DNA of 50,369 nucleotides from a virus (taxonomy: Duplodnaviria > Caudoviricetes). A program made the position numbers and the translations under genes. Positions 1 through 50,369 of this stretch are shown piece after piece. How positions within the stretch are numbered: the first letter of the stretch is position 1; every line of letters begins with the position of its first letter. Location of the stretch: the IMG/VR virus record IMGVR_UViG_3300031576_000066, positions 1 through 50,369 of that record, one strand, 5' to 3'. Below the pieces are notes generated by a model. It saw only the letters and a list, made by a program, of their open reading frames with translations. It made no database searches and was not told the origin of the DNA.

Positions 1-1
1 C

Positions 2-385
2 TGGGACCAGATAACCGAAGTCCAGGCACAGTTTGAGGCCTTCGTCGATCGGCGCGTCTTCAGCGCCATCCCCGAGCCTGTCTCCTTCAGGCCCGTAGAC
101 ATTGACCTTGAGTCGCGCGCCAAGGCGATGCTGCTCGTGTTCATGGGCGTTCAGAAGCAGGACTATGACGCCGCGGTTGAGGCGATTATGCCCAAGGCCA
201 AGGTGGACGCCGCTTACCTGGCACACCGCTCAGACTATGACGCTTGGGCCTCCGCGCTCCGCCGAACCCGCGACGAACTCGAAATATCCAACGTGCCCAC
301 CGCCGTAGCGGAAATGGCGCGCCTGGCCATGCAACGGCTGGACCAGCTCAACGCCGAACGCGAGGCCCAGCAGGTGGCTGAGTAA
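2..385 (+). CDS. hypothetical protein, 5'-partial
   Basis: Frame of ORF 128..385 is open back to base 2; its TAA overlaps the next ATG. Confidence 0.6.
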   Translation, partial: WDQITEVQAQFEAFVDRRVFSAIPEPVSFRPVDIDLESRAKAMLLVFMGVQKQDYDAAVEAIMPKAKVDAAYLAHRSDYDAWASALRRTRDELEISNVPTAVAEMARLAMQRLDQLNAEREAQQVAE

Positions 386-537
386 TGTTGGACGCGCTGG
401 CCGTCGGCTGGGTGGTCGTCGCCGTGTTCGTGTATCAGACCGAACCGGCGTTCACGTCCATGCTGCTCTTTTTGGCCGCACTGACATTGCAAGTACAGGG
501 TGCATCAACCGACCGCCCTAAAGGATCGAAAAAGTGA
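385..537 (+). CDS. small membrane protein (50 aa)
   Basis: Manual translation MLDALAVGWVVVAVFVYQTEPAFTSMLLFLAALTL... gives two hydrophobic stretches; coupled by TAATG. Confidence 0.45.
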   Translation: MLDALAVGWVVVAVFVYQTEPAFTSMLLFLAALTLQVQGASTDRPKGSKK

Positions 538-655
538 CGACCGAAAGACCGCGCAAGACAACCCGTAAGGGTGTCAAGCCCAGCCCGCGCAAAACGCCAG
601 TCCCCGGCTCAGGGAGAGGACGCCCAGCGCAGGGCTGGAATGCAGAGACGCGAAC

Positions 656-1219
656 ATGGCAAAGAAGCTAGAAACCAACCTCCTCTCACAGGTGGGGCAG
701 TTAGAGGGGGCTAATCCGGCCCTCGCCAAAGCCGGCCCAAAGAAGGGAGTCAAGAGCAAATCTTGGGACGAAGACCCCCAAATCCTTGCCCGCCTTGAGT
801 CCGTTGCTCAGATGATGCTCCGCCACGCTCGCCTGTGGCAGATTGCCGGAGTCTTCGGCTACGCCATCTCGACCGCCCGCAAGGACCGCGAGCGCGTCAA
901 AGAACTCTGGGCGCGTGAAGCCGCCGGCGCTGTAAACGCGCACCGCCAGCAAAGCATCGCCCAATTCCGTCACGTCCAGCAGGCGGCTTGGGCGGAGTGG
1001 GACAAGCACAAAGACCCGCAACTCCTGCGCATCGTCGGCGACCGCGAGCGCGACATCGTAGCTCTGCAAGGCACAGAGAGGCCGGTAGCCCAAGACATCA
1101 ACCTACACACTGACAATGACCGACCGCTTGAACACCTTTCCGACGCGGAACTCGCGGCACTCGAAGGCACGACGCCGGGACCTAAAGGCCGCAATAAAAA
1201 AGGAGATGATCAGGCGTGA
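656..1219 (+). CDS. terS: terminase small subunit
   Basis: HTH-like segment (LWQIAGVFGYAISTARKD), C-terminal LSDAELAAL, directly upstream of terL. Confidence 0.7.
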   Translation: MAKKLETNLLSQVGQLEGANPALAKAGPKKGVKSKSWDEDPQILARLESVAQMMLRHARLWQIAGVFGYAISTARKDRERVKELWAREAAGAVNAHRQQSIAQFRHVQQAAWAEWDKHKDPQLLRIVGDRERDIVALQGTERPVAQDINLHTDNDRPLEHLSDAELAALEGTTPGPKGRNKKGDDQA

Positions 1220-2672
1220 GTGGGCACGCCGCAAGCTCATCCGCTTCTGCCAGTTCTGCGATCCTTTATACGACGACGCCGACCACCTAAAGCTACTCGC
1301 GGACAAACTCCACGAGGTTGAGCGGTATGTAGAGTCGGGCGGGGCCGAGGGCATTGGGCGGCTGATCGTCAACATGCCGCCCAGGCATGGCAAGTCTGAA
1401 ACCGGCTCGAAGCGCTGGCCGGCCTTCTTGCTGGGGCGGCATCCGAAGTGGCATATCGGACTCATCGCCTACAACGATGGGTTTGCCGGTGACTTCAGCC
1501 GGGCCAACCGGGAACTCATCGCCAATAGTGATGAGTACCGGTTGCTCTTTCCCAAAATAAAACTGCACCCGGCCTCGCAAGCAGTGGAGAGATGGGCGCT
1601 CGCCGGCGGCGACCTGGACGATCCCAGTGTGGTCGCCACCGGCATAGGCGGCGCGCTGACCGGTCGCGGCTTCGAGATCATCATCATTGACGACCCGGTG
1701 AAGAACCGGGCCGAGGCCGAGTCGCCGACCTACCGCAAGAACCTGCACGACGCCTACAAGGGCACCATCCGCACGCGGCTGGAACCGGGCGGCGCAATCG
1801 TCATCATCTGCACCCGCTGGCACGAGGACGACCTGCCAGGTTGGCTGTTGGAGCAGGAGAGTCTGGGCGACGGCGAGCACTTCGAGACGATCAACATCCC
1901 GGCCCTCGCTGAGCCGGGCGACATGATGGGCCGCAAGCTGGGTGAGGCGCTATGGACCAAGCGCTTCGGGCGCAAGGACCTGCTCCTCACCAAAATGGCG
2001 CTCGGCTCGTATGAGTGGGAGGCGCAATACCAGGGCCATCCCAAGCCGCCTGAAGGTGGCAAGATACGGCGCGAATGGTTCCAGGTCATCGACGCCGACG
2101 AGATGCCGGCGCGCTTCAAGCCTGGACCGGACGGTGAGCCGCCTGCTGAGCGTTTGCAGTGGTACAGGTATTGGGACCTGGCGGCGACCGCCAAGACCAC
2201 CAGCAATCACACCGCGGCGGCGCGGGTTGCGTTTGACAGTGACGGCTATCTCTACATCGCTGACATGGTGCGCGGGCGCTGGGAGTGGCCGGAGCAAAAG
2301 AAGCAAATCAAGGCAACGATGAAGTCAGAGAAAGCGCTCGGCGTCAAGCACGGAGTAGAGTCAGCGCTTCACGGCACCTCGGCGGTCCAAGAGTTTATGA
2401 CCGACAAGGAACTCCACAACGTTGCTTTTGAAGGTGTGGACGTTCACGTAGACAAGCTCACCCGCGCTCTGCCGTGGATAGGCAGAGCAGAAGCCGGAAA
2501 AGTCATCCTGATCGCCGGCGTGTGGGTGGGTGCTTTTCTGGACGAGGCCGCGAACTTCACCGGCCACAACGATAAAGACGACGACCAGATCGACACGATT
2601 AGCGGAGGCGTGGCGATGTCTGAGCAAAAGCCAAAGAAACTCCGCAAGTCATCTAACCCGTTCTACGGGTAG
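1116..2672 (+). CDS. terL: terminase large subunit (Terminase_6 type; start could be 1206)
   Basis: Walker A NMPPRHGKS, Walker B IIIIDDP, coupling motif CTRW, nuclease YWDLA and DDQIDT. Confidence 0.95.
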   Translation: MTDRLNTFPTRNSRHSKARRRDLKAAIKKEMIRREWARRKLIRFCQFCDPLYDDADHLKLLADKLHEVERYVESGGAEGIGRLIVNMPPRHGKSETGSKRWPAFLLGRHPKWHIGLIAYNDGFAGDFSRANRELIANSDEYRLLFPKIKLHPASQAVERWALAGGDLDDPSVVATGIGGALTGRGFEIIIIDDPVKNRAEAESPTYRKNLHDAYKGTIRTRLEPGGAIVIICTRWHEDDLPGWLLEQESLGDGEHFETINIPALAEPGDMMGRKLGEALWTKRFGRKDLLLTKMALGSYEWEAQYQGHPKPPEGGKIRREWFQVIDADEMPARFKPGPDGEPPAERLQWYRYWDLAATAKTTSNHTAAARVAFDSDGYLYIADMVRGRWEWPEQKKQIKATMKSEKALGVKHGVESALHGTSAVQEFMTDKELHNVAFEGVDVHVDKLTRALPWIGRAEAGKVILIAGVWVGAFLDEAANFTGHNDKDDDQIDTISGGVAMSEQKPKKLRKSSNPFYG

Positions 2673-2680
2673 GAGGCCAC

Positions 2681-4252
2681 ATGCTATCTGCATCCGACAC
2701 TTCAAACCCAACGCCTGCACCCGCAGTCGCTCAAGGTCTTTTCGCCATCCTCAACGCGCGCATCGACGATCCCGACTTCCAAAAGGAACGCAAAGACCGC
2801 GCGGCCATGATCAAAGCCGCCCAGGATTACTATGATGGCCTGCACCCGCAGTCGCTCAAGGTACGCCCAAACGACAAAGACCCGAATGTAATCATCAACC
2901 TGTGCCGGCGGATCATCAATAACTCCGTGGCCTGGCTGTTCGGGGATGTGGAAAGCGGCGAGATTATAAAGATGGAACTCGAAGAGGGTGAGCGGCAGGA
3001 GCAGAAGGCCAACCCCGCCGAAGAGTCCAATGCGCCAGACGAACCGCCCGCCGAGTCAACTGAGCCAGAGATCGACCCTGGCGAGGAATGGCTCAAACAG
3101 GTCTGGGAGGCCAACGGCGGCGCACTCCTTCTACAGAAGCTCGGGCGGCGCGGGAGCATCAGCGGACACGGCTTTATGAAAGTCCTGCCCGCGACCGACC
3201 TGAGCAATGATCTGGGTGTGCCGCGTTTGGTGCTGCTCAAAAGCGCTATGGTCAGCGTACTGACCAAAGAGGACGACTCGGACACTGCCGAGGCTTTCGT
3301 GATTGAGTGGACAGAGAAGCGCATGGTGGGCGCGAGCAACCGCTTGCGCGACGTGAGAGTCCGCCAGATCATCACCCAGATCGGCGTTCAATGGGTGATA
3401 GCCCAATTCGCTGACACCGGGCGCGGGCGAGATAAGTGGCAGATTGAGTCAGGGCCAGAACTCTGGCCCTATAGCTGGTGCCCCATCGTGGACTGGCAGA
3501 ACCTTCCCAACGATGACTCGTACTATGGCCTCAGCGACTTGGAGGACTTGCCCACGATCAACAACGCGATCAACTTCACGGTGAGCAATGTCAACCGCAT
3601 CCTGTTCCTCCATGGCCACCCGCGCACGGTGGGCACCGGCTTTGAGGCCAGTGAAGTTCAAGACACCGCGATTGATTCCTTCTGGACCATCCCAGACGAA
3701 AAGGCCAAAGTCACCAACCTTGAGATGCAGAGCGACCTCGGCTCGGCCTTCGCCTTCCTGCAATTCCTAACCCAGCAGTTTTCCAACATCGGGCGCGATC
3801 TGGACGTGGCGAGCCTGGCCGACAAGATCGGGCAGATCACCAACTACGGCCTGCACGTGCTGGCCGACGCGGCGCTCAAGAAGCTGGGCGAGAAGCGCCT
3901 CAACTACGGGCGCGCCATCATCCAGATCAACCGTATCTTTCTGGAACTCGGCGGCTTCCCGGTCCAAGACACCAAGCTGCATTGGCAGCATCCGCTGCCC
4001 GAGGACGCTCTCGAAGAGGTCAAACGCCTGAAGGACGAGCGCGAGATGGGGATCGTGTCCAAGGAAAGCGCTGCCGAGGAGCGGGGCCGCAACTGGCAGA
4101 CTGAGAAGGACCGCATCGAAAGCGAACAGGCTAACGATGGAAATGCAGGTGAGATGATGCTCAGGGCCTTCGAGCGCGGCGCCGGCGCCCAGCCCTTCCG
4201 GCCCAACCCGGCACTGAGACAACCAGCGGCACCGCCGCAGAATGGAGCCTGA
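2681..4252 (+). CDS. portal protein (SPP1 gp6-like)
   Basis: 523 aa after terL with GGAGG RBS; DYYDG, N.CRRII, CPIV..N...G.SDLE motifs. Confidence 0.85.
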   Translation: MLSASDTSNPTPAPAVAQGLFAILNARIDDPDFQKERKDRAAMIKAAQDYYDGLHPQSLKVRPNDKDPNVIINLCRRIINNSVAWLFGDVESGEIIKMELEEGERQEQKANPAEESNAPDEPPAESTEPEIDPGEEWLKQVWEANGGALLLQKLGRRGSISGHGFMKVLPATDLSNDLGVPRLVLLKSAMVSVLTKEDDSDTAEAFVIEWTEKRMVGASNRLRDVRVRQIITQIGVQWVIAQFADTGRGRDKWQIESGPELWPYSWCPIVDWQNLPNDDSYYGLSDLEDLPTINNAINFTVSNVNRILFLHGHPRTVGTGFEASEVQDTAIDSFWTIPDEKAKVTNLEMQSDLGSAFAFLQFLTQQFSNIGRDLDVASLADKIGQITNYGLHVLADAALKKLGEKRLNYGRAIIQINRIFLELGGFPVQDTKLHWQHPLPEDALEEVKRLKDEREMGIVSKESAAEERGRNWQTEKDRIESEQANDGNAGEMMLRAFERGAGAQPFRPNPALRQPAAPPQNGA

Positions 4253-4253
4253 G

Positions 4254-4754
4254 ATGCCAACGCCTGACAAACTCGATCAAATCAACCAGCTCACACAGCC
4301 CAAGAGCTACGACTCCACCCAAGACATCCTTGAGCACAAACAGCGTGTGACCAAGTTTATCGGTGCCTTCGCGCTGGAGCTACTGCAACGCGCCCGCGAC
4401 CACGATAACTCGAAACTGCGCGAGCCAGAGAAAGCCGTCTTTGACGAGTACACATGGCGGCTGAAAAACACAGAGTTTGGCAGTGAGCAGTATAAGGCCC
4501 ATCTCGCTGGCATGGCTGATGGCCTGAAGCACCACTACGCCGCAAACCGCCACCACCCAGAACATTGGGATAACGGCATCGCGGGCATGACGCTCACCGA
4601 CCTGGTTGAGATGTTCTGCGACTGGCTGGCGGCGGCGGAGGGGCAGGGCAAGCCGGTTGACCTGGCCTACCTGTTCGAGCGCTTTCATATTGATGAACAG
4701 CTCAGGGCTATCTTCGCCAACACGCTCGCCACGCCCGATCCGCGCGCCAAGTAG
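4254..4754 (+). CDS. DUF5662-like HD-type protein
   Basis: HDNSKL, HHYAANRHHPEHW and EMFCDW motifs. Confidence 0.7.
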   Translation: MPTPDKLDQINQLTQPKSYDSTQDILEHKQRVTKFIGAFALELLQRARDHDNSKLREPEKAVFDEYTWRLKNTEFGSEQYKAHLAGMADGLKHHYAANRHHPEHWDNGIAGMTLTDLVEMFCDWLAAAEGQGKPVDLAYLFERFHIDEQLRAIFANTLATPDPRAK

Positions 4755-4766
4755 AAAGGACTCGCA

Positions 4767-5408
4767 ATGTTGATCTATGTGGCCGGCCCTTACCGAGGCA
4801 ACGTTGATAAGAATGTCCAGGCGGCTCGTGACTGCGCTATCGCGCTATGGGGTGCTGGCCATGCGGTCATCTGCCCGCACGCCAACACCTATCGCATGGA
4901 TGAGGGGACTGGCATCACCTCCGATGACCTCATAAAAGGTGATCTGAACATGCTCGCCCGCTGTGACGCGATTATGATGCTGCCCGGTTGGGAAGACAGC
5001 GAAGGCGCGACGATTGAGCTAAAGCACGCTGATGCTCTGGGCATTCCGATCTACGTCTACGCTGGCCCTGAGTTTTGCCCGGACCTGCACCCCACCGAAG
5101 TGCGCTCACCCATCCAAGCCCGCGCCTTCCTTGAGACGGTAATGAGGATGTACCGCGTTCACCTTCAAAAGAACGCGGACTACTCACCCGCCAACATCCT
5201 GGGGACTGGCGAAGTGGGAGTCGTCACGCGCCTGTGGGATAAGGTCGCGCGGCTGATGAATCTAACCGGCTTCCGCATGACGATCTCGGCGTCAGAGTTT
5301 TCCGCGCCGCGCACGCCGAACAACGAGTCCATCGATGACACCTACATGGACGCATCGGTTTATTCCATCATCGGCCTTTTGCTCCGGCGCGGGCAGTGGG
5401 GAGTCTGA
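4767..5408 (+). CDS. DUF4406 (deoxyribosyltransferase-like) domain fused to nucleotide-modification-associated domain 1 (DUF1599-like)
   Basis: N-half IYVAGPY...CDAIMMLPGWEDSEGATIE; C-half KNADY...RLWDKVARLMNL...ESIDDTYMD. Confidence 0.7.
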   Translation: MLIYVAGPYRGNVDKNVQAARDCAIALWGAGHAVICPHANTYRMDEGTGITSDDLIKGDLNMLARCDAIMMLPGWEDSEGATIELKHADALGIPIYVYAGPEFCPDLHPTEVRSPIQARAFLETVMRMYRVHLQKNADYSPANILGTGEVGVVTRLWDKVARLMNLTGFRMTISASEFSAPRTPNNESIDDTYMDASVYSIIGLLLRRGQWGV

Positions 5409-5409
5409 G

Positions 5410-5745
5410 ATGACAGCCAAGATCACCACACCCACCGACCTGATCGCGCCGCGCATCGTCTCGCTGAAGGAATTGCGCGATAAACTTCTGCCGAAGGTGG
5501 GGGGATGGAGTTGGGCTGAGGATGCGCTCGTGGACCTGTGGAAACTCGGCTCGCCCGATCCCCAGCATAGCATGTGCCCGCAGGTGGCCGAGAAAAGCGG
5601 CCCACCTTGCCCCATGCGCGAATGCCCGCACGTCAAGCGCCTGCTCATGCCCAGGCAGTTTCAGCAATGGTGGTCCGAAGTCCAGCAGCGCCAGGGCTGG
5701 GAGATGACAGCCGCACAGGCGCTCACCAAGAAGAGGCCAAAATGA
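5410..5745 (+). CDS. hypothetical protein
   Basis: GGGAG RBS, tightly packed, ATGA overlap with the next gene. Confidence 0.6.
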   Translation: MTAKITTPTDLIAPRIVSLKELRDKLLPKVGGWSWAEDALVDLWKLGSPDPQHSMCPQVAEKSGPPCPMRECPHVKRLLMPRQFQQWWSEVQQRQGWEMTAAQALTKKRPK

Positions 5746-6173
5746 AAGTCACCGTCAAGGGCGAAACAACCAATGAACCGTTGAATGAATCGTTTTCAGT
5801 CTGGGCGGGCGACGAGATCAAGATAACTACTGAGTCGGGCCAGTGGTTTACTCTCGACCTTGAGCCAGACATCTGGTTTGAGCACTTTTACCTTTTGCTA
5901 GCCAGAGCCAAAACATGGCGCGAGCGCTGGCATAGCGTCTCTCTTATTCTCAGTCGGGAGGAAACTATGGTGGAGACGACGCTCATTGACTGCCCGGTGT
6001 GCGGGCAAAAGGGCCTGCCTTCGGTTCACCTGCCAATGTGTACCGCTTGCGCGAATTTTCAGAGGCTGATTTTGCATACTACCGTTTACCGGATGGAAAC
6101 CATGAGCATGGGTGAACGCCTGAAACTCACATGGAGTCGGGTAGTCTCTTTATTCACCGGAAAGCATGGCTGA
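5742..6173 (+). CDS. hypothetical protein with a CxxC...CxxC zinc ribbon
   Basis: CPVC...CTAC; coupled to both neighbours. Confidence 0.55.
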   Translation: MKVTVKGETTNEPLNESFSVWAGDEIKITTESGQWFTLDLEPDIWFEHFYLLLARAKTWRERWHSVSLILSREETMVETTLIDCPVCGQKGLPSVHLPMCTACANFQRLILHTTVYRMETMSMGERLKLTWSRVVSLFTGKHG

Positions 6174-7224
6174 ACAGCCGCCAGTCCTCGAATCCGTCAA
6201 TCACTTTCGCGCCGCGCTTCTGCGCGAGGAGCGGGCTGCTGCCATGCGCTTGGTGCGGGCGTATGGCTCTGCTTACCAGAAGTTGCAGGGTGATATTGCC
6301 GCTCTCGAAGCCACAATCGCCGCCCTGCCTGAACCCACCTGGGGGCAGGTGGAGCGGCTATCGATCTATCGCCAACTCCAAGCGCAGATCGCCGAACAGA
6401 TCAACCGCTACGGCGTCATCGCTGAGAACGAAGTACAGCAGGGCACACTAGACTCCATCGCCCGCGCGCTGGCCGACTCTGAGCAGATGGTCCAGATGTC
6501 GCTGCCAGGCCTGCCGGCGGCCACCGTAAGAGGCCTGCTTGTGCATCTCAACCCTGACGCCGTGCTCACCATGATGGGCTTTTTAGAGTCGGACAGCCCG
6601 CTCTACACCAACCTTCGAACGCTCGGCGACTCAGTCGCTGACTTGGTGGCCGATAAGCTGAGAGAAGGGATCATCCTCGGCTATAACCCGCGCAAAGTTG
6701 CTCGGCTCATCCGGCAGGCGACTGGCCAGGGCCTGAGCTGGAGCCTGAACACCGCGCGCACCGCCAACCTGTGGGCCTATCGGCTGGCCTCACATGCGAA
6801 CTATCAGGCCAACCCGCATGTGATCAAGGGTTGGGTATGGTACGCGGAATTGGGAGACGTAAGGACGTGTTTAAGTTGCATTTCTCAGCATGGCTCTGAG
6901 CACACCCTAGACGAGGTGCTGAACGACCACCATGCAGGGAGGTGTTCTCCGATTCCAAGAACCTTCACCTACGCCGAACTCGGCTTCAATGTGCCAGAGG
7001 AGCCAGCCACCTACCAGCGGGGCGAGGAGTATTTCCGTGGCCTGAGCGCTCAGGAGCAACGCGACCGCATGGGGCACGCGATGTATTCAGCTTGGAAGTC
7101 GGGCGCTATCTCCTTCAGCGATCTCAGCCAGAGCTACACCGATCCGGTGTATGGCGAGATGCTGCGGGAGGCATCGCTAAAAGGGATACTCGGTGAGCGC
7201 GCAACCCAATTCTACAAACGGTAG
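6166..7224 (+). CDS. minor head/head morphogenesis protein (SPP1 gp7 / Mu gpF-like)
   Basis: C-terminal W.W....D.RTC..C...HG...DH..GRC motif; ARTA.. segment. Confidence 0.85.
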   Translation: MAEQPPVLESVNHFRAALLREERAAAMRLVRAYGSAYQKLQGDIAALEATIAALPEPTWGQVERLSIYRQLQAQIAEQINRYGVIAENEVQQGTLDSIARALADSEQMVQMSLPGLPAATVRGLLVHLNPDAVLTMMGFLESDSPLYTNLRTLGDSVADLVADKLREGIILGYNPRKVARLIRQATGQGLSWSLNTARTANLWAYRLASHANYQANPHVIKGWVWYAELGDVRTCLSCISQHGSEHTLDEVLNDHHAGRCSPIPRTFTYAELGFNVPEEPATYQRGEEYFRGLSAQEQRDRMGHAMYSAWKSGAISFSDLSQSYTDPVYGEMLREASLKGILGERATQFYKR

Positions 7225-7423
7225 GAAACTGGTCATGGTCGAGGTGTCAACCGCCGAGTGGAACCTGATCCGCCGTTTGCGGCGCTTGACAACTGGCAGA
7301 CATCTCCTTACAATAGATAAATCTCGCGCCGGTGTGGACGCGCTTTCTGTGATGGGCAGTGGGAATGTGGAGCACCTGGAGCAATTGCCTCTGCCTGCGC
7401 CCGAAGCTGGCGCTGAGTGTTGA
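7193..7423 (+). CDS. small hypothetical protein (helix plus beta-hairpin; start may be 7235)
   Basis: ORF track; fills the gap ahead of a structured intergenic region. Confidence 0.5.
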   Translation: MSAQPNSTNGRKLVMVEVSTAEWNLIRRLRRLTTGRHLLTIDKSRAGVDALSVMGSGNVEHLEQLPLPAPEAGAEC

Positions 7424-7571
7424 GCTATACGAACATTTTTTCATGCAGTAAAGGTCGCCGTCAAGTAGGGCGGCGAGCATCGCAGGCTAGGCGCGCAAGT
7501 GTCTGGCACGGCGAGCCGGAGCAAAGTCAGTAAGTGTAACCGGCGGCAGGTGAGATATTTTGAATAGACGA

Positions 7572-7651
7572 GAGGCGGCGGGTAACAGGTCCTAATCCCA
7601 CTCAAACCGTAAATTCGGACACAGCCGCCGGTTCGACTCCGGGCCGTCTCG
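7572..7651 (+). ncRNA. tRNA-like element (non-canonical D and anticodon arms)
   Basis: 7-bp acceptor stem GAGGCGG/CCGTCTC; T arm CCGG-TTCGACT-CCGG; 80 nt long. Confidence 0.45.
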
Positions 7652-7720
7652 TCTGGCTAACAACTGAATATCGTGGCGCGTAACAGCGCAACGGACCCCA
7701 GAAACTCTAACAGGAGACAC

Positions 7721-7758
7721 ACAGGGCCACCGACTTTGATCGGTGGCCCTGTTTTTTT
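7721..7758 (+). terminator. intrinsic terminator
   Basis: Perfect 13-bp stem ACAGGGCCACCGA/TCGGTGGCCCTGT followed by T7. Confidence 0.85.
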
Positions 7759-7762
7759 GTTT

Positions 7763-8218
7763 ATGGACAGCGTACAGCGCAGGCAAGTAGCCGAGGCCTT
7801 CACCAGAACCATCAACCTGAGCGCGGATCGTGTGCTCGAAGTCTCGGACCAAATCCAGGATCGCGCCAATGCGCGGCCTGATCTCACCGTGCTCTGCAAG
7901 TTTGATCGAAGTATGCAGGTGAGACGGCTCAAGAACATCTCGCCGCGCAACTGGAATCCAAGCGACTGGAACAACGCCAGCGCCATCCTTGACCAGATCG
8001 CGGCCTTGAAAACCAGCACGCGCCAAGTCGAGAACATTCTCGCCCTCGCCGTGTTGGGGGTTGAGTCGGATGGACTCAAGGACGCTCTCAAATTCCTGAG
8101 CGAAGCCTATGCAGAGCCTGAACTCGTTGAAATTGCGGCGCCCGTCGCCGCTCCAAAACCTACGCTACCTGAGCGGCAATCAGGGAAGGGAAACAATTCA
8201 AATGGCAGACGCAACTGA
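7763..8218 (+). CDS. hypothetical protein
   Basis: In-frame ATG of ORF 7673..8218 just after the terminator; overlaps the scaffold start. Confidence 0.55.
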   Translation: MDSVQRRQVAEAFTRTINLSADRVLEVSDQIQDRANARPDLTVLCKFDRSMQVRRLKNISPRNWNPSDWNNASAILDQIAALKTSTRQVENILALAVLGVESDGLKDALKFLSEAYAEPELVEIAAPVAAPKPTLPERQSGKGNNSNGRRN

Positions 8219-8930
8219 CCCGAACGAAAAGAAAGACCCGGCCGATCCGAAGCCTGGCGATCCACCCGCTAAGAAACCGCCTCAATCCCCAACGGCAGGG
8301 GACCCAGACGCCGGTAAACCCGAGGCGACTTTCACGCAGGCGGATCTGGACCGCATCGCTGGCACCGCGCGCAAAGACGGCAAGAGCGCCGAGCGCGCTG
8401 CGCTTTTGCAGGCTCTGGGCGTAGACAGCCTTGAGGCCGCACAAGTCGCCATCAAGGCCGCAGACGATGCCAAGCGTGCGCAGATGTCCGAATCTGAAAG
8501 GCTCAAGACAGACAAAGAGGCCGCGGAAAAACGGGCCACAGACGCGGAAGCCGCCCGCCAGCGCTCTGACGCCGAACGGCTACAGGCGCTGATGGAGTCG
8601 GAGATCGTCTCTCTGGCTTCGTCCGATCAAGAGTGGGGCCGCTTCGCCAATCCCAAGGCCGTTGTCAAGCTGATCGAAACCAAAGCGATCAAGTTTGAGG
8701 ATGGGCAGTGGGTTGGAGTCGAGGCCGCCCTCAAAAATCTCGCCGAGAAAGAGACATGGACGCTCGCCCCGAAGGGCGGAGGCACTCAGACCAACATCGG
8801 AATCACCAACGGCAAGAAGACAGTCGGTGCCCGCACCGACGATGACCGCCGCGCTGAGTATTTTGGCGGCGGCAAACGCCGGACATTCTTTGAGCCATCC
8901 CCGGATGGCGTTCGTGGTCGAGAAAAGTAA
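8202..8930 (+). CDS. capsid scaffolding protein
   Basis: Pro/Asp-rich N-terminus, TFTQADLDRI motif and coiled coil; directly before the major capsid gene. Confidence 0.8.
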   Translation: MADATDPNEKKDPADPKPGDPPAKKPPQSPTAGDPDAGKPEATFTQADLDRIAGTARKDGKSAERAALLQALGVDSLEAAQVAIKAADDAKRAQMSESERLKTDKEAAEKRATDAEAARQRSDAERLQALMESEIVSLASSDQEWGRFANPKAVVKLIETKAIKFEDGQWVGVEAALKNLAEKETWTLAPKGGGTQTNIGITNGKKTVGARTDDDRRAEYFGGGKRRTFFEPSPDGVRGREK

Positions 8931-8948
8931 CCGACCGTAATCCCCGCT

Positions 8949-8971
8949 CCTTTGCGCCACAGGCGCAAAGG
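8949..8971 (+). promoter_or_regulatory. hairpin upstream of the major capsid RBS
   Basis: CCTTTGCGCC-ACA-GGCGCAAAGG perfect 10-bp stem, no U-tract, followed by AAGGAGGT. Confidence 0.5.
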
Positions 8972-8996
8972 TCAGGAGATAAGGAGGTAAGACCCA

Positions 8997-9845
8997 ATGG
9001 CTATTACCACTGTCGCCAGCCTCAACAGCCTCTTCAATCTGATCTACGAAGACGCGCTGTTTGTGGCTCGCGAAACCAACCTGATGACGGCCTTGGTGCG
9101 GAACTTCAGCGCCAAGGGCTGGATGGCGCGCAAGCTGTCCATCCGCCCGCAGATCACGGCTCAGGCTAAGGCGGAGGGCATTGACTTCGCCAACCCCACC
9201 ACGTTTGGCTTGACCGAGAAAGCCACGCTCACGCCCGCAACGATCATGGCGCAAGTCCTGCTCACAGATGAGGACGTGGATACCGATCCCAATGCCGCCG
9301 TGCAGGACGCCTCTCAGGAACTCGGTGGCTCCATCGCCACCAAGATCGACAAAGACTTGGTAGGGGACTTCACCAGCTTCACCACGGACGTGGGTCCGGG
9401 CGCCGCACAGACCGCCACGATTGCGAAAGCCGCCAAGGGTGTGAGCGTGCTCCGCAACTCGCTGGCGCCGAACCCGCTCTACGTGGTTTGGCATCCCTAC
9501 CACTGGCACGACCTCTGGGTTGAGCTGGGCCAGCCAGCGGCGAACTTTGCCCTGCTGGGTGACATCGCCAACCAGGCGCTCAAAGATTTCTTCGTAGGTG
9601 TCTGGATCAACATCCAGCACTTCACGAGCGCCAACATCATCCCCGATGCCGGCGATGATGCCGTTTCCGGCATCTTCAACACCAACGCTCTGGGATTCGA
9701 CTCCCGCAAGGCTCCCACGATGGAAGATGAGCGCGATGCTTCCCGCCTGGCGACCGAGTTGAACATGAGCGCGGGTTATGCGCACGGCGTTCTTCGCACT
9801 GAGTTTGGTGTGAAGTACACCGCCGACGCCGCGACACCCACGTAA
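8997..9845 (+). CDS. major capsid protein (HK97 fold)
   Basis: AAGGAGGT RBS; ELGGSIATKIDKDL spine helix; VVWHPYHW; follows the scaffold. Confidence 0.85.
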   Translation: MAITTVASLNSLFNLIYEDALFVARETNLMTALVRNFSAKGWMARKLSIRPQITAQAKAEGIDFANPTTFGLTEKATLTPATIMAQVLLTDEDVDTDPNAAVQDASQELGGSIATKIDKDLVGDFTSFTTDVGPGAAQTATIAKAAKGVSVLRNSLAPNPLYVVWHPYHWHDLWVELGQPAANFALLGDIANQALKDFFVGVWINIQHFTSANIIPDAGDDAVSGIFNTNALGFDSRKAPTMEDERDASRLATELNMSAGYAHGVLRTEFGVKYTADAATPT

Positions 9846-9876
9846 GCAAGGGCTGACACCCAAAGGAGAAATTGAC

Positions 9877-10284
9877 ATGAGCGTTTTGAGTGGACGCCCC
9901 TTCCCGATAGCGATCCAGATCACCGACCCCGGCGCGGACATGCGCATCCCGCTTTTGCGCGTGCCTACAGGACACACCTACACGGTTGAGCGTTGCGACA
10001 TCGTTCCTGATACGACCGCCGCCGCCTCCACTGCCAACTATTGGGAGGCCGCGTTGGAAAACGCCGGCGTCTCAGGCACGGCGCAAGCCGTGATCAGCGG
10101 AACGGCAGGCGGCACGGCAGGCTGGGTGCTCAACACGCCGCAGAATGTCACCATCACCGCAGGCTCTGGCGACCTGACCGAAGGGCAGTACCTGAACCTC
10201 AAGTACAACGAGGAAGGCACCATCGCCCCAGGCCGTTTCACCGTGTTCCTTGAGGTCGTGGACGGCATCGGTTCCAAGGCGTAA
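9877..10284 (+). CDS. putative capsid decoration/cement protein
   Basis: AAGGAG RBS; small beta-rich protein directly after the major capsid gene. Confidence 0.5.
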   Translation: MSVLSGRPFPIAIQITDPGADMRIPLLRVPTGHTYTVERCDIVPDTTAAASTANYWEAALENAGVSGTAQAVISGTAGGTAGWVLNTPQNVTITAGSGDLTEGQYLNLKYNEEGTIAPGRFTVFLEVVDGIGSKA

Positions 10285-10318
10285 GAGAGCTGGTACAGGC
10301 TCAAGCCTGATAGACAGC

Positions 10319-10428
10319 AGGGCGGGGGTGAACCCCGAACGGGCAATGCTGCGCGACTCCCGGCGCGCACGCATCCCCCGCCCTTCAAACACCAAAGCCG
10401 GGAGAGCCACCGGGAGGGGCTTCAGGCA
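10319..10428 (+). promoter_or_regulatory. structured 5' leader (three-way junction with possible pseudoknot over the RBS)
   Basis: AGGGCGGGGG/CCCCCGCCCT stem; loop CTCCCGG is complementary to two downstream CCGGGAG copies. Confidence 0.5.
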
Positions 10429-11610
10429 ATGCGTATCCTACTTTACTCAAATCCGATCTGGGGGAAAACAGGTTATAGCTCAGCAGCTAAACACCTGCTC
10501 ACGCACCTTAACAACTTAGGTCACGAAGTGGCTATGTTCGTCAACTACGGACTCAAGGGTGGCGCTATCAGTGCCGATGGAATGGTGTTTTACCCGACCT
10601 ACATTGATGTCTGGGGAAACGACCTCATGCAGGCCCACGCCAATGACTTCCGCGCCGATCTGATCATCACGATCTATGACGCCTGGCCGCTCAAGTTCGA
10701 GAAGTTCACCACGCCCACCGCGGCCTGGGCGCCGATTGACCACCAGCCGGCGCCTGACGATGTGCTCAAGGCTCTGACGCACGCCAACTGGCCGATCTCG
10801 TTCAGCGAGTTTGGGCAGGGCGAACTTGTGAAAGCCGGCCTGAAGGATGCACGCTTCATCCCGCTAGGCGTGGATTGTGAAGTCTACAAGCCTCTCCCGC
10901 AGGCAGAAGCTCGCGACCGGCTGGGACTGCCTCAAGGCAAATTCATCGTGGGAATGGTGGGGACCAACGTCACCTACCCCACGCGCAAGTGCATCCCGCA
11001 AGTGCTGGCGGCCTTCCAGCGTTTCAACGAGTGCTACCCGGACTCTCTGCTCTATCTGCACACCGAGGAAACAGGGCAACAGGGCAAGGGCATCAAAGTA
11101 TCGTCACTGCTCAATAACCTGAACCTTGGGCCGGATAAGGTAAGGCTCTGTGACCAGTATCACAACGCGATTGGCTTTCCAGAGTCGTACATGGTGGACG
11201 TTTACAACGCCATTGACCTGCTCGCACAGCCCAGCATGTCGGAGGGCTTCGGCCTTCCGATTATCGAAGCGCAAGCCTGCGGCACGCTCGTGCTCACCAA
11301 TGATTGCACCTCCATGACCGAACTATTGGCCGGTGGCTGGCTCATCACAGATTACGAGCGCTGGTGGTCCCAGCAAATGGCCTGGCAGGTCATCCCGCAC
11401 GAGAAAGCCATCATCGAGGCCTTCGAGGACGCCTACCGGTTGAAGCACGGCCATGAGCGCGAACCGGACGGCGGCGAATGGACCAAGCGTAAGACGACCG
11501 CACGGCAGTACACGGTTGCCGGCTACGACTTCAAGACGCAGATCGCGCCCAGGTGGACTCAATTTCTGACAGAGATTGAGCCGGAGTTAGCCATCCCTGT
11601 AAAGGCGTAG
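10429..11610 (+). CDS. glycosyltransferase family 4 (GT-B)
   Basis: EGFGLPIIEAQACG (E-x7-E) motif, RK motif, IPLGVD. Confidence 0.92.
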   Translation: MRILLYSNPIWGKTGYSSAAKHLLTHLNNLGHEVAMFVNYGLKGGAISADGMVFYPTYIDVWGNDLMQAHANDFRADLIITIYDAWPLKFEKFTTPTAAWAPIDHQPAPDDVLKALTHANWPISFSEFGQGELVKAGLKDARFIPLGVDCEVYKPLPQAEARDRLGLPQGKFIVGMVGTNVTYPTRKCIPQVLAAFQRFNECYPDSLLYLHTEETGQQGKGIKVSSLLNNLNLGPDKVRLCDQYHNAIGFPESYMVDVYNAIDLLAQPSMSEGFGLPIIEAQACGTLVLTNDCTSMTELLAGGWLITDYERWWSQQMAWQVIPHEKAIIEAFEDAYRLKHGHEREPDGGEWTKRKTTARQYTVAGYDFKTQIAPRWTQFLTEIEPELAIPVKA

Positions 11611-11613
11611 GAC

Positions 11614-12345
11614 ATGCCCACCGAGTTTGAAACACTGCGCGCCCAGGCCGTAGACGGCACACACCTGCCGCTCTCAAAGAACCTGCTTGAGTCATTCCCG
11701 CGCCTGGTGGCCAATCCAGGCATAAGCCCGCGCACAGACCTGCATTACCAGGACTATGACTTACGCGGTGCCATCGCCTGCACCGCCGCTGAGGCCAACA
11801 TTCTCGACCACCTGGCCTTTTACGCTGGTCCGAAGTATGCGGTTGAAATCGGCTCGGCGACCGGCTGGAGCACAGCGCACATCGCGCAATCGTGCAACCT
11901 GGTCTGTATCGACCCGTTCACCGAGGTGAAGCCGCGGATTGACGGACTCAACCCAGCCATGCGCTTTTGGGAAAACATCGAGGCCTGCGGGCTGGATAAC
12001 AAGGTGGAGCTAATCAGACTCCCATCCCCTGAAGCGCTCGACCACCTGAGCGACCAGGTTGATTTTGCCTTCGTGGACGGACATCACGGAGATGGGCAGC
12101 CGCTCAGAGATGCACAGGGGTTGCTCCATCACCTGACCGATCATGCTCTGGTGGTCTGGCACGACTCTGAGCTAAGGGATGTTAGGGAGGCCATCACCTT
12201 CATGCAACGCGATGGATGGGTTTCGCGCGGACTCCTTACTTCCAATTGGCTGGTCGTCATGTGGCGCAGGGGCAGACAACCGGACTGGTGGGAGATGGTC
12301 GTAAAACTCGTGAACGGCAAGGGCCTCTTGATGGAGGCTCCATGA
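11614..12345 (+). CDS. class I SAM methyltransferase (Methyltransf_24-like)
   Basis: VEIGSATGWST, CIDPF, DFAFVDGHH, VVWHD. Confidence 0.85.
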   Translation: MPTEFETLRAQAVDGTHLPLSKNLLESFPRLVANPGISPRTDLHYQDYDLRGAIACTAAEANILDHLAFYAGPKYAVEIGSATGWSTAHIAQSCNLVCIDPFTEVKPRIDGLNPAMRFWENIEACGLDNKVELIRLPSPEALDHLSDQVDFAFVDGHHGDGQPLRDAQGLLHHLTDHALVVWHDSELRDVREAITFMQRDGWVSRGLLTSNWLVVMWRRGRQPDWWEMVVKLVNGKGLLMEAP

Positions 12346-13028
12346 AGATCGTCGCCTGCATCACCACACGCAACGAGGCGCGCTCAATTGGCTTGCTGGT
12401 GGGAAAGCTGATCGCTGGCGACTTTGACGCCGTGCTCGTCGTTGACGACGCCAGCACCGACGGCACCGCCGAGATAGCGAAGAACGATGGGGCGATGGTA
12501 TTCAATAACAAGCGGCGGCTGGGCATGGCGGCAAGCATCCTGCTTGGCTGGCGTTTGGCGCTATCGCTGGATGCTGGACTCGTTTTGCAGATTGACGCGG
12601 GCGGTTCGCACAACCCGGTGGACGCCTGGAAGTTTATCTCGCCCGGCTTCGCCCAGCCTGCCGATCTGGTCATCGGCTCGCGCTTTTGCAAGGGGGCGCG
12701 GTACGTGGGTCGGTCTTGGCGGGCAGTGATGAGCAGGGCGGCGGCGGTCGCCTGCAATTTGGCCCAGCCTGGCGCGCGCTGGTCAGACTGGACATCGGGA
12801 TACCGGGCCTACTCCGCGCTGGCATTACGGGTATTGACGGAGAGGGCCTACCGGAGTCGGATGCACGGCTTCCAGATTGAGACGCTGGCGAGGGCAGGCG
12901 CGGCGGGCTTGAGCATCACAGAAGTGCCCATCACCTACACCGCCGGCGAGTCGGCCTTCAACAGTCAGATCGCCGCCGAGTGTTTTAGAGCCTGGTGGGA
13001 TGTGATGCGCGCCAGACTGGAAAGATAA
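12342..13028 (+). CDS. glycosyltransferase family 2 (polyprenol-phosphate mannose synthase-like)
   Basis: T.NEA, VVDDASTDGT, QIDAGGSH, DLVIGSRF, DWTSGYRAY. Confidence 0.9.
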   Translation: MKIVACITTRNEARSIGLLVGKLIAGDFDAVLVVDDASTDGTAEIAKNDGAMVFNNKRRLGMAASILLGWRLALSLDAGLVLQIDAGGSHNPVDAWKFISPGFAQPADLVIGSRFCKGARYVGRSWRAVMSRAAAVACNLAQPGARWSDWTSGYRAYSALALRVLTERAYRSRMHGFQIETLARAGAAGLSITEVPITYTAGESAFNSQIAAECFRAWWDVMRARLER

Positions 13029-13032
13029 CGAG

Positions 13033-13752
13033 ATGAGGATCGCGCTTGGCTCAATCTTCCGCAATTCAACCGGCTCACTGGAGCGCTATTTCAGGCAGGT
13101 CGAAGCGTTGGCGGTGCAACTGAGAAGCCGGGGCGACACGCTCAGGCTGATTCTGGCCGAGGGGGACAGCATAGACGGCACGTATGACGAACTGCATTAC
13201 CACCTGGACTCGCGGGAGGGAGCGATCAACATGCACGACAGCAAGTTGATCCAGGTCAACCACGGCGGGCCGGTCTTTGGCAGTGTGAACGATGAGCAGA
13301 GGTGGCGGAACATCTCCAAGGTCTGCAACGACCTGCTCGATCTGGTGACGCCGCAGGATGACATCCTGATCTATGTGGAGAGTGACCTGATCTGGCAGCC
13401 CGTCAGCATGACGGCCCTGATCGACTTGGCCGAACTCTCGCGCTTCGATGTCGTCGTTCCCATGTGCCTGGCAGAGGGCACTGACCGCTTCTATGACATC
13501 TGGGGACACCGGCGCAGGGGTCTGGGCTTCCGGCCAGAACCGCCCTATCACCCGGACCTTGAGTTGCACAGGGGATACACGGCCCTGGGGATGGATAGCG
13601 CGGGCAGTTGCTTGGTGATGAAAGGGCACGTCGCGCTCAACACGCGCTTTGACCCGCCCGAGCACGGCATTGTGGGCTGGTGTGAGGACATCCGCCGCAA
13701 GGGTTACAGCATCTGGCTCCAGCCAGCGGTGAAGGTCGAGCACCCGATATAG
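13033..13752 (+). CDS. GT-A fold glycosyltransferase (Anp1/GT2-like)
   Basis: EGDSIDGT, YVESDL, FYDIWG, DSAGSCLVM and C-terminal V.H. Confidence 0.7.
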   Translation: MRIALGSIFRNSTGSLERYFRQVEALAVQLRSRGDTLRLILAEGDSIDGTYDELHYHLDSREGAINMHDSKLIQVNHGGPVFGSVNDEQRWRNISKVCNDLLDLVTPQDDILIYVESDLIWQPVSMTALIDLAELSRFDVVVPMCLAEGTDRFYDIWGHRRRGLGFRPEPPYHPDLELHRGYTALGMDSAGSCLVMKGHVALNTRFDPPEHGIVGWCEDIRRKGYSIWLQPAVKVEHPI

Positions 13753-13760
13753 GAGGCAGT

Positions 13761-13943
13761 ATGGCAGAGCAAGCCAAAGCACCGCGCAAGTACATCCTCA
13801 TCAAAGGCGAGGAAACCGTCGAAGTTCTGGAGGGGCGCGAGGGGCGGCGCGACCAACTGATTCAGTACGGCTACGAGTGGACCAACAAGGCGGAGTTTGA
13901 GCCGACCGATAAACCCGCGCCAACTCGGTCGGATAAGAAGTAG
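13761..13943 (+). CDS. small hypothetical protein
   Basis: AGGAGG RBS, operon packing. Confidence 0.55.
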   Translation: MAEQAKAPRKYILIKGEETVEVLEGREGRRDQLIQYGYEWTNKAEFEPTDKPAPTRSDKK

Positions 13944-13967
13944 CACTGTTGTGGGGTGATGATCTAA

Positions 13968-14546
13968 ATGGCGATTCATTGGTATCTGCTCCCGTTCGAT
14001 AGTGCCACCAGCTCTCCCAAGCATCTGGAGCCGCCGGAGAATGGCGACCGCTGGGATAGCAAGCGTTATTTTCACGGCGACGCGGCCAGCTATGTGGCGC
14101 TGGTCAAAGCGGACATCAGCGATGTGCGCCACGCGCTGATTGCGGCGGATGTAGAGTGTGTGGTGCTTCCCGACCCGGATACCACCGTTCTGCCGGGTCA
14201 ACTCACAGTCATTCAAAACGTTCTCGAAGCACGGCATATACCGTCCGGCTGGGTCGCGGCGGGAATGACATTCCGACAAGTCTATCGGCGGGTTGCGTTG
14301 ATGGGTATCCTGTGGATGCGCTTTCGTGGCCGCACGCTGGGAGCTAATGTTTTTGGCGGCGGGGTGACGCTGGAGACGGCTGTCGCCAGCTTGCCAGTCA
14401 ATGTGCGCCAATCGTTAGCCGACATCGCGGATGAGTTTCAGATCGACCGCGCCGGCGTGGTGACGGTACGCGATGCGCTCGCGGCCTGGTATCAGTCGCC
14501 GGTCATTCAGGCTATGCCGATCATGATCTTGGGGGAGAGTCTGTAA
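13968..14546 (+). CDS. hypothetical protein (accessory structural block)
   Basis: ORF track; TAATG coupling to the next gene. Confidence 0.6.
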   Translation: MAIHWYLLPFDSATSSPKHLEPPENGDRWDSKRYFHGDAASYVALVKADISDVRHALIAADVECVVLPDPDTTVLPGQLTVIQNVLEARHIPSGWVAAGMTFRQVYRRVALMGILWMRFRGRTLGANVFGGGVTLETAVASLPVNVRQSLADIADEFQIDRAGVVTVRDALAAWYQSPVIQAMPIMILGESL

Positions 14547-15358
14547 TGCCCTTCCCAACGCTCGGAATCCTGGACGCCTTCACCCGCGCCGATCAAGACC
14601 CGGATACCGGAGCGTTGTGGGGCGGCGGGGTTGAAACAGCGGGCATCGGGCATCGTATCCTGAGCAATCAGGCGGCGCGCACGGCGGGATCGAATTTCGG
14701 TTCACGGACGGCCTCGATCTATGGCCCGAATTGCGAAGCCTACGTTTCTATTCCCACGTTTCCAGTTCTCACCGGCGATCTCGTTCGCCTTGTTTGCAGA
14801 ACGCAGGAGGTGGGCGGATTCAATTGGGATGGCTATGAGGCGCATATCGATGTGAATACGGCCGGCAATGAAACGCTCCGCATCCGGGAAGTTCTTAATC
14901 AGGCTCCCACCACGCTCGCCAGTGATACCACGCGCAACATGGCTTCTGGCGATAAGCTGGGCTTTGAATGTATTGGCACGGCTTTGAAGCTCTATAACGT
15001 CGAGGGCGGCGGGGCCTGGACAGAGCGGGTCAGTACGACCGATGCGACTTACTCTGTTGCAAACTATATGGGGATGATCCTCGTCGAAGCAGTGGCGACC
15101 GCCCGCCTGGACGACTTTGGCGGCGGTGAGCTGTCGCCCACCTATGAGCAGGAAGGCTACCGTTTTCGGAATGACGACGGCAATGAAAGCGCGGCCACCT
15201 GGCTGGCGGCGCAAGATACAAACATTACTCGCGCGGCTTTGATCAACACGCGACTGCGAACGTTGACCGATACGGCGGGCGGCGATCCGCCGTCACGACG
15301 GCTCAAACAGAAGTATCGCAGAGCGGGCGATGACGGCTGGCGCGATCTAAAGGCATAG
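14546..15358 (+). CDS. putative virion protein, concanavalin/lectin-like beta-sandwich
   Basis: DAFTRAD N-terminus, beta-strand pattern ending in ARLDDFGGG. Confidence 0.5.
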   Translation: MPFPTLGILDAFTRADQDPDTGALWGGGVETAGIGHRILSNQAARTAGSNFGSRTASIYGPNCEAYVSIPTFPVLTGDLVRLVCRTQEVGGFNWDGYEAHIDVNTAGNETLRIREVLNQAPTTLASDTTRNMASGDKLGFECIGTALKLYNVEGGGAWTERVSTTDATYSVANYMGMILVEAVATARLDDFGGGELSPTYEQEGYRFRNDDGNESAATWLAAQDTNITRAALINTRLRTLTDTAGGDPPSRRLKQKYRRAGDDGWRDLKA

Positions 15359-15361
15359 ACG

Positions 15362-16339
15362 ATGGCCTGGAAACTCCCCGACAAAGGCGAAGGCGACAAC
15401 GACTTGCAGAGCACACCCTTCCGGGAGTATTTTGATGTGCTCGTGGCGGGCCTCAGTGGTATAGATTGCGTGCTGTCCGGCGGGGTCGTCACGGGCGGGG
15501 CCGATATGACCCCGGCCGTCGCCAAATGCGCGGTGCTGAGTAACGGCACGCTGTTTGCTGTGGCCGCCGCTGATGTGACCATATCAGCGGCGGATGCGAC
15601 CAACCCGCGCCTGGACCTGATTGTAGTGAACTCGTCCGGCGCGTTGGCGGTGCGGGCGGGGACCGCGGCGGCAAACCCCAAACCGCCCGCCCGCACTGCG
15701 AACGATGTAGTGCTGGCGGTGGTCTATGTACCTCCCAATGACACTGCGATTGCGACCACCCAAATTGTCGATATGCGCGTGATGCGTGAGCGCGGTCCGA
15801 TCTGCATCTACAAGACGACCACCGCAGAAGTCACTAATACCACCGCCGCCGCTATCGAAGCCCTGAACAAAGCCAATGCGGGCGTCACGATTCCGAGCGG
15901 TCTATTCCTGGCCGGCCGCATCTTGCGCGTGCGTTTGGGCGGCAACCTATTACTCAACTCTGGCACTTCAACGGTGCGCTTCGCGGTGCTGTACGGCGGC
16001 ACAACGATGTTTTCAGTCATCTCAGGCGCATCTTCTAATAGCGCCAACCGGCGTGCCTGGTGGCTGGATTTTGACCTCACCGCTCAAGGCAATGCTGATC
16101 AGTCGGTTGTGGGGCATGGAGAAGTTCAAGACCCGGCCTTGACGCCGGTAGCTCCCACCAACGGTATCGGGAACCTGTTTAGCGGCACAGGCACGACGGA
16201 AGGGCCAGCGCCGTTCTCTGGTTCAGCGGCGGTTGACTCGGACGCGGCCAATCGCCTTCTGTCGGTGCAGGTCACTTTTTCGGTGAGCAACGCGGCGGTT
16301 GAGTTGGTGGTGGAGTCGGCAACGGTGGAGATCGAATAA
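15362..16339 (+). CDS. putative virion fibre protein
   Basis: AADATNPRLDLIVV...GTAAANPKPP...LAVVYVP module typical of phage fibre proteins. Confidence 0.6.
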   Translation: MAWKLPDKGEGDNDLQSTPFREYFDVLVAGLSGIDCVLSGGVVTGGADMTPAVAKCAVLSNGTLFAVAAADVTISAADATNPRLDLIVVNSSGALAVRAGTAAANPKPPARTANDVVLAVVYVPPNDTAIATTQIVDMRVMRERGPICIYKTTTAEVTNTTAAAIEALNKANAGVTIPSGLFLAGRILRVRLGGNLLLNSGTSTVRFAVLYGGTTMFSVISGASSNSANRRAWWLDFDLTAQGNADQSVVGHGEVQDPALTPVAPTNGIGNLFSGTGTTEGPAPFSGSAAVDSDAANRLLSVQVTFSVSNAAVELVVESATVEIE

Positions 16340-16786
16340 ATGCCAATGTCGGAAGGCCCCGGTTTTTTGTTTGGGAGTCCAAATTCCTTCATGGGTTATG
16401 GCGCTATGGGTGCTCCTGATACGGTAGCGGCCTTCATCCTGTCTGCGAGTGCGAACATTGCGGCGGGGGGTGAAAATACGACCGCTCAATTGACGGCCCC
16501 AGCGAGTGGGACGTTTGGAGGGGGTCGCATTCAGGATGATGAGAATCCAGGGGATGCTGTTGACCCGGCGAGCAATCAATACCGCGAGGATGAGTGGTGT
16601 ATGCAAGCAACAGCGGCGGCGATTGTTGGGGCGGTGTATGAGTTTCGATTGGTCTTTGATAACGAAGACCTGTTTGATACTTACACCGTCACGCCGCAGT
16701 GGACGATTGCGGCAACAGGCAAGGGGATTCCGCCTGGACTCATTCGCCGTCCGAATCGTTCCGAAATAAGGAGAGTCTATGGGTAG
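16340..16786 (+). CDS. putative virion protein
   Basis: Abutting genes; TTAQLT...DENP...EW...YEFR motif. Confidence 0.55.
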   Translation: MPMSEGPGFLFGSPNSFMGYGAMGAPDTVAAFILSASANIAAGGENTTAQLTAPASGTFGGGRIQDDENPGDAVDPASNQYREDEWCMQATAAAIVGAVYEFRLVFDNEDLFDTYTVTPQWTIAATGKGIPPGLIRRPNRSEIRRVYG

Positions 16787-17264
16787 GATATTTGCAATCC
16801 CATTCACCGCTACGGTGACAAATGCAGGCGGAAACGTCGATCTGTGGGAAGTGCTACCGGGAGACGATAAGCCGGTTTTATTGCGCCGCCTGGTGCTAGG
16901 GCAAGTCTCTGAAGTCGGAGACGCCGCCGAGGAGGGCCTGGAGATTCAAATCCTCCGCATGAACGCCACGGTTACAGGCGGGAGCGGCGGCGCGGCGGGT
17001 GCTCCTGAGTGCTTGGGCGAGCATGGCGTTAGCCCTGGCTTTACCTGCGAGACGAACAACACGACCGTTGCAACCACCTCTGGCACGACCGACATCTTAG
17101 ACGAGATCGCTTGGAACAATCGCGGCTCGCCGTGTGAATTTTGGTGGTCGGAGGATAAGTATGCCCCGCGTGTTCAGCAAGGCGAGGGCCTGTTTATTCG
17201 CCAGGCGACCACGGCAGCCGATGATTACACCTTCGCCGGGACGATCTACGTCGAGGAGCTGTAA
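16779..17264 (+). CDS. putative virion protein
   Basis: AAGGAG RBS; Thr/Gly-rich beta protein ending YVEEL. Confidence 0.55.
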   Translation: MGRIFAIPFTATVTNAGGNVDLWEVLPGDDKPVLLRRLVLGQVSEVGDAAEEGLEIQILRMNATVTGGSGGAAGAPECLGEHGVSPGFTCETNNTTVATTSGTTDILDEIAWNNRGSPCEFWWSEDKYAPRVQQGEGLFIRQATTAADDYTFAGTIYVEEL

Positions 17265-17271
17265 CTAAGCG

Positions 17272-18591
17272 ATGCCCACGCGGGTTATTCCTCAATATCT
17301 GAGGGTTCGCCGCCGCCGATGGATTCCGCCGTCGAAAGTCGGTGGAACGACCTACACGCAAGACTTGGCTGGGGTCATCACACCAGCGGGCGCGCTGTTC
17401 AAGAGCGTTTCAAAACTGCCCGCCGGGGCCGTGACGCCAGCCGGTGCGCTCGTGAGGCTGATCGACAAGTTGACCGCCGGGGCCATGACGCCAGCCGGTG
17501 CGTTGGCGAAACTGATCGACAAACTTCTAGCGGGCGGAGTCACCCCGGCGGGCGCGATCACCAACCTGCGCACCATTGGGCAGTCGAATGCGGGCACCAT
17601 CACTCCCGCGAGCGCGTTGGTGAAGGATGTGAGCAAGGGAGTCGCTGGAACGATTACGCCCGTCGGCGCGCTGAGCAAACTAATCAGCAATTTCTCTGCG
17701 GGCAGCATCACGCCCGGCGGGGTATTGGTGAGACTGGCGCAGAAGGGACTCTCTGGCCTCATCACGCCCGCCTCAGCGATTGTGCAGGCAGTGAGTAAGG
17801 CCATTGCCGGGGTCATCACGCCAACCGGCGCGCTGAGCAAACTAATCAGCAATTTCTCTGCGGGCAGCATCACTCCAGCGGGCGCGCTTGCCAAGTTGGT
17901 GAGCAAATTCCCAGCCGGAACTATCACGCCCGCCGGGGCGCTCACCGCGGTCAAAATAGTGCTCCAGACGTTGGTCGGCACTATAACGCCGACGGGCAGC
18001 CTGAGCAAGAGCATCACTCAGGCGTTATCTGGACTGCTGACGTCAGGCGGGGCGCTCGCCAAGTTGGTGAGCAAGTTCCCAACCGGGACCATCACGCCCT
18101 CGGGTGCGTTGGCTATGGTCAAGGTAGTGCTCCAGACGCTCACCGGACTCATCACTCCTGGCGGGGCGCTGGCGAAAAACGCACAGAAAGGCCTCAGCGG
18201 CTCGGCAGCGCCTGCGGGGCAGTTGAGTAAGGCAGACAGCAAGACGCTCAGTGGCTCCCTTGTGCCAGCCGGGGCGCTGGCAAAGCTGGTGAGTTTGGCA
18301 AAGAGCGGGGCAGTCGGACTATCCGGCAGTGTCACCCGCGCGCTGACCAAGACCGTGGCGGGAGTCATCACGCCGGCGGGCGCGTTGCTGAAGCAAGCAA
18401 CAAAGATGCTCAGCGGACTACTGGCGCCAATCGGTGCGCTGATTCAGTCAATCATCAGCACTATCAAGGCGGACGTGGCGATCTCGTTCGCCGCCGTGAC
18501 CAACCTGACGGTCACAGATTCGGGAGCCAGTCTGCTCGCAGTGACCAACGCATTAGTCGGACGGCTCACTATGTCCGATACGTCGAGGTGA
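17272..18591 (+). CDS. repeat fibre protein with ~20 copies of an 18-aa repeat
   Basis: Consensus [AS]GxITPxGALxKxxxKxx; exact 48-bp duplication at 17664-17711 and 17826-17873. Confidence 0.75.
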   Translation: MPTRVIPQYLRVRRRRWIPPSKVGGTTYTQDLAGVITPAGALFKSVSKLPAGAVTPAGALVRLIDKLTAGAMTPAGALAKLIDKLLAGGVTPAGAITNLRTIGQSNAGTITPASALVKDVSKGVAGTITPVGALSKLISNFSAGSITPGGVLVRLAQKGLSGLITPASAIVQAVSKAIAGVITPTGALSKLISNFSAGSITPAGALAKLVSKFPAGTITPAGALTAVKIVLQTLVGTITPTGSLSKSITQALSGLLTSGGALAKLVSKFPTGTITPSGALAMVKVVLQTLTGLITPGGALAKNAQKGLSGSAAPAGQLSKADSKTLSGSLVPAGALAKLVSLAKSGAVGLSGSVTRALTKTVAGVITPAGALLKQATKMLSGLLAPIGALIQSIISTIKADVAISFAAVTNLTVTDSGASLLAVTNALVGRLTMSDTSR

Positions 18592-18592
18592 T

Positions 18593-18892
18593 ATGGCGAG
18601 CGAATACGACAAAGGCGACCAGGTAAGAGTCAGCGCCGCTTTCACCAACGCGGTGGGCACGGCCATTGATCCAACCACCGTCCGATTCAAGTACAAGACA
18701 CCGGCGAGTGGAACGGCTGTCACATTGGTGTATGGCGTCGACGGTGCCTTAGTGAAGGACTCGACCGGCAATTATCACGTTGACATTGATCTCGATCTGG
18801 CAGGCGTGTATCGCTTCCGCTGGGAGAGCGTCGGCACCGGCAAGGCGGCCAGCGAGTCGTTTGTGGTGGTCCGCAACTCGGACTTTGACTAA
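18593..18892 (+). CDS. Ig-like/BppU-N-like adaptor protein
   Basis: YDKGD..., DPTTVRF.Y..P, G.YH.D, GVY..RW pattern. Confidence 0.55.
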   Translation: MASEYDKGDQVRVSAAFTNAVGTAIDPTTVRFKYKTPASGTAVTLVYGVDGALVKDSTGNYHVDIDLDLAGVYRFRWESVGTGKAASESFVVVRNSDFD

Positions 18893-18955
18893 GTAGTTTT
18901 TTTGCGCGGCGCGTCTCCAAAAAAGAGACGCCCCACTCGCGCAAGAGGAGGCAAC

Positions 18956-19267
18956 ATGCAGGTAACAGTCACTCTCGATCTCAGCACCACGTTGAAAGCC
19001 ACTCTGCGCGACGGCAAGCTGAGCGCCGAACTCACTGTCACTGCGCCCTACGGGGTGCGCACGGTGAGCGTGTCAGAGACGGAATTTCCGCCTGAACTGT
19101 TGGAGGCGGCGGCAGGCGCATTGCAGAACCTGCTTGAGTCGCGTGTCGAAAAGTTGGTGAGCAGGGCACAGCGCGCGGCGCACGAAGCCGCAGCGGTGGC
19201 CGCTCGCCTCGGCGAGGACTTCGAGTCCGCCGGAGAAGGGCAGGACAAAACCAAGGAGGTGGACTAA
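18956..19267 (+). CDS. hypothetical protein
   Basis: GAGGAGG RBS ahead of ATG 18956, preceded by a hairpin. Confidence 0.6.
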   Translation: MQVTVTLDLSTTLKATLRDGKLSAELTVTAPYGVRTVSVSETEFPPELLEAAAGALQNLLESRVEKLVSRAQRAAHEAAAVAARLGEDFESAGEGQDKTKEVD

Positions 19268-19968
19268 TGGCAGTCCAAGCAATGGGCGGGGCGCTCGGCC
19301 CAGCCGGTAACGTCAACATCTTCAAGCATCCCACAGCCCCCGCCAAGGGGTTCATCGCCTGGCTGTTGTGGGTGATGCGAAATGCGCTTCCGGCGCGCGG
19401 CCTTCCGAGTGAGGTCAACGCCTACCGTTTCCGCAACCTGCCGAACGTCTGGCGCGGCTTCTGGCGCGTCTGTTTGGCGCGCATCATGGGCATCCCGCAC
19501 TTCTATGGCGCGTTGCAGATGGCCGTCAAACGCGGTGACGGCACGATCCTGAATCTCGGACTGGCATCTCTGCGCGTGGTCACGACCGCTGGCGTCAACT
19601 TCATCGTGGACGCTTTCCAAAACACCGTAGAAGTGGAAAACATGAAGTACCACGGCTATGGGACCGGCACGAATGCCGAGGCGGTGGGCGACACGGCGCT
19701 ACAGACCGAACTCACGACTCAATACGCGGTGGACAACACGCGGCCAACCGGAACAACGACTGAAGGCGCGTCCGCCAACATCTATCGCACGGTCGCCACG
19801 CTCTCACCGGACAGTGGCGGCACCATCGCGATCACCGAGCACGGCGTTTTCTCGGCCACGTCCGGGGTCACGCTGCTGGACCGGACCGTGTTCTCTGCCG
19901 TCAACCTGGTGGCGGGTTCCGACTCGTTGCAGACCACCTACGACCTGACTCTCGCGGCTGGTTCGTAA
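19267..19968 (+). CDS. structural protein with a tail-fibre N-terminal-like domain
   Basis: VVTTAG, GTGTNAEAVGDTALQTE, ITEHGVF, LLDRTVF motifs. Confidence 0.65.
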   Translation: MAVQAMGGALGPAGNVNIFKHPTAPAKGFIAWLLWVMRNALPARGLPSEVNAYRFRNLPNVWRGFWRVCLARIMGIPHFYGALQMAVKRGDGTILNLGLASLRVVTTAGVNFIVDAFQNTVEVENMKYHGYGTGTNAEAVGDTALQTELTTQYAVDNTRPTGTTTEGASANIYRTVATLSPDSGGTIAITEHGVFSATSGVTLLDRTVFSAVNLVAGSDSLQTTYDLTLAAGS

Positions 19969-19980
19969 GGCAAGCACAAC

Positions 19981-20562
19981 ATGACCGTTCGCGTTGGGAT
20001 GGAAAACCTGATCATCCGCCTGCGCTCGATGACCGAGGCAAGCGAAAGCGACTACACGCTCGCCGGTGTCACGTACTGGACCGGCGAGCAATTGCAGTCA
20101 GTGCTTGATCGCCATCGCCGCGATCTGATCCGCGTTCCCTTGCGCTCCACCTACGAGTCCATCGCCAGCGAGTCGGAATACCATAACTACTACCTGGACG
20201 ATTACACGGACATCGAAGAGGCGGGCAGTGGCACGCCGACCTGGCTGGTCGAGGATGGAAATGGTGACGCAGTTGGGACCGCCAACTACACGGTCAACTA
20301 TGACGCCGGTCACTTCCGTTTCACCACCGACACCGAGGGCGCGGCCTACTACCTGACCACGCGCAGTTTCAACATGAATCGCGCCGCGGTCGAGGTCTGG
20401 CAGAAAAAGGCCAGCCATGTGGCGAAGGCTTACGACTTCAAGGCTGACGGGGCCGAGTACGACCGCTCACAGCTCTACAAGCACGCCATGCAGATGGCCG
20501 CCCACTACCGGAGTCTATCTGGGCTGACCATCTCAAGGATGTTCAGGTCTGATGCTGCCTAG
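19981..20562 (+). CDS. head-tail connector/adaptor protein
   Basis: Position; C-terminal AAVEVW..KA...YDF.ADG...RSQ. Confidence 0.6.
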   Translation: MTVRVGMENLIIRLRSMTEASESDYTLAGVTYWTGEQLQSVLDRHRRDLIRVPLRSTYESIASESEYHNYYLDDYTDIEEAGSGTPTWLVEDGNGDAVGTANYTVNYDAGHFRFTTDTEGAAYYLTTRSFNMNRAAVEVWQKKASHVAKAYDFKADGAEYDRSQLYKHAMQMAAHYRSLSGLTISRMFRSDAA

Positions 20563-20914
20563 TGACGAACTCGACGACATGCGGGATGTGCAGGAGGAGG
20601 CCTTGCCCGACACCTGCACAATCCAGACCACAGGCCAGACCAATACCAAAGGCTCGACGGCGGAGGCGTTCACAAACACCTACACCGCCGTGCCCTGCCG
20701 CCTGGCGCCGGCGAATCGTGTGGTTGCAGAGAGGCAGGTCGGCGCGGCGCTGGCCGCCGTCAGCGACTTCATGCTGACGATTGCCTTTGACCAGACCGTG
20801 ACGCCCACCGATCGGGTCGTGCATGACAGCGTGACCTACGAAGTCACCGCCGTGGCGAACGACAAGGCCTCATGGCGCACGGCGCGGCGCGTCTATCTCA
20901 AGAGGGTGCAATAG
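20552..20914 (+). CDS. head closure protein (SPP1 gp16-like)
   Basis: LPDTCTI, VPCRL, DRVV....TYEV..V. Confidence 0.7.
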   Translation: MLPSDELDDMRDVQEEALPDTCTIQTTGQTNTKGSTAEAFTNTYTAVPCRLAPANRVVAERQVGAALAAVSDFMLTIAFDQTVTPTDRVVHDSVTYEVTAVANDKASWRTARRVYLKRVQ

Positions 20915-21318
20915 TGGCAAAGCCGCACGTCAGCATCGCTCTTGACACCACCAGGCTAGACCTGCTGATAGGCCAGCTTGAGCCGCGCGCCATGACGATC
21001 CTAGACAATGTGGCTTTCGACATTGAGGCCTCGGCCAAGCCTTATGCCAAGGTGGACACCGGCGCGATGCGTTCATCGATCTACGTGAGCGGCGCGTCAG
21101 GCGGCACAAGCTACGGCAACGCCGCCAGCGATGCGCAGGCGTTGCGGCCCAAGGCCGGACTCGTCAACGAGGTGAGGCCCGCTAACAAGTGGGAACGGAT
21201 CGTCGGTGTGGCTGTGGAATACGCCTACTGGCAGGAACTCCAGCAACCCTTCATCGGCCCAGCCGTCGAGGATAACAGGCGCAAGGCTCAAAGCGCCTGG
21301 CGGGAGTTGTGTCGGTGA
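20914..21318 (+). CDS. HK97 gp10-like neck protein
   Basis: VDTGAMRSSI, EYA..QE, PFIGPAV. Confidence 0.75.
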   Translation: MAKPHVSIALDTTRLDLLIGQLEPRAMTILDNVAFDIEASAKPYAKVDTGAMRSSIYVSGASGGTSYGNAASDAQALRPKAGLVNEVRPANKWERIVGVAVEYAYWQELQQPFIGPAVEDNRRKAQSAWRELCR

Positions 21319-21716
21319 ACGTACTCGAAGAGTCGCTCTACGACGCGCTCGCCGGAAACGCGCCCTTGCTGGCAGTAGTGAGCACGCGCATCTACCGGCA
21401 GACCGCTCCACCAGGCGCGGTGTATCCGCTGGTGCTATTTGGCCTCAATGCGGGCGGAGACGAGAACACCACCTCCGTGGACAGCCTAGATGTGCGCTAC
21501 GCGGTGCGGGGCGTGTCAGAAGTCAGCACCGACCAGGCCGGCGACGTAGACGACCTGATCCGTACCGTGCTTCACAAGACCGCGCTCACGGTCACAGGCT
21601 GGTCAAACTTTTGGACTACGCGCGGCGCTGAGATTCGTCTCACCGAGATCGATCCAAGCGGCAAGCGCTTTTATCACGCCGGGGCGATCTATCGCATCCG
21701 GCTCGACAAGACTTAG
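21315..21716 (+). CDS. tail terminator (DUF3168-like)
   Basis: LYDAL...V..RIY..AP....YP.V pattern; position before the tail tube. Confidence 0.75.
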   Translation: MNVLEESLYDALAGNAPLLAVVSTRIYRQTAPPGAVYPLVLFGLNAGGDENTTSVDSLDVRYAVRGVSEVSTDQAGDVDDLIRTVLHKTALTVTGWSNFWTTRGAEIRLTEIDPSGKRFYHAGAIYRIRLDKT

Positions 21717-21728
21717 AGAGGAGGCAGC

Positions 21729-22130
21729 ATGGCACAGTACACCGGCAAGAACCTGGCGATCACCTTCGCGGCAACGACCATCTCAACGCGCTTCCGCAAG
21801 CTGACGGTAAAAGAGGACAAAGACCTCGTGGACCAGTCGGCTGGAAACGACGTGGCCAAGACTTACCTGACCGCGCTCGAAGACGGCGACGCCTCGTTGG
21901 AGTTTCTGGACGTGACCGACGGCACAGCCGCCACGGCTCTATGGAATCTCTGCGACAAGGGCGTTGAGGGATCACTGATCTGGATGCCTGAAGGCACCGC
22001 CGTCAACGATCCGAAGCACACGGTCAACGCCATTGTCAAGAGCCGTGAACGCGACTTCCCTTACGACGATGTGGTTGAGGGCAAGATCGTGTTCCAGTTC
22101 TCGGGCGTTGTGACGGATGGAGTCAACTAA
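21729..22130 (+). CDS. major tail tube protein
   Basis: GGAGG RBS, 133 aa, ends FQFSGVV; sits between tail terminator and chaperone. Confidence 0.75.
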   Translation: MAQYTGKNLAITFAATTISTRFRKLTVKEDKDLVDQSAGNDVAKTYLTALEDGDASLEFLDVTDGTAATALWNLCDKGVEGSLIWMPEGTAVNDPKHTVNAIVKSRERDFPYDDVVEGKIVFQFSGVVTDGVN

Positions 22131-22197
22131 ACAAACCCTTCATTACCCCAATGAGAGCGCAAGCTGCTTTCATTGGGGTTGGCCGGGAGATGAAAAG

Positions 22198-22557
22198 ATG
22201 TCTGACGAAGCTACTCCAAAAATCCTGACCCTTCAGGACATCCGTAGCGCGGCGGACCTGCCGCGTGAGCTGGTGCCTGTGCCCGAGTGGGGCGGGGCGG
22301 TCGTGGTCCAGGGCGTGAGCGTGTCCGATGGAATGAACCTGCTGAAAAACATGCAGGATAAGGACGGCAAGATCGAAGATGAAAAGGCCATGCTCTACGC
22401 CTTTGTCTACGGTGTGGTCGATCCGAAGTTCATGCCTGAGGATGTGGAATGGCTGAAGACTAAGGCGCTGGGAGCGGTCACTCGCGTGACTCAGGTCTTT
22501 ATGCGCCTGTCTGGGTTTGAGCAGGATTCTCTCAAGGCCGCAAGAAAAAACTCGTAG
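22198..22557 (+). CDS. tail assembly chaperone (gpG-like)
   Basis: VPVPEWGGAV motif; ends ARKNS at a slippery site. Confidence 0.8.
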   Translation: MSDEATPKILTLQDIRSAADLPRELVPVPEWGGAVVVQGVSVSDGMNLLKNMQDKDGKIEDEKAMLYAFVYGVVDPKFMPEDVEWLKTKALGAVTRVTQVFMRLSGFEQDSLKAARKNS

Positions 22558-22769
22558 CGGACACCCGGCGGCTGTTCCTCTTCGCCCTGGCAAAAGACCT
22601 GGGTAGGACGGTCGCCGGTCTGTCCGTTGAATTGAGTGGGCCTGAGTTTGTGGAATGGATGGCGTTCTACGAGATCGAGGCGCTACTCCATAAGCAATCC
22701 GCCAAAGGCAAGGACGGTAGAGAAGCCTTGCAGATCGTGAGGTTGATCATCGAGTTGACCAAACACTAA
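22545..22769 (+). CDS. -1 frameshift extension of the tail chaperone (gpT-like part)
   Basis: A-AAA-AAC at 22545-22551; -1 frame reads LFLFALAKDLGRTVAGLSVELSGPEFVEWMAFYEIE to TAA 22769. Confidence 0.8.
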   Translation, partial: KKLVADTRRLFLFALAKDLGRTVAGLSVELSGPEFVEWMAFYEIEALLHKQSAKGKDGREALQIVRLIIELTKH

Positions 22770-23478
22770 TGGCCGGATGGCCTTTTCTGCCTGGTCGAGG
22801 CTCAACGATGTCATGGCATGGTCGGCACAGGGTTGCCAGGTTTTCGAGACTGTCATCCTGAGTTTTCCGCCAAGGAGTCTTGTGGTGAACGATCAGATCG
22901 CTCGTGGCACTACACCGCGTACAGCGCCAACCATCACGGTTGAGGGCTTCAAGCCTGCGCTCGCGCCATGCCTTGCGCCCACAGCGACTCCGCGCGTCGA
23001 GGGAGTGCTTGGTGTTCTTCTGGCCATGCCATCTGTTCAGGCAGAGCATAGAACAGAAGCGCGCAGACTCCAGCCGCTTGCGGGTGATCTCAAACTCGTC
23101 ACCGCACCACTCGCACACCTTGAAGAATCGGCGGCTGGCGTTGCCCGCACACTCTTGGGAGCAAAACCGGCTGGCGTTGTGTTTGAGAGTGGACGGATGG
23201 ACGCTAAACGTCTGCCCGCAATTCTCACATACACGAGTCGGCTGATGGGCGCGGGCATAGTCCCATTTGCACGCCTTGCTACAGAACTTTTGAGAGCCGC
23301 GCCCTCGATAGGCTTTGCTCTCAAATGGTTTTCCGCAGTGAAGGCATGGCTTGACCGGCAGAGCGCGGTGAGTGTCAGAGCATATTCGAGAGCAATATCT
23401 TGCACTCTCCGCCCGAAATGGTTTGACGGAAAAAGTCTTGTGGCAGTTGAGGCATGAAAGCGTGATCAAGGTTGGCAT
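22747..23478 (-). CDS. HNH endonuclease with four CxxC...[FY]CSxxC zinc fingers
   Basis: C-terminal CTRC...VHH...ENLATLCRPCH; antisense insertion. Confidence 0.85.
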   Translation of the reverse strand: MPTLITLSCLNCHKTFSVKPFRAESARYCSRICSDTHRALPVKPCLHCGKPFESKAYRGRGSQKFCSKACKWDYARAHQPTRVCENCGQTFSVHPSTLKHNASRFCSQECAGNASRRFFKVCEWCGDEFEITRKRLESARFCSMLCLNRWHGQKNTKHSLDARSRCGRKAWRERRLEALNRDGWRCTRCSATSDLIVHHKTPWRKTQDDSLENLATLCRPCHDIVEPRPGRKGHPAISVWSTR

Positions 23479-23484
23479 GTTGAG

Positions 23485-23493
23485 AGTATAGCA
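23485..23493 (-). promoter_or_regulatory. extended -10 promoter for a leaderless HNH mRNA
   Basis: TGcTATACT ends 6 nt before ATG 23478. Confidence 0.55.
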
Positions 23494-23497
23494 CAAA

Positions 23498-26014
23498 ATG
23501 GCAACTGAGATAGCTTCACTTTTCGCTAGGGTGGGAGCCGATATCACCGGCCTTCAGTCTGGTTTAGCGAACGCTAAAAACAGCCTGATAGGTGCGGGCA
23601 GCATGATGACCTCCACCGGCGCAATGATGACGGCGGGGATCACTTTGCCGTTGCTCGCGGCCGGCGGCGCTGCCGCGAAGTTTGCCACCGACTTTGACGC
23701 GCAGATGAGGAACATCCAGAGCATTAGTAAGCAGTCGGATGAAAGCCTCGGCGTGCTGAGTGATCGATTCATCACTATGAGCACGGACCTGACCAAGACC
23801 AGGGACAGCGCCGAAAACCTCGCCAAAGGTTTCTACCAAATCCAGTCTTCTGGATTCGCAGGTGAGGACGCCATGACCATCCTAGAGGTCTCCACGAAGG
23901 CCGCCAGCGCTGGCCTGACGGACACCGAGACAGCCGCCAAGGCGATCCTATCGGTGCTCAACGCCTACGGGTTGGAGGCCAGCGAAGCCGCGCACGTTTC
24001 CGATGTGCTGTTCAAGTCTGTTGACGTGGGTGTGTTCAGTTTCGGCGAAATTTCCGGCGCTATCGGCGACACGCTGGGAGCCGCCGCCGCCGCCAAGATT
24101 CCGATTGAGGACTTGGGCGCGGCCTTCGCCACCATGACCAAAGCCGGCATCAATGTCAACGAGTCGGCCACCTCGATCAATCAACTCATGCTCTCCTTCA
24201 TCAAGCCGACCGACTCGGCAAAGGATGCGGCTCAGGCAATGGGGGTGGAACTGAGCCTGAACGCGCTCCAGACAAAGGGCCTGGGCGGGGTCATAAAAGA
24301 CCTCGCCACGCACACGCAAATGCTGACAGTGGTAACAGGTGGGGCGAGTGACGAACTCAAGGGCAACCTGTCCGCCGTCGAGTCCAGTATGGAGGCGCTG
24401 AAGCGTTGGAAGTTGGAGCAGCAAGCGGCTGGCACCTGGACCAAAGAAGCCAAACAGCAGTTTGAGCAACAGAGCGCCGCGCTCAAAATCCAAAAGATGG
24501 ATGTGGAGGGCATGATCGACGCCTCCGCTGACTACGCCACCACCATGCAGGTGATGAGCGATAAGACCGGCCTGACGGTCGATCAATTGGCCGAGCTATT
24601 CCCGAACGTCCGCGCGCTCCGGGCCGCGCTATCGCTGGCGCGCGATGGTGGCGAGGACTTCGCCAAGGACTTAGAAACGATCAAGGACGCGGCCGGAGCG
24701 ACCACCGCGGCCTTTGAGATTCAAAACAAGTCCTGGGCCGCACAGTGGGATAACTTCAAAAACAAGGGAGTCGCCGCCCTGATTGGGTTTGGGCAGGTGA
24801 TCGTCCCGGCGCTTATGCCGCTCATGGATGGGTTGGGCAAGGTGCTCGACATGCTCCGCACCGCTGATCCGCAATGGATTAGGACGGCGCTGGGGGTGCT
24901 CGCGATAGTGGCCGCCATTGGGCCTGTGCTCACCGTGATCGGCTTCCTGACAACGGCGCTGGGCTTCCTGCTCTCGCCCATTGGGTTGGTAGTGGCAGGA
25001 GTGGCATTGCTGGCCCTGGCCATCGCTACGAACTTTGGCGGCATCCGTGACTGGCTGGTGAGCCTCGCGCCGATGTTCACGCCTCTGGTCACGGCCTTTA
25101 TGGGGTTCGTCGCCGCGCTCCAGGCCAGCGCCCCGCAGGTGCAGGCGCTGGGAGCCGTCATGTTCTCGGCGCTTCAATCGGCGCTGGCGACCGTGGGGCC
25201 GCAGGTGACGGCGAACTTGCAGAACATGATCTTAGCGATCTCCAGCTTCGTGACTCAAGCCGGAGTCTGGTGGACTCAGCATGGGGCACAGGTTCTGGCA
25301 GTTCTGAGCACGCTCTGGCAGTTGGCGGTTGTCATCGTGGGGATGGGGATCACGCTACTGACCGGACTCATCACCGCCGGCCTGCAATTACTCAATGGGA
25401 ATTGGGTTGGTGCGTTGAACACGCTCGGCGCGAGCCTCGAAGCCTTCTTCAACCTGGCTCTGTCGCTGGTTGGCAGCAATATGACCGAATTTAGAGAGGT
25501 GTGGGGCAACAATCTCAAGATGGTTGCGATCATCCTGATGACCACCTTCAATAATGCAATCGCCAACCTGCAAGGCATGATCTCTCAGTTTATGACCATC
25601 GGCGGCGCGATTGTGAACGGCATCATCTCGGGCATAACGGGCGGGATCGGCGCGCTCATCTCTGCCGCAGTCGGCGCCGCCACAGCCGCCTATAACGCCA
25701 TGCGCAGCGCGCTACAGGCGCGCTCTCCGAGCAAGCTGTTTGAAAAGCTGGGGCAGACAGTGCCGCAAGGTCTGGCGCAGGGCATTGGGGCAGGTGCCGA
25801 CATGCCCGCCAACGCCGTGCGCAGCATGGTGCCGGCCATGACCGGAGGAGTAGGCGGAGGCGGAGTCTCGGTAAGCATTGGGAGCATCGTCCAGCAACCA
25901 GGGCAAAGCGCCGAGGACTTAGTGACCCTGCTCATCAACCGGATCAAGGTGGAACTCGCCGCAGAGACGCGCCTGATGAGCGCGGGCGGTGGTCAGTACA
26001 TTGGAGCCGGATAA
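23498..26014 (+). CDS. tape measure protein (TP901 family)
   Basis: ATEIASLFARVGAD start, FDAQMRNI, hydrophobic repeats, RSPSKLF near the C-terminus. Confidence 0.93.
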   Translation: MATEIASLFARVGADITGLQSGLANAKNSLIGAGSMMTSTGAMMTAGITLPLLAAGGAAAKFATDFDAQMRNIQSISKQSDESLGVLSDRFITMSTDLTKTRDSAENLAKGFYQIQSSGFAGEDAMTILEVSTKAASAGLTDTETAAKAILSVLNAYGLEASEAAHVSDVLFKSVDVGVFSFGEISGAIGDTLGAAAAAKIPIEDLGAAFATMTKAGINVNESATSINQLMLSFIKPTDSAKDAAQAMGVELSLNALQTKGLGGVIKDLATHTQMLTVVTGGASDELKGNLSAVESSMEALKRWKLEQQAAGTWTKEAKQQFEQQSAALKIQKMDVEGMIDASADYATTMQVMSDKTGLTVDQLAELFPNVRALRAALSLARDGGEDFAKDLETIKDAAGATTAAFEIQNKSWAAQWDNFKNKGVAALIGFGQVIVPALMPLMDGLGKVLDMLRTADPQWIRTALGVLAIVAAIGPVLTVIGFLTTALGFLLSPIGLVVAGVALLALAIATNFGGIRDWLVSLAPMFTPLVTAFMGFVAALQASAPQVQALGAVMFSALQSALATVGPQVTANLQNMILAISSFVTQAGVWWTQHGAQVLAVLSTLWQLAVVIVGMGITLLTGLITAGLQLLNGNWVGALNTLGASLEAFFNLALSLVGSNMTEFREVWGNNLKMVAIILMTTFNNAIANLQGMISQFMTIGGAIVNGIISGITGGIGALISAAVGAATAAYNAMRSALQARSPSKLFEKLGQTVPQGLAQGIGAGADMPANAVRSMVPAMTGGVGGGGVSVSIGSIVQQPGQSAEDLVTLLINRIKVELAAETRLMSAGGGQYIGAG

Positions 26015-28468
26015 ATGGCAGTCACAGCACCCACCGTAAAATTGACCAAAGGTAGCGCCTATCTGAACATCAATACGGGCCGCTACCAAATAGGCAAGGA
26101 TTTTGTACCTCCGCCGATTCGCATGGTGCCCCAGATCGCCAGCGGCACAGCGGCCAACAGAGGCGGCAATGCGCGCAAAGTGGGGGAAAGAGGGGAGCCG
26201 CACGAATGGTCATTCACCGTAAAACTGACCGGCAGTTCTGACGCCGAGATCGCCCGCGGCCTCAGCGACCTCTCTACGTTTCTGAGAGGGGCAGGAGATA
26301 GGCGTGAGCCGCTTTACCTGCAATACCGGCCTAACAGCGATGTGGGCGTTGAGCCGCTGTGGGGTGTCTACGGCTGCAACACGCGCTATGAGATTCTGGC
26401 CGGAGATGTCATTCCGCCCGGCAATTACATGCTGGCCGACCTGCGCTCGAAGGGATTGCCTGAGTGTAAGGTCAAGTTGCAAATCCAACCCGTTGCGACC
26501 ACCAAGATTCTCAGGGCCGGATCGGCGCTCGGGCGCATCCACGAGGACATACTCGGCACCACCGATCTGATCTCGCGCGGCTTGGTCGTGGCACCCAGCA
26601 TAACCAACGAGATGACCAACCCGGTCTTTGGACATGCCACTTTCGGGAATGGCTGGACGGCGGACGCCTCGCTCACCGCCTCACAAAACACACTGTCGGA
26701 CTTTCTCCTGCCCGGTCAACTGGGCAGCGCCAAGTTGGTGAGCCGCGCCACAAGCCAGGAATACTACCAGTCGATCAACGCCGGAAACACCACCACCCGG
26801 ACGTTTATCTGCCTGATCATGTTGCCCGACAAAGGGACTCCGTCCTCGTCGGACATGCAGATTTTCTACAACGCTGCGCTGACCACTACCTTTACAGATA
26901 TGGGTAACGGATTATGGCGGGCCTCGGCGACAGCAGCGGGTATCAACGCAGCTACTAACACCGGGGTGCAGGTCAAGAGCGGGCGCACGATCTATCTGCT
27001 CGGAATGTTCATGGCGATCAGCAGCTCCGTGCTGTTCTATCCCTTCTGGGGTGACAATCTGGGATGTGCTTGGAGTGGAACCGCGCACGCCTCTACCAGC
27101 ACCAGCGTGGCCGGACGATGGCGCTTGCCCGTTGATGAAGACACCTTTGAGATCGGGGGGTTCACGATCCACATCGCCGTCCGTTGGCGCGTGGCAAACA
27201 CGCACGGCTTTGACATGCAGATTTTCAGCATGGGGGCCGCCTCGATCCGCGCCATCTTCAATCAATCCGGTGACACGATCTCCTTCACCGACGGCACCAA
27301 CACCGCCACCAGCTCGGCGATCACGTTCAGCGAGGGCACCGAAGATGTGTTTGACTTTGTGGCCTCGCCTTCTGGTGGGTTGGCGGTCTATCGGAACGGG
27401 GTGAGCATTGCCACAAGCGGCACCTATACCCCGCCGACGCTGCCCAGCTATCTCTACCTGGGCACGACCGACACAGTTACAAACCACATTGACGCGATAT
27501 TCCGTGACCTATCGATCTACGCGCAGGCTCTGACCGCTACGGAAGTGCTGAACAACTACACCAACCTCAGCAAGTTGACGGCTGACGGCCAGCGCGTTAG
27601 CTCCATCCTCACCCTCTGGACCAAAGACGGTGATGACGTGATCGATAACCACGACGACTCGGGCGAGGATAATTGGTGCGTGGTGTTGGGTGTGCCGGGG
27701 AGCGAGAAGGCGTACATCGAGGCGCGCCTGAACATGGCTGGCTCGTCCAGCACAGACCAGCTCTTTATGAGCAACTGGCACCACGCGAACTTTCTATCGC
27801 CGTCCGATATTTCCTTCGCTGACATCTCTGGCACCGCCACGACCGCCGCCGATGTGGGTAGCGCCGTGGCAACTGTGACGGTGGATACAAGCGAAATCCC
27901 GCTCGCCAGCAAAACCTATACCTGGCCGCAGTACCTGATGATGATGGGCAAGGAAATCTACATCTTCGCCAGACTCGAGGACGCCGCCGGCTCTGGGCTT
28001 CTGCTGCAAGCCGAGACAAACATCGGGGCCGTCCTTAAGACAGAATTCAAAGCGGCCAACGTGGCAACCGGCAACCGCGAGATCACGCACTCGCCGCCAA
28101 TCTTTATGCCGGAGTTTGACGCAAAGATTGCCTCGGGCGATCCGATCTTTCTGAACGCCAAGCGGCCCAGCGGCTCAAATAACGTCCTGGTGGACTTCCT
28201 CGCCATCTTTCCCAAGCCGATGCTGAGGCTCAAGTCATTGACGGGAAACAGGAAGGTTCTGATCAAGGGCACCGAGTACACCACGCTTGACACGGCCAAC
28301 AAGCTACTCGTGCCTCATCCCAGCGCTGTCGGGGATGATATGGTCGTTTATCCGTCGAAGTTCAACATGCTCCTGTTCTTGCTCAACTCCACCAACATAG
28401 ATGTGGTCATTACCTGGACGCTGACGGTTGACTACTTCAAGGTCACGCCGCGCTGGAGCCTGATCTAA
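26015..28468 (+). CDS. distal tail protein-like with an inserted LamG/concanavalin domain
   Basis: Follows tape measure; FTIHIAVRW...LYLGT...FRDLSIYAQALTATEV. Confidence 0.6.
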   Translation: MAVTAPTVKLTKGSAYLNINTGRYQIGKDFVPPPIRMVPQIASGTAANRGGNARKVGERGEPHEWSFTVKLTGSSDAEIARGLSDLSTFLRGAGDRREPLYLQYRPNSDVGVEPLWGVYGCNTRYEILAGDVIPPGNYMLADLRSKGLPECKVKLQIQPVATTKILRAGSALGRIHEDILGTTDLISRGLVVAPSITNEMTNPVFGHATFGNGWTADASLTASQNTLSDFLLPGQLGSAKLVSRATSQEYYQSINAGNTTTRTFICLIMLPDKGTPSSSDMQIFYNAALTTTFTDMGNGLWRASATAAGINAATNTGVQVKSGRTIYLLGMFMAISSSVLFYPFWGDNLGCAWSGTAHASTSTSVAGRWRLPVDEDTFEIGGFTIHIAVRWRVANTHGFDMQIFSMGAASIRAIFNQSGDTISFTDGTNTATSSAITFSEGTEDVFDFVASPSGGLAVYRNGVSIATSGTYTPPTLPSYLYLGTTDTVTNHIDAIFRDLSIYAQALTATEVLNNYTNLSKLTADGQRVSSILTLWTKDGDDVIDNHDDSGEDNWCVVLGVPGSEKAYIEARLNMAGSSSTDQLFMSNWHHANFLSPSDISFADISGTATTAADVGSAVATVTVDTSEIPLASKTYTWPQYLMMMGKEIYIFARLEDAAGSGLLLQAETNIGAVLKTEFKAANVATGNREITHSPPIFMPEFDAKIASGDPIFLNAKRPSGSNNVLVDFLAIFPKPMLRLKSLTGNRKVLIKGTEYTTLDTANKLLVPHPSAVGDDMVVYPSKFNMLLFLLNSTNIDVVITWTLTVDYFKVTPRWSLI

Positions 28469-30081
28469 TGGCGCTCCGCGACGACTTCAACAACCTCAAG
28501 GTGCAGATATTCTCGACCGGCACCAGCCCGATCATAGATGTGGATCGCTCATTAGAGTTGGCCCGCATCATACGGATGAACAAGGGCTTTCCGGGAGGCC
28601 TCTACCTGGCCCTGGAGGTATACGTCCCGCGCGATCCGTTTGTCACCTGGCAGGTGCGCAAGGGGCAACGGATCGTCGTTCGCAACGGGGCAGATATTTG
28701 TTGGGAAGGTGAGATCGTCACCATCGGCGATCACTTTGACCAGGGTGAGACAGGCAACATCCTGATCGCAGTCGGCTATTGGGCGCGCCTTCTCGGTCGC
28801 CGCGGATGGGAAAAGAGATGGGCCGACAATAGGCTCACGGATGATGTCTGGATCTACAACACCGGCCAGAACGGCGCCGAAAAATCCACAGTGGACCGGC
28901 AGAACCGCCTGCGCCACATCCCCAAGGGTGTCGCTTGGGGAATCAACGAGCAGGTGCAACTGCTTTACACCATGCCGACCGGCGAGACGGTCAAGCGGGT
29001 GAAGCTGTCTTATAACCTCCAAGAGGGGGCACAGGCATGGGAGTTGTTTCTCTATAACCAACTTACGTCCTCAACGATCTGGTCGGTCACCGCCAGTGGC
29101 ACCGGCGTGCGCGATGACACGCTCGGGACTCCATCACAATTGGTAGGTCTTTACTTTGCGGCACGCGCTGGTCAAACACCGACCGAAGACGGCACATATT
29201 TTGGCCAGATTGACAGCGAAGTGAGCGGCGCCAACGCACTGGTGGTTTACTCGGAAACGGGCGGGATCACGCCGACCTCCGTTGTACAAAACATCCGCGC
29301 CAAGGTCACAGAACTTGCGGCCACAAACCTGCTGATCGGCTCCAACACCTTCACCCTGGAGCCGTTTATCTCCAACGGGCGCGAGTCGATGACGAGCATT
29401 CTGGCGCGCGTCTGGGCTGTAGGGGATGGGTCTTTCAATAGCTGGGCCGCCTACATCGTTGAAAGCGACCTGAGCGGGCTAGGTGATGGGAAACCGGTGT
29501 TGGCGTTTGCTCAGTACCCGGCGCTCACCGATTGGGATTATGCGATCCGCATCGGCGAGGAGAACGTGATAGGCCCAATCGATCTGATGGACGACGCCGA
29601 GAATGTGATCAATTGGGTAGCGGTGAAGTACCGGGATGAGTTGAGCAACAGGGACGTGATCCTCACGCCAGACGACAATGCAAATCTCAAAGACACCACC
29701 AGCATTACCGAATTTGGAGAGCGCCACCTCGCCGATCCATTAGATGCGGGAGCGTCCAACGTGACGGTGGCGCTCAATTATGGTCGTCGGTTTCTCGCCG
29801 CCAACAAAGACCCGCGCTACTACGTGCGTGGCCCGATCCGTGTTCAGGATTACATCCGCGGCAAGGGCGGCAGAGAGATACCCGCCAGTCTGATCGGGAC
29901 AGGTAAGCGGATCAAAATTGAGAACTATGCCAGTGACCGGACGCCCACAGTGGGAGCGGGCCTGACATTCATTATGACCAGCGTGGACTATGACGGTCAG
30001 AGCCAGATCGCCAGCATCGGCACCGGAGTGCCCGATAGTCTGGCGGTGATGCTGGCCCAGCGTCCGTTTCGGCGCGGGTAA
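28468..30081 (+). CDS. baseplate hub/tail tip protein
   Basis: Position; ICWEGEI, DTTSITEFGER. Confidence 0.55.
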   Translation: MALRDDFNNLKVQIFSTGTSPIIDVDRSLELARIIRMNKGFPGGLYLALEVYVPRDPFVTWQVRKGQRIVVRNGADICWEGEIVTIGDHFDQGETGNILIAVGYWARLLGRRGWEKRWADNRLTDDVWIYNTGQNGAEKSTVDRQNRLRHIPKGVAWGINEQVQLLYTMPTGETVKRVKLSYNLQEGAQAWELFLYNQLTSSTIWSVTASGTGVRDDTLGTPSQLVGLYFAARAGQTPTEDGTYFGQIDSEVSGANALVVYSETGGITPTSVVQNIRAKVTELAATNLLIGSNTFTLEPFISNGRESMTSILARVWAVGDGSFNSWAAYIVESDLSGLGDGKPVLAFAQYPALTDWDYAIRIGEENVIGPIDLMDDAENVINWVAVKYRDELSNRDVILTPDDNANLKDTTSITEFGERHLADPLDAGASNVTVALNYGRRFLAANKDPRYYVRGPIRVQDYIRGKGGREIPASLIGTGKRIKIENYASDRTPTVGAGLTFIMTSVDYDGQSQIASIGTGVPDSLAVMLAQRPFRRG

Positions 30082-30087
30082 CGCAAG

Positions 30088-30624
30088 ATGTGGACTGAGG
30101 CAATCACCCTCGCGGCAGTCGCGGGTCTTTCATCGTTGATCACGGTGCTGCTCAACCGTGTCTTTGACGCCTGGCAGGCACGCCGGCAGGAGCCGATTCA
30201 AAAGCTGTCCGCCTCAGAGAGCCTGGCCAACGCGGCGGCGACCGCTGGCAGCCAGCTCACGGAAACGCTCAACCAACTGGAGGCCAAGGTCGAAGCCTTG
30301 CAAGAGTGCAAGCAAACACTTGGCAAGCAAGAGATCGAGATCGGCATCCTCAAGACCGGTCAGGCTCAGGTCGTCGAACTCAACTCCAAAGTCACTATGC
30401 TGGAGCACCGCCAGGCCAGCAACATGGCGACCATCGCCATGCTCACCCAGCACGCCGCCGACTCAATGCGCCTCAACACGCAGTTGCACAGTGAGAACGC
30501 GCCGTTACGTGAGCGCTTGCGCGATCTGGAGTCCAAGGTCGCGGAGGTGGAGCGAAACCAGAAAACGGGCGGGACCGGGCCGCTCAAGGCGAAAGATGCT
30601 CACCCGCCAGACGCCACCGGCTGA
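30088..30624 (+). CDS. N-terminal TM plus coiled-coil protein (lysis-associated?)
   Basis: Hydrophobic N-terminus followed by heptad-rich sequence. Confidence 0.55.
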   Translation: MWTEAITLAAVAGLSSLITVLLNRVFDAWQARRQEPIQKLSASESLANAAATAGSQLTETLNQLEAKVEALQECKQTLGKQEIEIGILKTGQAQVVELNSKVTMLEHRQASNMATIAMLTQHAADSMRLNTQLHSENAPLRERLRDLESKVAEVERNQKTGGTGPLKAKDAHPPDATG

Positions 30625-30821
30625 CCTGCACAGCGAGCTAGATGCCCTGCGCCTGGAGTTGGGCAGGGCGAGGGTGCGCGCCGCCATGCTTGATGTGCAG
30701 CTCAGTTATGCCCGCTCACCATCGCCAACATGATCGCCGATGCCAGGCAGGTGGAATGCCCGGTATGCAAGTTAGACCTGTTTAGCCGTGGGCTTGGACC
30801 CACTCATAAAGGAGATGTGAA

Positions 30822-31259
30822 ATGGATAAACCCAACCCGCTTGACTTCATCAAGGATTGGATCAAGCGCCCTGAGGTCGTCACGTTGATCGTGGCGGCGC
30901 TCGTGTCCGCCGCCGCGTACCTGGGCCTGCCAGCCCGCGCCGGTCTGGACGTGCCACAAGACTCGGTGGCAAAGGTCGTACTCGCCTTCTGGGCCGTGTT
31001 CGTGGGGGCCGTGTTTGAGGGAAAGTACAAAGGCACCGACTACCGGACGAACTTCGGTGGACTGCTCAACTCTTTCAAGTTCCGCGCCGCGGCCTCGACC
31101 ATCGGGGTGCTGGTGCTGGGGGCAGTGCTGAAGACGGTTGGCGCGGATGTTCCAGACGAGTCGCTGCCGGCATTGATGGACTTCCTGATCGCCGCAATTC
31201 TGGGTAAGGCCGCCATTGACAGCCACGCGGTTGCAGTGAGCAACGCACAACGTCAGTAG
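30822..31259 (+). CDS. multi-TM holin-like protein
   Basis: AAGGAG RBS, about 4 hydrophobic segments, lysis-module position. Confidence 0.5.
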   Translation: MDKPNPLDFIKDWIKRPEVVTLIVAALVSAAAYLGLPARAGLDVPQDSVAKVVLAFWAVFVGAVFEGKYKGTDYRTNFGGLLNSFKFRAAASTIGVLVLGAVLKTVGADVPDESLPALMDFLIAAILGKAAIDSHAVAVSNAQRQ

Positions 31260-31268
31260 CGCCCACGG

Positions 31269-31297
31269 AGGGGCGGGGCAACCCGCCCCTTTTTCTT
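31269..31297 (+). terminator. intrinsic terminator
   Basis: AGGGGCGGG-GCAA-CCCGCCCCT followed by TTTTCTT. Confidence 0.75.
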
Positions 31298-31299
31298 AG

Positions 31300-32220
31300 A
31301 TGAAAACTGAGAATGGGTTGGTAGTGGCTCTGGTTAGTGACACGCACGGCGGATCGAAGTTTGCCCTGCTGAATCCGGCGGTCAAGCTAACCGATCCCGA
31401 CAGTGGCGAAACCTGGACGCCCGCGCTCAACGGCTTTCAGAAAAAACTATGGGACTGGTACACGAAAGACATTGAGCAGGTCATGAAGCTGGCTGCCGGC
31501 CGCCCGGTGGTCCTAATCCACGTGGGCGACCCGACGCAGGGCAACCGCTTCGGGAAAGAGATGGTCAGTTCAAACGCGGCGGATCACGTCATGATCGCGG
31601 TGGCGAATTTAGCGCCCTGGCTGGCTCACCCGAACGTGGGACACGTCCGCCACATCGTGGGGACCGGCCTCCACGAGTTTAACGAGGGCGCGGCCTCGAT
31701 CTTGATCCACCAGATCGTCAAGGCGACTTATCCGAACGTGGACTCGCGCGTGGTTTATCACGCACTGAGCAGGGTAGGGGGAGTGGCGTTTGACCTGGCC
31801 CACCATGGCCCCCACCCAGGCTCGCGCAATTGGTTGCGGGGCAATGTCCTGCGGCTCTACACGCGCTCGCTCATGCAGGACGAGATTGACGCGGGCAAGG
31901 CGCCGCCCGCCTTCGTGATCCGGGGGCATTATCACGTTTACACCAGCGAAGTCGTTACGCTTGGGGAGCACGAGACGAGGGCCATCATCCTGCCAAGCTG
32001 GCAATACCCTTACGAGTACGTCCGAAAAGCAGGTCAAAGCCCGGCTCGTGTTTCATTCGGCATGGTGGCAATCGAGATCGTCAACGGAAAGCCGTCAGAA
32101 CCGCACAAATTCAAACGCACGATTGATCATCGCACCTCGGAGGTGCTACATGAGCAAGGTCGTCAAACAGGTAGAGGCGCTGCTAAGAGAGATCGTCGCG
32201 CCGCACATTCCAGAAAATAG
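31300..32220 (+). CDS. calcineurin-like metallophosphoesterase
   Basis: SDTH, GD, GTGLHE, HHG and GHYH motifs. Confidence 0.8.
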   Translation: MKTENGLVVALVSDTHGGSKFALLNPAVKLTDPDSGETWTPALNGFQKKLWDWYTKDIEQVMKLAAGRPVVLIHVGDPTQGNRFGKEMVSSNAADHVMIAVANLAPWLAHPNVGHVRHIVGTGLHEFNEGAASILIHQIVKATYPNVDSRVVYHALSRVGGVAFDLAHHGPHPGSRNWLRGNVLRLYTRSLMQDEIDAGKAPPAFVIRGHYHVYTSEVVTLGEHETRAIILPSWQYPYEYVRKAGQSPARVSFGMVAIEIVNGKPSEPHKFKRTIDHRTSEVLHEQGRQTGRGAAKRDRRAAHSRK

Positions 32221-32425
32221 TTTTACGATGTCCGACGCCATCGAAATGGCCGCCCGCGAAGGGGCAAACTCAAGTTGGTCAGCGGTAAATCGCTGACTCA
32301 CCAAGGCCGTGAGGGAGGGTTTGCTCGAGTCCAAGAAAGTGGAGAATCGGCTCTACTTCTGGCAGCGCTCGTTTCCTGGGTGCGGAGATATTGAGCGTAC
32401 CGCAGAAGCTCGCGGCGGTTCTTGA
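32150..32425 (+). pseudogene. winged-helix protein interrupted by an in-frame TGA (32294-32296)
   Basis: GGAGGTG RBS; SWSAVNR*LTKAVREGLLESKKVENRLYFW is a continuous wHTH pattern. Confidence 0.55.
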
Positions 32426-32714
32426 GAGACAGCCCTACGGCCACCTCCTGAACCTCAGTCAGTATCTTGTCGTTTTCGGTGGGGGGCAGTTCAATGCCAA
32501 CCAGGATGCGCAGGATGCGGCGGTTGTCACCAAAGAAGTCAGCGATAGCGTCGAGGCGCTTAGGGGCGGGAGAGAAACGGCCCGTGGCGATTGCGTGGAT
32601 GTAGCCGTGGCCGGACTTGATTTCTTCGCTGAGGGCCTGAAACGAGACGCCACGCTCACGACACCTCTGCTCAAGGTAGTCGCCTAAGCTTTCAAACCCG
32701 GCAAATTTAGCCAC
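32298..32714 (-). CDS. XRE-family HTH repressor
   Basis: SLGDYLEQRCRERGVSFQALSEEI...YIHAIATG...P...LDAIADFF; GGAGG RBS before GTG. Confidence 0.8.
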   Translation of the reverse strand: MAKFAGFESLGDYLEQRCRERGVSFQALSEEIKSGHGYIHAIATGRFSPAPKRLDAIADFFGDNRRILRILVGIELPPTENDKILTEVQEVAVGLSLKNRRELLRYAQYLRTQETSAARSRADSPLSWTRANPPSRPW

Positions 32715-32740
32715 AGTGCCTCCGGCTGATCTATCCATAG

Positions 32741-32769
32741 ATAATAGATAAATCAGTCGGGTTTGTCAA
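32741..32769 (-). promoter_or_regulatory. sigma70-type promoter of the repressor
   Basis: TTGACA-17 nt-TATTAT, overlapped by an inverted repeat. Confidence 0.65.
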
Positions 32770-32779
32770 CGCCCCGTAT

Positions 32780-32980
32780 TCACCTAGCAACGCTGGCCGT
32801 GAACTTTTCGAGTTCTTCGGCCAGCCAGCGGTAGAAGCTGGCCATGTTCTGAGCCGTGAGCTGGCCCCAATCCCCGAGCCGCCAAGACTCCAGCATCGTT
32901 TGAGCTTCGTCCTGGAGCCGTAGCTCGCCCTCCTCGATCTGGCGGATAGGTGCTATGTGACCATTTGTTTTCGATTGCAT
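32780..32980 (-). CDS. hypothetical protein
   Basis: GGGAG RBS; TATAAT upstream. Confidence 0.5.
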   Translation of the reverse strand: MQSKTNGHIAPIRQIEEGELRLQDEAQTMLESWRLGDWGQLTAQNMASFYRWLAEELEKFTASVAR

Positions 32981-33088
32981 GGCCTGGCTCCCCGATTGAT
33001 TGGATGGTACAAACGCTCTCGATAGGTGGTTAGATTATAAAGAGTAATTGTTCTATCACGTACCTGGTACTCTAGTCGTATGACCACA

Positions 33089-33117
33089 TTGACGTTTTGG
33101 GGGTCGTTTGTTACCAT
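33089..33117 (+). promoter_or_regulatory. sigma70-type promoter facing the integrase
   Basis: TTGACG-17 nt-TACCAT with a TG extension. Confidence 0.55.
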
Positions 33118-33150
33118 CCGCGCAGTCTTGAAACCAAATTCTATTGCCTG

Positions 33151-33216
33151 AAAAAAAAGACGGCTGATTTGTTTGCCGCCTTATACAGCAGGCACACACG
33201 ACTCAATCAGTCGTCT
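33151..33216 (-). terminator. long-loop hairpin with U8 (possible terminator)
   Basis: AGACGGCTGATT...AATCAGTCGTCT preceded by A8 on the + strand. Confidence 0.45.
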
Positions 33217-33493
33217 CCAGCCCATCCCCGTCAACTTTCGTTTTAGACCTGGGTAATTACTCGCCCAAGAAGCTGACGAATTTCGACGGGAAAATAGGGC
33301 CTTCTGACTGCTTTGCTCGATTGACGGGCGGCTGATTGCTTCCTTGAAAGGAGGTGTAAATCAGCCGCTCGCGATGTTTCAGGTTGGTTTAGATGAGGCA
33401 CGCTGACGACAGCTTTTTTAGCGGCGGATGTTTTCTGAGTCAATGGCAGACAACACCCGCCAATAGACTCGACAACATCGAAAGGATATTATT

Positions 33494-34543
33494 ATGGAAG
33501 ACAAGCCGCATAGGGAAAAGGTCATGATCACACTGCCGATGCTTTCAGAGTTCTACCTGTCCGATATGTCTCTGAGGAATTGATCCAGCGACACGCTGGA
33601 GAATAATGGGGGTTGGCTCAAGAGATTCCGCGTGTTTTTGGAGTCGCGCGGTCACACGCTGGCGATGGGGCAGATCGCGATAGAGGATGCCAGGGCCTAC
33701 ATCGCCGATCTGCAATCGCGGGATGAGCGCTGGTTGAACCATCCGCTTCATCTACTCATGCACCAGGAGAAAAAGGCCGGGGCGCTGGCGCCGAGCACCA
33801 TCTCATCCGCGGCGCGTGTCCTGCGGGCGTTTGGCAATTGGATGGCGCGCAACGGTTACGGCAACCCATTCGCGGGCCTGCAAATGCCCTCGGTGCCCAA
33901 GACCTTGATCGATCCGCTCACCCACGAGGAGATGTCGCGCCTGGTGGAGTGCATCAACCCCGACATCACCGGCGGGGCGCGGAATTATGCGCTGACCATT
34001 CTTCTCTTGGATACGGGTCTGCGCGCCAGCGAGGCCGCTGGCCTGCGCCTATCGCATGTAGATTTTCAGCGCCGGTGTTTGAAAGTAACAGGGAAGGGGG
34101 ATAAGGAAAGGCTGGTGCCGTTCGGCCAGCGCGCGACGAAGGCCCTGATGCGCTACACAACTGTCTTTCGCCCCGAGCCTGCCAACGCCGAGTCGAGCGA
34201 TTGGTTCTTCCTGAGTGTGGACGGCTACGGCCTGACGTACAACGCGATTGATCGAATCTTCAGGCGGCTTCGTGAGCGCGCGAACGTCCCGCGCCTGCAT
34301 GCACATCTTCTGCGCCATACGTTCGCCGTCAACTATCTGATGAACGGCGGGGATATTGTGACTCTGCAAATGATCCTAGGGCATGAGTCGCTGGAGATTA
34401 CGCGCCGCTACCTGCATCTGTCCAAGCAGCAGATCATGGCCCAGCACCAGAGCTTTAGCCCGATGGACCGGATCGAGATCGGCGAGCCGCGCCGCAGGTT
34501 CAAGCACCCGCCGAAAACCTCACCGGCTCCGGCATCCCCATAG
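33494..34543 (+). CDS. int: tyrosine integrase (XerC/D-like) with an in-frame TGA at codon 30
   Basis: Catalytic TGLRASE, GKGDKER, HLLRH, LGH and Y; AAAGGA RBS at ATG 33494; TGA at 33581-33583. Confidence 0.9.
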
Positions 34544-34774
34544 GGCAGTGATGAGGGGGAGTTGACCGGTCGCCTTCAAAAGTTCGTCAACGCCATACAC
34601 ATCCAGGCCGAGGCCGATCCCCAGCCGGATCACCACGTTTCGGCCTGGATTGATGGCCTTGCCCGAGGCGAGGCGGTGGATATACGCCACGTCCACTGCG
34701 CTGCGCTCGGCGAGTTGTTGGTAAGACAGGCCAGACTCGGCGATCTGCTTTTTGAGATAGTGTGCGAAGTTCAT
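34520..34774 (-). CDS. XRE-family HTH regulator
   Basis: LSYQQLAERSAVDVAYIHRLASG..NPGR. Confidence 0.85.
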   Translation of the reverse strand: MNFAHYLKKQIAESGLSYQQLAERSAVDVAYIHRLASGKAINPGRNVVIRLGIGLGLDVYGVDELLKATGQLPLITALWGCRSR

Positions 34775-34790
34775 AGCATCCTCACGGTCA

Positions 34791-35507
34791 TCATTTCACT
34801 ATGCGCTTGCGTCCGGGGACGAAAGGCTTATGAGATACATTTGACCTATCATCGGGGTGGTGGGGGCAGTAGCCATAGAAACCACGGACTATGTTGCAGT
34901 TGAAACAGAGGAGCCGATAATTGTCTTTGGGGAATCCGAGGCGGATCAGATCGGCGTATATCCTTCTCCCCTTGCCAACAATACGACGATGTAGGGCACC
35001 ATCGTTGTTGATATGATCGATGGTCAGAAATTCGATCATAGACTCGCCGCAGCACTCGCACTTGCCGCCGTAGGCATCGACGACCTGGCGCTTTGTCTCT
35101 CGGTCTTTGGCCTTCTTTTTGGCAAGAATGGATAAGCGGTTTTCAGAGTAATAGCCATTTGCGCGGCTTCGGCGCGCATCGCTGTGCTTGCGGTAATCGA
35201 TCTTGTCCTTTTCGTGCTTAGCGCGAACGACTCCATCGCCACCTCGACTGATCGAGTTTACAACGCCGGTCCAGGCCGCGCGGCACTCGGGCGAACAAAA
35301 ACACAAGCCGCTCTTAGACTCCCGCCGGTTGGTAGCATAGTCAACTATCTCTGTCTCGCACACACTGCACCGAGTGACAAGCATTTCGGGCGGCTGGCCA
35401 TGCTTTTGGATGTAGCGCGCCCTGGCGGCGCAGGGCTTGCATCTGACTGGAGAGTCGTGGCCTGTAAGCACTTTCCCGCAATCTAAGCACTTGATTTGAT
35501 CGCCCAT
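34791..35507 (-). CDS. HNH-type endonuclease with zinc fingers
   Basis: YGGKCECCG...LTIDHINNDG...LCFNCN. Confidence 0.8.
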   Translation of the reverse strand: MGDQIKCLDCGKVLTGHDSPVRCKPCAARARYIQKHGQPPEMLVTRCSVCETEIVDYATNRRESKSGLCFCSPECRAAWTGVVNSISRGGDGVVRAKHEKDKIDYRKHSDARRSRANGYYSENRLSILAKKKAKDRETKRQVVDAYGGKCECCGESMIEFLTIDHINNDGALHRRIVGKGRRIYADLIRLGFPKDNYRLLCFNCNIVRGFYGYCPHHPDDRSNVSHKPFVPGRKRIVK

Positions 35508-37114
35508 ATCACTTCCTCATGATCGATAGCAGGGCTACCTCGTTTTTCAGCCAAACGCCTAAAGAAACTTTTCCGAGAGGTCTTTTTGGTGTGCGTCTCG
35601 CCAAACATATCAGTTGCCGCCTTCTCTTTCACGAGCATGGCATGGCACCGCTCGCGGACCTCGAAGCCGATGGCGGTCAGGAGTTGGGCGGTCTGGTCGC
35701 ACAGGGGCGCGATCTTCTTATTCTTCACGTAATTTTTTACGACCACTGCTGCGGCCCCACCTGAAGGAAGTAGTTGGTAGAGTTCTTGGTACACCTTGGC
35801 GACCGCCGTCCAATATGTCTCGCCTTCGGTCAAGCCGATCTGACCATCAGCGTCACCATATCGGGCGGTTGCCGTGGCACCATTCAGGCCGACAGCCTGA
35901 ATGGTGCCTCCCTTTAGGTAGCTTGGGCTAGGATCGTTACCGCCGGTGTGTGAGCTTCCGTCAGCGTACGGCGGGGATGTGAGTATGCCCGCGATCTTGT
36001 CCACATCGCCGGCGGGCATGGCGCTGAGTTGGCCAGGCGTGGCACCGTACTTCTCCGACTCCATTTGAGCGAGGGCGCGCGGACTCTTGCCAGTGCGGGC
36101 AAAGTCGCCGCCGTAGGTGGTCCCGTTCGTTTTGCTGGCAATGTCCGTGTCGGCATAAGGCGGAGACAGCACCGCGCCCACTACTTTTTCGACATCGCCC
36201 TCGGGCATGGCGTTGATCTGCCCATCGCTCGCGCCGTAGCCGGCGCCGTTGCGCATACTGCCGAGGTGCCGCTCAAATACGCCGGGGTTCAGAGCGTTCA
36301 TAGGGCCGCTCGATGCCTCGCCAGTGCCGCCCGAGTTGCCAGCGAAGGGCGGGGAGAGCAGGGCGCCGGAGATGTCACCGACAGGCAGGGCAGCAATGTT
36401 GCCCTCGCTCGTGCCCTGCCGGTCCACGGTGTACGAGCGCTGCATTACTTCGGTCACGTTGCCAGGTTGCAAGGGTGAGCGGTCGCGCGTCTCGGGCAGA
36501 GAGAAGGGGGGAGATGTAATTATGCCTTTCACGGTTTCTGTGAAAGGCATAATCCCAAGAGCACAGGCCACATGCTGGCGCAATTTCCGGCTATCGCCTT
36601 GCAATATCATAGGCACAGGCAGGCCCATCGTGGCCCACTTGCGCGCGTTCAAGAAAATGTTACCCACGTATCGGTGCGCCGGTTGGAATGGGATTAGGCC
36701 GTCACCCTGATACTCCAGCGTGCCCTGATCCTTGCGGACCGTCTCGCCCTTGCCGGACTGGCACGCAGGGCACAGGTCCTTGATATGCCCAAAGCGGCCC
36801 TGCCAACGGCACCACTGCGCTTTGCTCACGCCTGGGCAATCGTGGCCGACGGCCATGCGGTAGAACTTCGGCTCCAGCTCAACGCCGATGACACGATAGC
36901 CGCGATAAGCGCCCACCACGCCAGTAGTGAAGATGCCGGCGAATGGGTCGAGAATAATGTCGCCTGGCTTCCAGTAACCCATAGCCTCGCCGTGATCGAG
37001 GATGCGCTCCGTCAGGCCGCGCGCCATCTTCGCAGGATGAGCAAAGCTGGCCTTGGTCACCAGACCTTTCAGGCTTGAGTCGTAGCAGTTGTGCCAGGTA
37101 GTGATCTTCGCCAT
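35483..37114 (-). CDS. amino (N4C/N6A) DNA methyltransferase with four SPP[FY] repeats
   Basis: HPAKM, ILDPFAG, GVELE; TSPPF, LSPPF, LSPPY, TSPPY. Confidence 0.8.
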   Translation of the reverse strand: MAKITTWHNCYDSSLKGLVTKASFAHPAKMARGLTERILDHGEAMGYWKPGDIILDPFAGIFTTGVVGAYRGYRVIGVELEPKFYRMAVGHDCPGVSKAQWCRWQGRFGHIKDLCPACQSGKGETVRKDQGTLEYQGDGLIPFQPAHRYVGNIFLNARKWATMGLPVPMILQGDSRKLRQHVACALGIMPFTETVKGIITSPPFSLPETRDRSPLQPGNVTEVMQRSYTVDRQGTSEGNIAALPVGDISGALLSPPFAGNSGGTGEASSGPMNALNPGVFERHLGSMRNGAGYGASDGQINAMPEGDVEKVVGAVLSPPYADTDIASKTNGTTYGGDFARTGKSPRALAQMESEKYGATPGQLSAMPAGDVDKIAGILTSPPYADGSSHTGGNDPSPSYLKGGTIQAVGLNGATATARYGDADGQIGLTEGETYWTAVAKVYQELYQLLPSGGAAAVVVKNYVKNKKIAPLCDQTAQLLTAIGFEVRERCHAMLVKEKAATDMFGETHTKKTSRKSFFRRLAEKRGSPAIDHEEVIWAIKSSA

Positions 37115-37233
37115 GGTGATCCTTTCAGCGCCAACGCGCTGGGTGTGAACGTTTCAAGCGACTCAGTCCAACGCCCAAGATGAGCAGGAAGGTGCCGCTA
37201 CAGAACAGCATCGACTCCCACATACACACCTCC

Positions 37234-37469
37234 TCACAACTCAAGCGCGAGTTGCGGCGATGGTTCGGACTCTTCGGCCTCGTGAGGGCAGGCGCGCATA
37301 TTCTCGCGAACATATCCCACGGTCACGCGCTCGATCACCAAGCCTGACGTGATGAACTCGGCGACCGCTCTAGCCACGCTCCTGGGGTCGGTTCCATCGT
37401 CCACATTGCGGCTAAAACACAGCCACACTTAGCGCGACCGATGTAGGCGGGGACTTCTTCGTTAGCCAT
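37234..37469 (-). pseudogene. small phage protein with a 1-nt frameshift near 37405
   Basis: AAGGAG RBS and MANEEVPAYIGRAKCGCVLAA continue in another frame as VDDGTDPRSVARAVAEFI. Confidence 0.5.
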
Positions 37470-37540
37470 TGCAGACTCCTTTTGGGGCAGTGGGGTAGTA
37501 CATGAAATCGTGTAATATAATGTAGAATAGAATTGTCACG

Positions 37541-37753
37541 CTAGAAGGGGTCCCAAGATCGGCGTGGATTTGCCGCTGTTGGACGACCCGGCGCTCGGCG
37601 CTCTTTTTCGTAGCGATCAATCGCCGCCTGGGTGATGTGCCAGGCGCGGCCCACCTTGACGGCTTTGATAAGCCCGCGATTGATAAATTTCCTCAGGCTA
37701 TCGGGTGACAGTTTCAGAAGGGGCGCGGCATCTTTCAGGGCATAGGTTTGCAC
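37541..37753 (-). CDS. HTH_17/excisionase-like DNA-binding protein
   Basis: YALKDAAPLLKLSPDSLRKFINRGLIKAVKVGRAWHI. Confidence 0.8.
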   Translation of the reverse strand: MQTYALKDAAPLLKLSPDSLRKFINRGLIKAVKVGRAWHITQAAIDRYEKERRAPGRPTAANPRRSWDPF

Positions 37754-37757
37754 ACCA

Positions 37758-37934
37758 TCACCTCGGTGCGCTTGCGCGAGCATTGCGCCGCGCTCGCTTG
37801 CGCGCGTGTGAACTCGGATTAGGCGGGGCAAAGGTGCGGTGCGGTTTGTGTTTGTGTTTGTGGAGCATGGCCCACAGACCGCCGCCGCGTTTCTGTTTTC
37901 CGTTGGCGTAGCGCTTCGTGAAAAGGCGAGACAT
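37758..37934 (-). CDS. small Arg/Lys/His-rich protein
   Basis: AAAGGA RBS; HARKRARRNAR. Confidence 0.5.
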   Translation of the reverse strand: MSRLFTKRYANGKQKRGGGLWAMLHKHKHKPHRTFAPPNPSSHARKRARRNARASAPR

Positions 37935-37957
37935 GATGGTTGTCCTTTGGTAGTGGA

Positions 37958-38675
37958 CTAGTTCGCCGCCAGCCCCTCGGCGATTCTTTGCGCCATCAGG
38001 CACGGATACCCGTTGCCTATCACTTTGCAGGCGAGACTTGCCTTGTCTGGCAGGAGGTAGCTATCCGGCACAGACTGAAAGCGGGCCAGCGCGCGGGGCG
38101 TCATGGATACTATCCGGCCCTGAGACAGCCAGGCTTTGCTTCCGTGCTCATTCGCGCCGATGGTCTGAGCGGGTTCTAACTGTTCACGGATTCCATCCCC
38201 GTATTTGTCAGCCATCTTGCTCATCATAAACGCCTCCGATCCTGGGTAGCCCGCGCTGTCAACAAGTAATGCCCGCGTGCGCCCTTTGGCCTGTTCGGTG
38301 ATGGCGTGAACCGGCTCGCCAGCGGCGCGGATGCCGTCGCCAAATTCTGTCTTGGCGTGAGAGACGATGATGGCGCGGGTTGTTCGCCCGCCTCCGTCAG
38401 ACGAAACCACATGCGCAGGCTCGCCCAATTCTCTCGCCCCAAGCCCCGGCGTAGCGTCGTTGAAATTCGTATTGCCGCTTCCGGCCATCAAAACTGTTTT
38501 GAGTCCTTCCGGCAGTCGCGCCAACTGCCACGCCGCGAACTTGCTTTCTGGCAGTGTCGGGATCAAGTCTTCAATGGCCTCGTACCACCCCACCCACCGC
38601 ACAGGCGCGGGCAGGTGTGGCAAGAGCGAATCTTTCACGGCCCGCAAGACCAGCCGCCGGCGAGAAGGTTGTCAT
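37958..38675 (-). pseudogene. C5-cytosine DNA methyltransferase with an internal deletion (C-terminal half only)
   Basis: Motif VIII tail RRRLVL, motifs IX-X MTPRALARFQS.PD.Y...IGNG; no F.G.G, PC or ENV. Confidence 0.7.
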
Positions 38676-38681
38676 TGAGGT

Positions 38682-38774
38682 TTACGACTTGCAACAATTA
38701 CAATGACCACAGTGACCGCGCTTGCCGATGCCAAAGAGCGCCTGCCAACACCGAAAACATATGACTCTGAACAT
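38682..38774 (-). CDS. 30-aa Cys-rich peptide
   Basis: AAAGGAG RBS; MFRVICFRCWQALFGIGKRGHCGHCNCCKS. Confidence 0.5.
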   Translation of the reverse strand: MFRVICFRCWQALFGIGKRGHCGHCNCCKS

Positions 38775-38803
38775 GGGAGACTCCTTTGAATGAGTGAGAC
38801 AGG

Positions 38804-38879
38804 TGGCACAGGCGGGAGTCGAACCCGCGAGCAGCATTGAGTTGCCGTGTCCGCCCTAACCTTTCGGTCTGCCAGTGCC
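38804..38879 (-). ncRNA. tRNA-like element or pseudo-tRNA
   Basis: 76 nt; GGCACTG/CTGTGCC acceptor stem, perfect T arm GCGGG-TTCGACT-CCCGC, ends A-CC. Confidence 0.55.
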
Positions 38880-38885
38880 ATGGTG

Positions 38886-39242
38886 TTACACACCCAGGCC
38901 CATCTGGGTGGAGTAGAAGGTCTGCGAGGCCAGCGCTTCGATGCGCCGGGCGCGGTCCATCATCTCGGCGGCCTGAGAGCGCAGGCGGCCAATCGCCTCC
39001 TCGACCTCAGACATGGACTCCGGCACGAAGTAGCCATCGTTATCGGCCACGATGAGCAGGTTGATCTCGTTGGCGCGGTGGATTGCGGCGCGGAGAATGC
39101 GGTCGCCGTTCGGCCCCAGCTCTAGCTCAGCGCTGATCGTGCGCGCCGGCAACGCCCCACCCTTCCCGCGCGCATTGGCGCTCAGGTGGTCAAAGACTCG
39201 GCGTACAAGCACGTCGTCTATCAGCGGCTTTGATTGAGCCAT
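38886..39242 (-). CDS. winged-helix protein
   Basis: DRILRAAIHR...IVA...GYF pattern. Confidence 0.6.
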   Translation of the reverse strand: MAQSKPLIDDVLVRRVFDHLSANARGKGGALPARTISAELELGPNGDRILRAAIHRANEINLLIVADNDGYFVPESMSEVEEAIGRLRSQAAEMMDRARRIEALASQTFYSTQMGLGV

Positions 39243-39666
39243 TGATCACCTCGCGCAAAACCCACTCGCCCTTGCCTGGCATGAGCACAAAGAAGCGGCC
39301 CATACACGCCAGCTCGACCGAAGCCTCTTTGATGCTTTTCTTGCTGGACCGCCCGCTCTGGTAGGCCTCCCACGCGCCCTTGACTTCGACAAACCACATC
39401 TCTAGCTCCTGGGTGACAGCAAAGAAGTCGGGCGTATAGTTGCCGCTGTCCAGGCGCAGGATGATCCGCTTGAACTTCACTGTCACGAAGTTTTGAGTCG
39501 GCACCCACTCTGACCAGGCGCGTAGCTCCAGCCTGGAGTCGAACTTGTAGCGCTCCACCGGCTTGGCGCTGCGGGCCTTCGCTTTGGCCGAGTTGGCAGG
39601 CGCTGGAGTGTGGCCGAAGATATGCGGGTTGAGAGCGGCTACGTCAGGGGAAACGTTGAGTTGCAT
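39190..39666 (-). CDS. PD-(D/E)xK nuclease (DUF1064-like)
   Basis: KFDSRLE, YTPDF, FVEVKG. Confidence 0.75.
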   Translation of the reverse strand: MQLNVSPDVAALNPHIFGHTPAPANSAKAKARSAKPVERYKFDSRLELRAWSEWVPTQNFVTVKFKRIILRLDSGNYTPDFFAVTQELEMWFVEVKGAWEAYQSGRSSKKSIKEASVELACMGRFFVLMPGKGEWVLREVINGSIKAADRRRACTPSL

Positions 39667-39874
39667 GGCATCTCCTGAAAAAGCTGTGTCGTCCTGTATA
39701 ACAAGATTTGGCGCGGAAGTGTGGACATGGCCCCAGAACGCCACAGGCGGGCAAATTTGGGGAGGTGCGCTCAGATCGTGGGAGTTAGCAACTTAGCAAC
39801 AAAAGACGCTCACAGCGCCTTTGTGGACGCTATGAGCATTGGGGGCTTACTTCTTGGGCGTTATGCCAACCTGC

Positions 39875-40516
39875 TCACGCGGTCTCCAATTTCGAAGCGA
39901 TCCACTCGTTGACAATCTCCTCCAGTTCAGCGCGCATGTGGCTGGCAGAGTCGGGGATACGGCCCAGCGCTCTCTGCAAGTCAGAGACAACCTCGGCCTG
40001 CCAGGTGTGGGCAAGCGTGGGAGACTCAACCTCTGCCGCGAATAGTTCATCGGGCAGAGTTGCCACGGCCTCATCCCGACGCGCACGGCGTTCGGTTGCC
40101 ACGTCCAGAGCCGTGAGTTTGCCATTGGCGCGCGCCTGCGCCGCCAGCTTTACCTGGATTTCGTGAGGCAGCTTGGCGCACGACTCGATCACCGAATTGG
40201 TGAGCGGGTGCTCCTTGTGAAAGTCCAGCATGTCAGGGTGCAGGTGAGCCAGACGCAACCGCCGATCCAGCGCCGGCCGGTTCAACCCGCTCGCGGCGCT
40301 GATATCGCCTGGTGTCCAGCCCAAGATCATCAGCGACTCAATGGCCTCATGCTCCGCCAGAATGTCGCTCCGCTTTGGGTTGGATGTGATGAGCAGGAAT
40401 AAACCAGCCGGCACGCCGTCCAGCATCGCCATGCTCAGGAGGTCTAGCTCCTCGGGGTCTGGGAGATGACAGGCGGGCGCGAAGTCCGCCAGGGTGAGAG
40501 TCGGTTGGTCGTCCAT
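39875..40516 (-). CDS. ParB-like HTH protein lacking a canonical N-terminal domain
   Basis: N..RSD...E.EAI..L...GWT..DI....G.....L..RLRL..LHP. Confidence 0.55.
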   Translation of the reverse strand: MDDQPTLTLADFAPACHLPDPEELDLLSMAMLDGVPAGLFLLITSNPKRSDILAEHEAIESLMILGWTPGDISAASGLNRPALDRRLRLAHLHPDMLDFHKEHPLTNSVIESCAKLPHEIQVKLAAQARANGKLTALDVATERRARRDEAVATLPDELFAAEVESPTLAHTWQAEVVSDLQRALGRIPDSASHMRAELEEIVNEWIASKLETA

Positions 40517-41259
40517 CACGCCACCTCCAGCGATACCGTCAGGCTCGACTCTTGCGCGGCCTTGAGTCCCTCTTCGTGTTCGCCGTTCGCGCCTGTTATC
40601 ACTGCCAGACAATGAACCGGAAAGCTGGCGAAGATCGCCGGGTGGTACTGCGGCTCAACGTCCTCCGGCCTGCACGCCGCGGTGTAGGTGAAGGATGGCA
40701 TCGTGCGCGTGACAAGCCGACTCTCCCCCTGCCCGCCCTCGATGTCCTGCCAAAAAACGCCAGAGCACATGAGGGGCGGGTCTGGCAGATTGTGCTCGCC
40801 GACATCCTTGGGGCAGCGACCAGATGGGTGGGGTATGTCAGGCCGGCGGTAGCCGCCATAGCCCCTCGGCTCCCACTTCTCGGCGTACTCGTGGAAATTC
40901 TCCACGTAGGCGCGAGCGTGAACCAGCAACATCCGCGACTCTGGGGTGAGTTTGGCGAAGTCCAGAGTCTTGGCCAGCCGCCGGCTGATGCCGAACAGCC
41001 GCGCCTCTTCAACGAAGTCGGCCACGTTGGGGTAGTGCTGGCTCCCTACCCAATCCAGGATGTGCCACACGCCATTGCGCTGGTAGAGCTGAACGCCGCG
41101 CGGGGTGAGGCCGAATGCCTGCGGATCGATCTTGAGCGGTGGGCAGATGAGGAAGTCCTCAAGCGGCTTGCCACCTTCGCCGCAGCCACACTCGGCATAG
41201 ATGCCGCCGGTTACGCGAGTTCCGCAACCCCGTTCAACTACACTGATTCCGTTTGTCAT
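40516..41259 (-). CDS. hypothetical protein
   Basis: AGGAG RBS; ERGCG.R..GG.Y start. Confidence 0.65.
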   Translation of the reverse strand: MTNGISVVERGCGTRVTGGIYAECGCGEGGKPLEDFLICPPLKIDPQAFGLTPRGVQLYQRNGVWHILDWVGSQHYPNVADFVEEARLFGISRRLAKTLDFAKLTPESRMLLVHARAYVENFHEYAEKWEPRGYGGYRRPDIPHPSGRCPKDVGEHNLPDPPLMCSGVFWQDIEGGQGESRLVTRTMPSFTYTAACRPEDVEPQYHPAIFASFPVHCLAVITGANGEHEEGLKAAQESSLTVSLEVA

Positions 41260-41290
41260 GGTCTCTGCTCCTGAGTATAGTGTGTCAGGG

Positions 41291-41332
41291 GTATAAACAA
41301 AAAAGCCCGCTGAGTGTGGACATCGGCGGGCT
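41291..41332 (-). terminator. repeated terminator, copy A
   Basis: GCCCGC...TGTCCACAC...GCGGGC followed by TTTTTTGTTTATAC. Confidence 0.7.
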
Positions 41333-41378
41333 GGGCTAAGTCTGCTAGAATTACCCATACAAGAAAGGGCCGATCAAT

Positions 41379-41798
41379 ATGCGTCGTTTCATAGCTGTTG
41401 TGCTGGTCGTCGTAACGGGCGGAGCCGCGGTAGCCGGTCAGTCGATCCAGAGTGTTCTAAAAGCATTGCGCCAACTACCGACTCCAGTGGCAACGGCTGT
41501 GCCCACATCGACTCTCGCAGAGACATCACTACCCACCGCTCAGAGTGACTCTCCTCACGGAAATTCGGCCAGCCAAGCTCAGGATGGGTGCCATCCCCCG
41601 CCGTGGGAATCGCTGGAGATCATGGACCGCTGTATCCAATACTACCCAGCGATTCCACACTACAGCCCGGAATGTTACGGGTTTCAAAACCCGATCGATA
41701 TATGGATTTGCGCCGGCTACCTGAACTGGACCCCAACCCCGGCCGGAGTTGGTTATCCAGCACCAGCAACGTCCACGCCATCATCTGTGTACCCGTAA
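41379..41798 (+). CDS. secreted Pro/Thr/Ser-rich protein (moron-like)
   Basis: Signal peptide; opposite orientation; TGcTAGAAT at 41343-41351. Confidence 0.6.
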   Translation: MRRFIAVVLVVVTGGAAVAGQSIQSVLKALRQLPTPVATAVPTSTLAETSLPTAQSDSPHGNSASQAQDGCHPPPWESLEIMDRCIQYYPAIPHYSPECYGFQNPIDIWICAGYLNWTPTPAGVGYPAPATSTPSSVYP

Positions 41799-41819
41799 TT
41801 ACGGAAAAGGGACAGGCGG

Positions 41820-42116
41820 TTACTCGGCTCTGGTGGGAGTGGGTGTATTGTCAGGTGGTGCCGGCTTCCGCCTCAGCACCAGCATCACAGCGCCAGCCTG
41901 TTGGAAGGCGCGCAGATAGCCGCCCATGCACTCCTCGACGATATAACCGCGCGCCGCTTGTGGAACCTCGTGCTGATCATACAGCGTGCCGGGCTTTATT
42001 TCCACGCTGAGATTGTCGTCAGATGTGATGTAACTCAACGCCATGCGCTCGCTGTCTGTCTCGGGCGAAAGTATGATCTGCTTGATTCCGTCTGCAATGA
42101 TGATGGCGCATTTCAT
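41820..42116 (-). CDS. hypothetical protein
   Basis: AGGAGG RBS. Confidence 0.6.
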   Translation of the reverse strand: MKCAIIIADGIKQIILSPETDSERMALSYITSDDNLSVEIKPGTLYDQHEVPQAARGYIVEECMGGYLRAFQQAGAVMLVLRRKPAPPDNTPTPTRAE

Positions 42117-42152
42117 AACGTGGCCCTCCTAAAGGCCAGGAGCGATCTCCTA

Positions 42153-42869
42153 CTATGCGTTCGCGGAAATGCCCGTCATCTGCTCGCGCATTTGCCTGAG
42201 CGCTGATTTCTCAATCTGACTGATGCGTTGGTGTGTCAGGCCGCCCAGCTTCTTCCCGATCTCCGGCTGTTCCAGACCCTCGTAATAGCGCCAGCGCAGG
42301 ATTTTTCTATAGAGCGGGCTGAGTTCGGCAAGGGCTGTCTCAATCGCGGCCCGGTTCTCGATAAACTCACGCGACGGGTTGCGGTGGTCAGCCAACAGGG
42401 AGCCGATCTCGCGTTCGTCTTTCCCGCGTTTCACTGGCTCCTGCAAGGACAACGGCTCCTGTGGGATGTCTTGGAGGCGCTTGCTCTTGCGCCGGTCTGC
42501 GCTGTCGTACTGAAAGTAGTTTGGGATGCGGATCATGCGGCTGCCTTGCTGGATGCCGCGCAGGATGTGTGAGCGCACCGCAACCATCGCATAGGTCGAA
42601 AAGGCGAGGCCGTGCTTGGGGTCGTACAGGTCAATCGCACGCAGCAGGCCAATAACGCCGAAGTGGGCCAGGTCGTCTATGTCGTGTGAGCCAGCGAACC
42701 GCTCGCACTTCCAGGCCACCTTGCGGATCATGCGCCAGTGAGTCAAGACCACCCGCTCACGCGCCGCCTCGTCACCCCGCCTGGCGCGGTACACGAGATC
42801 GATAATCTCCTGCCGCCCCAGGATGGCATGGTCGATCAACTGGGTCGAGATGGTTTCAAAGTGTTCCAC
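42153..42869 (-). CDS. sigma-70 family factor (SigB/F/G-like)
   Basis: DDLAHFGVIGLLRAIDLYDP..G..FSTYA, IRIP, region 4 EIG..LG...QRISQIEKSAL. Confidence 0.88.
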   Translation of the reverse strand: MEHFETISTQLIDHAILGRQEIIDLVYRARRGDEAARERVVLTHWRMIRKVAWKCERFAGSHDIDDLAHFGVIGLLRAIDLYDPKHGLAFSTYAMVAVRSHILRGIQQGSRMIRIPNYFQYDSADRRKSKRLQDIPQEPLSLQEPVKRGKDEREIGSLLADHRNPSREFIENRAAIETALAELSPLYRKILRWRYYEGLEQPEIGKKLGGLTHQRISQIEKSALRQMREQMTGISANA

Positions 42870-42948
42870 GCGGCCTCCCAGATGATGATGAACGGCAGGG
42901 TGACAATCAGCACAAGCGCCACCGCCCTGCCCTGCCCAAATAAACATC

Positions 42949-43149
42949 TCATGCTTGACTCTCTTTGCTCATGGCCTGCCTGAGTTGCGCATGGCGCTCT
43001 CTCACGCGGCTGGCGTAAGTGATGGCGTCGGACGCGCGGCGGTGCGGCTTCCTGAGCACCTTCGCATCGATCTTGCCCCGATACATCTTCACGCTGGCAT
43101 TGGTGCGGATAGCGGCATAGTCCTTGTGATGCTTTACGCTGATGTTCAT
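42949..43149 (-). CDS. small basic protein
   Basis: ATGA coupling with the upstream gene. Confidence 0.45.
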   Translation of the reverse strand: MNISVKHHKDYAAIRTNASVKMYRGKIDAKVLRKPHRRASDAITYASRVRERHAQLRQAMSKESQA

Positions 43150-43259
43150 GGGGTGCTCTCTTTCTCTCCGATGTCGGCGCCCGCCAGGATCACCAATAGC
43201 ACCGGCCCAACGAACAAGACCGCTACGAAGGCAATCAGAAATAGAAATATAAGCGTCAT
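43146..43259 (-). CDS. small membrane peptide
   Basis: MTLIFLFLIAFVAVLFVGPVLLVILAG; coupled at both ends. Confidence 0.45.
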   Translation of the reverse strand: MTLIFLFLIAFVAVLFVGPVLLVILAGADIGEKESTP

Positions 43260-43471
43260 GTTCTTTCGGCCTGCTCCTGTTCTCGCTTGAGACGTTCCCT
43301 CTCATCGTCAGTGAGTTTGTTTAGCTCGTCATAGTTCAGGCTGTCAGGTTTGACCACGGCCAGAACGCGCTGAAGGGCCAGGGCGCGATCAATGCAGGCT
43401 GAGCACAGCTTGAGATTGAAAATGGCGGTCATCTCACTCCCACAGCGAGGGCATTTTACGATGTGTGGCAT
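43256..43471 (-). CDS. zinc-ribbon protein
   Basis: CPRC...CSAC; AAAGGA RBS. Confidence 0.5.
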   Translation of the reverse strand: MPHIVKCPRCGSEMTAIFNLKLCSACIDRALALQRVLAVVKPDSLNYDELNKLTDDERERLKREQEQAERT

Positions 43472-43694
43472 GGCGTCGTCTTCCTTTCGGTTTAGCGCCG
43501 TCCTCATCTTCCAGCTTTGGAAGTGTGGGCGGCTTGCGCCCGTTGAGCCGCTCGATCTCGCAATGGAGCGCGGCGGCCAAGTGAGACGCAAACAGGTTGG
43601 GGTGTGCGTTCATTAGGTCTTGGTAGTATTGGGGCCGCTCGCTCAGATCGTGCTTGGCTTGAGCAAGCGCCCGCTCGATCTGGGCGATAGTCAT
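43434..43694 (-). CDS. hypothetical protein
   Basis: AAGGA RBS. Confidence 0.5.
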   Translation of the reverse strand: MTIAQIERALAQAKHDLSERPQYYQDLMNAHPNLFASHLAAALHCEIERLNGRKPPTLPKLEDEDGAKPKGRRRHATHRKMPSLWE

Positions 43695-43878
43695 AGCGTT
43701 TCCTTCACCGTTGAAAAAAGCCGCCTAACTAGTATTAGGTGGAAAAATTCCGTCTAACTCCTCTTCCAGATTGAAATTACGGAACCTGCCCGCCCCGCCG
43801 CCAAGTCGGCTTCATGCGATTGTTGGGCGGCGCGTGCTACGGGTAGTCGGGCGTTGGGTTGTGGTCAGTTGGCATGAC

Positions 43879-44022
43879 TCACCTCACAAACCAGGGGGCC
43901 GTAAACGTCAGGCAGGCATAGGCGCCGCTGGCGAAGCTGTTGAGCATCGGGTTGAACAGGAGCGCCAAGGCAAGTGATGCCAGCCACAGAATGAGTCCCA
44001 GTAAACGCTTGTACTTGGTCAT
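43879..44022 (-). CDS. small membrane protein
   Basis: AAGGA RBS; MTKYKRLLGLILWLASLALALLF. Confidence 0.45.
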   Translation of the reverse strand: MTKYKRLLGLILWLASLALALLFNPMLNSFASGAYACLTFTAPWFVR

Positions 44023-44049
44023 GGTTTATTCCTTTTGGATGACGACTTG

Positions 44050-44334
44050 TTAGGCTCGGGCGTCGCGATCATCACTCGACGCCGCATTGAAGTCAATCTC
44101 ATCCAGCCACATACTCCAGTTCTTGAGTGACTGGTTCAACCGCTCCGCGTGTTCATCATCACAGACGATGGTGCGCCGTATGGCCTGCTCGTGCGCCGCC
44201 ACATGATCATCGAGAAATACGACCGAGCGCGTAAACTCAGGTTGACTGACCCACTCAGGCGGGTCATCGGTGACATAGGCTCTCTGATCGGTGTGCGAGT
44301 CGTGTCCGTATGATTCGGTCACTAAGTAAGGCAT
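44050..44334 (-). CDS. hypothetical protein
   Basis: Operon packing. Confidence 0.5.
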   Translation of the reverse strand: MPYLVTESYGHDSHTDQRAYVTDDPPEWVSQPEFTRSVVFLDDHVAAHEQAIRRTIVCDDEHAERLNQSLKNWSMWLDEIDFNAASSDDRDARA

Positions 44335-44336
44335 AA

Positions 44337-44726
44337 TCAGGTGCCTGCTTTCTGTTGGATGGCGACAAGTTGACCCTTCACCCACCACTGGCGGCCAGAA
44401 CGCTCAACGAACACCAGCAACCACAGTCCATCGGGAGATATGGGGGCCACGCCATTGCGTTCTTTGACCTCCATCGGTGTCCCCTTCACGCGGCTTGCAA
44501 AGGGTGTCCCATCGGGCCGGTCGAATATCTCTACCGCGTCAGCAGCCGCGATGACGTTGAACGGCGGCTCGGGCCAGGCTGGCTCGATCACCTTGTCTTT
44601 GGTGAAAAAACCAACCATGAAACCGCCTGGCATCTCGATGAACGCTTCGAGGGCGTCCGTCTCGACCAAAGTCTCAACACCGCCCGGCCTCAGGAGACGG
44701 ATGTGGATGCCTTGTTCGTCGCTCAT
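44337..44726 (-). CDS. hypothetical protein
   Basis: ATGA coupling. Confidence 0.55.
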   Translation of the reverse strand: MSDEQGIHIRLLRPGGVETLVETDALEAFIEMPGGFMVGFFTKDKVIEPAWPEPPFNVIAAADAVEIFDRPDGTPFASRVKGTPMEVKERNGVAPISPDGLWLLVFVERSGRQWWVKGQLVAIQQKAGT

Positions 44727-45574
44727 GGCAGGACCGTCAGGCTGGCATCATCGAAGAACGCCAACATGAAAGGTAGTGCCCAATTACAACGCCCCTGACC
44801 CACACCGCCCATATCGGCGAGCACAAAGACGGTCACGCGGTCGGCCAAGGCCACAGCATCAACGCTCACACGCCGCCAGTCCTTCGTACCATCTCGCCCT
44901 GCCCAGCGAATGCCGGTGACATCCGCATCTGTGCCGCCGTCAGGATCGATCCCGACTTCGAGCCGCGTGTAGACGTTGTTATCGTGTGGCAGGCTGAAAT
45001 TGTCAGACTGGTTGGCCCAAGCGATTGAGCTGGCCGAGAAACGCAGGCGAGTGAAGCGCGGCACGCTCACCGTTTGAAACACGCCGCCGCGCCAGCATGT
45101 CCAGCGACCGACGATCCGCAGGCTGGCGTCACCGCTATTGACCGCCGCGGGCGATGCGCCCAGGCTCAGGCGCTCTGCGTTCGACTCAATGTTCTGTGAC
45201 CGCACATTGAACACGGTCCAGTTGGCTGACCCTTGCTCAAAGCCTGGGTTGAGAAGTTGCACAGCGGGAGCATGGAGAGTCGGCGCAATCGTTGGCCGTG
45301 GTGTGGCGCTCGCGGTAGGCAATGGCGTGGCGGACGGCGCGTGGGTGGAGGTTGCAACGGGCGCAGGCGTAACCGCTTGACTCTGAGTCGGGGCGACACA
45401 GCTCACGCCGTTGGGGGCGAGATAGCAGGTCACGCCACGCGCTTCATCCACCCATACTTGAGGAGTGGGCAGGCTGGCGGGCTGAGACTGCGCGGGTAGA
45501 TACAGGAGGATGGAGAGCAACGGAAGAATCAGAACGGCGGCGACTCTCGCGCCGATGTAGACAACGTTTTTCAT
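44723..45574 (-). CDS. exported protein with a Pro/Thr linker and a galactose-binding/CBM-like domain
   Basis: Signal/TM segment, TPxP linker, LLNPGFE...GGVFQTV...VGIDPDGG...FFDDASL. Confidence 0.65.
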   Translation of the reverse strand: MKNVVYIGARVAAVLILPLLSILLYLPAQSQPASLPTPQVWVDEARGVTCYLAPNGVSCVAPTQSQAVTPAPVATSTHAPSATPLPTASATPRPTIAPTLHAPAVQLLNPGFEQGSANWTVFNVRSQNIESNAERLSLGASPAAVNSGDASLRIVGRWTCWRGGVFQTVSVPRFTRLRFSASSIAWANQSDNFSLPHDNNVYTRLEVGIDPDGGTDADVTGIRWAGRDGTKDWRRVSVDAVALADRVTVFVLADMGGVGQGRCNWALPFMLAFFDDASLTVLP

Positions 45575-45990
45575 GTCTGTTCCTTTTCGTCTGGTAGAAA
45601 ACTTTCTATGTTGGCTTCCCACAGCCCCAGCGCTCCGCGCGACTGGATCGGCTCTGGGAACTTGTAGACGGTGTGAACGTGCCACATAAAGCGGCCGGGT
45701 GTGTAGTCACCGAATTGATATTCGGGATCGGGCGGCAGCTCGGTGTAGGGTGTGATCTGCTCAATCTTCCACAGGTCCACCACGCACAGGATCGCGCCAC
45801 GCGGCAACTTCAGGCCGGCCAGGCAGTCGGAGAATGGTTGCACCCTGGCCAGGTGCAAGCCGTCCTCGCGCTTGCTGGCATGGATGGCGATAAGTCCGAG
45901 GTGCGCCGTTGCCCAATCGCGAGTCTCAATTCTTTTCGCGCCTATTGTCACCAAGGTAGCCCAGGGCTGAATCAACGAGAGTGCTTTCAT
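45571..45990 (-). CDS. ASCH domain protein
   Basis: KALSLIQPWA..V..G.K.IETR.W...IHAS...G..GLW. Confidence 0.9.
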   Translation of the reverse strand: MKALSLIQPWATLVTIGAKRIETRDWATAHLGLIAIHASKREDGLHLARVQPFSDCLAGLKLPRGAILCVVDLWKIEQITPYTELPPDPEYQFGDYTPGRFMWHVHTVYKFPEPIQSRGALGLWEANIESFLPDEKEQT

Positions 45991-45998
45991 GGTGGCCC

Positions 45999-46745
45999 TC
46001 AGAGCGTATGCGCGTCGAGGCCTTGCACTGCCGCCAGCCAGTCACCTGACCGGCGCGCCTCTGCCGCGATCTCTTTGGCAATGGTTTTGTCAATCTTCCA
46101 GTGCTCAACCGCCGTCCAATAGACGGTTGCCCCGTTCCCAGGCCCAATCAAGGCCATGGCCTCGCTCGGCACAGCGAGACCTTTCAGGCAATTCCCGATC
46201 ACGGTGGTATTGGCGGAGTTGTAGCCAAGGTGCTGGCCGTTGGACGAAGCTGGGGCTTGGATGGGAGCAGGTGCGGGCGTGTGCCCGTTGGCGACCGATT
46301 CCACCTGCTGGGACTTGACCAACTCGGCGAGGTCGCCGCGCAGTTTCTTGGCTGGCTTCCAGTCACCGAACTTGATCAACGTCTCCCATACCATATTTTT
46401 CTCGGCGACCGTGCCGCTGACCACTCGCCTGAAACGCACATCCGTGCCCTTCTCGTCGTCGTCGCGTGAGGCATAGCGCTTGAAGATGCGCCCGTTCCAC
46501 TCCATCTCGGTCCAGCCGAAGTCATCCCGCCAAGCACCCACCGCGCCGATGGTGGCAGGATCGAAGTTGGCATAGTGGCTGAGTGGTCGCCGCAGGTTGG
46601 GAGCCTTTGAGTCCGGGCGGGCAGACAAGGCGATCATATTGCTCTGGACCAGGGCATCGGCGATGTGCGACAATTGCTCCAGAATGTTCGCTAGGATGAT
46701 GGAGGTGCCGTCCGGCACGTCAGTTGAGTCGGTTCCGGGGGTCAT
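45999..46745 (-). CDS. putative single-stranded DNA-binding protein
   Basis: PNLRRPLSHYANFD..IGA...D..G...EWNG..F.R recalled as resembling Thermus/cyanobacterial ssDBP proteins. Confidence 0.45.
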   Translation of the reverse strand: MTPGTDSTDVPDGTSIILANILEQLSHIADALVQSNMIALSARPDSKAPNLRRPLSHYANFDPATIGAVGAWRDDFGWTEMEWNGRIFKRYASRDDDEKGTDVRFRRVVSGTVAEKNMVWETLIKFGDWKPAKKLRGDLAELVKSQQVESVANGHTPAPAPIQAPASSNGQHLGYNSANTTVIGNCLKGLAVPSEAMALIGPGNGATVYWTAVEHWKIDKTIAKEIAAEARRSGDWLAAVQGLDAHTL

Positions 46746-46944
46746 GTTCCACCTCATGGATTTGAAACGTAGGCGCGGGCTTTGGCGCACGCGCCATCTG
46801 AATCAGGCTGGGCAGTTCAGCCAGCAGTTTTTCGGCAGCCTCCACCGTCATTCCGATCCGCCGTTGGCTTTTGTCTGCCGAGGCTGGGGCGAACAGGACG
46901 ATCACGCCCTCACCAGGCAGGGAAATTGCAAAGAGAGTGCTCAT
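46720..46944 (-). CDS. hypothetical protein
   Basis: GAGGA RBS before MSTLF. Confidence 0.5.
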   Translation of the reverse strand: MSTLFAISLPGEGVIVLFAPASADKSQRRIGMTVEAAEKLLAELPSLIQMARAPKPAPTFQIHEVEHDPRNRLN

Positions 46945-46952
46945 GGTGTTCC

Positions 46953-47885
46953 TCATTCAACGGGTACGATTTTGCCGTCCTGCACGGTGTACGGTTTGTT
47001 AGGCTCGATTCCGTTTTCTCCCACGATAGCAGTCAATAACACGCGCTTGTTGGCGTCGATATAGCTCCAGATCAAGCTAGCGCGGTCGCCGCCGGTGAGC
47101 ATTGCGCGGTGGCCGCCGGTGAGCGTTGCGCCGTCGCCGCCCGTGAGCATTGCGCGGTGGCCGCCGGTGAGCGTTGCGCGGTGGCCGCCGGTGAGCGTTG
47201 AGTCGTCGCCGCCGGTGAGCGTTGCGCCGTCGCCGCCGGTGAGCGTTGAGTCGTCGCCGCCCGTGAGCATTGCGCGGTGGCCGCCGGTGAGCATTGCGCG
47301 GTCGCCGCCGGTGAGCGTTGCGCGGTTGCCGCCCGTGAGCATTGCGCGGTGGCCGCCGGTGAGCGTTGCGCGGTGGCCGCCGGTGAGCGTTGCGCGGTCG
47401 CCGCCGGTGAGCGTTGCGCGGTAGCCGCCCGTGAGGATCAGGCCATGTATCGCTGTACCAGGTGGAGCGTGCTTGTAAATCAGTTGGGTGGCTTCAGCGC
47501 GTGATCCGCTCGCGGCCACGAAACAGCGCATCGCTTTGCTCTTACCCGTTCTTATATCGACCGTCTCATCCTCGAAAGAGATCACGGCCTGCCATAGAGA
47601 GTCAGCATTCCAAATCAACAGATCGGCATCTCCCGCGCCATTTTTGAGAAAGTGCAAACCGCCACCACATTCAGGGCGTAGGTTCCAGTCGGGAGCCTCC
47701 GCCCATCCACTGTCGGGCCACTGGTACCCACCGTGAGATGTACCATCCATCTTGGATGTGCGCAGACCCCATACAATCGGTCGCTCGCCTTTCAACAAGA
47801 GAGCCAGCTCGTCAGACTGACTCAAGGCTTGCGCCGGTGGGGTTGCAGTGGGTGTCGCCTTCTTAGGTTTCATTTTGGTAGTCAT
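46953..47885 (-). CDS. phage protein with 15 octapeptide repeats (beta-solenoid)
   Basis: CGGGLHF N-domain, LTGGxxxx repeats, VGENGIEPNKPY C-terminus. Confidence 0.8.
   Translation of the reverse strand: MTTKMKPKKATPTATPPAQALSQSDELALLLKGERPIVWGLRTSKMDGTSHGGYQWPDSGWAEAPDWNLRPECGGGLHFLKNGAGDADLLIWNADSLWQAVISFEDETVDIRTGKSKAMRCFVAASGSRAEATQLIYKHAPPGTAIHGLILTGGYRATLTGGDRATLTGGHRATLTGGHRAMLTGGNRATLTGGDRAMLTGGHRAMLTGGDDSTLTGGDGATLTGGDDSTLTGGHRATLTGGHRAMLTGGDGATLTGGHRAMLTGGDRASLIWSYIDANKRVLLTAIVGENGIEPNKPYTVQDGKIVPVE
47076..47435. repeat. tandem array of 15 x 24-bp units (coding)
   Basis: Unit about CGTTGCGCGGTGGCCGCCGGTGAG; 360 bp total. Confidence 0.95.
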
Positions 47886-47921
47886 GGTGTGCTCCCGGTT
47901 GAGTAATCAGGCGTGCTTCCT

Positions 47922-47962
47922 GTATAAACAAAAAAGCCCGCCGAGTGTGGACACCAGCGGGC
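47922..47962 (-). terminator. repeated terminator, copy B
   Basis: Near-identical to 41291-41331; lies right after the ECF-like gene stop. Confidence 0.75.
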
Positions 47963-47973
47963 AGGCAGTTTTC

Positions 47974-48486
47974 TTAGGCGGCCAGCGCCAGGCGCATCCG
48001 GCGCACCGTCTTGCGGACTCCGTTCGGTGAGATGTGGAGCCGGTCGGCGATCTCGGTTTGCTTGTAGCCTTCCGCCAGCAGGTAGGCGACCTGGCGCTGA
48101 CGTGGAGTCAGTGTCGCGAGGGTGCGGTCAAGTTCGACCAGCCACTCCCGCCGCTCAACGATCTGCTCAGGGCTGGGGCCGGGCAGCGCAATCAACTCAT
48201 CGAAGATGGCGATCTCGTCGCCGTCATCGTCAGTGTAGACCGGCTCCTCGTACACACGCTGGCGCTCCAGCCCCTCACCCGCCACGATATTACGGCACTG
48301 CCAAGAGGCATAGCGCACTGAGTAGCCCGGCGTCTGACCGTCCAGCTTATGGCGATGGGTGAGCAAGCGCAGGGTGATCTGCTGGCTGATGTCGTCGGGG
48401 TCGTAGCCGGCGGCCTGGAACCGGGCGAGGCCTGCCAGCCGGGCGCGGAATGGTTCACTGTCGAGGAGTTGGGGGATGGTGGTCAT
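47974..48486 (-). CDS. ECF sigma-like / sigma region-4 HTH protein
   Basis: DPDDISQQI, LTPRQRQV..L..EGY.Q.EIA..L.IS..GVR. Confidence 0.75.
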   Translation of the reverse strand: MTTIPQLLDSEPFRARLAGLARFQAAGYDPDDISQQITLRLLTHRHKLDGQTPGYSVRYASWQCRNIVAGEGLERQRVYEEPVYTDDDGDEIAIFDELIALPGPSPEQIVERREWLVELDRTLATLTPRQRQVAYLLAEGYKQTEIADRLHISPNGVRKTVRRMRLALAA

Positions 48487-48529
48487 GGCATCCGTTCCTG
48501 AGTGGTTATCTTTTCGTCTACGTCCTGTT

Positions 48530-48796
48530 TTACAGGACGCTGGGGGCAAAAAAAGAGTCGGCCTCGGCTCTCGCTCTGGCGACGGCATCGCGCATCTTCG
48601 CGCCCGAGATGGTGTTCAGGTAGCGGGCATAGCTGGGGTGTTTGCCGCTGTCTGCGTACTTGACAAACTGTTCGCAGGCGGTGAGCAGGTCAAGCCAGGG
48701 GATCGAGTCGCCGGGGGCTAGATCGACCTGCTCACCGTTGGGGTAAGGGTCAAAGCCCCGGACCTCTTCGAGGTGAGCGGCTTGCTGGCCGTTCAT
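48530..48796 (-). CDS. hypothetical protein
   Basis: Coupled to a 19-codon upstream ORF (48793-48852). Confidence 0.5.
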   Translation of the reverse strand: MNGQQAAHLEEVRGFDPYPNGEQVDLAPGDSIPWLDLLTACEQFVKYADSGKHPSYARYLNTISGAKMRDAVARARAEADSFFAPSVL

Positions 48797-48877
48797 TTAG
48801 CACCACCCTGAGCCTGAAAGCGATGGGTGGGGATTTGAGCCTCAAGTAGCATGGTGTTTTATCCTTTCCTATAATTC

Positions 48878-48906
48878 ACTATACCAGATAGTATAATGAT
48901 TGTCAA
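48878..48906 (-). promoter_or_regulatory. strong sigma70 promoter with an overlapping palindrome
   Basis: TTGACA-17 nt-TATAGT; TATAC-N6-GTATA; downstream GGAAAGGA RBS. Confidence 0.8.
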
Positions 48907-50357
48907 GGGGATAAATCCGCGTGATAAACCCGCCCGTTCTGGTGCTCTTTGGCCCTGGCGCGATCCAGCGCCACCACGAGCGAGTCGGGCTTGCGGAAGG
49001 AGCGGAATCCCGGCACGCCGTTGGCAGACAGGAAAATGAAGTGGAACAACTGCGCGGCGTCGTCCTCCCGCATCTTGCCAAAGGCCAGAGTCCGTATGCG
49101 CGGGTCTGGCGTCTCGCCGTCGCTGGTGATGTGCTTGCTCAGGAACGCCACCTGATCGCCGTCATAGCTGACGGAGGCCGGCCCGCTGATGTGCTCCAAC
49201 TCCTTCTTCCCAGCCTGCATCCCCGACTTCGTGAGGCGCTGAATGAACACGCCCGCGAGTTCCAGGTCACGGCAGATGCGCGCCAACTCCGTGCTGATGT
49301 GGGCGATGCGCTCCGTGTCCTCGCCGCGGATGCGGTCTTTCAGCAGGTTCATGTAATCCACCACAAACCACTTGATGCCGTCGCGCATCTTACGCCGCAT
49401 GAGGTCGGCCCGCAGGGTGACGGTCGTCCAGTGGGTTTTGTCGCTCATCCAGACTGGCAGGCCAGAGATAAGGTTGGCAGAGTGAACGAAGCGCGACAGT
49501 TCTGCACCAGCTATCTTCCCCTGTCGAATGCGCTTGCTCAGAATGTCCGCGTGCGTAGCCACCAGGCGGCGGACGATGCTAACACCCCGCATCTCCATTT
49601 CGTAGATCACGCCTGGGTGCTTCTCGGCCGGCGTCGGCTCCGGGTCGAGTCGGTAGCCCGCCATCTGCAAAGCAAGTTGGCCGGTGAACAGACTCTTGCC
49701 TGCGCCCGGCTCACCAGAGATGATAAAACCCTCGGACAGTTGCAGCCCGCCGAGCGCCCTGTCGAGGTCTGCAAAGCCGGTGGGGATGCCGAAGACCTCG
49801 CGCGGGTCTTCCATGCGCGACTCGGTTTCGACCATGAGTTGATTGACGAAGGTGGAGATGGGCTGGGACTCATCCCTGGCGCGGGCAGTGTCCAGCAGCC
49901 GACGGGATAGCTCCAAGCGCATGGCGTCCAAGTCGGCCTCGGCATCATACGCGGTCTTGGCGATCTCGCCTGCCAAGTTGAGGATGCGCCTCCGCACCGC
50001 GTCTCGCTCCACGATGCGCCCATAGGCGGCGGCGTGCAGCGAGGTGGGCACGGCGTTGATCAACTGAGTCAGATAGGCTATCCCGCCCGCCTCGTCCAGT
50101 TGGTTGCGGCGCTCCATCTCCTTCGAGACAGTGATCACGTCAAGGGGGTTGCCCTCGCGGGCCAGGTGAGCGAACGCGCTCCACACCCACTGGTGTTTGA
50201 TGATGTAAAAGTCACCCGACTCCAGGAACGCCGCGACCTCCTCGAAAGACTCCTGGTCGATCAACACGCAACCTAAAACGGCCTTCTCGGCTTCCGGTGA
50301 GTAGAGCGCGGAACCGGCGGGGCCGAACTGGATTGACTCAGTATCGTGGTTTGTCAT
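48903..50357 (-). CDS. dnaB: replicative DNA helicase
   Basis: EAEKAVLG N-domain, GIPTGF.DLD..LGG, Walker A GEPGAGKS, EM, VVDY. Confidence 0.93.
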   Translation of the reverse strand: MTNHDTESIQFGPAGSALYSPEAEKAVLGCVLIDQESFEEVAAFLESGDFYIIKHQWVWSAFAHLAREGNPLDVITVSKEMERRNQLDEAGGIAYLTQLINAVPTSLHAAAYGRIVERDAVRRRILNLAGEIAKTAYDAEADLDAMRLELSRRLLDTARARDESQPISTFVNQLMVETESRMEDPREVFGIPTGFADLDRALGGLQLSEGFIISGEPGAGKSLFTGQLALQMAGYRLDPEPTPAEKHPGVIYEMEMRGVSIVRRLVATHADILSKRIRQGKIAGAELSRFVHSANLISGLPVWMSDKTHWTTVTLRADLMRRKMRDGIKWFVVDYMNLLKDRIRGEDTERIAHISTELARICRDLELAGVFIQRLTKSGMQAGKKELEHISGPASVSYDGDQVAFLSKHITSDGETPDPRIRTLAFGKMREDDAAQLFHFIFLSANGVPGFRSFRKPDSLVVALDRARAKEHQNGRVYHADLSP

Positions 50358-50369
50358 GGCAGGTGTCCT

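Follow-up and report, generated by a model that had tools for sequence, protein, structure and literature searches.

The window analysed here is a 50,369-nt stretch of DNA from a temperate phage, probably of Chloroflexota, with ~60% G+C, in which genes for terminase, portal and a MuF-like minor head protein are followed by a small ORF, a long non-coding interval, an orphan gene that we call gene X, and the genes for scaffold and major capsid proteins (Table 1). The MuF-like gene also matches several PHROGs head-morphogenesis families; the closest relative of its product is in L002, one of the related loci compared below (61% identity, viral scan), with at most 58% identity to metagenome proteins and at most 45% to proteins from genomes. 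Genes on the + strand then continue for ~24.5 kb, first for the capsid and then for the tail. The initial annotation had the interval gating the head-tail operon; capsid and tail genes do lie downstream, but the element is preceded by the terminase, portal and MuF-like genes and so sits inside the head module. The phage also carries two sigma-factor genes. The only sequencing runs listed as containing the segment 6166-9845 are two DNA runs of one cave-metagenome sample, one of them possibly the source; none is an RNA run.

Table 1. Features of the interval between the MuF-like gene and the capsid gene, with their neighbours (window positions).
Feature	Position	Strand	Basis and remarks
MuF-like minor head protein gene	6166-7224	+	Pfam Phage_Mu_F, E 2e-6, 29.0 bits, just below the curated cut-off of 29.6
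Small ORF, 62 aa + stop	7235-7423	+	ORF listing; orphan family, 37-44% identical homologues in the same place
Putative sigma70-type promoter, TTGACA-17-TACAAT	7286-7314	+	Within the small ORF; 11/12 consensus positions
Predicted transcript, ~440 nt	7321-7758	+	Start from -10 position, end from terminator
Helix TCGCCGTC/GGCGGCGA	7455-7476	+	In MFE fold
9-bp hairpin with GCAA loop	7486-7507	+	In MFE fold; not conserved as such in relatives
Best-conserved RNA blocks, CACGGCGAGCCGGAGC ... AGTGTAACCGGC	7510-7547	+	Identical in L036
tRNA-like element	7572-7651	+	ARAGORN at relaxed thresholds only
AACAACTGAATA tract	7659-7670	+	Counterpart in L036: AACAACCTGA
Shine-Dalgarno-like AGGAG	7712-7716	+	4 nt 5' of the hairpin; same in L036 at the matching place
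Intrinsic terminator: 13-bp stem, 6-nt loop, then TTTTTTGTTT	7721-7762	+	Terminator scan
Gene X, 151 aa	7763-8218	+	Orphan; first gene past the terminator
Scaffold gene	8202-8930	+	Pfam and PHROGs matches
Major capsid protein gene	8997-9845	+	Pfam and PHROGs matches

The small ORF, described in the initial annotation as encoding ~70 aa, exists, with a GTG start at 7193 or an ATG start at 7235 and an end at 7423. Homologues with 37-44% identity occupy the same position in L036, L078, L063 and the L062 group, which together with the window make up the five lineages of the window-type cassette, and many third-position changes in their alignment leave the residue unchanged. In the conserved core of the protein, G.HL.I and GV come after an Arg-rich, helix-like segment, and three arginines lying close together are among the invariant residues. 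A profile of the family retrieved 11 proteins among 5.8 billion, none of them named and none with a Pfam domain; against solved structures it found nothing below E 0.1, and the stored ESM Atlas model (pLDDT 0.42) gave no usable match. Comparison with DUF2292, XtrA and ConAn1, suggested by the initial annotation, came out negative: a Pfam scan at E<=10 of the small ORFs of the window, L002, L006, L019 and L030 detected no PF17362, DUF2292 or XtrA family, and Pfam scans gave the small ORF no Phage_AlpA or HTH family match. Scanning IMG/VR for the promoter/ORF pattern recovered only six already-known contigs.

Within this ORF lies a sigma70-type promoter that the initial annotation overlooked. 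Sites matching 11 of the 12 consensus positions number three in the whole 50-kb window, 7286-7314 included, and none in 40 Markov simulations; the other two precede a sigma-factor gene and an HTH repressor-like gene. On the + strand it is the sole site scoring at least 10/12 between 1 and 32 kb. The pattern TTG...-17-TA.A.T falls on the same codons, with exactly 17 nt of spacing, in all five aligned lineages, and it does so against codon usage: the promoter codon ATA is kept in 4/4 relatives (ATA makes up 3-11% of Ile codons) and TTG in 5/5 lineages (7-24% of Leu codons). Judged from its score, rarity, conservation and rare codons, the promoter is real. Inspection of the five lineages by eye, with no search model, revealed no conserved -10-like pause element 3' of the promoter, L078 alone having a -10-like hexamer.

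The initial annotation also described a 13-bp terminator with seven T residues, and this holds: the hairpin spans 7721-7752 and the T-run extends to 7758. It is the sole strong + strand terminator between 1 and 34 kb, other + strand matches being at chance level. Across six sequences, 100% of the alignment cells in the hairpin are paired and 9 of 14 pairs show double changes, a result reached by 0/500 shuffles. On this comparative evidence the terminator hairpin is under selection; covariation in homologues, which had been proposed as a check, is thus strong in the hairpin and thin in the RNA body. The U-tract is interrupted in L036 and L063; the stop may simply be leaky, with no factor needed.

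Gene X starts 5 nt past the T7 run. An AGGAG 5' of the hairpin and an ATG 3' of it, in both the window and L036, would fit a translated read-through mRNA, and we infer that the hairpin bridges the AGGAG to the ATG. The gene is 51-54% identical to the same-place gene in L002 and L036 and has no Pfam domain; its relatives among 5.8 billion proteins number nine, and these include the 160-aa gene call made in the window itself. A type III toxin-antitoxin system was considered and rejected: the RNA has no tandem repeats and gene X no PADLOC or Pfam match, and for the L006 type the gene after the terminator is also present in L008 and L009, which lack the RNA unit. PADLOC likewise returned no match to defence systems.

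Comparison with relatives places these parts in a recurrent arrangement. The order of promoter, RNA and terminator is fixed in all five window-type lineages. Gene X is retained in L002 (51% identity), where it follows a different small ORF, a promoter and a terminator, and the L006, L019, L030 group has a promoter, hairpin and terminator of its own; the L006-group unit and its small ORF are absent from L008 and L009, where the flanking genes remain. These loci repeat the layout in unrelated sequences. The three cassette types differ in their small ORFs, among which no relationship was detectable, and an L006-type motif scan of IMG/VR found only L006's own contig. In the cassette-less L020, L065 and L097, a consensus promoter with a ~40-nt leader stands directly before the gene preceding the capsid gene, which indicates that capsid genes of this phage group are indeed transcribed from sigma70-type promoters, and L097 has a plain terminator-then-promoter boundary at the cassette's place. 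Neither promoter nor terminator is found in 27 of 54 related MuF-to-capsid intervals.

The non-coding stretch after the small ORF, given earlier as ~330 nt, measures 339 nt (7424-7762). The predicted transcript would run from the last third of the small ORF through this structured body to the terminator. The + strand folds more stably than shuffled sequences with the terminator (z -4.27) and without it (z -2.51; 2/200 shuffles as good), whereas the - strand, used as a strand control, shows no excess structure (z -0.13). A - strand unit built from a weak promoter-like site (7464-7435) and a weak hairpin (7342-7325) was rejected, as neither part was found by eye in L036 and - strand folding is not in excess.

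Most of the individual elements listed in the initial annotation could be located. The helix TCGCCGTC/GGCGGCGA can be read in the sequence at 7455-7476; its counterpart in L036 is TCGGCGC/GCGCCGA, which there encloses a GAAA-loop hairpin, and the stem carries one double change in a consensus fold of two sequences. Sequence and fold agree on the GCAA-tetraloop hairpin at 7486-7507, and the AACAACTGAATA tract is present at 7659-7670. Unrelated L006-type RNAs carry ACAACTAGAG ahead of their terminator, a likeness to AACAACTGAATA that may be chance. The three TAACAG copies lie at 7583, 7681 and 7708; the whole window holds nine where 9.6 are expected by chance, three of the nine in the RNA region.

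Conservation of the RNA body is uneven. Among 115 loci it can be aligned with one relative only, L036 (and its twin L037). The window and L036 share two identical blocks, 16 and 12 nt long, although their flanking proteins are only 44-54% identical; the GCCGG/CCGGC pairing between 7510 and 7547 is kept but invariant and hence uninformative. Covariation in the body amounts to two double changes in the 5' domain, from two sequences. Across lineages the RNA ranges from ~205 to 440 nt, its sequence and length varying freely while promoter and hairpin are kept, and the hairpin with its ACACAC flank is the only RNA motif that every lineage shares. The Rfam search proposed earlier gave no match at the gathering threshold to any family, whether riboswitches, leaders, sRNAs, tmRNA or group I/II introns; the best sub-threshold match (23.9 bits against a threshold of 60) is to the terminator hairpin on the - strand only. 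A nucleotide search with the region found no match in the phage collection and no second copy in its own record. Scanning IMG/VR gave no matches with a 30-mer and 40 with a 16-mer, the real relatives among these being the two L036/L037 contigs only.

The tRNA-like fold of the initial annotation was not confirmed as described: ARAGORN at default settings finds no tRNA gene in the window or in 20 related loci. At relaxed thresholds, 7572-7651 is called as a Tyr(gta)-like cloverleaf in which the T-arm and acceptor stem are good but the D-arm and anticodon arm poor; the same threshold gives seven calls in the 50-kb window, which makes the call weak. The element sits in a ~110-nt insertion (~7548-7658) absent from L036. 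One alternative is that the interval holds an ordinary operon-end terminator beside some relic, such as a tRNA gene in decay, and that the RNA body itself is functionless. The sub-threshold score, the odd anticodon-loop positions, the lack of the segment in the closest alignable relative, the thin body covariation and the plain boundary in L097 all agree with decay. A relic would not be expected, however, to keep a promoter against codon usage, to preserve the promoter-RNA-terminator order in five lineages, to fold in excess on one strand only, or to retain the two identical blocks in L036 between such divergent proteins, and we consider this explanation very improbable.

Because a promoter is present at 7286-7314, the unit comprises a promoter, an RNA of ~440 nt and a terminator. 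The earlier claim that no promoter follows the terminator is borne out over 7758-23472, where the + strand has no sigma70-like site scoring at least 9/12. With a strong terminator standing ahead of ~24.5 kb that lack a recognisable promoter, read-through of this terminator is needed. Our preferred explanation, held tentatively and as not quite probable, is a gate or leader like PR'-tR' of phage lambda, a self-contained cassette before the capsid and tail genes. Host RNA polymerase would start at 7286-7314 within the small ORF, transcribe the leader and stop at 7721-7758, releasing a short RNA. This stop would silence gene X and the scaffold, capsid and tail genes, for example in the lysogen or in early infection, and expression of the ~24.5 kb downstream would require read-through of the 7721-7758 terminator. 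A candidate read-through factor is the product of the small ORF, which would be made only from upstream transcripts. Against the gate, Pfam and PHROGs searches of chosen ORFs genome-wide, a few short ORFs excluded, found no antiterminator of the Q, AlpA, N or NusG-like families. With the terminase, portal and MuF-like genes located before the cassette, the promoter cannot be the phage's single late promoter, and upstream transcripts must pass the same terminator; with two sigma-factor genes in the phage, late transcription may also follow other, unreadable rules. The poorly conserved RNA body fits a leader, although it proves nothing.

The main rival is a stand-alone small-RNA gene, in effect a moron with no protein, whose RNA would act in trans on host or phage targets while the terminator insulates the late genes and upstream late transcription passes it by unrelated means. 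This would account for a complete promoter-to-terminator unit between late genes that is variably present in relatives, for a host-type promoter like the phage's two other strong ones, and for the strand-specific structure; the gain of tRNA-like modules in two lineages suggests a stable-RNA platform, and the PR'-tR' transcript of Stx phage is itself described as a regulatory small RNA in PMC7547250. It sits less easily with a body that shows no conserved single-stranded seed and changes freely while promoter and hairpin are kept, and with the relatives in which promoters of this kind serve the capsid genes directly, and it leaves capsid gene expression past the terminator unexplained. Within the phage there is no convincing antisense target either, the four matches of 13 nt all being opposite the listed genes' strand. 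We judge a stand-alone small RNA possible, though on the unlikely side. (The 13-nt match at 8712 overlaps an alternative - strand ORF, 8580-9977.)

The initial annotation favoured a bipartite protein-plus-RNA antitermination system of the conAn or N/nut kind, in which the small protein would bind the leader RNA and RNA polymerase to confer terminator resistance. As described in PMC8191782, conAn of Gram-positive conjugative plasmids likewise has a small protein gene (conAn1), then a structured intergenic region (conAn2), with a long operon after; ConAn1 carries the pXO2-34 domain (PF17362), and conAn2, of 260-600 bp, contains a promoter. The ~340-nt structured gap behind the small ORF follows this conAn1/conAn2 layout and, at 339 nt, falls in the 260-600-bp range of that account (PMC8191782). 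In its favour, three of the protein's invariant residues are arginines clustered in a short segment; the small ORF and RNA unit of the L006 group are present or absent together; and full-length protein would come only from upstream (late) transcripts, as a feed-forward switch would have it. In the window type, the co-occurrence of ORF and promoter is trivial because the promoter lies inside the ORF. Several observations weigh against the bipartite system. The small protein lacks PF17362 or any family at E<=10 and any solved-structure match; small ORFs from the three types of cassette show no detectable relationship; and the RNAs of all lineages have only the hairpin and ACACAC flank in common. 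Unlike conAn, the element belongs to a phage and includes its terminator, and the several read-through terminators expected inside a conAn downstream operon were not found, only the element's own being strong, which leaves a processive system nothing further to overcome. What stands of the earlier interpretation is a structured RNA and terminator before genes with no recognisable promoter of their own; conAn membership does not stand. Given the promoter inside the element, a protein-plus-RNA switch is no likelier than a PR'-tR'-type cassette or a stand-alone small RNA, and we think the bipartite system improbable.

A new late-gene switch can also be envisaged, in which an orphan protein of 55-77 aa, with a promoter in its own coding sequence and made only from upstream late transcripts, would act with the leader RNA or the ACACAC-flanked hairpin to bring about terminator read-through and a feed-forward burst of capsid and tail expression, non-homologous small proteins playing the same part in the sister cassettes; we regard this as a long shot. 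Pfam and PHROGs searches of chosen ORFs genome-wide, a few short ORFs excluded, found no antiterminator of the Q, AlpA, N or NusG-like families.

Set against described systems, the preferred gate is closest in outline to the late gate of lambda, which consists of the PR' promoter, the short 6S/StxS RNA, the tR' terminator and the Q antiterminator. Shared with PR'-tR' are a host-type promoter, a strong intrinsic terminator within a few hundred nucleotides, late genes without a promoter of their own, a short terminated RNA (here a predicted one) and a gene directly upstream of the promoter. The cassette differs in lying in the middle of the head module and not before lysis and terminase genes, in having its promoter within the upstream gene, in a longer, more structured leader in which no pause element was seen, and in an upstream protein of 62 aa with no similarity to any Q family. 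According to PMC7547250, PR' is always active and its transcription is terminated immediately downstream during lysogeny.

Other systems offer partial likenesses. AlpA is a small, Q-like antiterminator that is loaded from DNA. The cassette resembles it in having a candidate small phage-type regulator and departs from it in lacking a Phage_AlpA or HTH match and an identified binding element; in Pseudomonas aeruginosa, AlpA lets polymerase pass the terminators between promoter and lysis genes, as described in PMC7969949. A structured RNA between promoter and terminator is also found with HK022 put and Bacillus EAR RNAs, which by the account in PMC8191782 are much smaller than the 260-600-bp conAn2 region. 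Unlike these, the RNA here would be ~440 nt long, its body is not conserved across lineages, and it matches no Rfam family at threshold. Lambdoid morons, inserted between late genes and variably present, have their own promoter and terminator. The cassette shares all these traits, but because no protein is encoded from its promoter to its terminator, it would qualify only as an 'RNA moron', and unlike morons its architecture survives even where the sequence has been replaced.

To our knowledge, detailed accounts of promoter-proximal terminators that gate late genes come almost exclusively from lambdoid coliphages and a few plasmid and pyocin-like systems. The compact cassette described here, of ~480 bp, none of whose parts is related to a described family, would extend gate-like logic to a temperate phage from the environment, probably one of Chloroflexota. 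It stands out for a promoter kept in coding sequence against codon bias, for a layout that survives complete sequence replacement, and for its unusual site between a MuF-like gene and a scaffold gene. A regulated gate would represent an antitermination system without a known homologue, and an RNA that is itself the product would represent a new family of phage small RNAs.

Between the MuF-like minor head gene and gene X, a 151-aa orphan gene, the phage carries a compact cassette made up of a small ORF with a promoter inside it, a structured RNA and a terminator. The virus record (50,369 bp, completeness rating 100%) has a plus-strand gene run spanning 656 to ~32.2 kb, and its structural region has a single long gap in which no ORF is evident, the non-coding stretch 7424-7762; most other gaps in the gene list look coding by eye. 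Because it encodes a tyrosine integrase and an HTH repressor-like protein, the phage is, judged by gene content, temperate; because the one genome relative that its MuF-like protein has lies on a contig of an Anaerolineae MAG (45% identity), its host is perhaps a member of the Chloroflexota. At 10429-13028, after the capsid genes and before those for the connector and tail, a glycosyltransferase, a methyltransferase and a GtrB-like gene may be cargo that modifies the virion or the host surface. Two repeat sets also occur: in the minus-strand ORF 46953-47885, 24-nt units repeated in tandem at least 16 times (47008-47531) encode an 8-residue protein repeat, and 54-nt units lie at 17354-18387 within the plus-strand ORF 17272-18591.

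Features of the phage genome and of the cassette
Feature	Position	Strand
Large terminase	1116-2672	+
SPP1-type portal	2681-4252	+
Two auxiliary genes, between portal and MuF-like gene		+
MuF-like minor head gene	6166-7224	+
Small ORF (62 aa), between MuF-like gene and gene X	7235-7423	+
Promoter inside small ORF	7286-7314	+
Terminator (hairpin plus T-run)	7721-7758	+
Gene X	7763-8218	+
Scaffold	8202-8930	+
Major capsid protein	8997-9845	+
Glycosyl- and methyltransferases, after major capsid protein		+
Connector, tail, tape-measure and distal tail genes, after glycosyl- and methyltransferases		+
HTH repressor-like gene	32298-32738	-
Tyrosine integrase	33632-34543	+
DnaB-like helicase; methylases	right arm	-
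First sigma-70-family protein	42153-42947	-
Second sigma-70-family protein	47974-48588	-

Homologues of the small ORF occur in four more lineages of related loci (L036 with its twin L037; L078; L063; and the near-identical group L062/L067/L068/L069), each directly 3′ of a MuF-like gene and 37-44% identical to the window's protein. The family numbers 11 proteins among 5.8 billion, and these 11 have no Pfam domain and no name. Since many third-position differences in the alignment leave the residue unchanged, the small ORF is, by its substitution pattern, truly coding. Within it lies TTGACA-17-TACAAT, which the initial annotation overlooked. Sites scoring 11/12 with correct spacing number three in the whole window and zero in 40 first-order Markov simulations; the second precedes a leader and the second sigma-factor gene, and the third precedes the HTH repressor-like gene. 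Given the empty simulations and these positions, all three are probably real host-type promoters.

The hexamers, TTG... and TA.A.T, fall on the same codons at exactly 17 nt spacing in all five lineages (TTGACA/TACAAT in the window, TTGCCT/TATACT in L036, TTGCAT/TATAAT in L063, and TTGCAC/TATAAT in both L078 and the L062 group). The -10 of all four relatives contains the Ile codon ATA, which these phages use for only 3-11% of Ile residues, and the -35 of all five lineages contains the Leu codon TTG (7-24% of Leu codons). The retention of these rare codons argues that the DNA is selected as a promoter while also encoding protein. On the plus strand of the window, 1-32 kb contains no other promoter-like site of at least 10/12; because the phage carries two sigma factors, late promoters invisible to such scans may exist.

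A long hairpin directly before gene X, flanked 5′ by ACACAC, closes the unit in all five lineages. In a six-sequence alignment, 100% of its cells form standard pairs and 9 of the 14 pairs have changed on both sides, which none of 500 shuffles equalled; sliding the partner by 1-3 columns lowers pairing to 33-52%. The window, L078 and the L062 group have a strong U-tract; that of L036 and L063 is interrupted, which would allow a leaky stop. We detected no second strong terminator on the plus strand between 1 and 32 kb. In the window and L036, a Shine-Dalgarno-like AGGAG lies just 5′ of the hairpin and an ATG just 3′, a layout that would suit translation of read-through mRNA with the hairpin folded.

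On the minus strand, a 44-nt terminator occurs in two copies (41291-41334 and 47922-47965; 91% identical), each a stem followed by TTTTTTGTTTATAC, and both have a TTTTTTGTTTAT tail in common with the plus-strand terminator at 7752-7764. The copy at 47922-47965 is directly downstream of the second sigma-factor gene. The other is ~800 nt (including a small ORF) downstream of the first, and beyond it lies TATACT, a possible -10 for which the T-run would serve as -35. The 794-nt stretch between the first sigma-factor gene and this terminator (41359-42152) has one short minus-strand ORF near its start; past this ORF it may carry small genes or no coding sequence.

The predicted transcript would run ~440 nt, from a start at ~7321 to a stop at ~7758, its first ~100 nt covering the final third of the small ORF; a search for RNA sequencing runs containing this sequence found none. 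The sequence items listed in the initial annotation are present where it placed them, and the plus strand folds better than shuffles (z -4.27 with the terminator; -2.51 without it, when 2 of 200 shuffles are equally good). The Rfam search it suggested returned no match at gathering thresholds and chance-level matches only at E<=10, the best being the terminator hairpin on the wrong strand. In place of its tRNA-like fold, ARAGORN calls no tRNA at default, and relaxed thresholds draw a Tyr(gta)-like cloverleaf at 7572-7651 with a sound acceptor stem and T-arm and a poor D-arm and anticodon arm. Because the relaxed setting yields 7 calls in the window (and, loosened a little further, 164 across 650 kb of related loci), this call taken alone is weak. 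The segment is part of a ~110-nt insertion absent from L036. A different sub-threshold element, Gly(acc)-like, lies elsewhere in the homologous unit of L063 (1893-1966), with a perfect 7-bp acceptor stem and a TTCGAGA T-loop, and overlaps the small-ORF stop codon. On the minus strand, opposite the small ORF's 3′ half, lie a weak promoter-like site (7464-7435; 9/12, with TG) and a weak hairpin (7342-7325), neither with an L036 counterpart by eye; this strand has no excess folding (z -0.13).

Across lineages the RNA ranges from ~205 to 440 nt with a highly variable body, alignable between the window and L036 only, which have identical blocks of 16 and 12 nt; covariation between these two sequences is thin, with two double changes in the 5′ domain and three in the terminator. 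The initial annotation had proposed that small protein and RNA together form an antitermination switch akin to the conAn system of Gram-positive conjugative elements. Sequence offers a single test of whether this is a conAn system, the ConAn1 domain PF17362 named in PMC8191782, and the small ORF had no match to it. We consider this bipartite reading improbable. Neither Q, AlpA nor another known antiterminator was found in the phage.

Searching with the MuF-like protein gave 16 viral, 16 metagenome and 1 genome loci, none more than 61% identical, and a capsid-protein alignment as query added 80 viral loci. In L002 (gene X 51% and capsid protein 67% identical), the matching position holds a different small ORF, then an extended -10 promoter, a ~140-nt structured RNA (z -6.1) and a 14-bp terminator, with 12 nt between it and the ATG. 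A third cassette type, common to L006, L019/L022 and L030, has a small ORF, an extended -10 promoter, and an RNA (z -5.0 to -8.3) with a long hairpin that each of them forms from a different sequence, followed by a linker and a terminator that are both conserved; L008 and L009 keep its flanking genes and lack both small ORF and RNA unit. The three kinds of small ORF have no detectable relationship to each other. A widespread ~100-aa family lies after the terminator in L006-type cassettes, and the window's distant copy (28% over 92 aa) is upstream of the MuF-like gene, at 5449-5724.

For a census of MuF-to-capsid intervals, 67 loci with both genes, minus 13 exact duplicates, left 54 distinct intervals: 10 have a promoter and a hairpin with T-rich tail, 3 a hairpin only, 14 a promoter only and 27 neither, by a script that missed by-eye cases (promoters of L002 and L006, terminators of L015 and L079). 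Three loci (L020, L065 and L097) have a consensus promoter and a ~40-nt leader directly before the gene preceding the capsid gene; in L097 a terminator stands ahead of the promoter, the usual order. The short leader common to these cassette-less relatives (L020 3015-3095, L065 2854-2935, L097 2044-2125) has GTGCA and TGCAC on either side of the Shine-Dalgarno sequence, immediately upstream of the scaffold start; the pair could form a hairpin masking the ribosome site or serve as an operator. A loose resemblance to this leader is visible at the 3′ end of the RNA in the window (CAGAAAC..CAGGAGA..CACAG, with ATGGAC after the hairpin), as though insertion of the hairpin had separated the leader from its start codon.

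What is conserved is the promoter, the order of parts and the hairpin, and not the RNA sequence; by these comparisons the cassette survives replacement of its own sequence. In relatives, the same kind of promoter serves capsid genes directly. According to PMC7547250, a lambda-type PR′ is constitutively active, and in lysogeny its transcription ends immediately downstream, resulting in a short RNA; the cassette likewise has a promoter, then a nearby terminator, and a predicted short RNA. Together with the sole promoter and terminator and the AGGAG/ATG layout, these features lead us to favor, tentatively, a promoter-proximal terminator gate of the lambda PR′-tR′ kind. The main rival, that the transcript is a stand-alone small RNA, seems less likely, and the two readings would not be mutually exclusive, as in the Stx phage described there (PMC7547250). 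Because the first 32 kb of the plus strand offer no other promoter-like site or strong terminator at the thresholds used, the capsid and tail genes of this phage must, on the predicted layout, be reached through the cassette's terminator.

Follow-up and report, generated by a model that had tools for sequence, protein, structure and literature searches.

A probable diverged variant of the int-alpA RNA motif in the leader of a phage glycosyltransferase operon

The int-alpA motif and the phage locus

The orphan RNA motif int-alpA (Rfam RF02996) originates from Weinberg et al. (2017, NAR 45:10811), the main text of which does not carry the name, and no functional study of it was found in the literature searched, where the name is used for a gene order or as a listed Rfam name. 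Its namesake context is the stretch just after P4-type integrase genes. The family has the junction consensus UAG (J1/2), GA(A/C)AA(G) (J2/3) and (C)U (J3/1), and it shares with the predicted fold of the element described here a GC-rich P1 at the base of a branched structure and a C-rich P3 loop whose complement is a G-rich tail 3' of P1; both are placed between co-oriented genes of mobile elements. The element described here lies behind a phage head gene instead, and differs from int-alpA by the lack of the J1/2 UAG and of a canonical P2, by a P3 about twice as long and by a 12-nt linker that is not U-rich.

The window, i.e. the whole stretch of DNA that was analysed, is a complete virus record of 50,369 nt (IMGVR_UViG_3300031576_000066, Caudoviricetes), and no near-identical DNA was found for it among phage records. 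The genes of concern are the following.

8997-9845, plus strand: major head protein gene, with matches to major head protein families (Pfam, PHROGs)
9877-10284, plus strand: upstream ORF of 135 aa taken from the ORF list, directly after the major head protein gene and ending with TAA at 10282-10284
10429-11610, plus strand: GT1-family glycosyltransferase (GT) gene (Pfam Glycos_transf_1, PHROG 2170), the presumed controlled cistron
11614-12345, plus strand: methyltransferase gene (Pfam Methyltransf_24)
within 11614-13028, plus strand: GT2-family glycosyltransferase (Pfam Glycos_transf_2), ORF 12216-13028, whose start is uncertain

The N-terminus MRIL of the GT1 protein agrees with the homologue consensus. 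The 135-aa ORF has no Pfam and no PHROG match; small ORFs homologous to it, with similar C-termini, lie 5' of the motif in many relatives. The element stands on the coding strand between this ORF and the co-oriented GT gene, in a region of 78% G+C, and is syntenic with the RF02996 match of Microcystis phage Mae-JY09. No promoter-like or terminator-like signals were found flanking it in the window, nor any terminator-like site in 8900-11700. The gap between the upstream stop codon and the GT start amounts to 144 nt, in frame and stop-free. Read-through or fusion of the upstream ORF to GT was considered as a general function and rejected, the two being in the same frame in only 8 of 34 instances (about a third is expected) and fully open in 2 of 34.

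The folded leader and its two loop targets

The predicted parts of the leader are listed below, from 5' to 3'.

10289-10318, plus strand: P0, an extra hairpin abutting P1 and occupying the gap between stop codon and P1, in the minimum-free-energy (MFE) structure of the 156-nt leader
10319-10328, plus strand: 5' strand of P1, AGGGCGGGGG, pairing with 10375-10384
10334-10343, plus strand: predicted P2 of 3 bp, CCC (10334-10336), loop GAAC and GGG (10341-10343), in the MFE structure
10346-10374, plus strand: P3 of 10 bp, ATGCTGCGCG (10346-10355) with CGCGCA-(C bulge at 10370)-GCAT (10364-10374), in the MFE structure
10356-10363, plus strand: P3 loop of 8 nt, ACTCCCGG (ACUCCCGG as RNA), C-rich and resembling an anti-Shine-Dalgarno sequence
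10375-10384, plus strand: 3' strand of P1, CCCCCGCCCT, pairing with 10319-10328
10385-10396, plus strand: linker TCAAACACCAAA of 12 nt, read from the sequence, with no G and no U run
10397-10404, plus strand: site 1, GCCGGGAG, 8 bp with the P3 loop and its closing C; candidate pseudoknot or decoy partner
10404-10422, plus strand: P4 hairpin, GAGCC (10404-10408) with GGCUU (10418-10422) around a 9-nt loop, ACCGGGAGG, which presents site 2
10410-10417, plus strand: site 2, CCGGGAG (10410-10416), overlapping the Shine-Dalgarno sequence GGGAGG (10412-10417), 11 nt before the ATG at 10429

With RNAfold, the MFE structure of the 66-nt core is exactly this three-way junction (-39.1 kcal/mol, z -3.16, 1 of 200 dinucleotide shuffles folding as well), and the 156-nt leader reaches z -2.11 with 4 of 200 shuffles as good. 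All the pairings that a sequence-only reading had drawn for P1, P2 and P3 are present at its coordinates, and so is the complementarity it had described between the P3 loop and both 10397-10404 and 10410-10416, the second over the ribosome-binding site. The 3-bp P2 is devoid of comparative support, and an alternative fold resembling int-alpA, with a P1 of 7 bp, GGG-UGAA-CCC as P2 and GGG/CCC at the base of P3, is predicted at -34.1 kcal/mol, i.e. 5 kcal/mol less stable than the MFE structure. CCGAAC may alternatively be a remnant of the P2 3' strand and J2/3 junction of int-alpA, as GCCGAAC occupies the P2-3'/J2/3 position in the RF02996 alignments of Mae-JY09 and of locus L042; this likeness, through CGAAC at 10336-10340, is the sole junction resemblance in the window. 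A hairpin similar to P0 was read by eye, with no statistics attached, at the same place in the related locus L003, and a possible one in L083. An intrinsic terminator, that is a GC-rich stem with a U tract, was also considered and rejected, P1 being followed by UCAAACACC.

Site 1 starts 12 nt after P1, where CUCCCGGC faces GCCGGGAG over 8 bp. It corresponds to the AgGG tail with which the RF02996 model ends on its 3' side, so that P4, site 2 and the start codon fall outside that model. Counted over the two strands of the whole 50-kb window, CCGGGAG has 8 copies (10.3 expected), of which 3 fall inside 10357-10416, namely the two sites (plus strand) and the loop (minus strand). The duplex of loop and site 1 is computed at -14.0 kcal/mol (-17.4 with the loop-closing G-C pair counted) and that of loop and site 2 at -14.8 kcal/mol; the two are nearly isoenergetic, which is what a two-state element would need. 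A scan of the window for other hairpin loops with two downstream complements, at a threshold of a 7-bp contiguous stem that also misses the element itself owing to its bulge, was blank for the plus strand; on the minus strand it gave a few matches inside ORFs, which are probably due to chance.

Related loci, covariation and gene contexts

RF02996 has no match in the whole window at its gathering score (35.8 bits) and none in 10200-10500 at E ≤ 10, whereas relatives carry it at the syntenic spot; the Rfam search advised by the sequence-only reading was thus blank for the window itself and positive for its relatives. The syntenic elements score 46.7 bits (L040), 42.9 (L027), 42.2 (L043 and L064), 38.6 (L036) and 37.8 (L042 and Mae-JY09). 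Of 20 related loci scanned, 6 have an RF02996 match above the gathering score, and of 5 phage records searched, 4 contain the motif once each. Viral loci were obtained by a search with a glycosyltransferase alignment, a single-protein search of viral contigs having found none, and were examined with a covariance model of our own, R2. This model was seeded from 4 equal-length sequences because the MAFFT alignments (A2, A3) misplaced gaps in P2 and P3 (RNAalifold on these alignments recovered P1 only), and it was iterated and built from 39 matches in related loci. At the same spot, an RF02996 or R2 match was obtained for Mae-JY09, which is the nearest cultured phage, and for 48 of 80 viral loci with a homologous GT; R2 alone matches the plus strand in 48 of 80 viral GT loci and in 13 of 80 metagenome loci. 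A scan of genome_contigs with the GT alignment yielded no prophage copies, its matches all being distant cellular GT1 genes with partial alignments (22-59% identity in the best segment), and RF02996 gave nothing over the cut-off in 5 arbitrary bacterial genomes reached via GT loci.

On the window, R2 scores 12.5 bits with P1 only aligned, against 11.0 bits on the opposite strand. The conserved junctions find no match there: UGAAC replaces the UAG of J1/2, J3/1 is missing, and the three-way junction of the MFE structure combines a 3-bp P2 with a 10-bp P3, versus 4-7 bp in the family. A long P1 is kept, the P3 loop, which has its G-rich complement a short way beyond P1, is identical to that of a bona fide family member, L104, and the coding-strand setting between co-oriented genes of a phage or integrative element is that of int-alpA. 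The closest relatives show a gradation, from a weak full-length R2 match in L003 (16.9 bits) to L083, in which a plain hairpin carries the same loop and is followed by the two sites. The element had been announced as a new cis-regulatory RNA; with bona fide RF02996 members at the syntenic position in relatives, it is more probably a diverged variant of int-alpA, to judge from synteny, shared layout and the intermediate L003. In a quick GT tree of 61 rows chosen from fetched loci (translations of at least 300 aa, with many loci left out), the window, L003 and L083 form one clade (support 97) beside the hairpin-only L061 and L020. The fork between the window lineage and two motif-rich lineages is unresolved under a midpoint root, and the window form may therefore be either a degenerate int-alpA or an older, simpler form.

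Across relatives, the pairings are conserved with compensatory changes; the sequence-only reading had named homologue covariation as a check. P1-P3 cells are paired in 94.2% of cases versus 64.2% when shuffled and at most 48% when slid, two-sided changes affect 16 of 19 P1-P3 pairs, and the G-U pairs in P1-P3 fit an RNA read from the coding strand. The loop changes along with its sites: GCUCC/GGAGC, ACUCCC/GGGAGU, GCCCCC/GGGGGC, GCCUU/AAGGC and CUCCCGG/CCGGGAG. Among 27 dereplicated instances, none of 2000 permutations reaches the observed pairing of each loop with its own site-1 region, or with its own site-2 region, and in the bacterial set 0 of 2000 (site 1) and 34 of 2000 (site 2) do so; these tests ignore the relatedness of the sequences and overstate significance. 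Summed over the 27 instances, duplex energies are -301.9 kcal/mol for the site-1 region and -304.4 kcal/mol for the site-2 region. Of the 27 relatives, 22 have an equivalent of P4 (10.3 expected from shuffled tails), with stem sequences quite unlike one another, and all 3 members of the window subgroup have one (0.3 expected); wherever the context was examined, P4 is followed by a start codon. In L053-type subfamilies, only 3-4 nt of the second site match the loop. The earlier idea of two mutually exclusive partners, one of them the ribosome-binding site, is hence backed by the covariation of loop and sites in these 27 relatives and by the recurring P4.

Within the window subgroup, L003 has the loop AUCCCGG with sites CCGGGAU and CCGGGAA, and L083 the loop UCUCCCGGA with sites UCCGGGAGA and UCCGGGAGG on its plain hairpin; loop, both sites and P4 are kept in all three members while the sequences of P1, P4 and the loop differ. 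Four further loci (L312, L316, L327 and L346) also keep the loop and the two sites on a plain hairpin, without junction. A search of viral contigs for CTCCCGG..CCGGGAG..CCGGGAG gave 49 distinct matches, with the full layout in 7; the other 42 fail at least one of the three criteria applied, and many are repeats or lie inside coding sequence.

These comparative data contradict chance complementarity of GC-rich sequence, the case that was to refute the earlier proposal. A region of 78% G+C folds readily, but the fold z-score of the core, the gathering of 3 of the 8 window copies of the 7-mer within 60 nt and a layout kept through compensatory changes in L003, L083 and dozens of more distant relatives leave chance with hardly any credit. 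The same data bear on a protein-binding operator, in which a phage or host RNA-binding protein would recognize the junction or the G-rich sites and repress or activate initiation. Conserved junction nucleotides and two G-rich sites, one of them in a hairpin loop, do resemble translational-repressor targets, and a general factor would fit the many unrelated mobile-element genes downstream. However, the sites vary widely (GGAGC, GGGGGC, AAGGC, CCGGGAG) while tracking the loop, which argues for RNA-RNA rather than protein-RNA recognition, and no candidate protein co-occurs in the contexts examined; we deem such an operator improbable.

The same layout precedes unrelated genes, encoding GT, a tail assembly chaperone, an HNH endonuclease, the major head protein or replication functions (including a DnaD-like loader and a Cas4-like exonuclease). 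Bacterial copies precede ORFs without assigned function after P4-type integrases, a setting verified in 9 of 9 large upstream ORFs tested; of 151 genomes sampled from one bacterial class, 12 have the motif after integrase genes. Canonical bacterial int-alpA copies are like the window in site 1, in P4 with site 2 and in the start codon.

This diversity of downstream genes weighs on the proposal that a metabolite (SAM, a nucleotide sugar or another) binds the junction and thereby selects the partner of the loop, either site 1 or the Shine-Dalgarno sequence. Canonical members do display invariant unpaired UAG, GA(A/C)AAG and CU around a covarying three-way junction, and pseudoknots over the Shine-Dalgarno sequence are a common design of translational riboswitches, the ligand pocket being expected at the junction. 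Yet the genes belong to no single pathway or transport function, the window has no UAG junction and an interior that R2 cannot align, the junction is not conserved in the window subgroup, five loci (L083 and the four named above) keep the loop and two sites without any junction, and no Rfam riboswitch family matches in the window. A conserved aptamer tied to one pathway is thus not what is seen; a riboswitch has little probability, a SAM or sugar riboswitch is unlikely because the same layout precedes unrelated genes, and a small-molecule ligand for the window copy is likewise unlikely. From the sequence-only reading, the structured, strand-specific RNA in the leader of the GT1, methyltransferase and GT2 genes stands, whereas the SAM or nucleotide-sugar ligand is unlikely in view of the unrelated downstream genes and the lost junction.

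A trans-acting small RNA is what the Rfam type of RF02996 ('Gene; sRNA') would suggest. Against it, the structure is tightly set between co-oriented ORFs and invariably on the coding strand, promoter-like and terminator-like flanking signals are absent from the window, and the partner sequences are in cis, within 50 nt, which makes this option very unlikely.

The position relative to the upstream gene is also recurrent. In 40 of 46 phage instances, no more than 17 nt separate the start of the structure from the closest long open frame 5' of it (open frames, not confirmed genes); the distance is 4-16 nt in 26 of 31 motif-bearing instances and at most 13 nt in 11 of 17 bacterial instances. In the window, the upstream stop codon lies 34 nt from P1, with P0 in between. 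The motif often lies 3' of a major head gene or of a major tail gene (the latter in L312, L316, L327 and L346), but also 5' of a major head protein gene (L292) and after scaffold, neck and tail-terminator genes, and plain GC-rich hairpins occupy the same site in the sister lineages L061 and L020.

A transcript-boundary element that follows a highly expressed structural gene, and acts by partial termination, by RNA processing or by blocking 3' exonucleases, would keep head-gene mRNA abundant relative to that of the downstream enzyme genes and would leave the G-rich sites as a plain ribosome-binding region. It accords with the closeness to the upstream frame in all three sets, with the frequent place behind major head or tail genes, with the plain hairpins (L083 included) and with the U-rich stretch that follows P1 in the RF02996 consensus. 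In the window, however, P1 is followed by TCAAACACC with no U-run, in addition to the lack of terminator-like sites around the element. Moreover, a boundary role accounts neither for P4, nor for the way in which the loop covaries with two sites 3' of it, nor for the junction nucleotides conserved among canonical members, and the module is also found before a major head gene, before replication genes and after scaffold, neck and tail-terminator genes. We hold this role to be rather unlikely.

A candidate translation switch and its comparison with known systems

The reading that we favour, with a probability of about 0.5, is that the GT leader contains a translation switch or attenuator that acts in cis. 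The three-way junction P1-P3 would display the C-rich, anti-Shine-Dalgarno-like loop, which could pair with only one of the two G-rich sites at a time. With site 1, it would form a pseudoknot that leaves the Shine-Dalgarno sequence exposed in the P4 loop and translation on; with site 2, it would form a loop-loop contact that covers the Shine-Dalgarno sequence and turns translation off. The balance of the two states would then set the amount of glycosyltransferase relative to the head protein encoded just upstream. The fold and the complementarities, kept and covarying among relatives, the strand specificity and the place between co-oriented genes are observed; pairing of either kind in vivo, the effect on translation and the direction of this effect are what we infer.

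Some observations speak against such a switch. The second site is G-rich anyway to serve as Shine-Dalgarno sequence, and a constant balance of two states has no obvious advantage over a weak Shine-Dalgarno sequence. The module 5' of the major head gene in L292 misfits a simple down-tuning of a minor gene, and the plain hairpins at the same site in L061 and L020 fit a stability or termination role equally well.

A related proposal is that the whole int-alpA class, including the degenerate junction of the window and the plain hairpins, is a ligand-independent device for translational coupling or re-initiation. A ribosome terminating on the upstream cistron would halt flush at the base of P1 and remodel the fold, the loop would change partners between a decoy (site 1) and the true Shine-Dalgarno sequence within the P4 loop (site 2), and translation of the next gene would require, or stand in a fixed ratio to, that of the upstream gene. 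We consider this unlikely.

Whichever function applies, int-alpA or diverged forms of it are a regular feature of the junction between head gene and glycosyltransferase gene in a large uncultured phage group and in Mae-JY09. Furthermore, the motif has a conserved extension beyond the Rfam model, i.e. a second copy of the loop target over the Shine-Dalgarno sequence, in a small hairpin before the start codon, which is seen in phage and bacterial integrase-linked copies alike. That the core of loop and two sites outlasts decay of the junction (window) or its loss (plain hairpins) points, at the level of sequence comparison, to RNA-RNA competition for the ribosome-binding site and not to ligand sensing. 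The novelty of the extension and of the surviving core is judged against the Rfam model and the main text of the 2017 paper. These three observations from the window (junction setting, extension and surviving core) make the function of int-alpA testable and, if the favoured switch or attenuator is confirmed, mobile elements would possess a widespread and compact means to set the translation ratios of neighbouring genes.

Three kinds of known systems invite comparison. Stem-loops occur after phage major structural genes, as exemplified by the terminator after the T7 capsid gene, and the present element resembles them by its strong GC-rich stem right after head or major tail genes; it differs by the lack of a U-tract, the branched fold, the covarying pairing of loop and sites, P4 and an occurrence upstream of major genes as well (L292). 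Translational riboswitches whose pseudoknot sequesters the Shine-Dalgarno sequence, e.g. preQ1-II and SAM-II/SAM-V, are similar in the pairing partner of the hairpin loop, a G-rich stretch further 3' that lies at the ribosome-binding site or close to it. Unlike them, the element has no Rfam match, two alternative partners, mutually unrelated downstream genes and junction-free variants. Translational coupling through RNA structure is known from the long-range pairings of RNA phages (coat/replicase or lysis) and from the TURBS of caliciviruses, which drive termination-reinitiation. As in these systems, a structured intercistronic element, usually 4-16 nt after the upstream stop, displays a sequence of ribosome-complementary type. 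By contrast, it belongs to dsDNA phages and integrative elements, the displayed sequences resemble Shine-Dalgarno and anti-Shine-Dalgarno sequences, the stop codon of the window is 34 nt away with P0 in between, and a dependence on upstream translation is only conjectured. Should coupling nonetheless be true, the element would be a bacterial and phage counterpart of the TURBS of eukaryotic viruses, and the orphan motif of many phage operons would gain a function.

A folded leader between head and glycosylation genes

The window, 50,369 bp long, represents a virus record in full, and the phage collection contained no near-identical DNA. The closest named phage, Microcystis phage Mae-JY09, has the same gene order, with identities of 39.7% for the capsid and 35.3% for the glycosyltransferase (GT). 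The locus comprises the following features, with coordinates on the given strand.

9877-10284: 135-aa ORF (TAA 10282-84), directly after the scaffold and major head genes; no family match
10285-10428: intercistronic gap of 144 nt between this ORF and the GT1-family glycosyltransferase gene
10289-10318: P0, an additional hairpin that occupies the space from the stop codon to P1
10319-10428: folded RNA leader, with P1 (10319-28/10375-84), P2 (10334-43) and P3 (10346-74), the latter bearing a C-rich, anti-Shine-Dalgarno-like loop
10397-10404: site 1, complementary to the P3 loop
10404-10422: P4, a GAGCC/GGCUU hairpin whose loop holds site 2 (CCGGGAG, 10410-16), overlapping GGGAGG, with the ATG 11 nt further
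10429: ATG of the GT1-family gene, followed by a methyltransferase gene and then a GT2 gene

All the pairings proposed by the sequence-only reading were found where it had placed them. The three-way junction is the RNAfold output for 10319-10384 (-39.1 kcal/mol, z -3.16), 1 of 200 dinucleotide shuffles being as stable, and the whole leader has a z of -2.11. CCGGGAG occurs 8 times on both strands of the window versus 10.3 expected, and three of these copies fall inside 10357-10416, as the P3 loop (complement) and both sites; the duplexes of the loop with sites 1 and 2 have energies of -14.0 and -14.8 kcal/mol, respectively. Chance complementarity is contradicted by the comparative data presented below.

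Neither a sigma-70-like promoter nor a terminator-like site was found within 8900-11700. The ORF listed for GT2 (12216-13028) overlaps that of the methyltransferase (11614-12345) by 130 nt, and since the GT2 Pfam match begins only at residue 48, the real GT2 start probably lies further downstream. The glycosylation genes are followed by three ORFs in a row (13033-13752, 13968-14546 and 14546-15358) that have no Pfam or PHROG match. The gap 10285-10428 is stop-free, and one reading frame runs across it from the upstream ORF to the GT gene, as is the case in the related locus L083; this is probably a coincidence, because it is seen neither in L003, another relative, nor in most others. Read-through or fusion of the upstream ORF to the GT was rejected, the frame being shared in only 8 of 34 instances and open throughout in 2.

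Kinship with the int-alpA motif

A search of the window against Rfam returned nothing at gathering score, and nothing at E<=10 around the site. The element had been taken for a new class, a view not borne out by its relatives, whose structure is identified by Rfam as int-alpA (RF02996, type 'Gene; sRNA'). Among 80 viral loci encoding GT homologues, most conserve, by eye, a structure directly upstream of the GT; RF02996 scores above its gathering threshold in 6 of 20 loci scanned, Mae-JY09 passes it at the syntenic spot (37.8 bits), and four of five whole records searched hold one copy per phage. A covariance model, R1, was seeded with four equal-length sequences from these loci, and a second one, R2, was built from its 39 matches. 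R2 has a plus-strand match in 48 of the 80 viral loci, versus a single weak minus-strand match (E 3.3); of 80 metagenome loci, 13 are matched as well. In the R2 alignment, which is fitted to the model and hence biased towards structure, 94.2% of cells are paired versus 64.2% when shuffled and at most 48% when slid. Furthermore, 16 of 19 pairs show two-sided changes, and the orientation of G-U pairs fits an RNA of the coding strand. Homologue covariation, suggested at the outset as a check, is observed among the relatives, both for the P1-P3 pairings and for the loop/site pairing.

In several loci (L005/L084, L017/L018, L028, L037, L059 and L093), the motif is parted from the GT by another ORF (265 aa in L005, 84 aa in L037) or by a longer gap; there it stays with the head-gene end and does not travel with the GT.

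The window copy itself is diverged. With filters off, R2 scores 12.5 bits and aligns P1 alone, the opposite strand scoring 11.0 bits. UGAAC stands at the position of the family's UAG, junction strand J3/1 is absent, P3 is twice the usual length, and CCGAAC is the sole likeness to the GCCGAAC of Mae-JY09 and L042. In a quick tree, the window, L003 and L083 form a three-member GT clade (support 97). L003 (GT identity 55%) is aligned by R2 over its full length, weakly (16.9 bits), with AAGG for UAGG; the window keeps the branched fold without the junction signature; and L083 (GT identity 50%) has a plain 11-bp hairpin. Despite these sequence differences, all three share a C-rich loop, two downstream complements and a small hairpin presenting the second one.

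Shared parts of the leader in the three-member clade (loop; two complements; hairpin presenting the second site)
Window: ACUCCCGG; GCCGGGAG and CCGGGAG; GAGCC/GGCUU
L003: AUCCCGG; CCGGGAU and CCGGGAA; UGUCAG/CUGACA
L083: UCUCCCGGA; UCCGGGAGA and UCCGGGAGG; GCCCU/GGGGC

The window lineage lies in a three-way fork of this midpoint-rooted tree, which does not separate loss of the junction from its original absence. Degeneration appears the likelier history, as L003 retains a residual full-length R2 match.

Two alternative partners for one loop

The RF02996 model ends at the first G-rich site. The relatives carry, 3' of this end and near the start codon, a second copy that usually lies within the loop of P4, a hairpin of 4-7 bp. 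Under a permissive definition, 22 of 27 dereplicated instances have a P4, compared with 10.3 expected for shuffled tails, and its stems vary freely (UUGUG/CACAG, GUGAC/GUCAC, CAAGC/GCUUG, GACCU/AGGUC). Loop and site also change together (GCUCC/GGAGC, GCCCCC/GGGGGC, ACUCCC/GGGAGU, GCCUU/AAGGC). Across the 27 instances, the overall complementarity of loops to their own tails exceeds 2000 of 2000 permutations for the site-1 half and likewise for the site-2 half, a significance overstated because kinship is ignored; the summed energies are nearly alike (-301.9 and -304.4 kcal/mol, respectively). In several loci the second site matches the loop well past the Shine-Dalgarno core (L006 and L008, 9 nt each; L046, 10 nt); in L053-type loci the match comprises just 3-4 nt.

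The RNA structure is strand-specific, covarying and placed between co-oriented genes, and its loop is complementary, to a roughly equal degree, to either of two sites, one being the ribosome-binding site in a hairpin loop. These two covarying partners support the switch logic in cis that the sequence-only reading had put forward. We propose, with a probability of about one half, that the P3 loop toggles between both sites and thereby controls downstream translation: pairing with site 1 would form a pseudoknot leaving the Shine-Dalgarno free, pairing with site 2 would form a loop-loop contact hiding it, and the choice would determine how far the next cistron, in the window the GT gene, is translated.

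The structure begins 4-16 nt after the upstream stop codon in 26 of 31 motif-bearing instances; in the window, P0 fills a spacing of 34 nt. Such tight spacing suggests a role in coupling or re-initiation with the upstream cistron, which we consider unlikely.

Variant layouts were also seen. In L306 (~1501-1546), the anti-Shine-Dalgarno word pairs with the first site in a single 13-bp hairpin (CUCCCGGCCGGCG/CGCCGGCCGGGAG), each providing one arm; 3' of it lie the second site and a GTG start. Where the window has its leader, between head gene and GT, L038 and L019 (upstream of 2501) carry a long hairpin with a loop that matches the Shine-Dalgarno alone (9 nt in L038, CCCUCCCCU with AGGGGAGGG), without a decoy site.

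Distribution beyond glycosyltransferases and comparison with known motifs

Genes other than glycosyltransferases also follow the module. A neighbour-blind pattern for one subfamily matched 48 viral stretches, followed by a GT homologue in 29, by other genes in 16 and cut off in 3. Among the 10 of these 16 that were examined, the motif lies between a tail gene and a tail-assembly-chaperone-like gene (L249), a head-morphogenesis gene and an HNH endonuclease (L248), or a scaffold gene and a major head gene (L292); others precede ORFs without assigned function after tail-terminator and Neck1 genes. With a second pattern (CTCCCGG, then two CCGGGAG), 49 distinct stretches were retrieved. Seven of them show the full layout: the C-rich word is enclosed by a stem of 6 bp or more, a start codon lies at most 16 nt from site 2, and an ORF ends no more than 45 nt upstream. 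Four of the seven (L312, L316, L327 and L346; each ~1480-1570) are plain 13-16-bp hairpins directly after major tail protein genes and show the module without a junction. They have CUCCCGG in the loop, two CCGGGAG sites and a start codon, precede a gene resembling a tail assembly chaperone and belong to phages outside the GT homology retrieval. Other full-layout stretches lie before a DnaD-like loader or a Cas4-like exonuclease, and L341 shows, by eye, a canonical int-alpA-like fold.

Since the genes downstream are unrelated to each other and variants without a junction exist, the element is unlikely to sense a dedicated metabolite, and the SAM or sugar ligand envisaged earlier finds no support. 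As the main rival to the toggling loop, the structure may mark a transcript boundary downstream of highly expressed structural genes: this accords with the position and with the plain hairpins of sister lineages, yet leaves the conservation of the junction, the two covarying sites and P4 unexplained, and the window has no U-tract. We regard it as rather unlikely and retain the toggling loop as our preferred reading.

Among 151 genomes sampled from one bacterial class, 12 have an RF02996 hit, which is above cut-off in 11. These copies (L350-L368; G029-G157) are canonical, scoring up to 76 bits, with up to four per genome. In most cases the RNA starts 6-13 nt past a stop codon; the upstream genes are P4-type integrases in all nine large ORFs tested, and same-strand ORFs without Pfam match lie downstream. 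The layout of site 1, P4 and site 2 is visible by eye, and 0 and 34 of 2000 permutations reach the observed own-loop/own-site values (17 instances, some loops being parsed imperfectly).

In the literature searched, the name int-alpA is used once for a gene order, the Rfam family is elsewhere listed among predicted sRNAs, without study, and no paper on such an element was found. Weinberg et al. 2017 do not use the name in their main text; their supplement presumably draws the motif and may already depict the pseudoknot or discuss cis-regulation. The present analysis adds to int-alpA a conserved extension over the ribosome-binding site and widens its genomic range, so that the function of the motif becomes testable. 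The element of the window is a diverged variant, itself new, of this known orphan motif.
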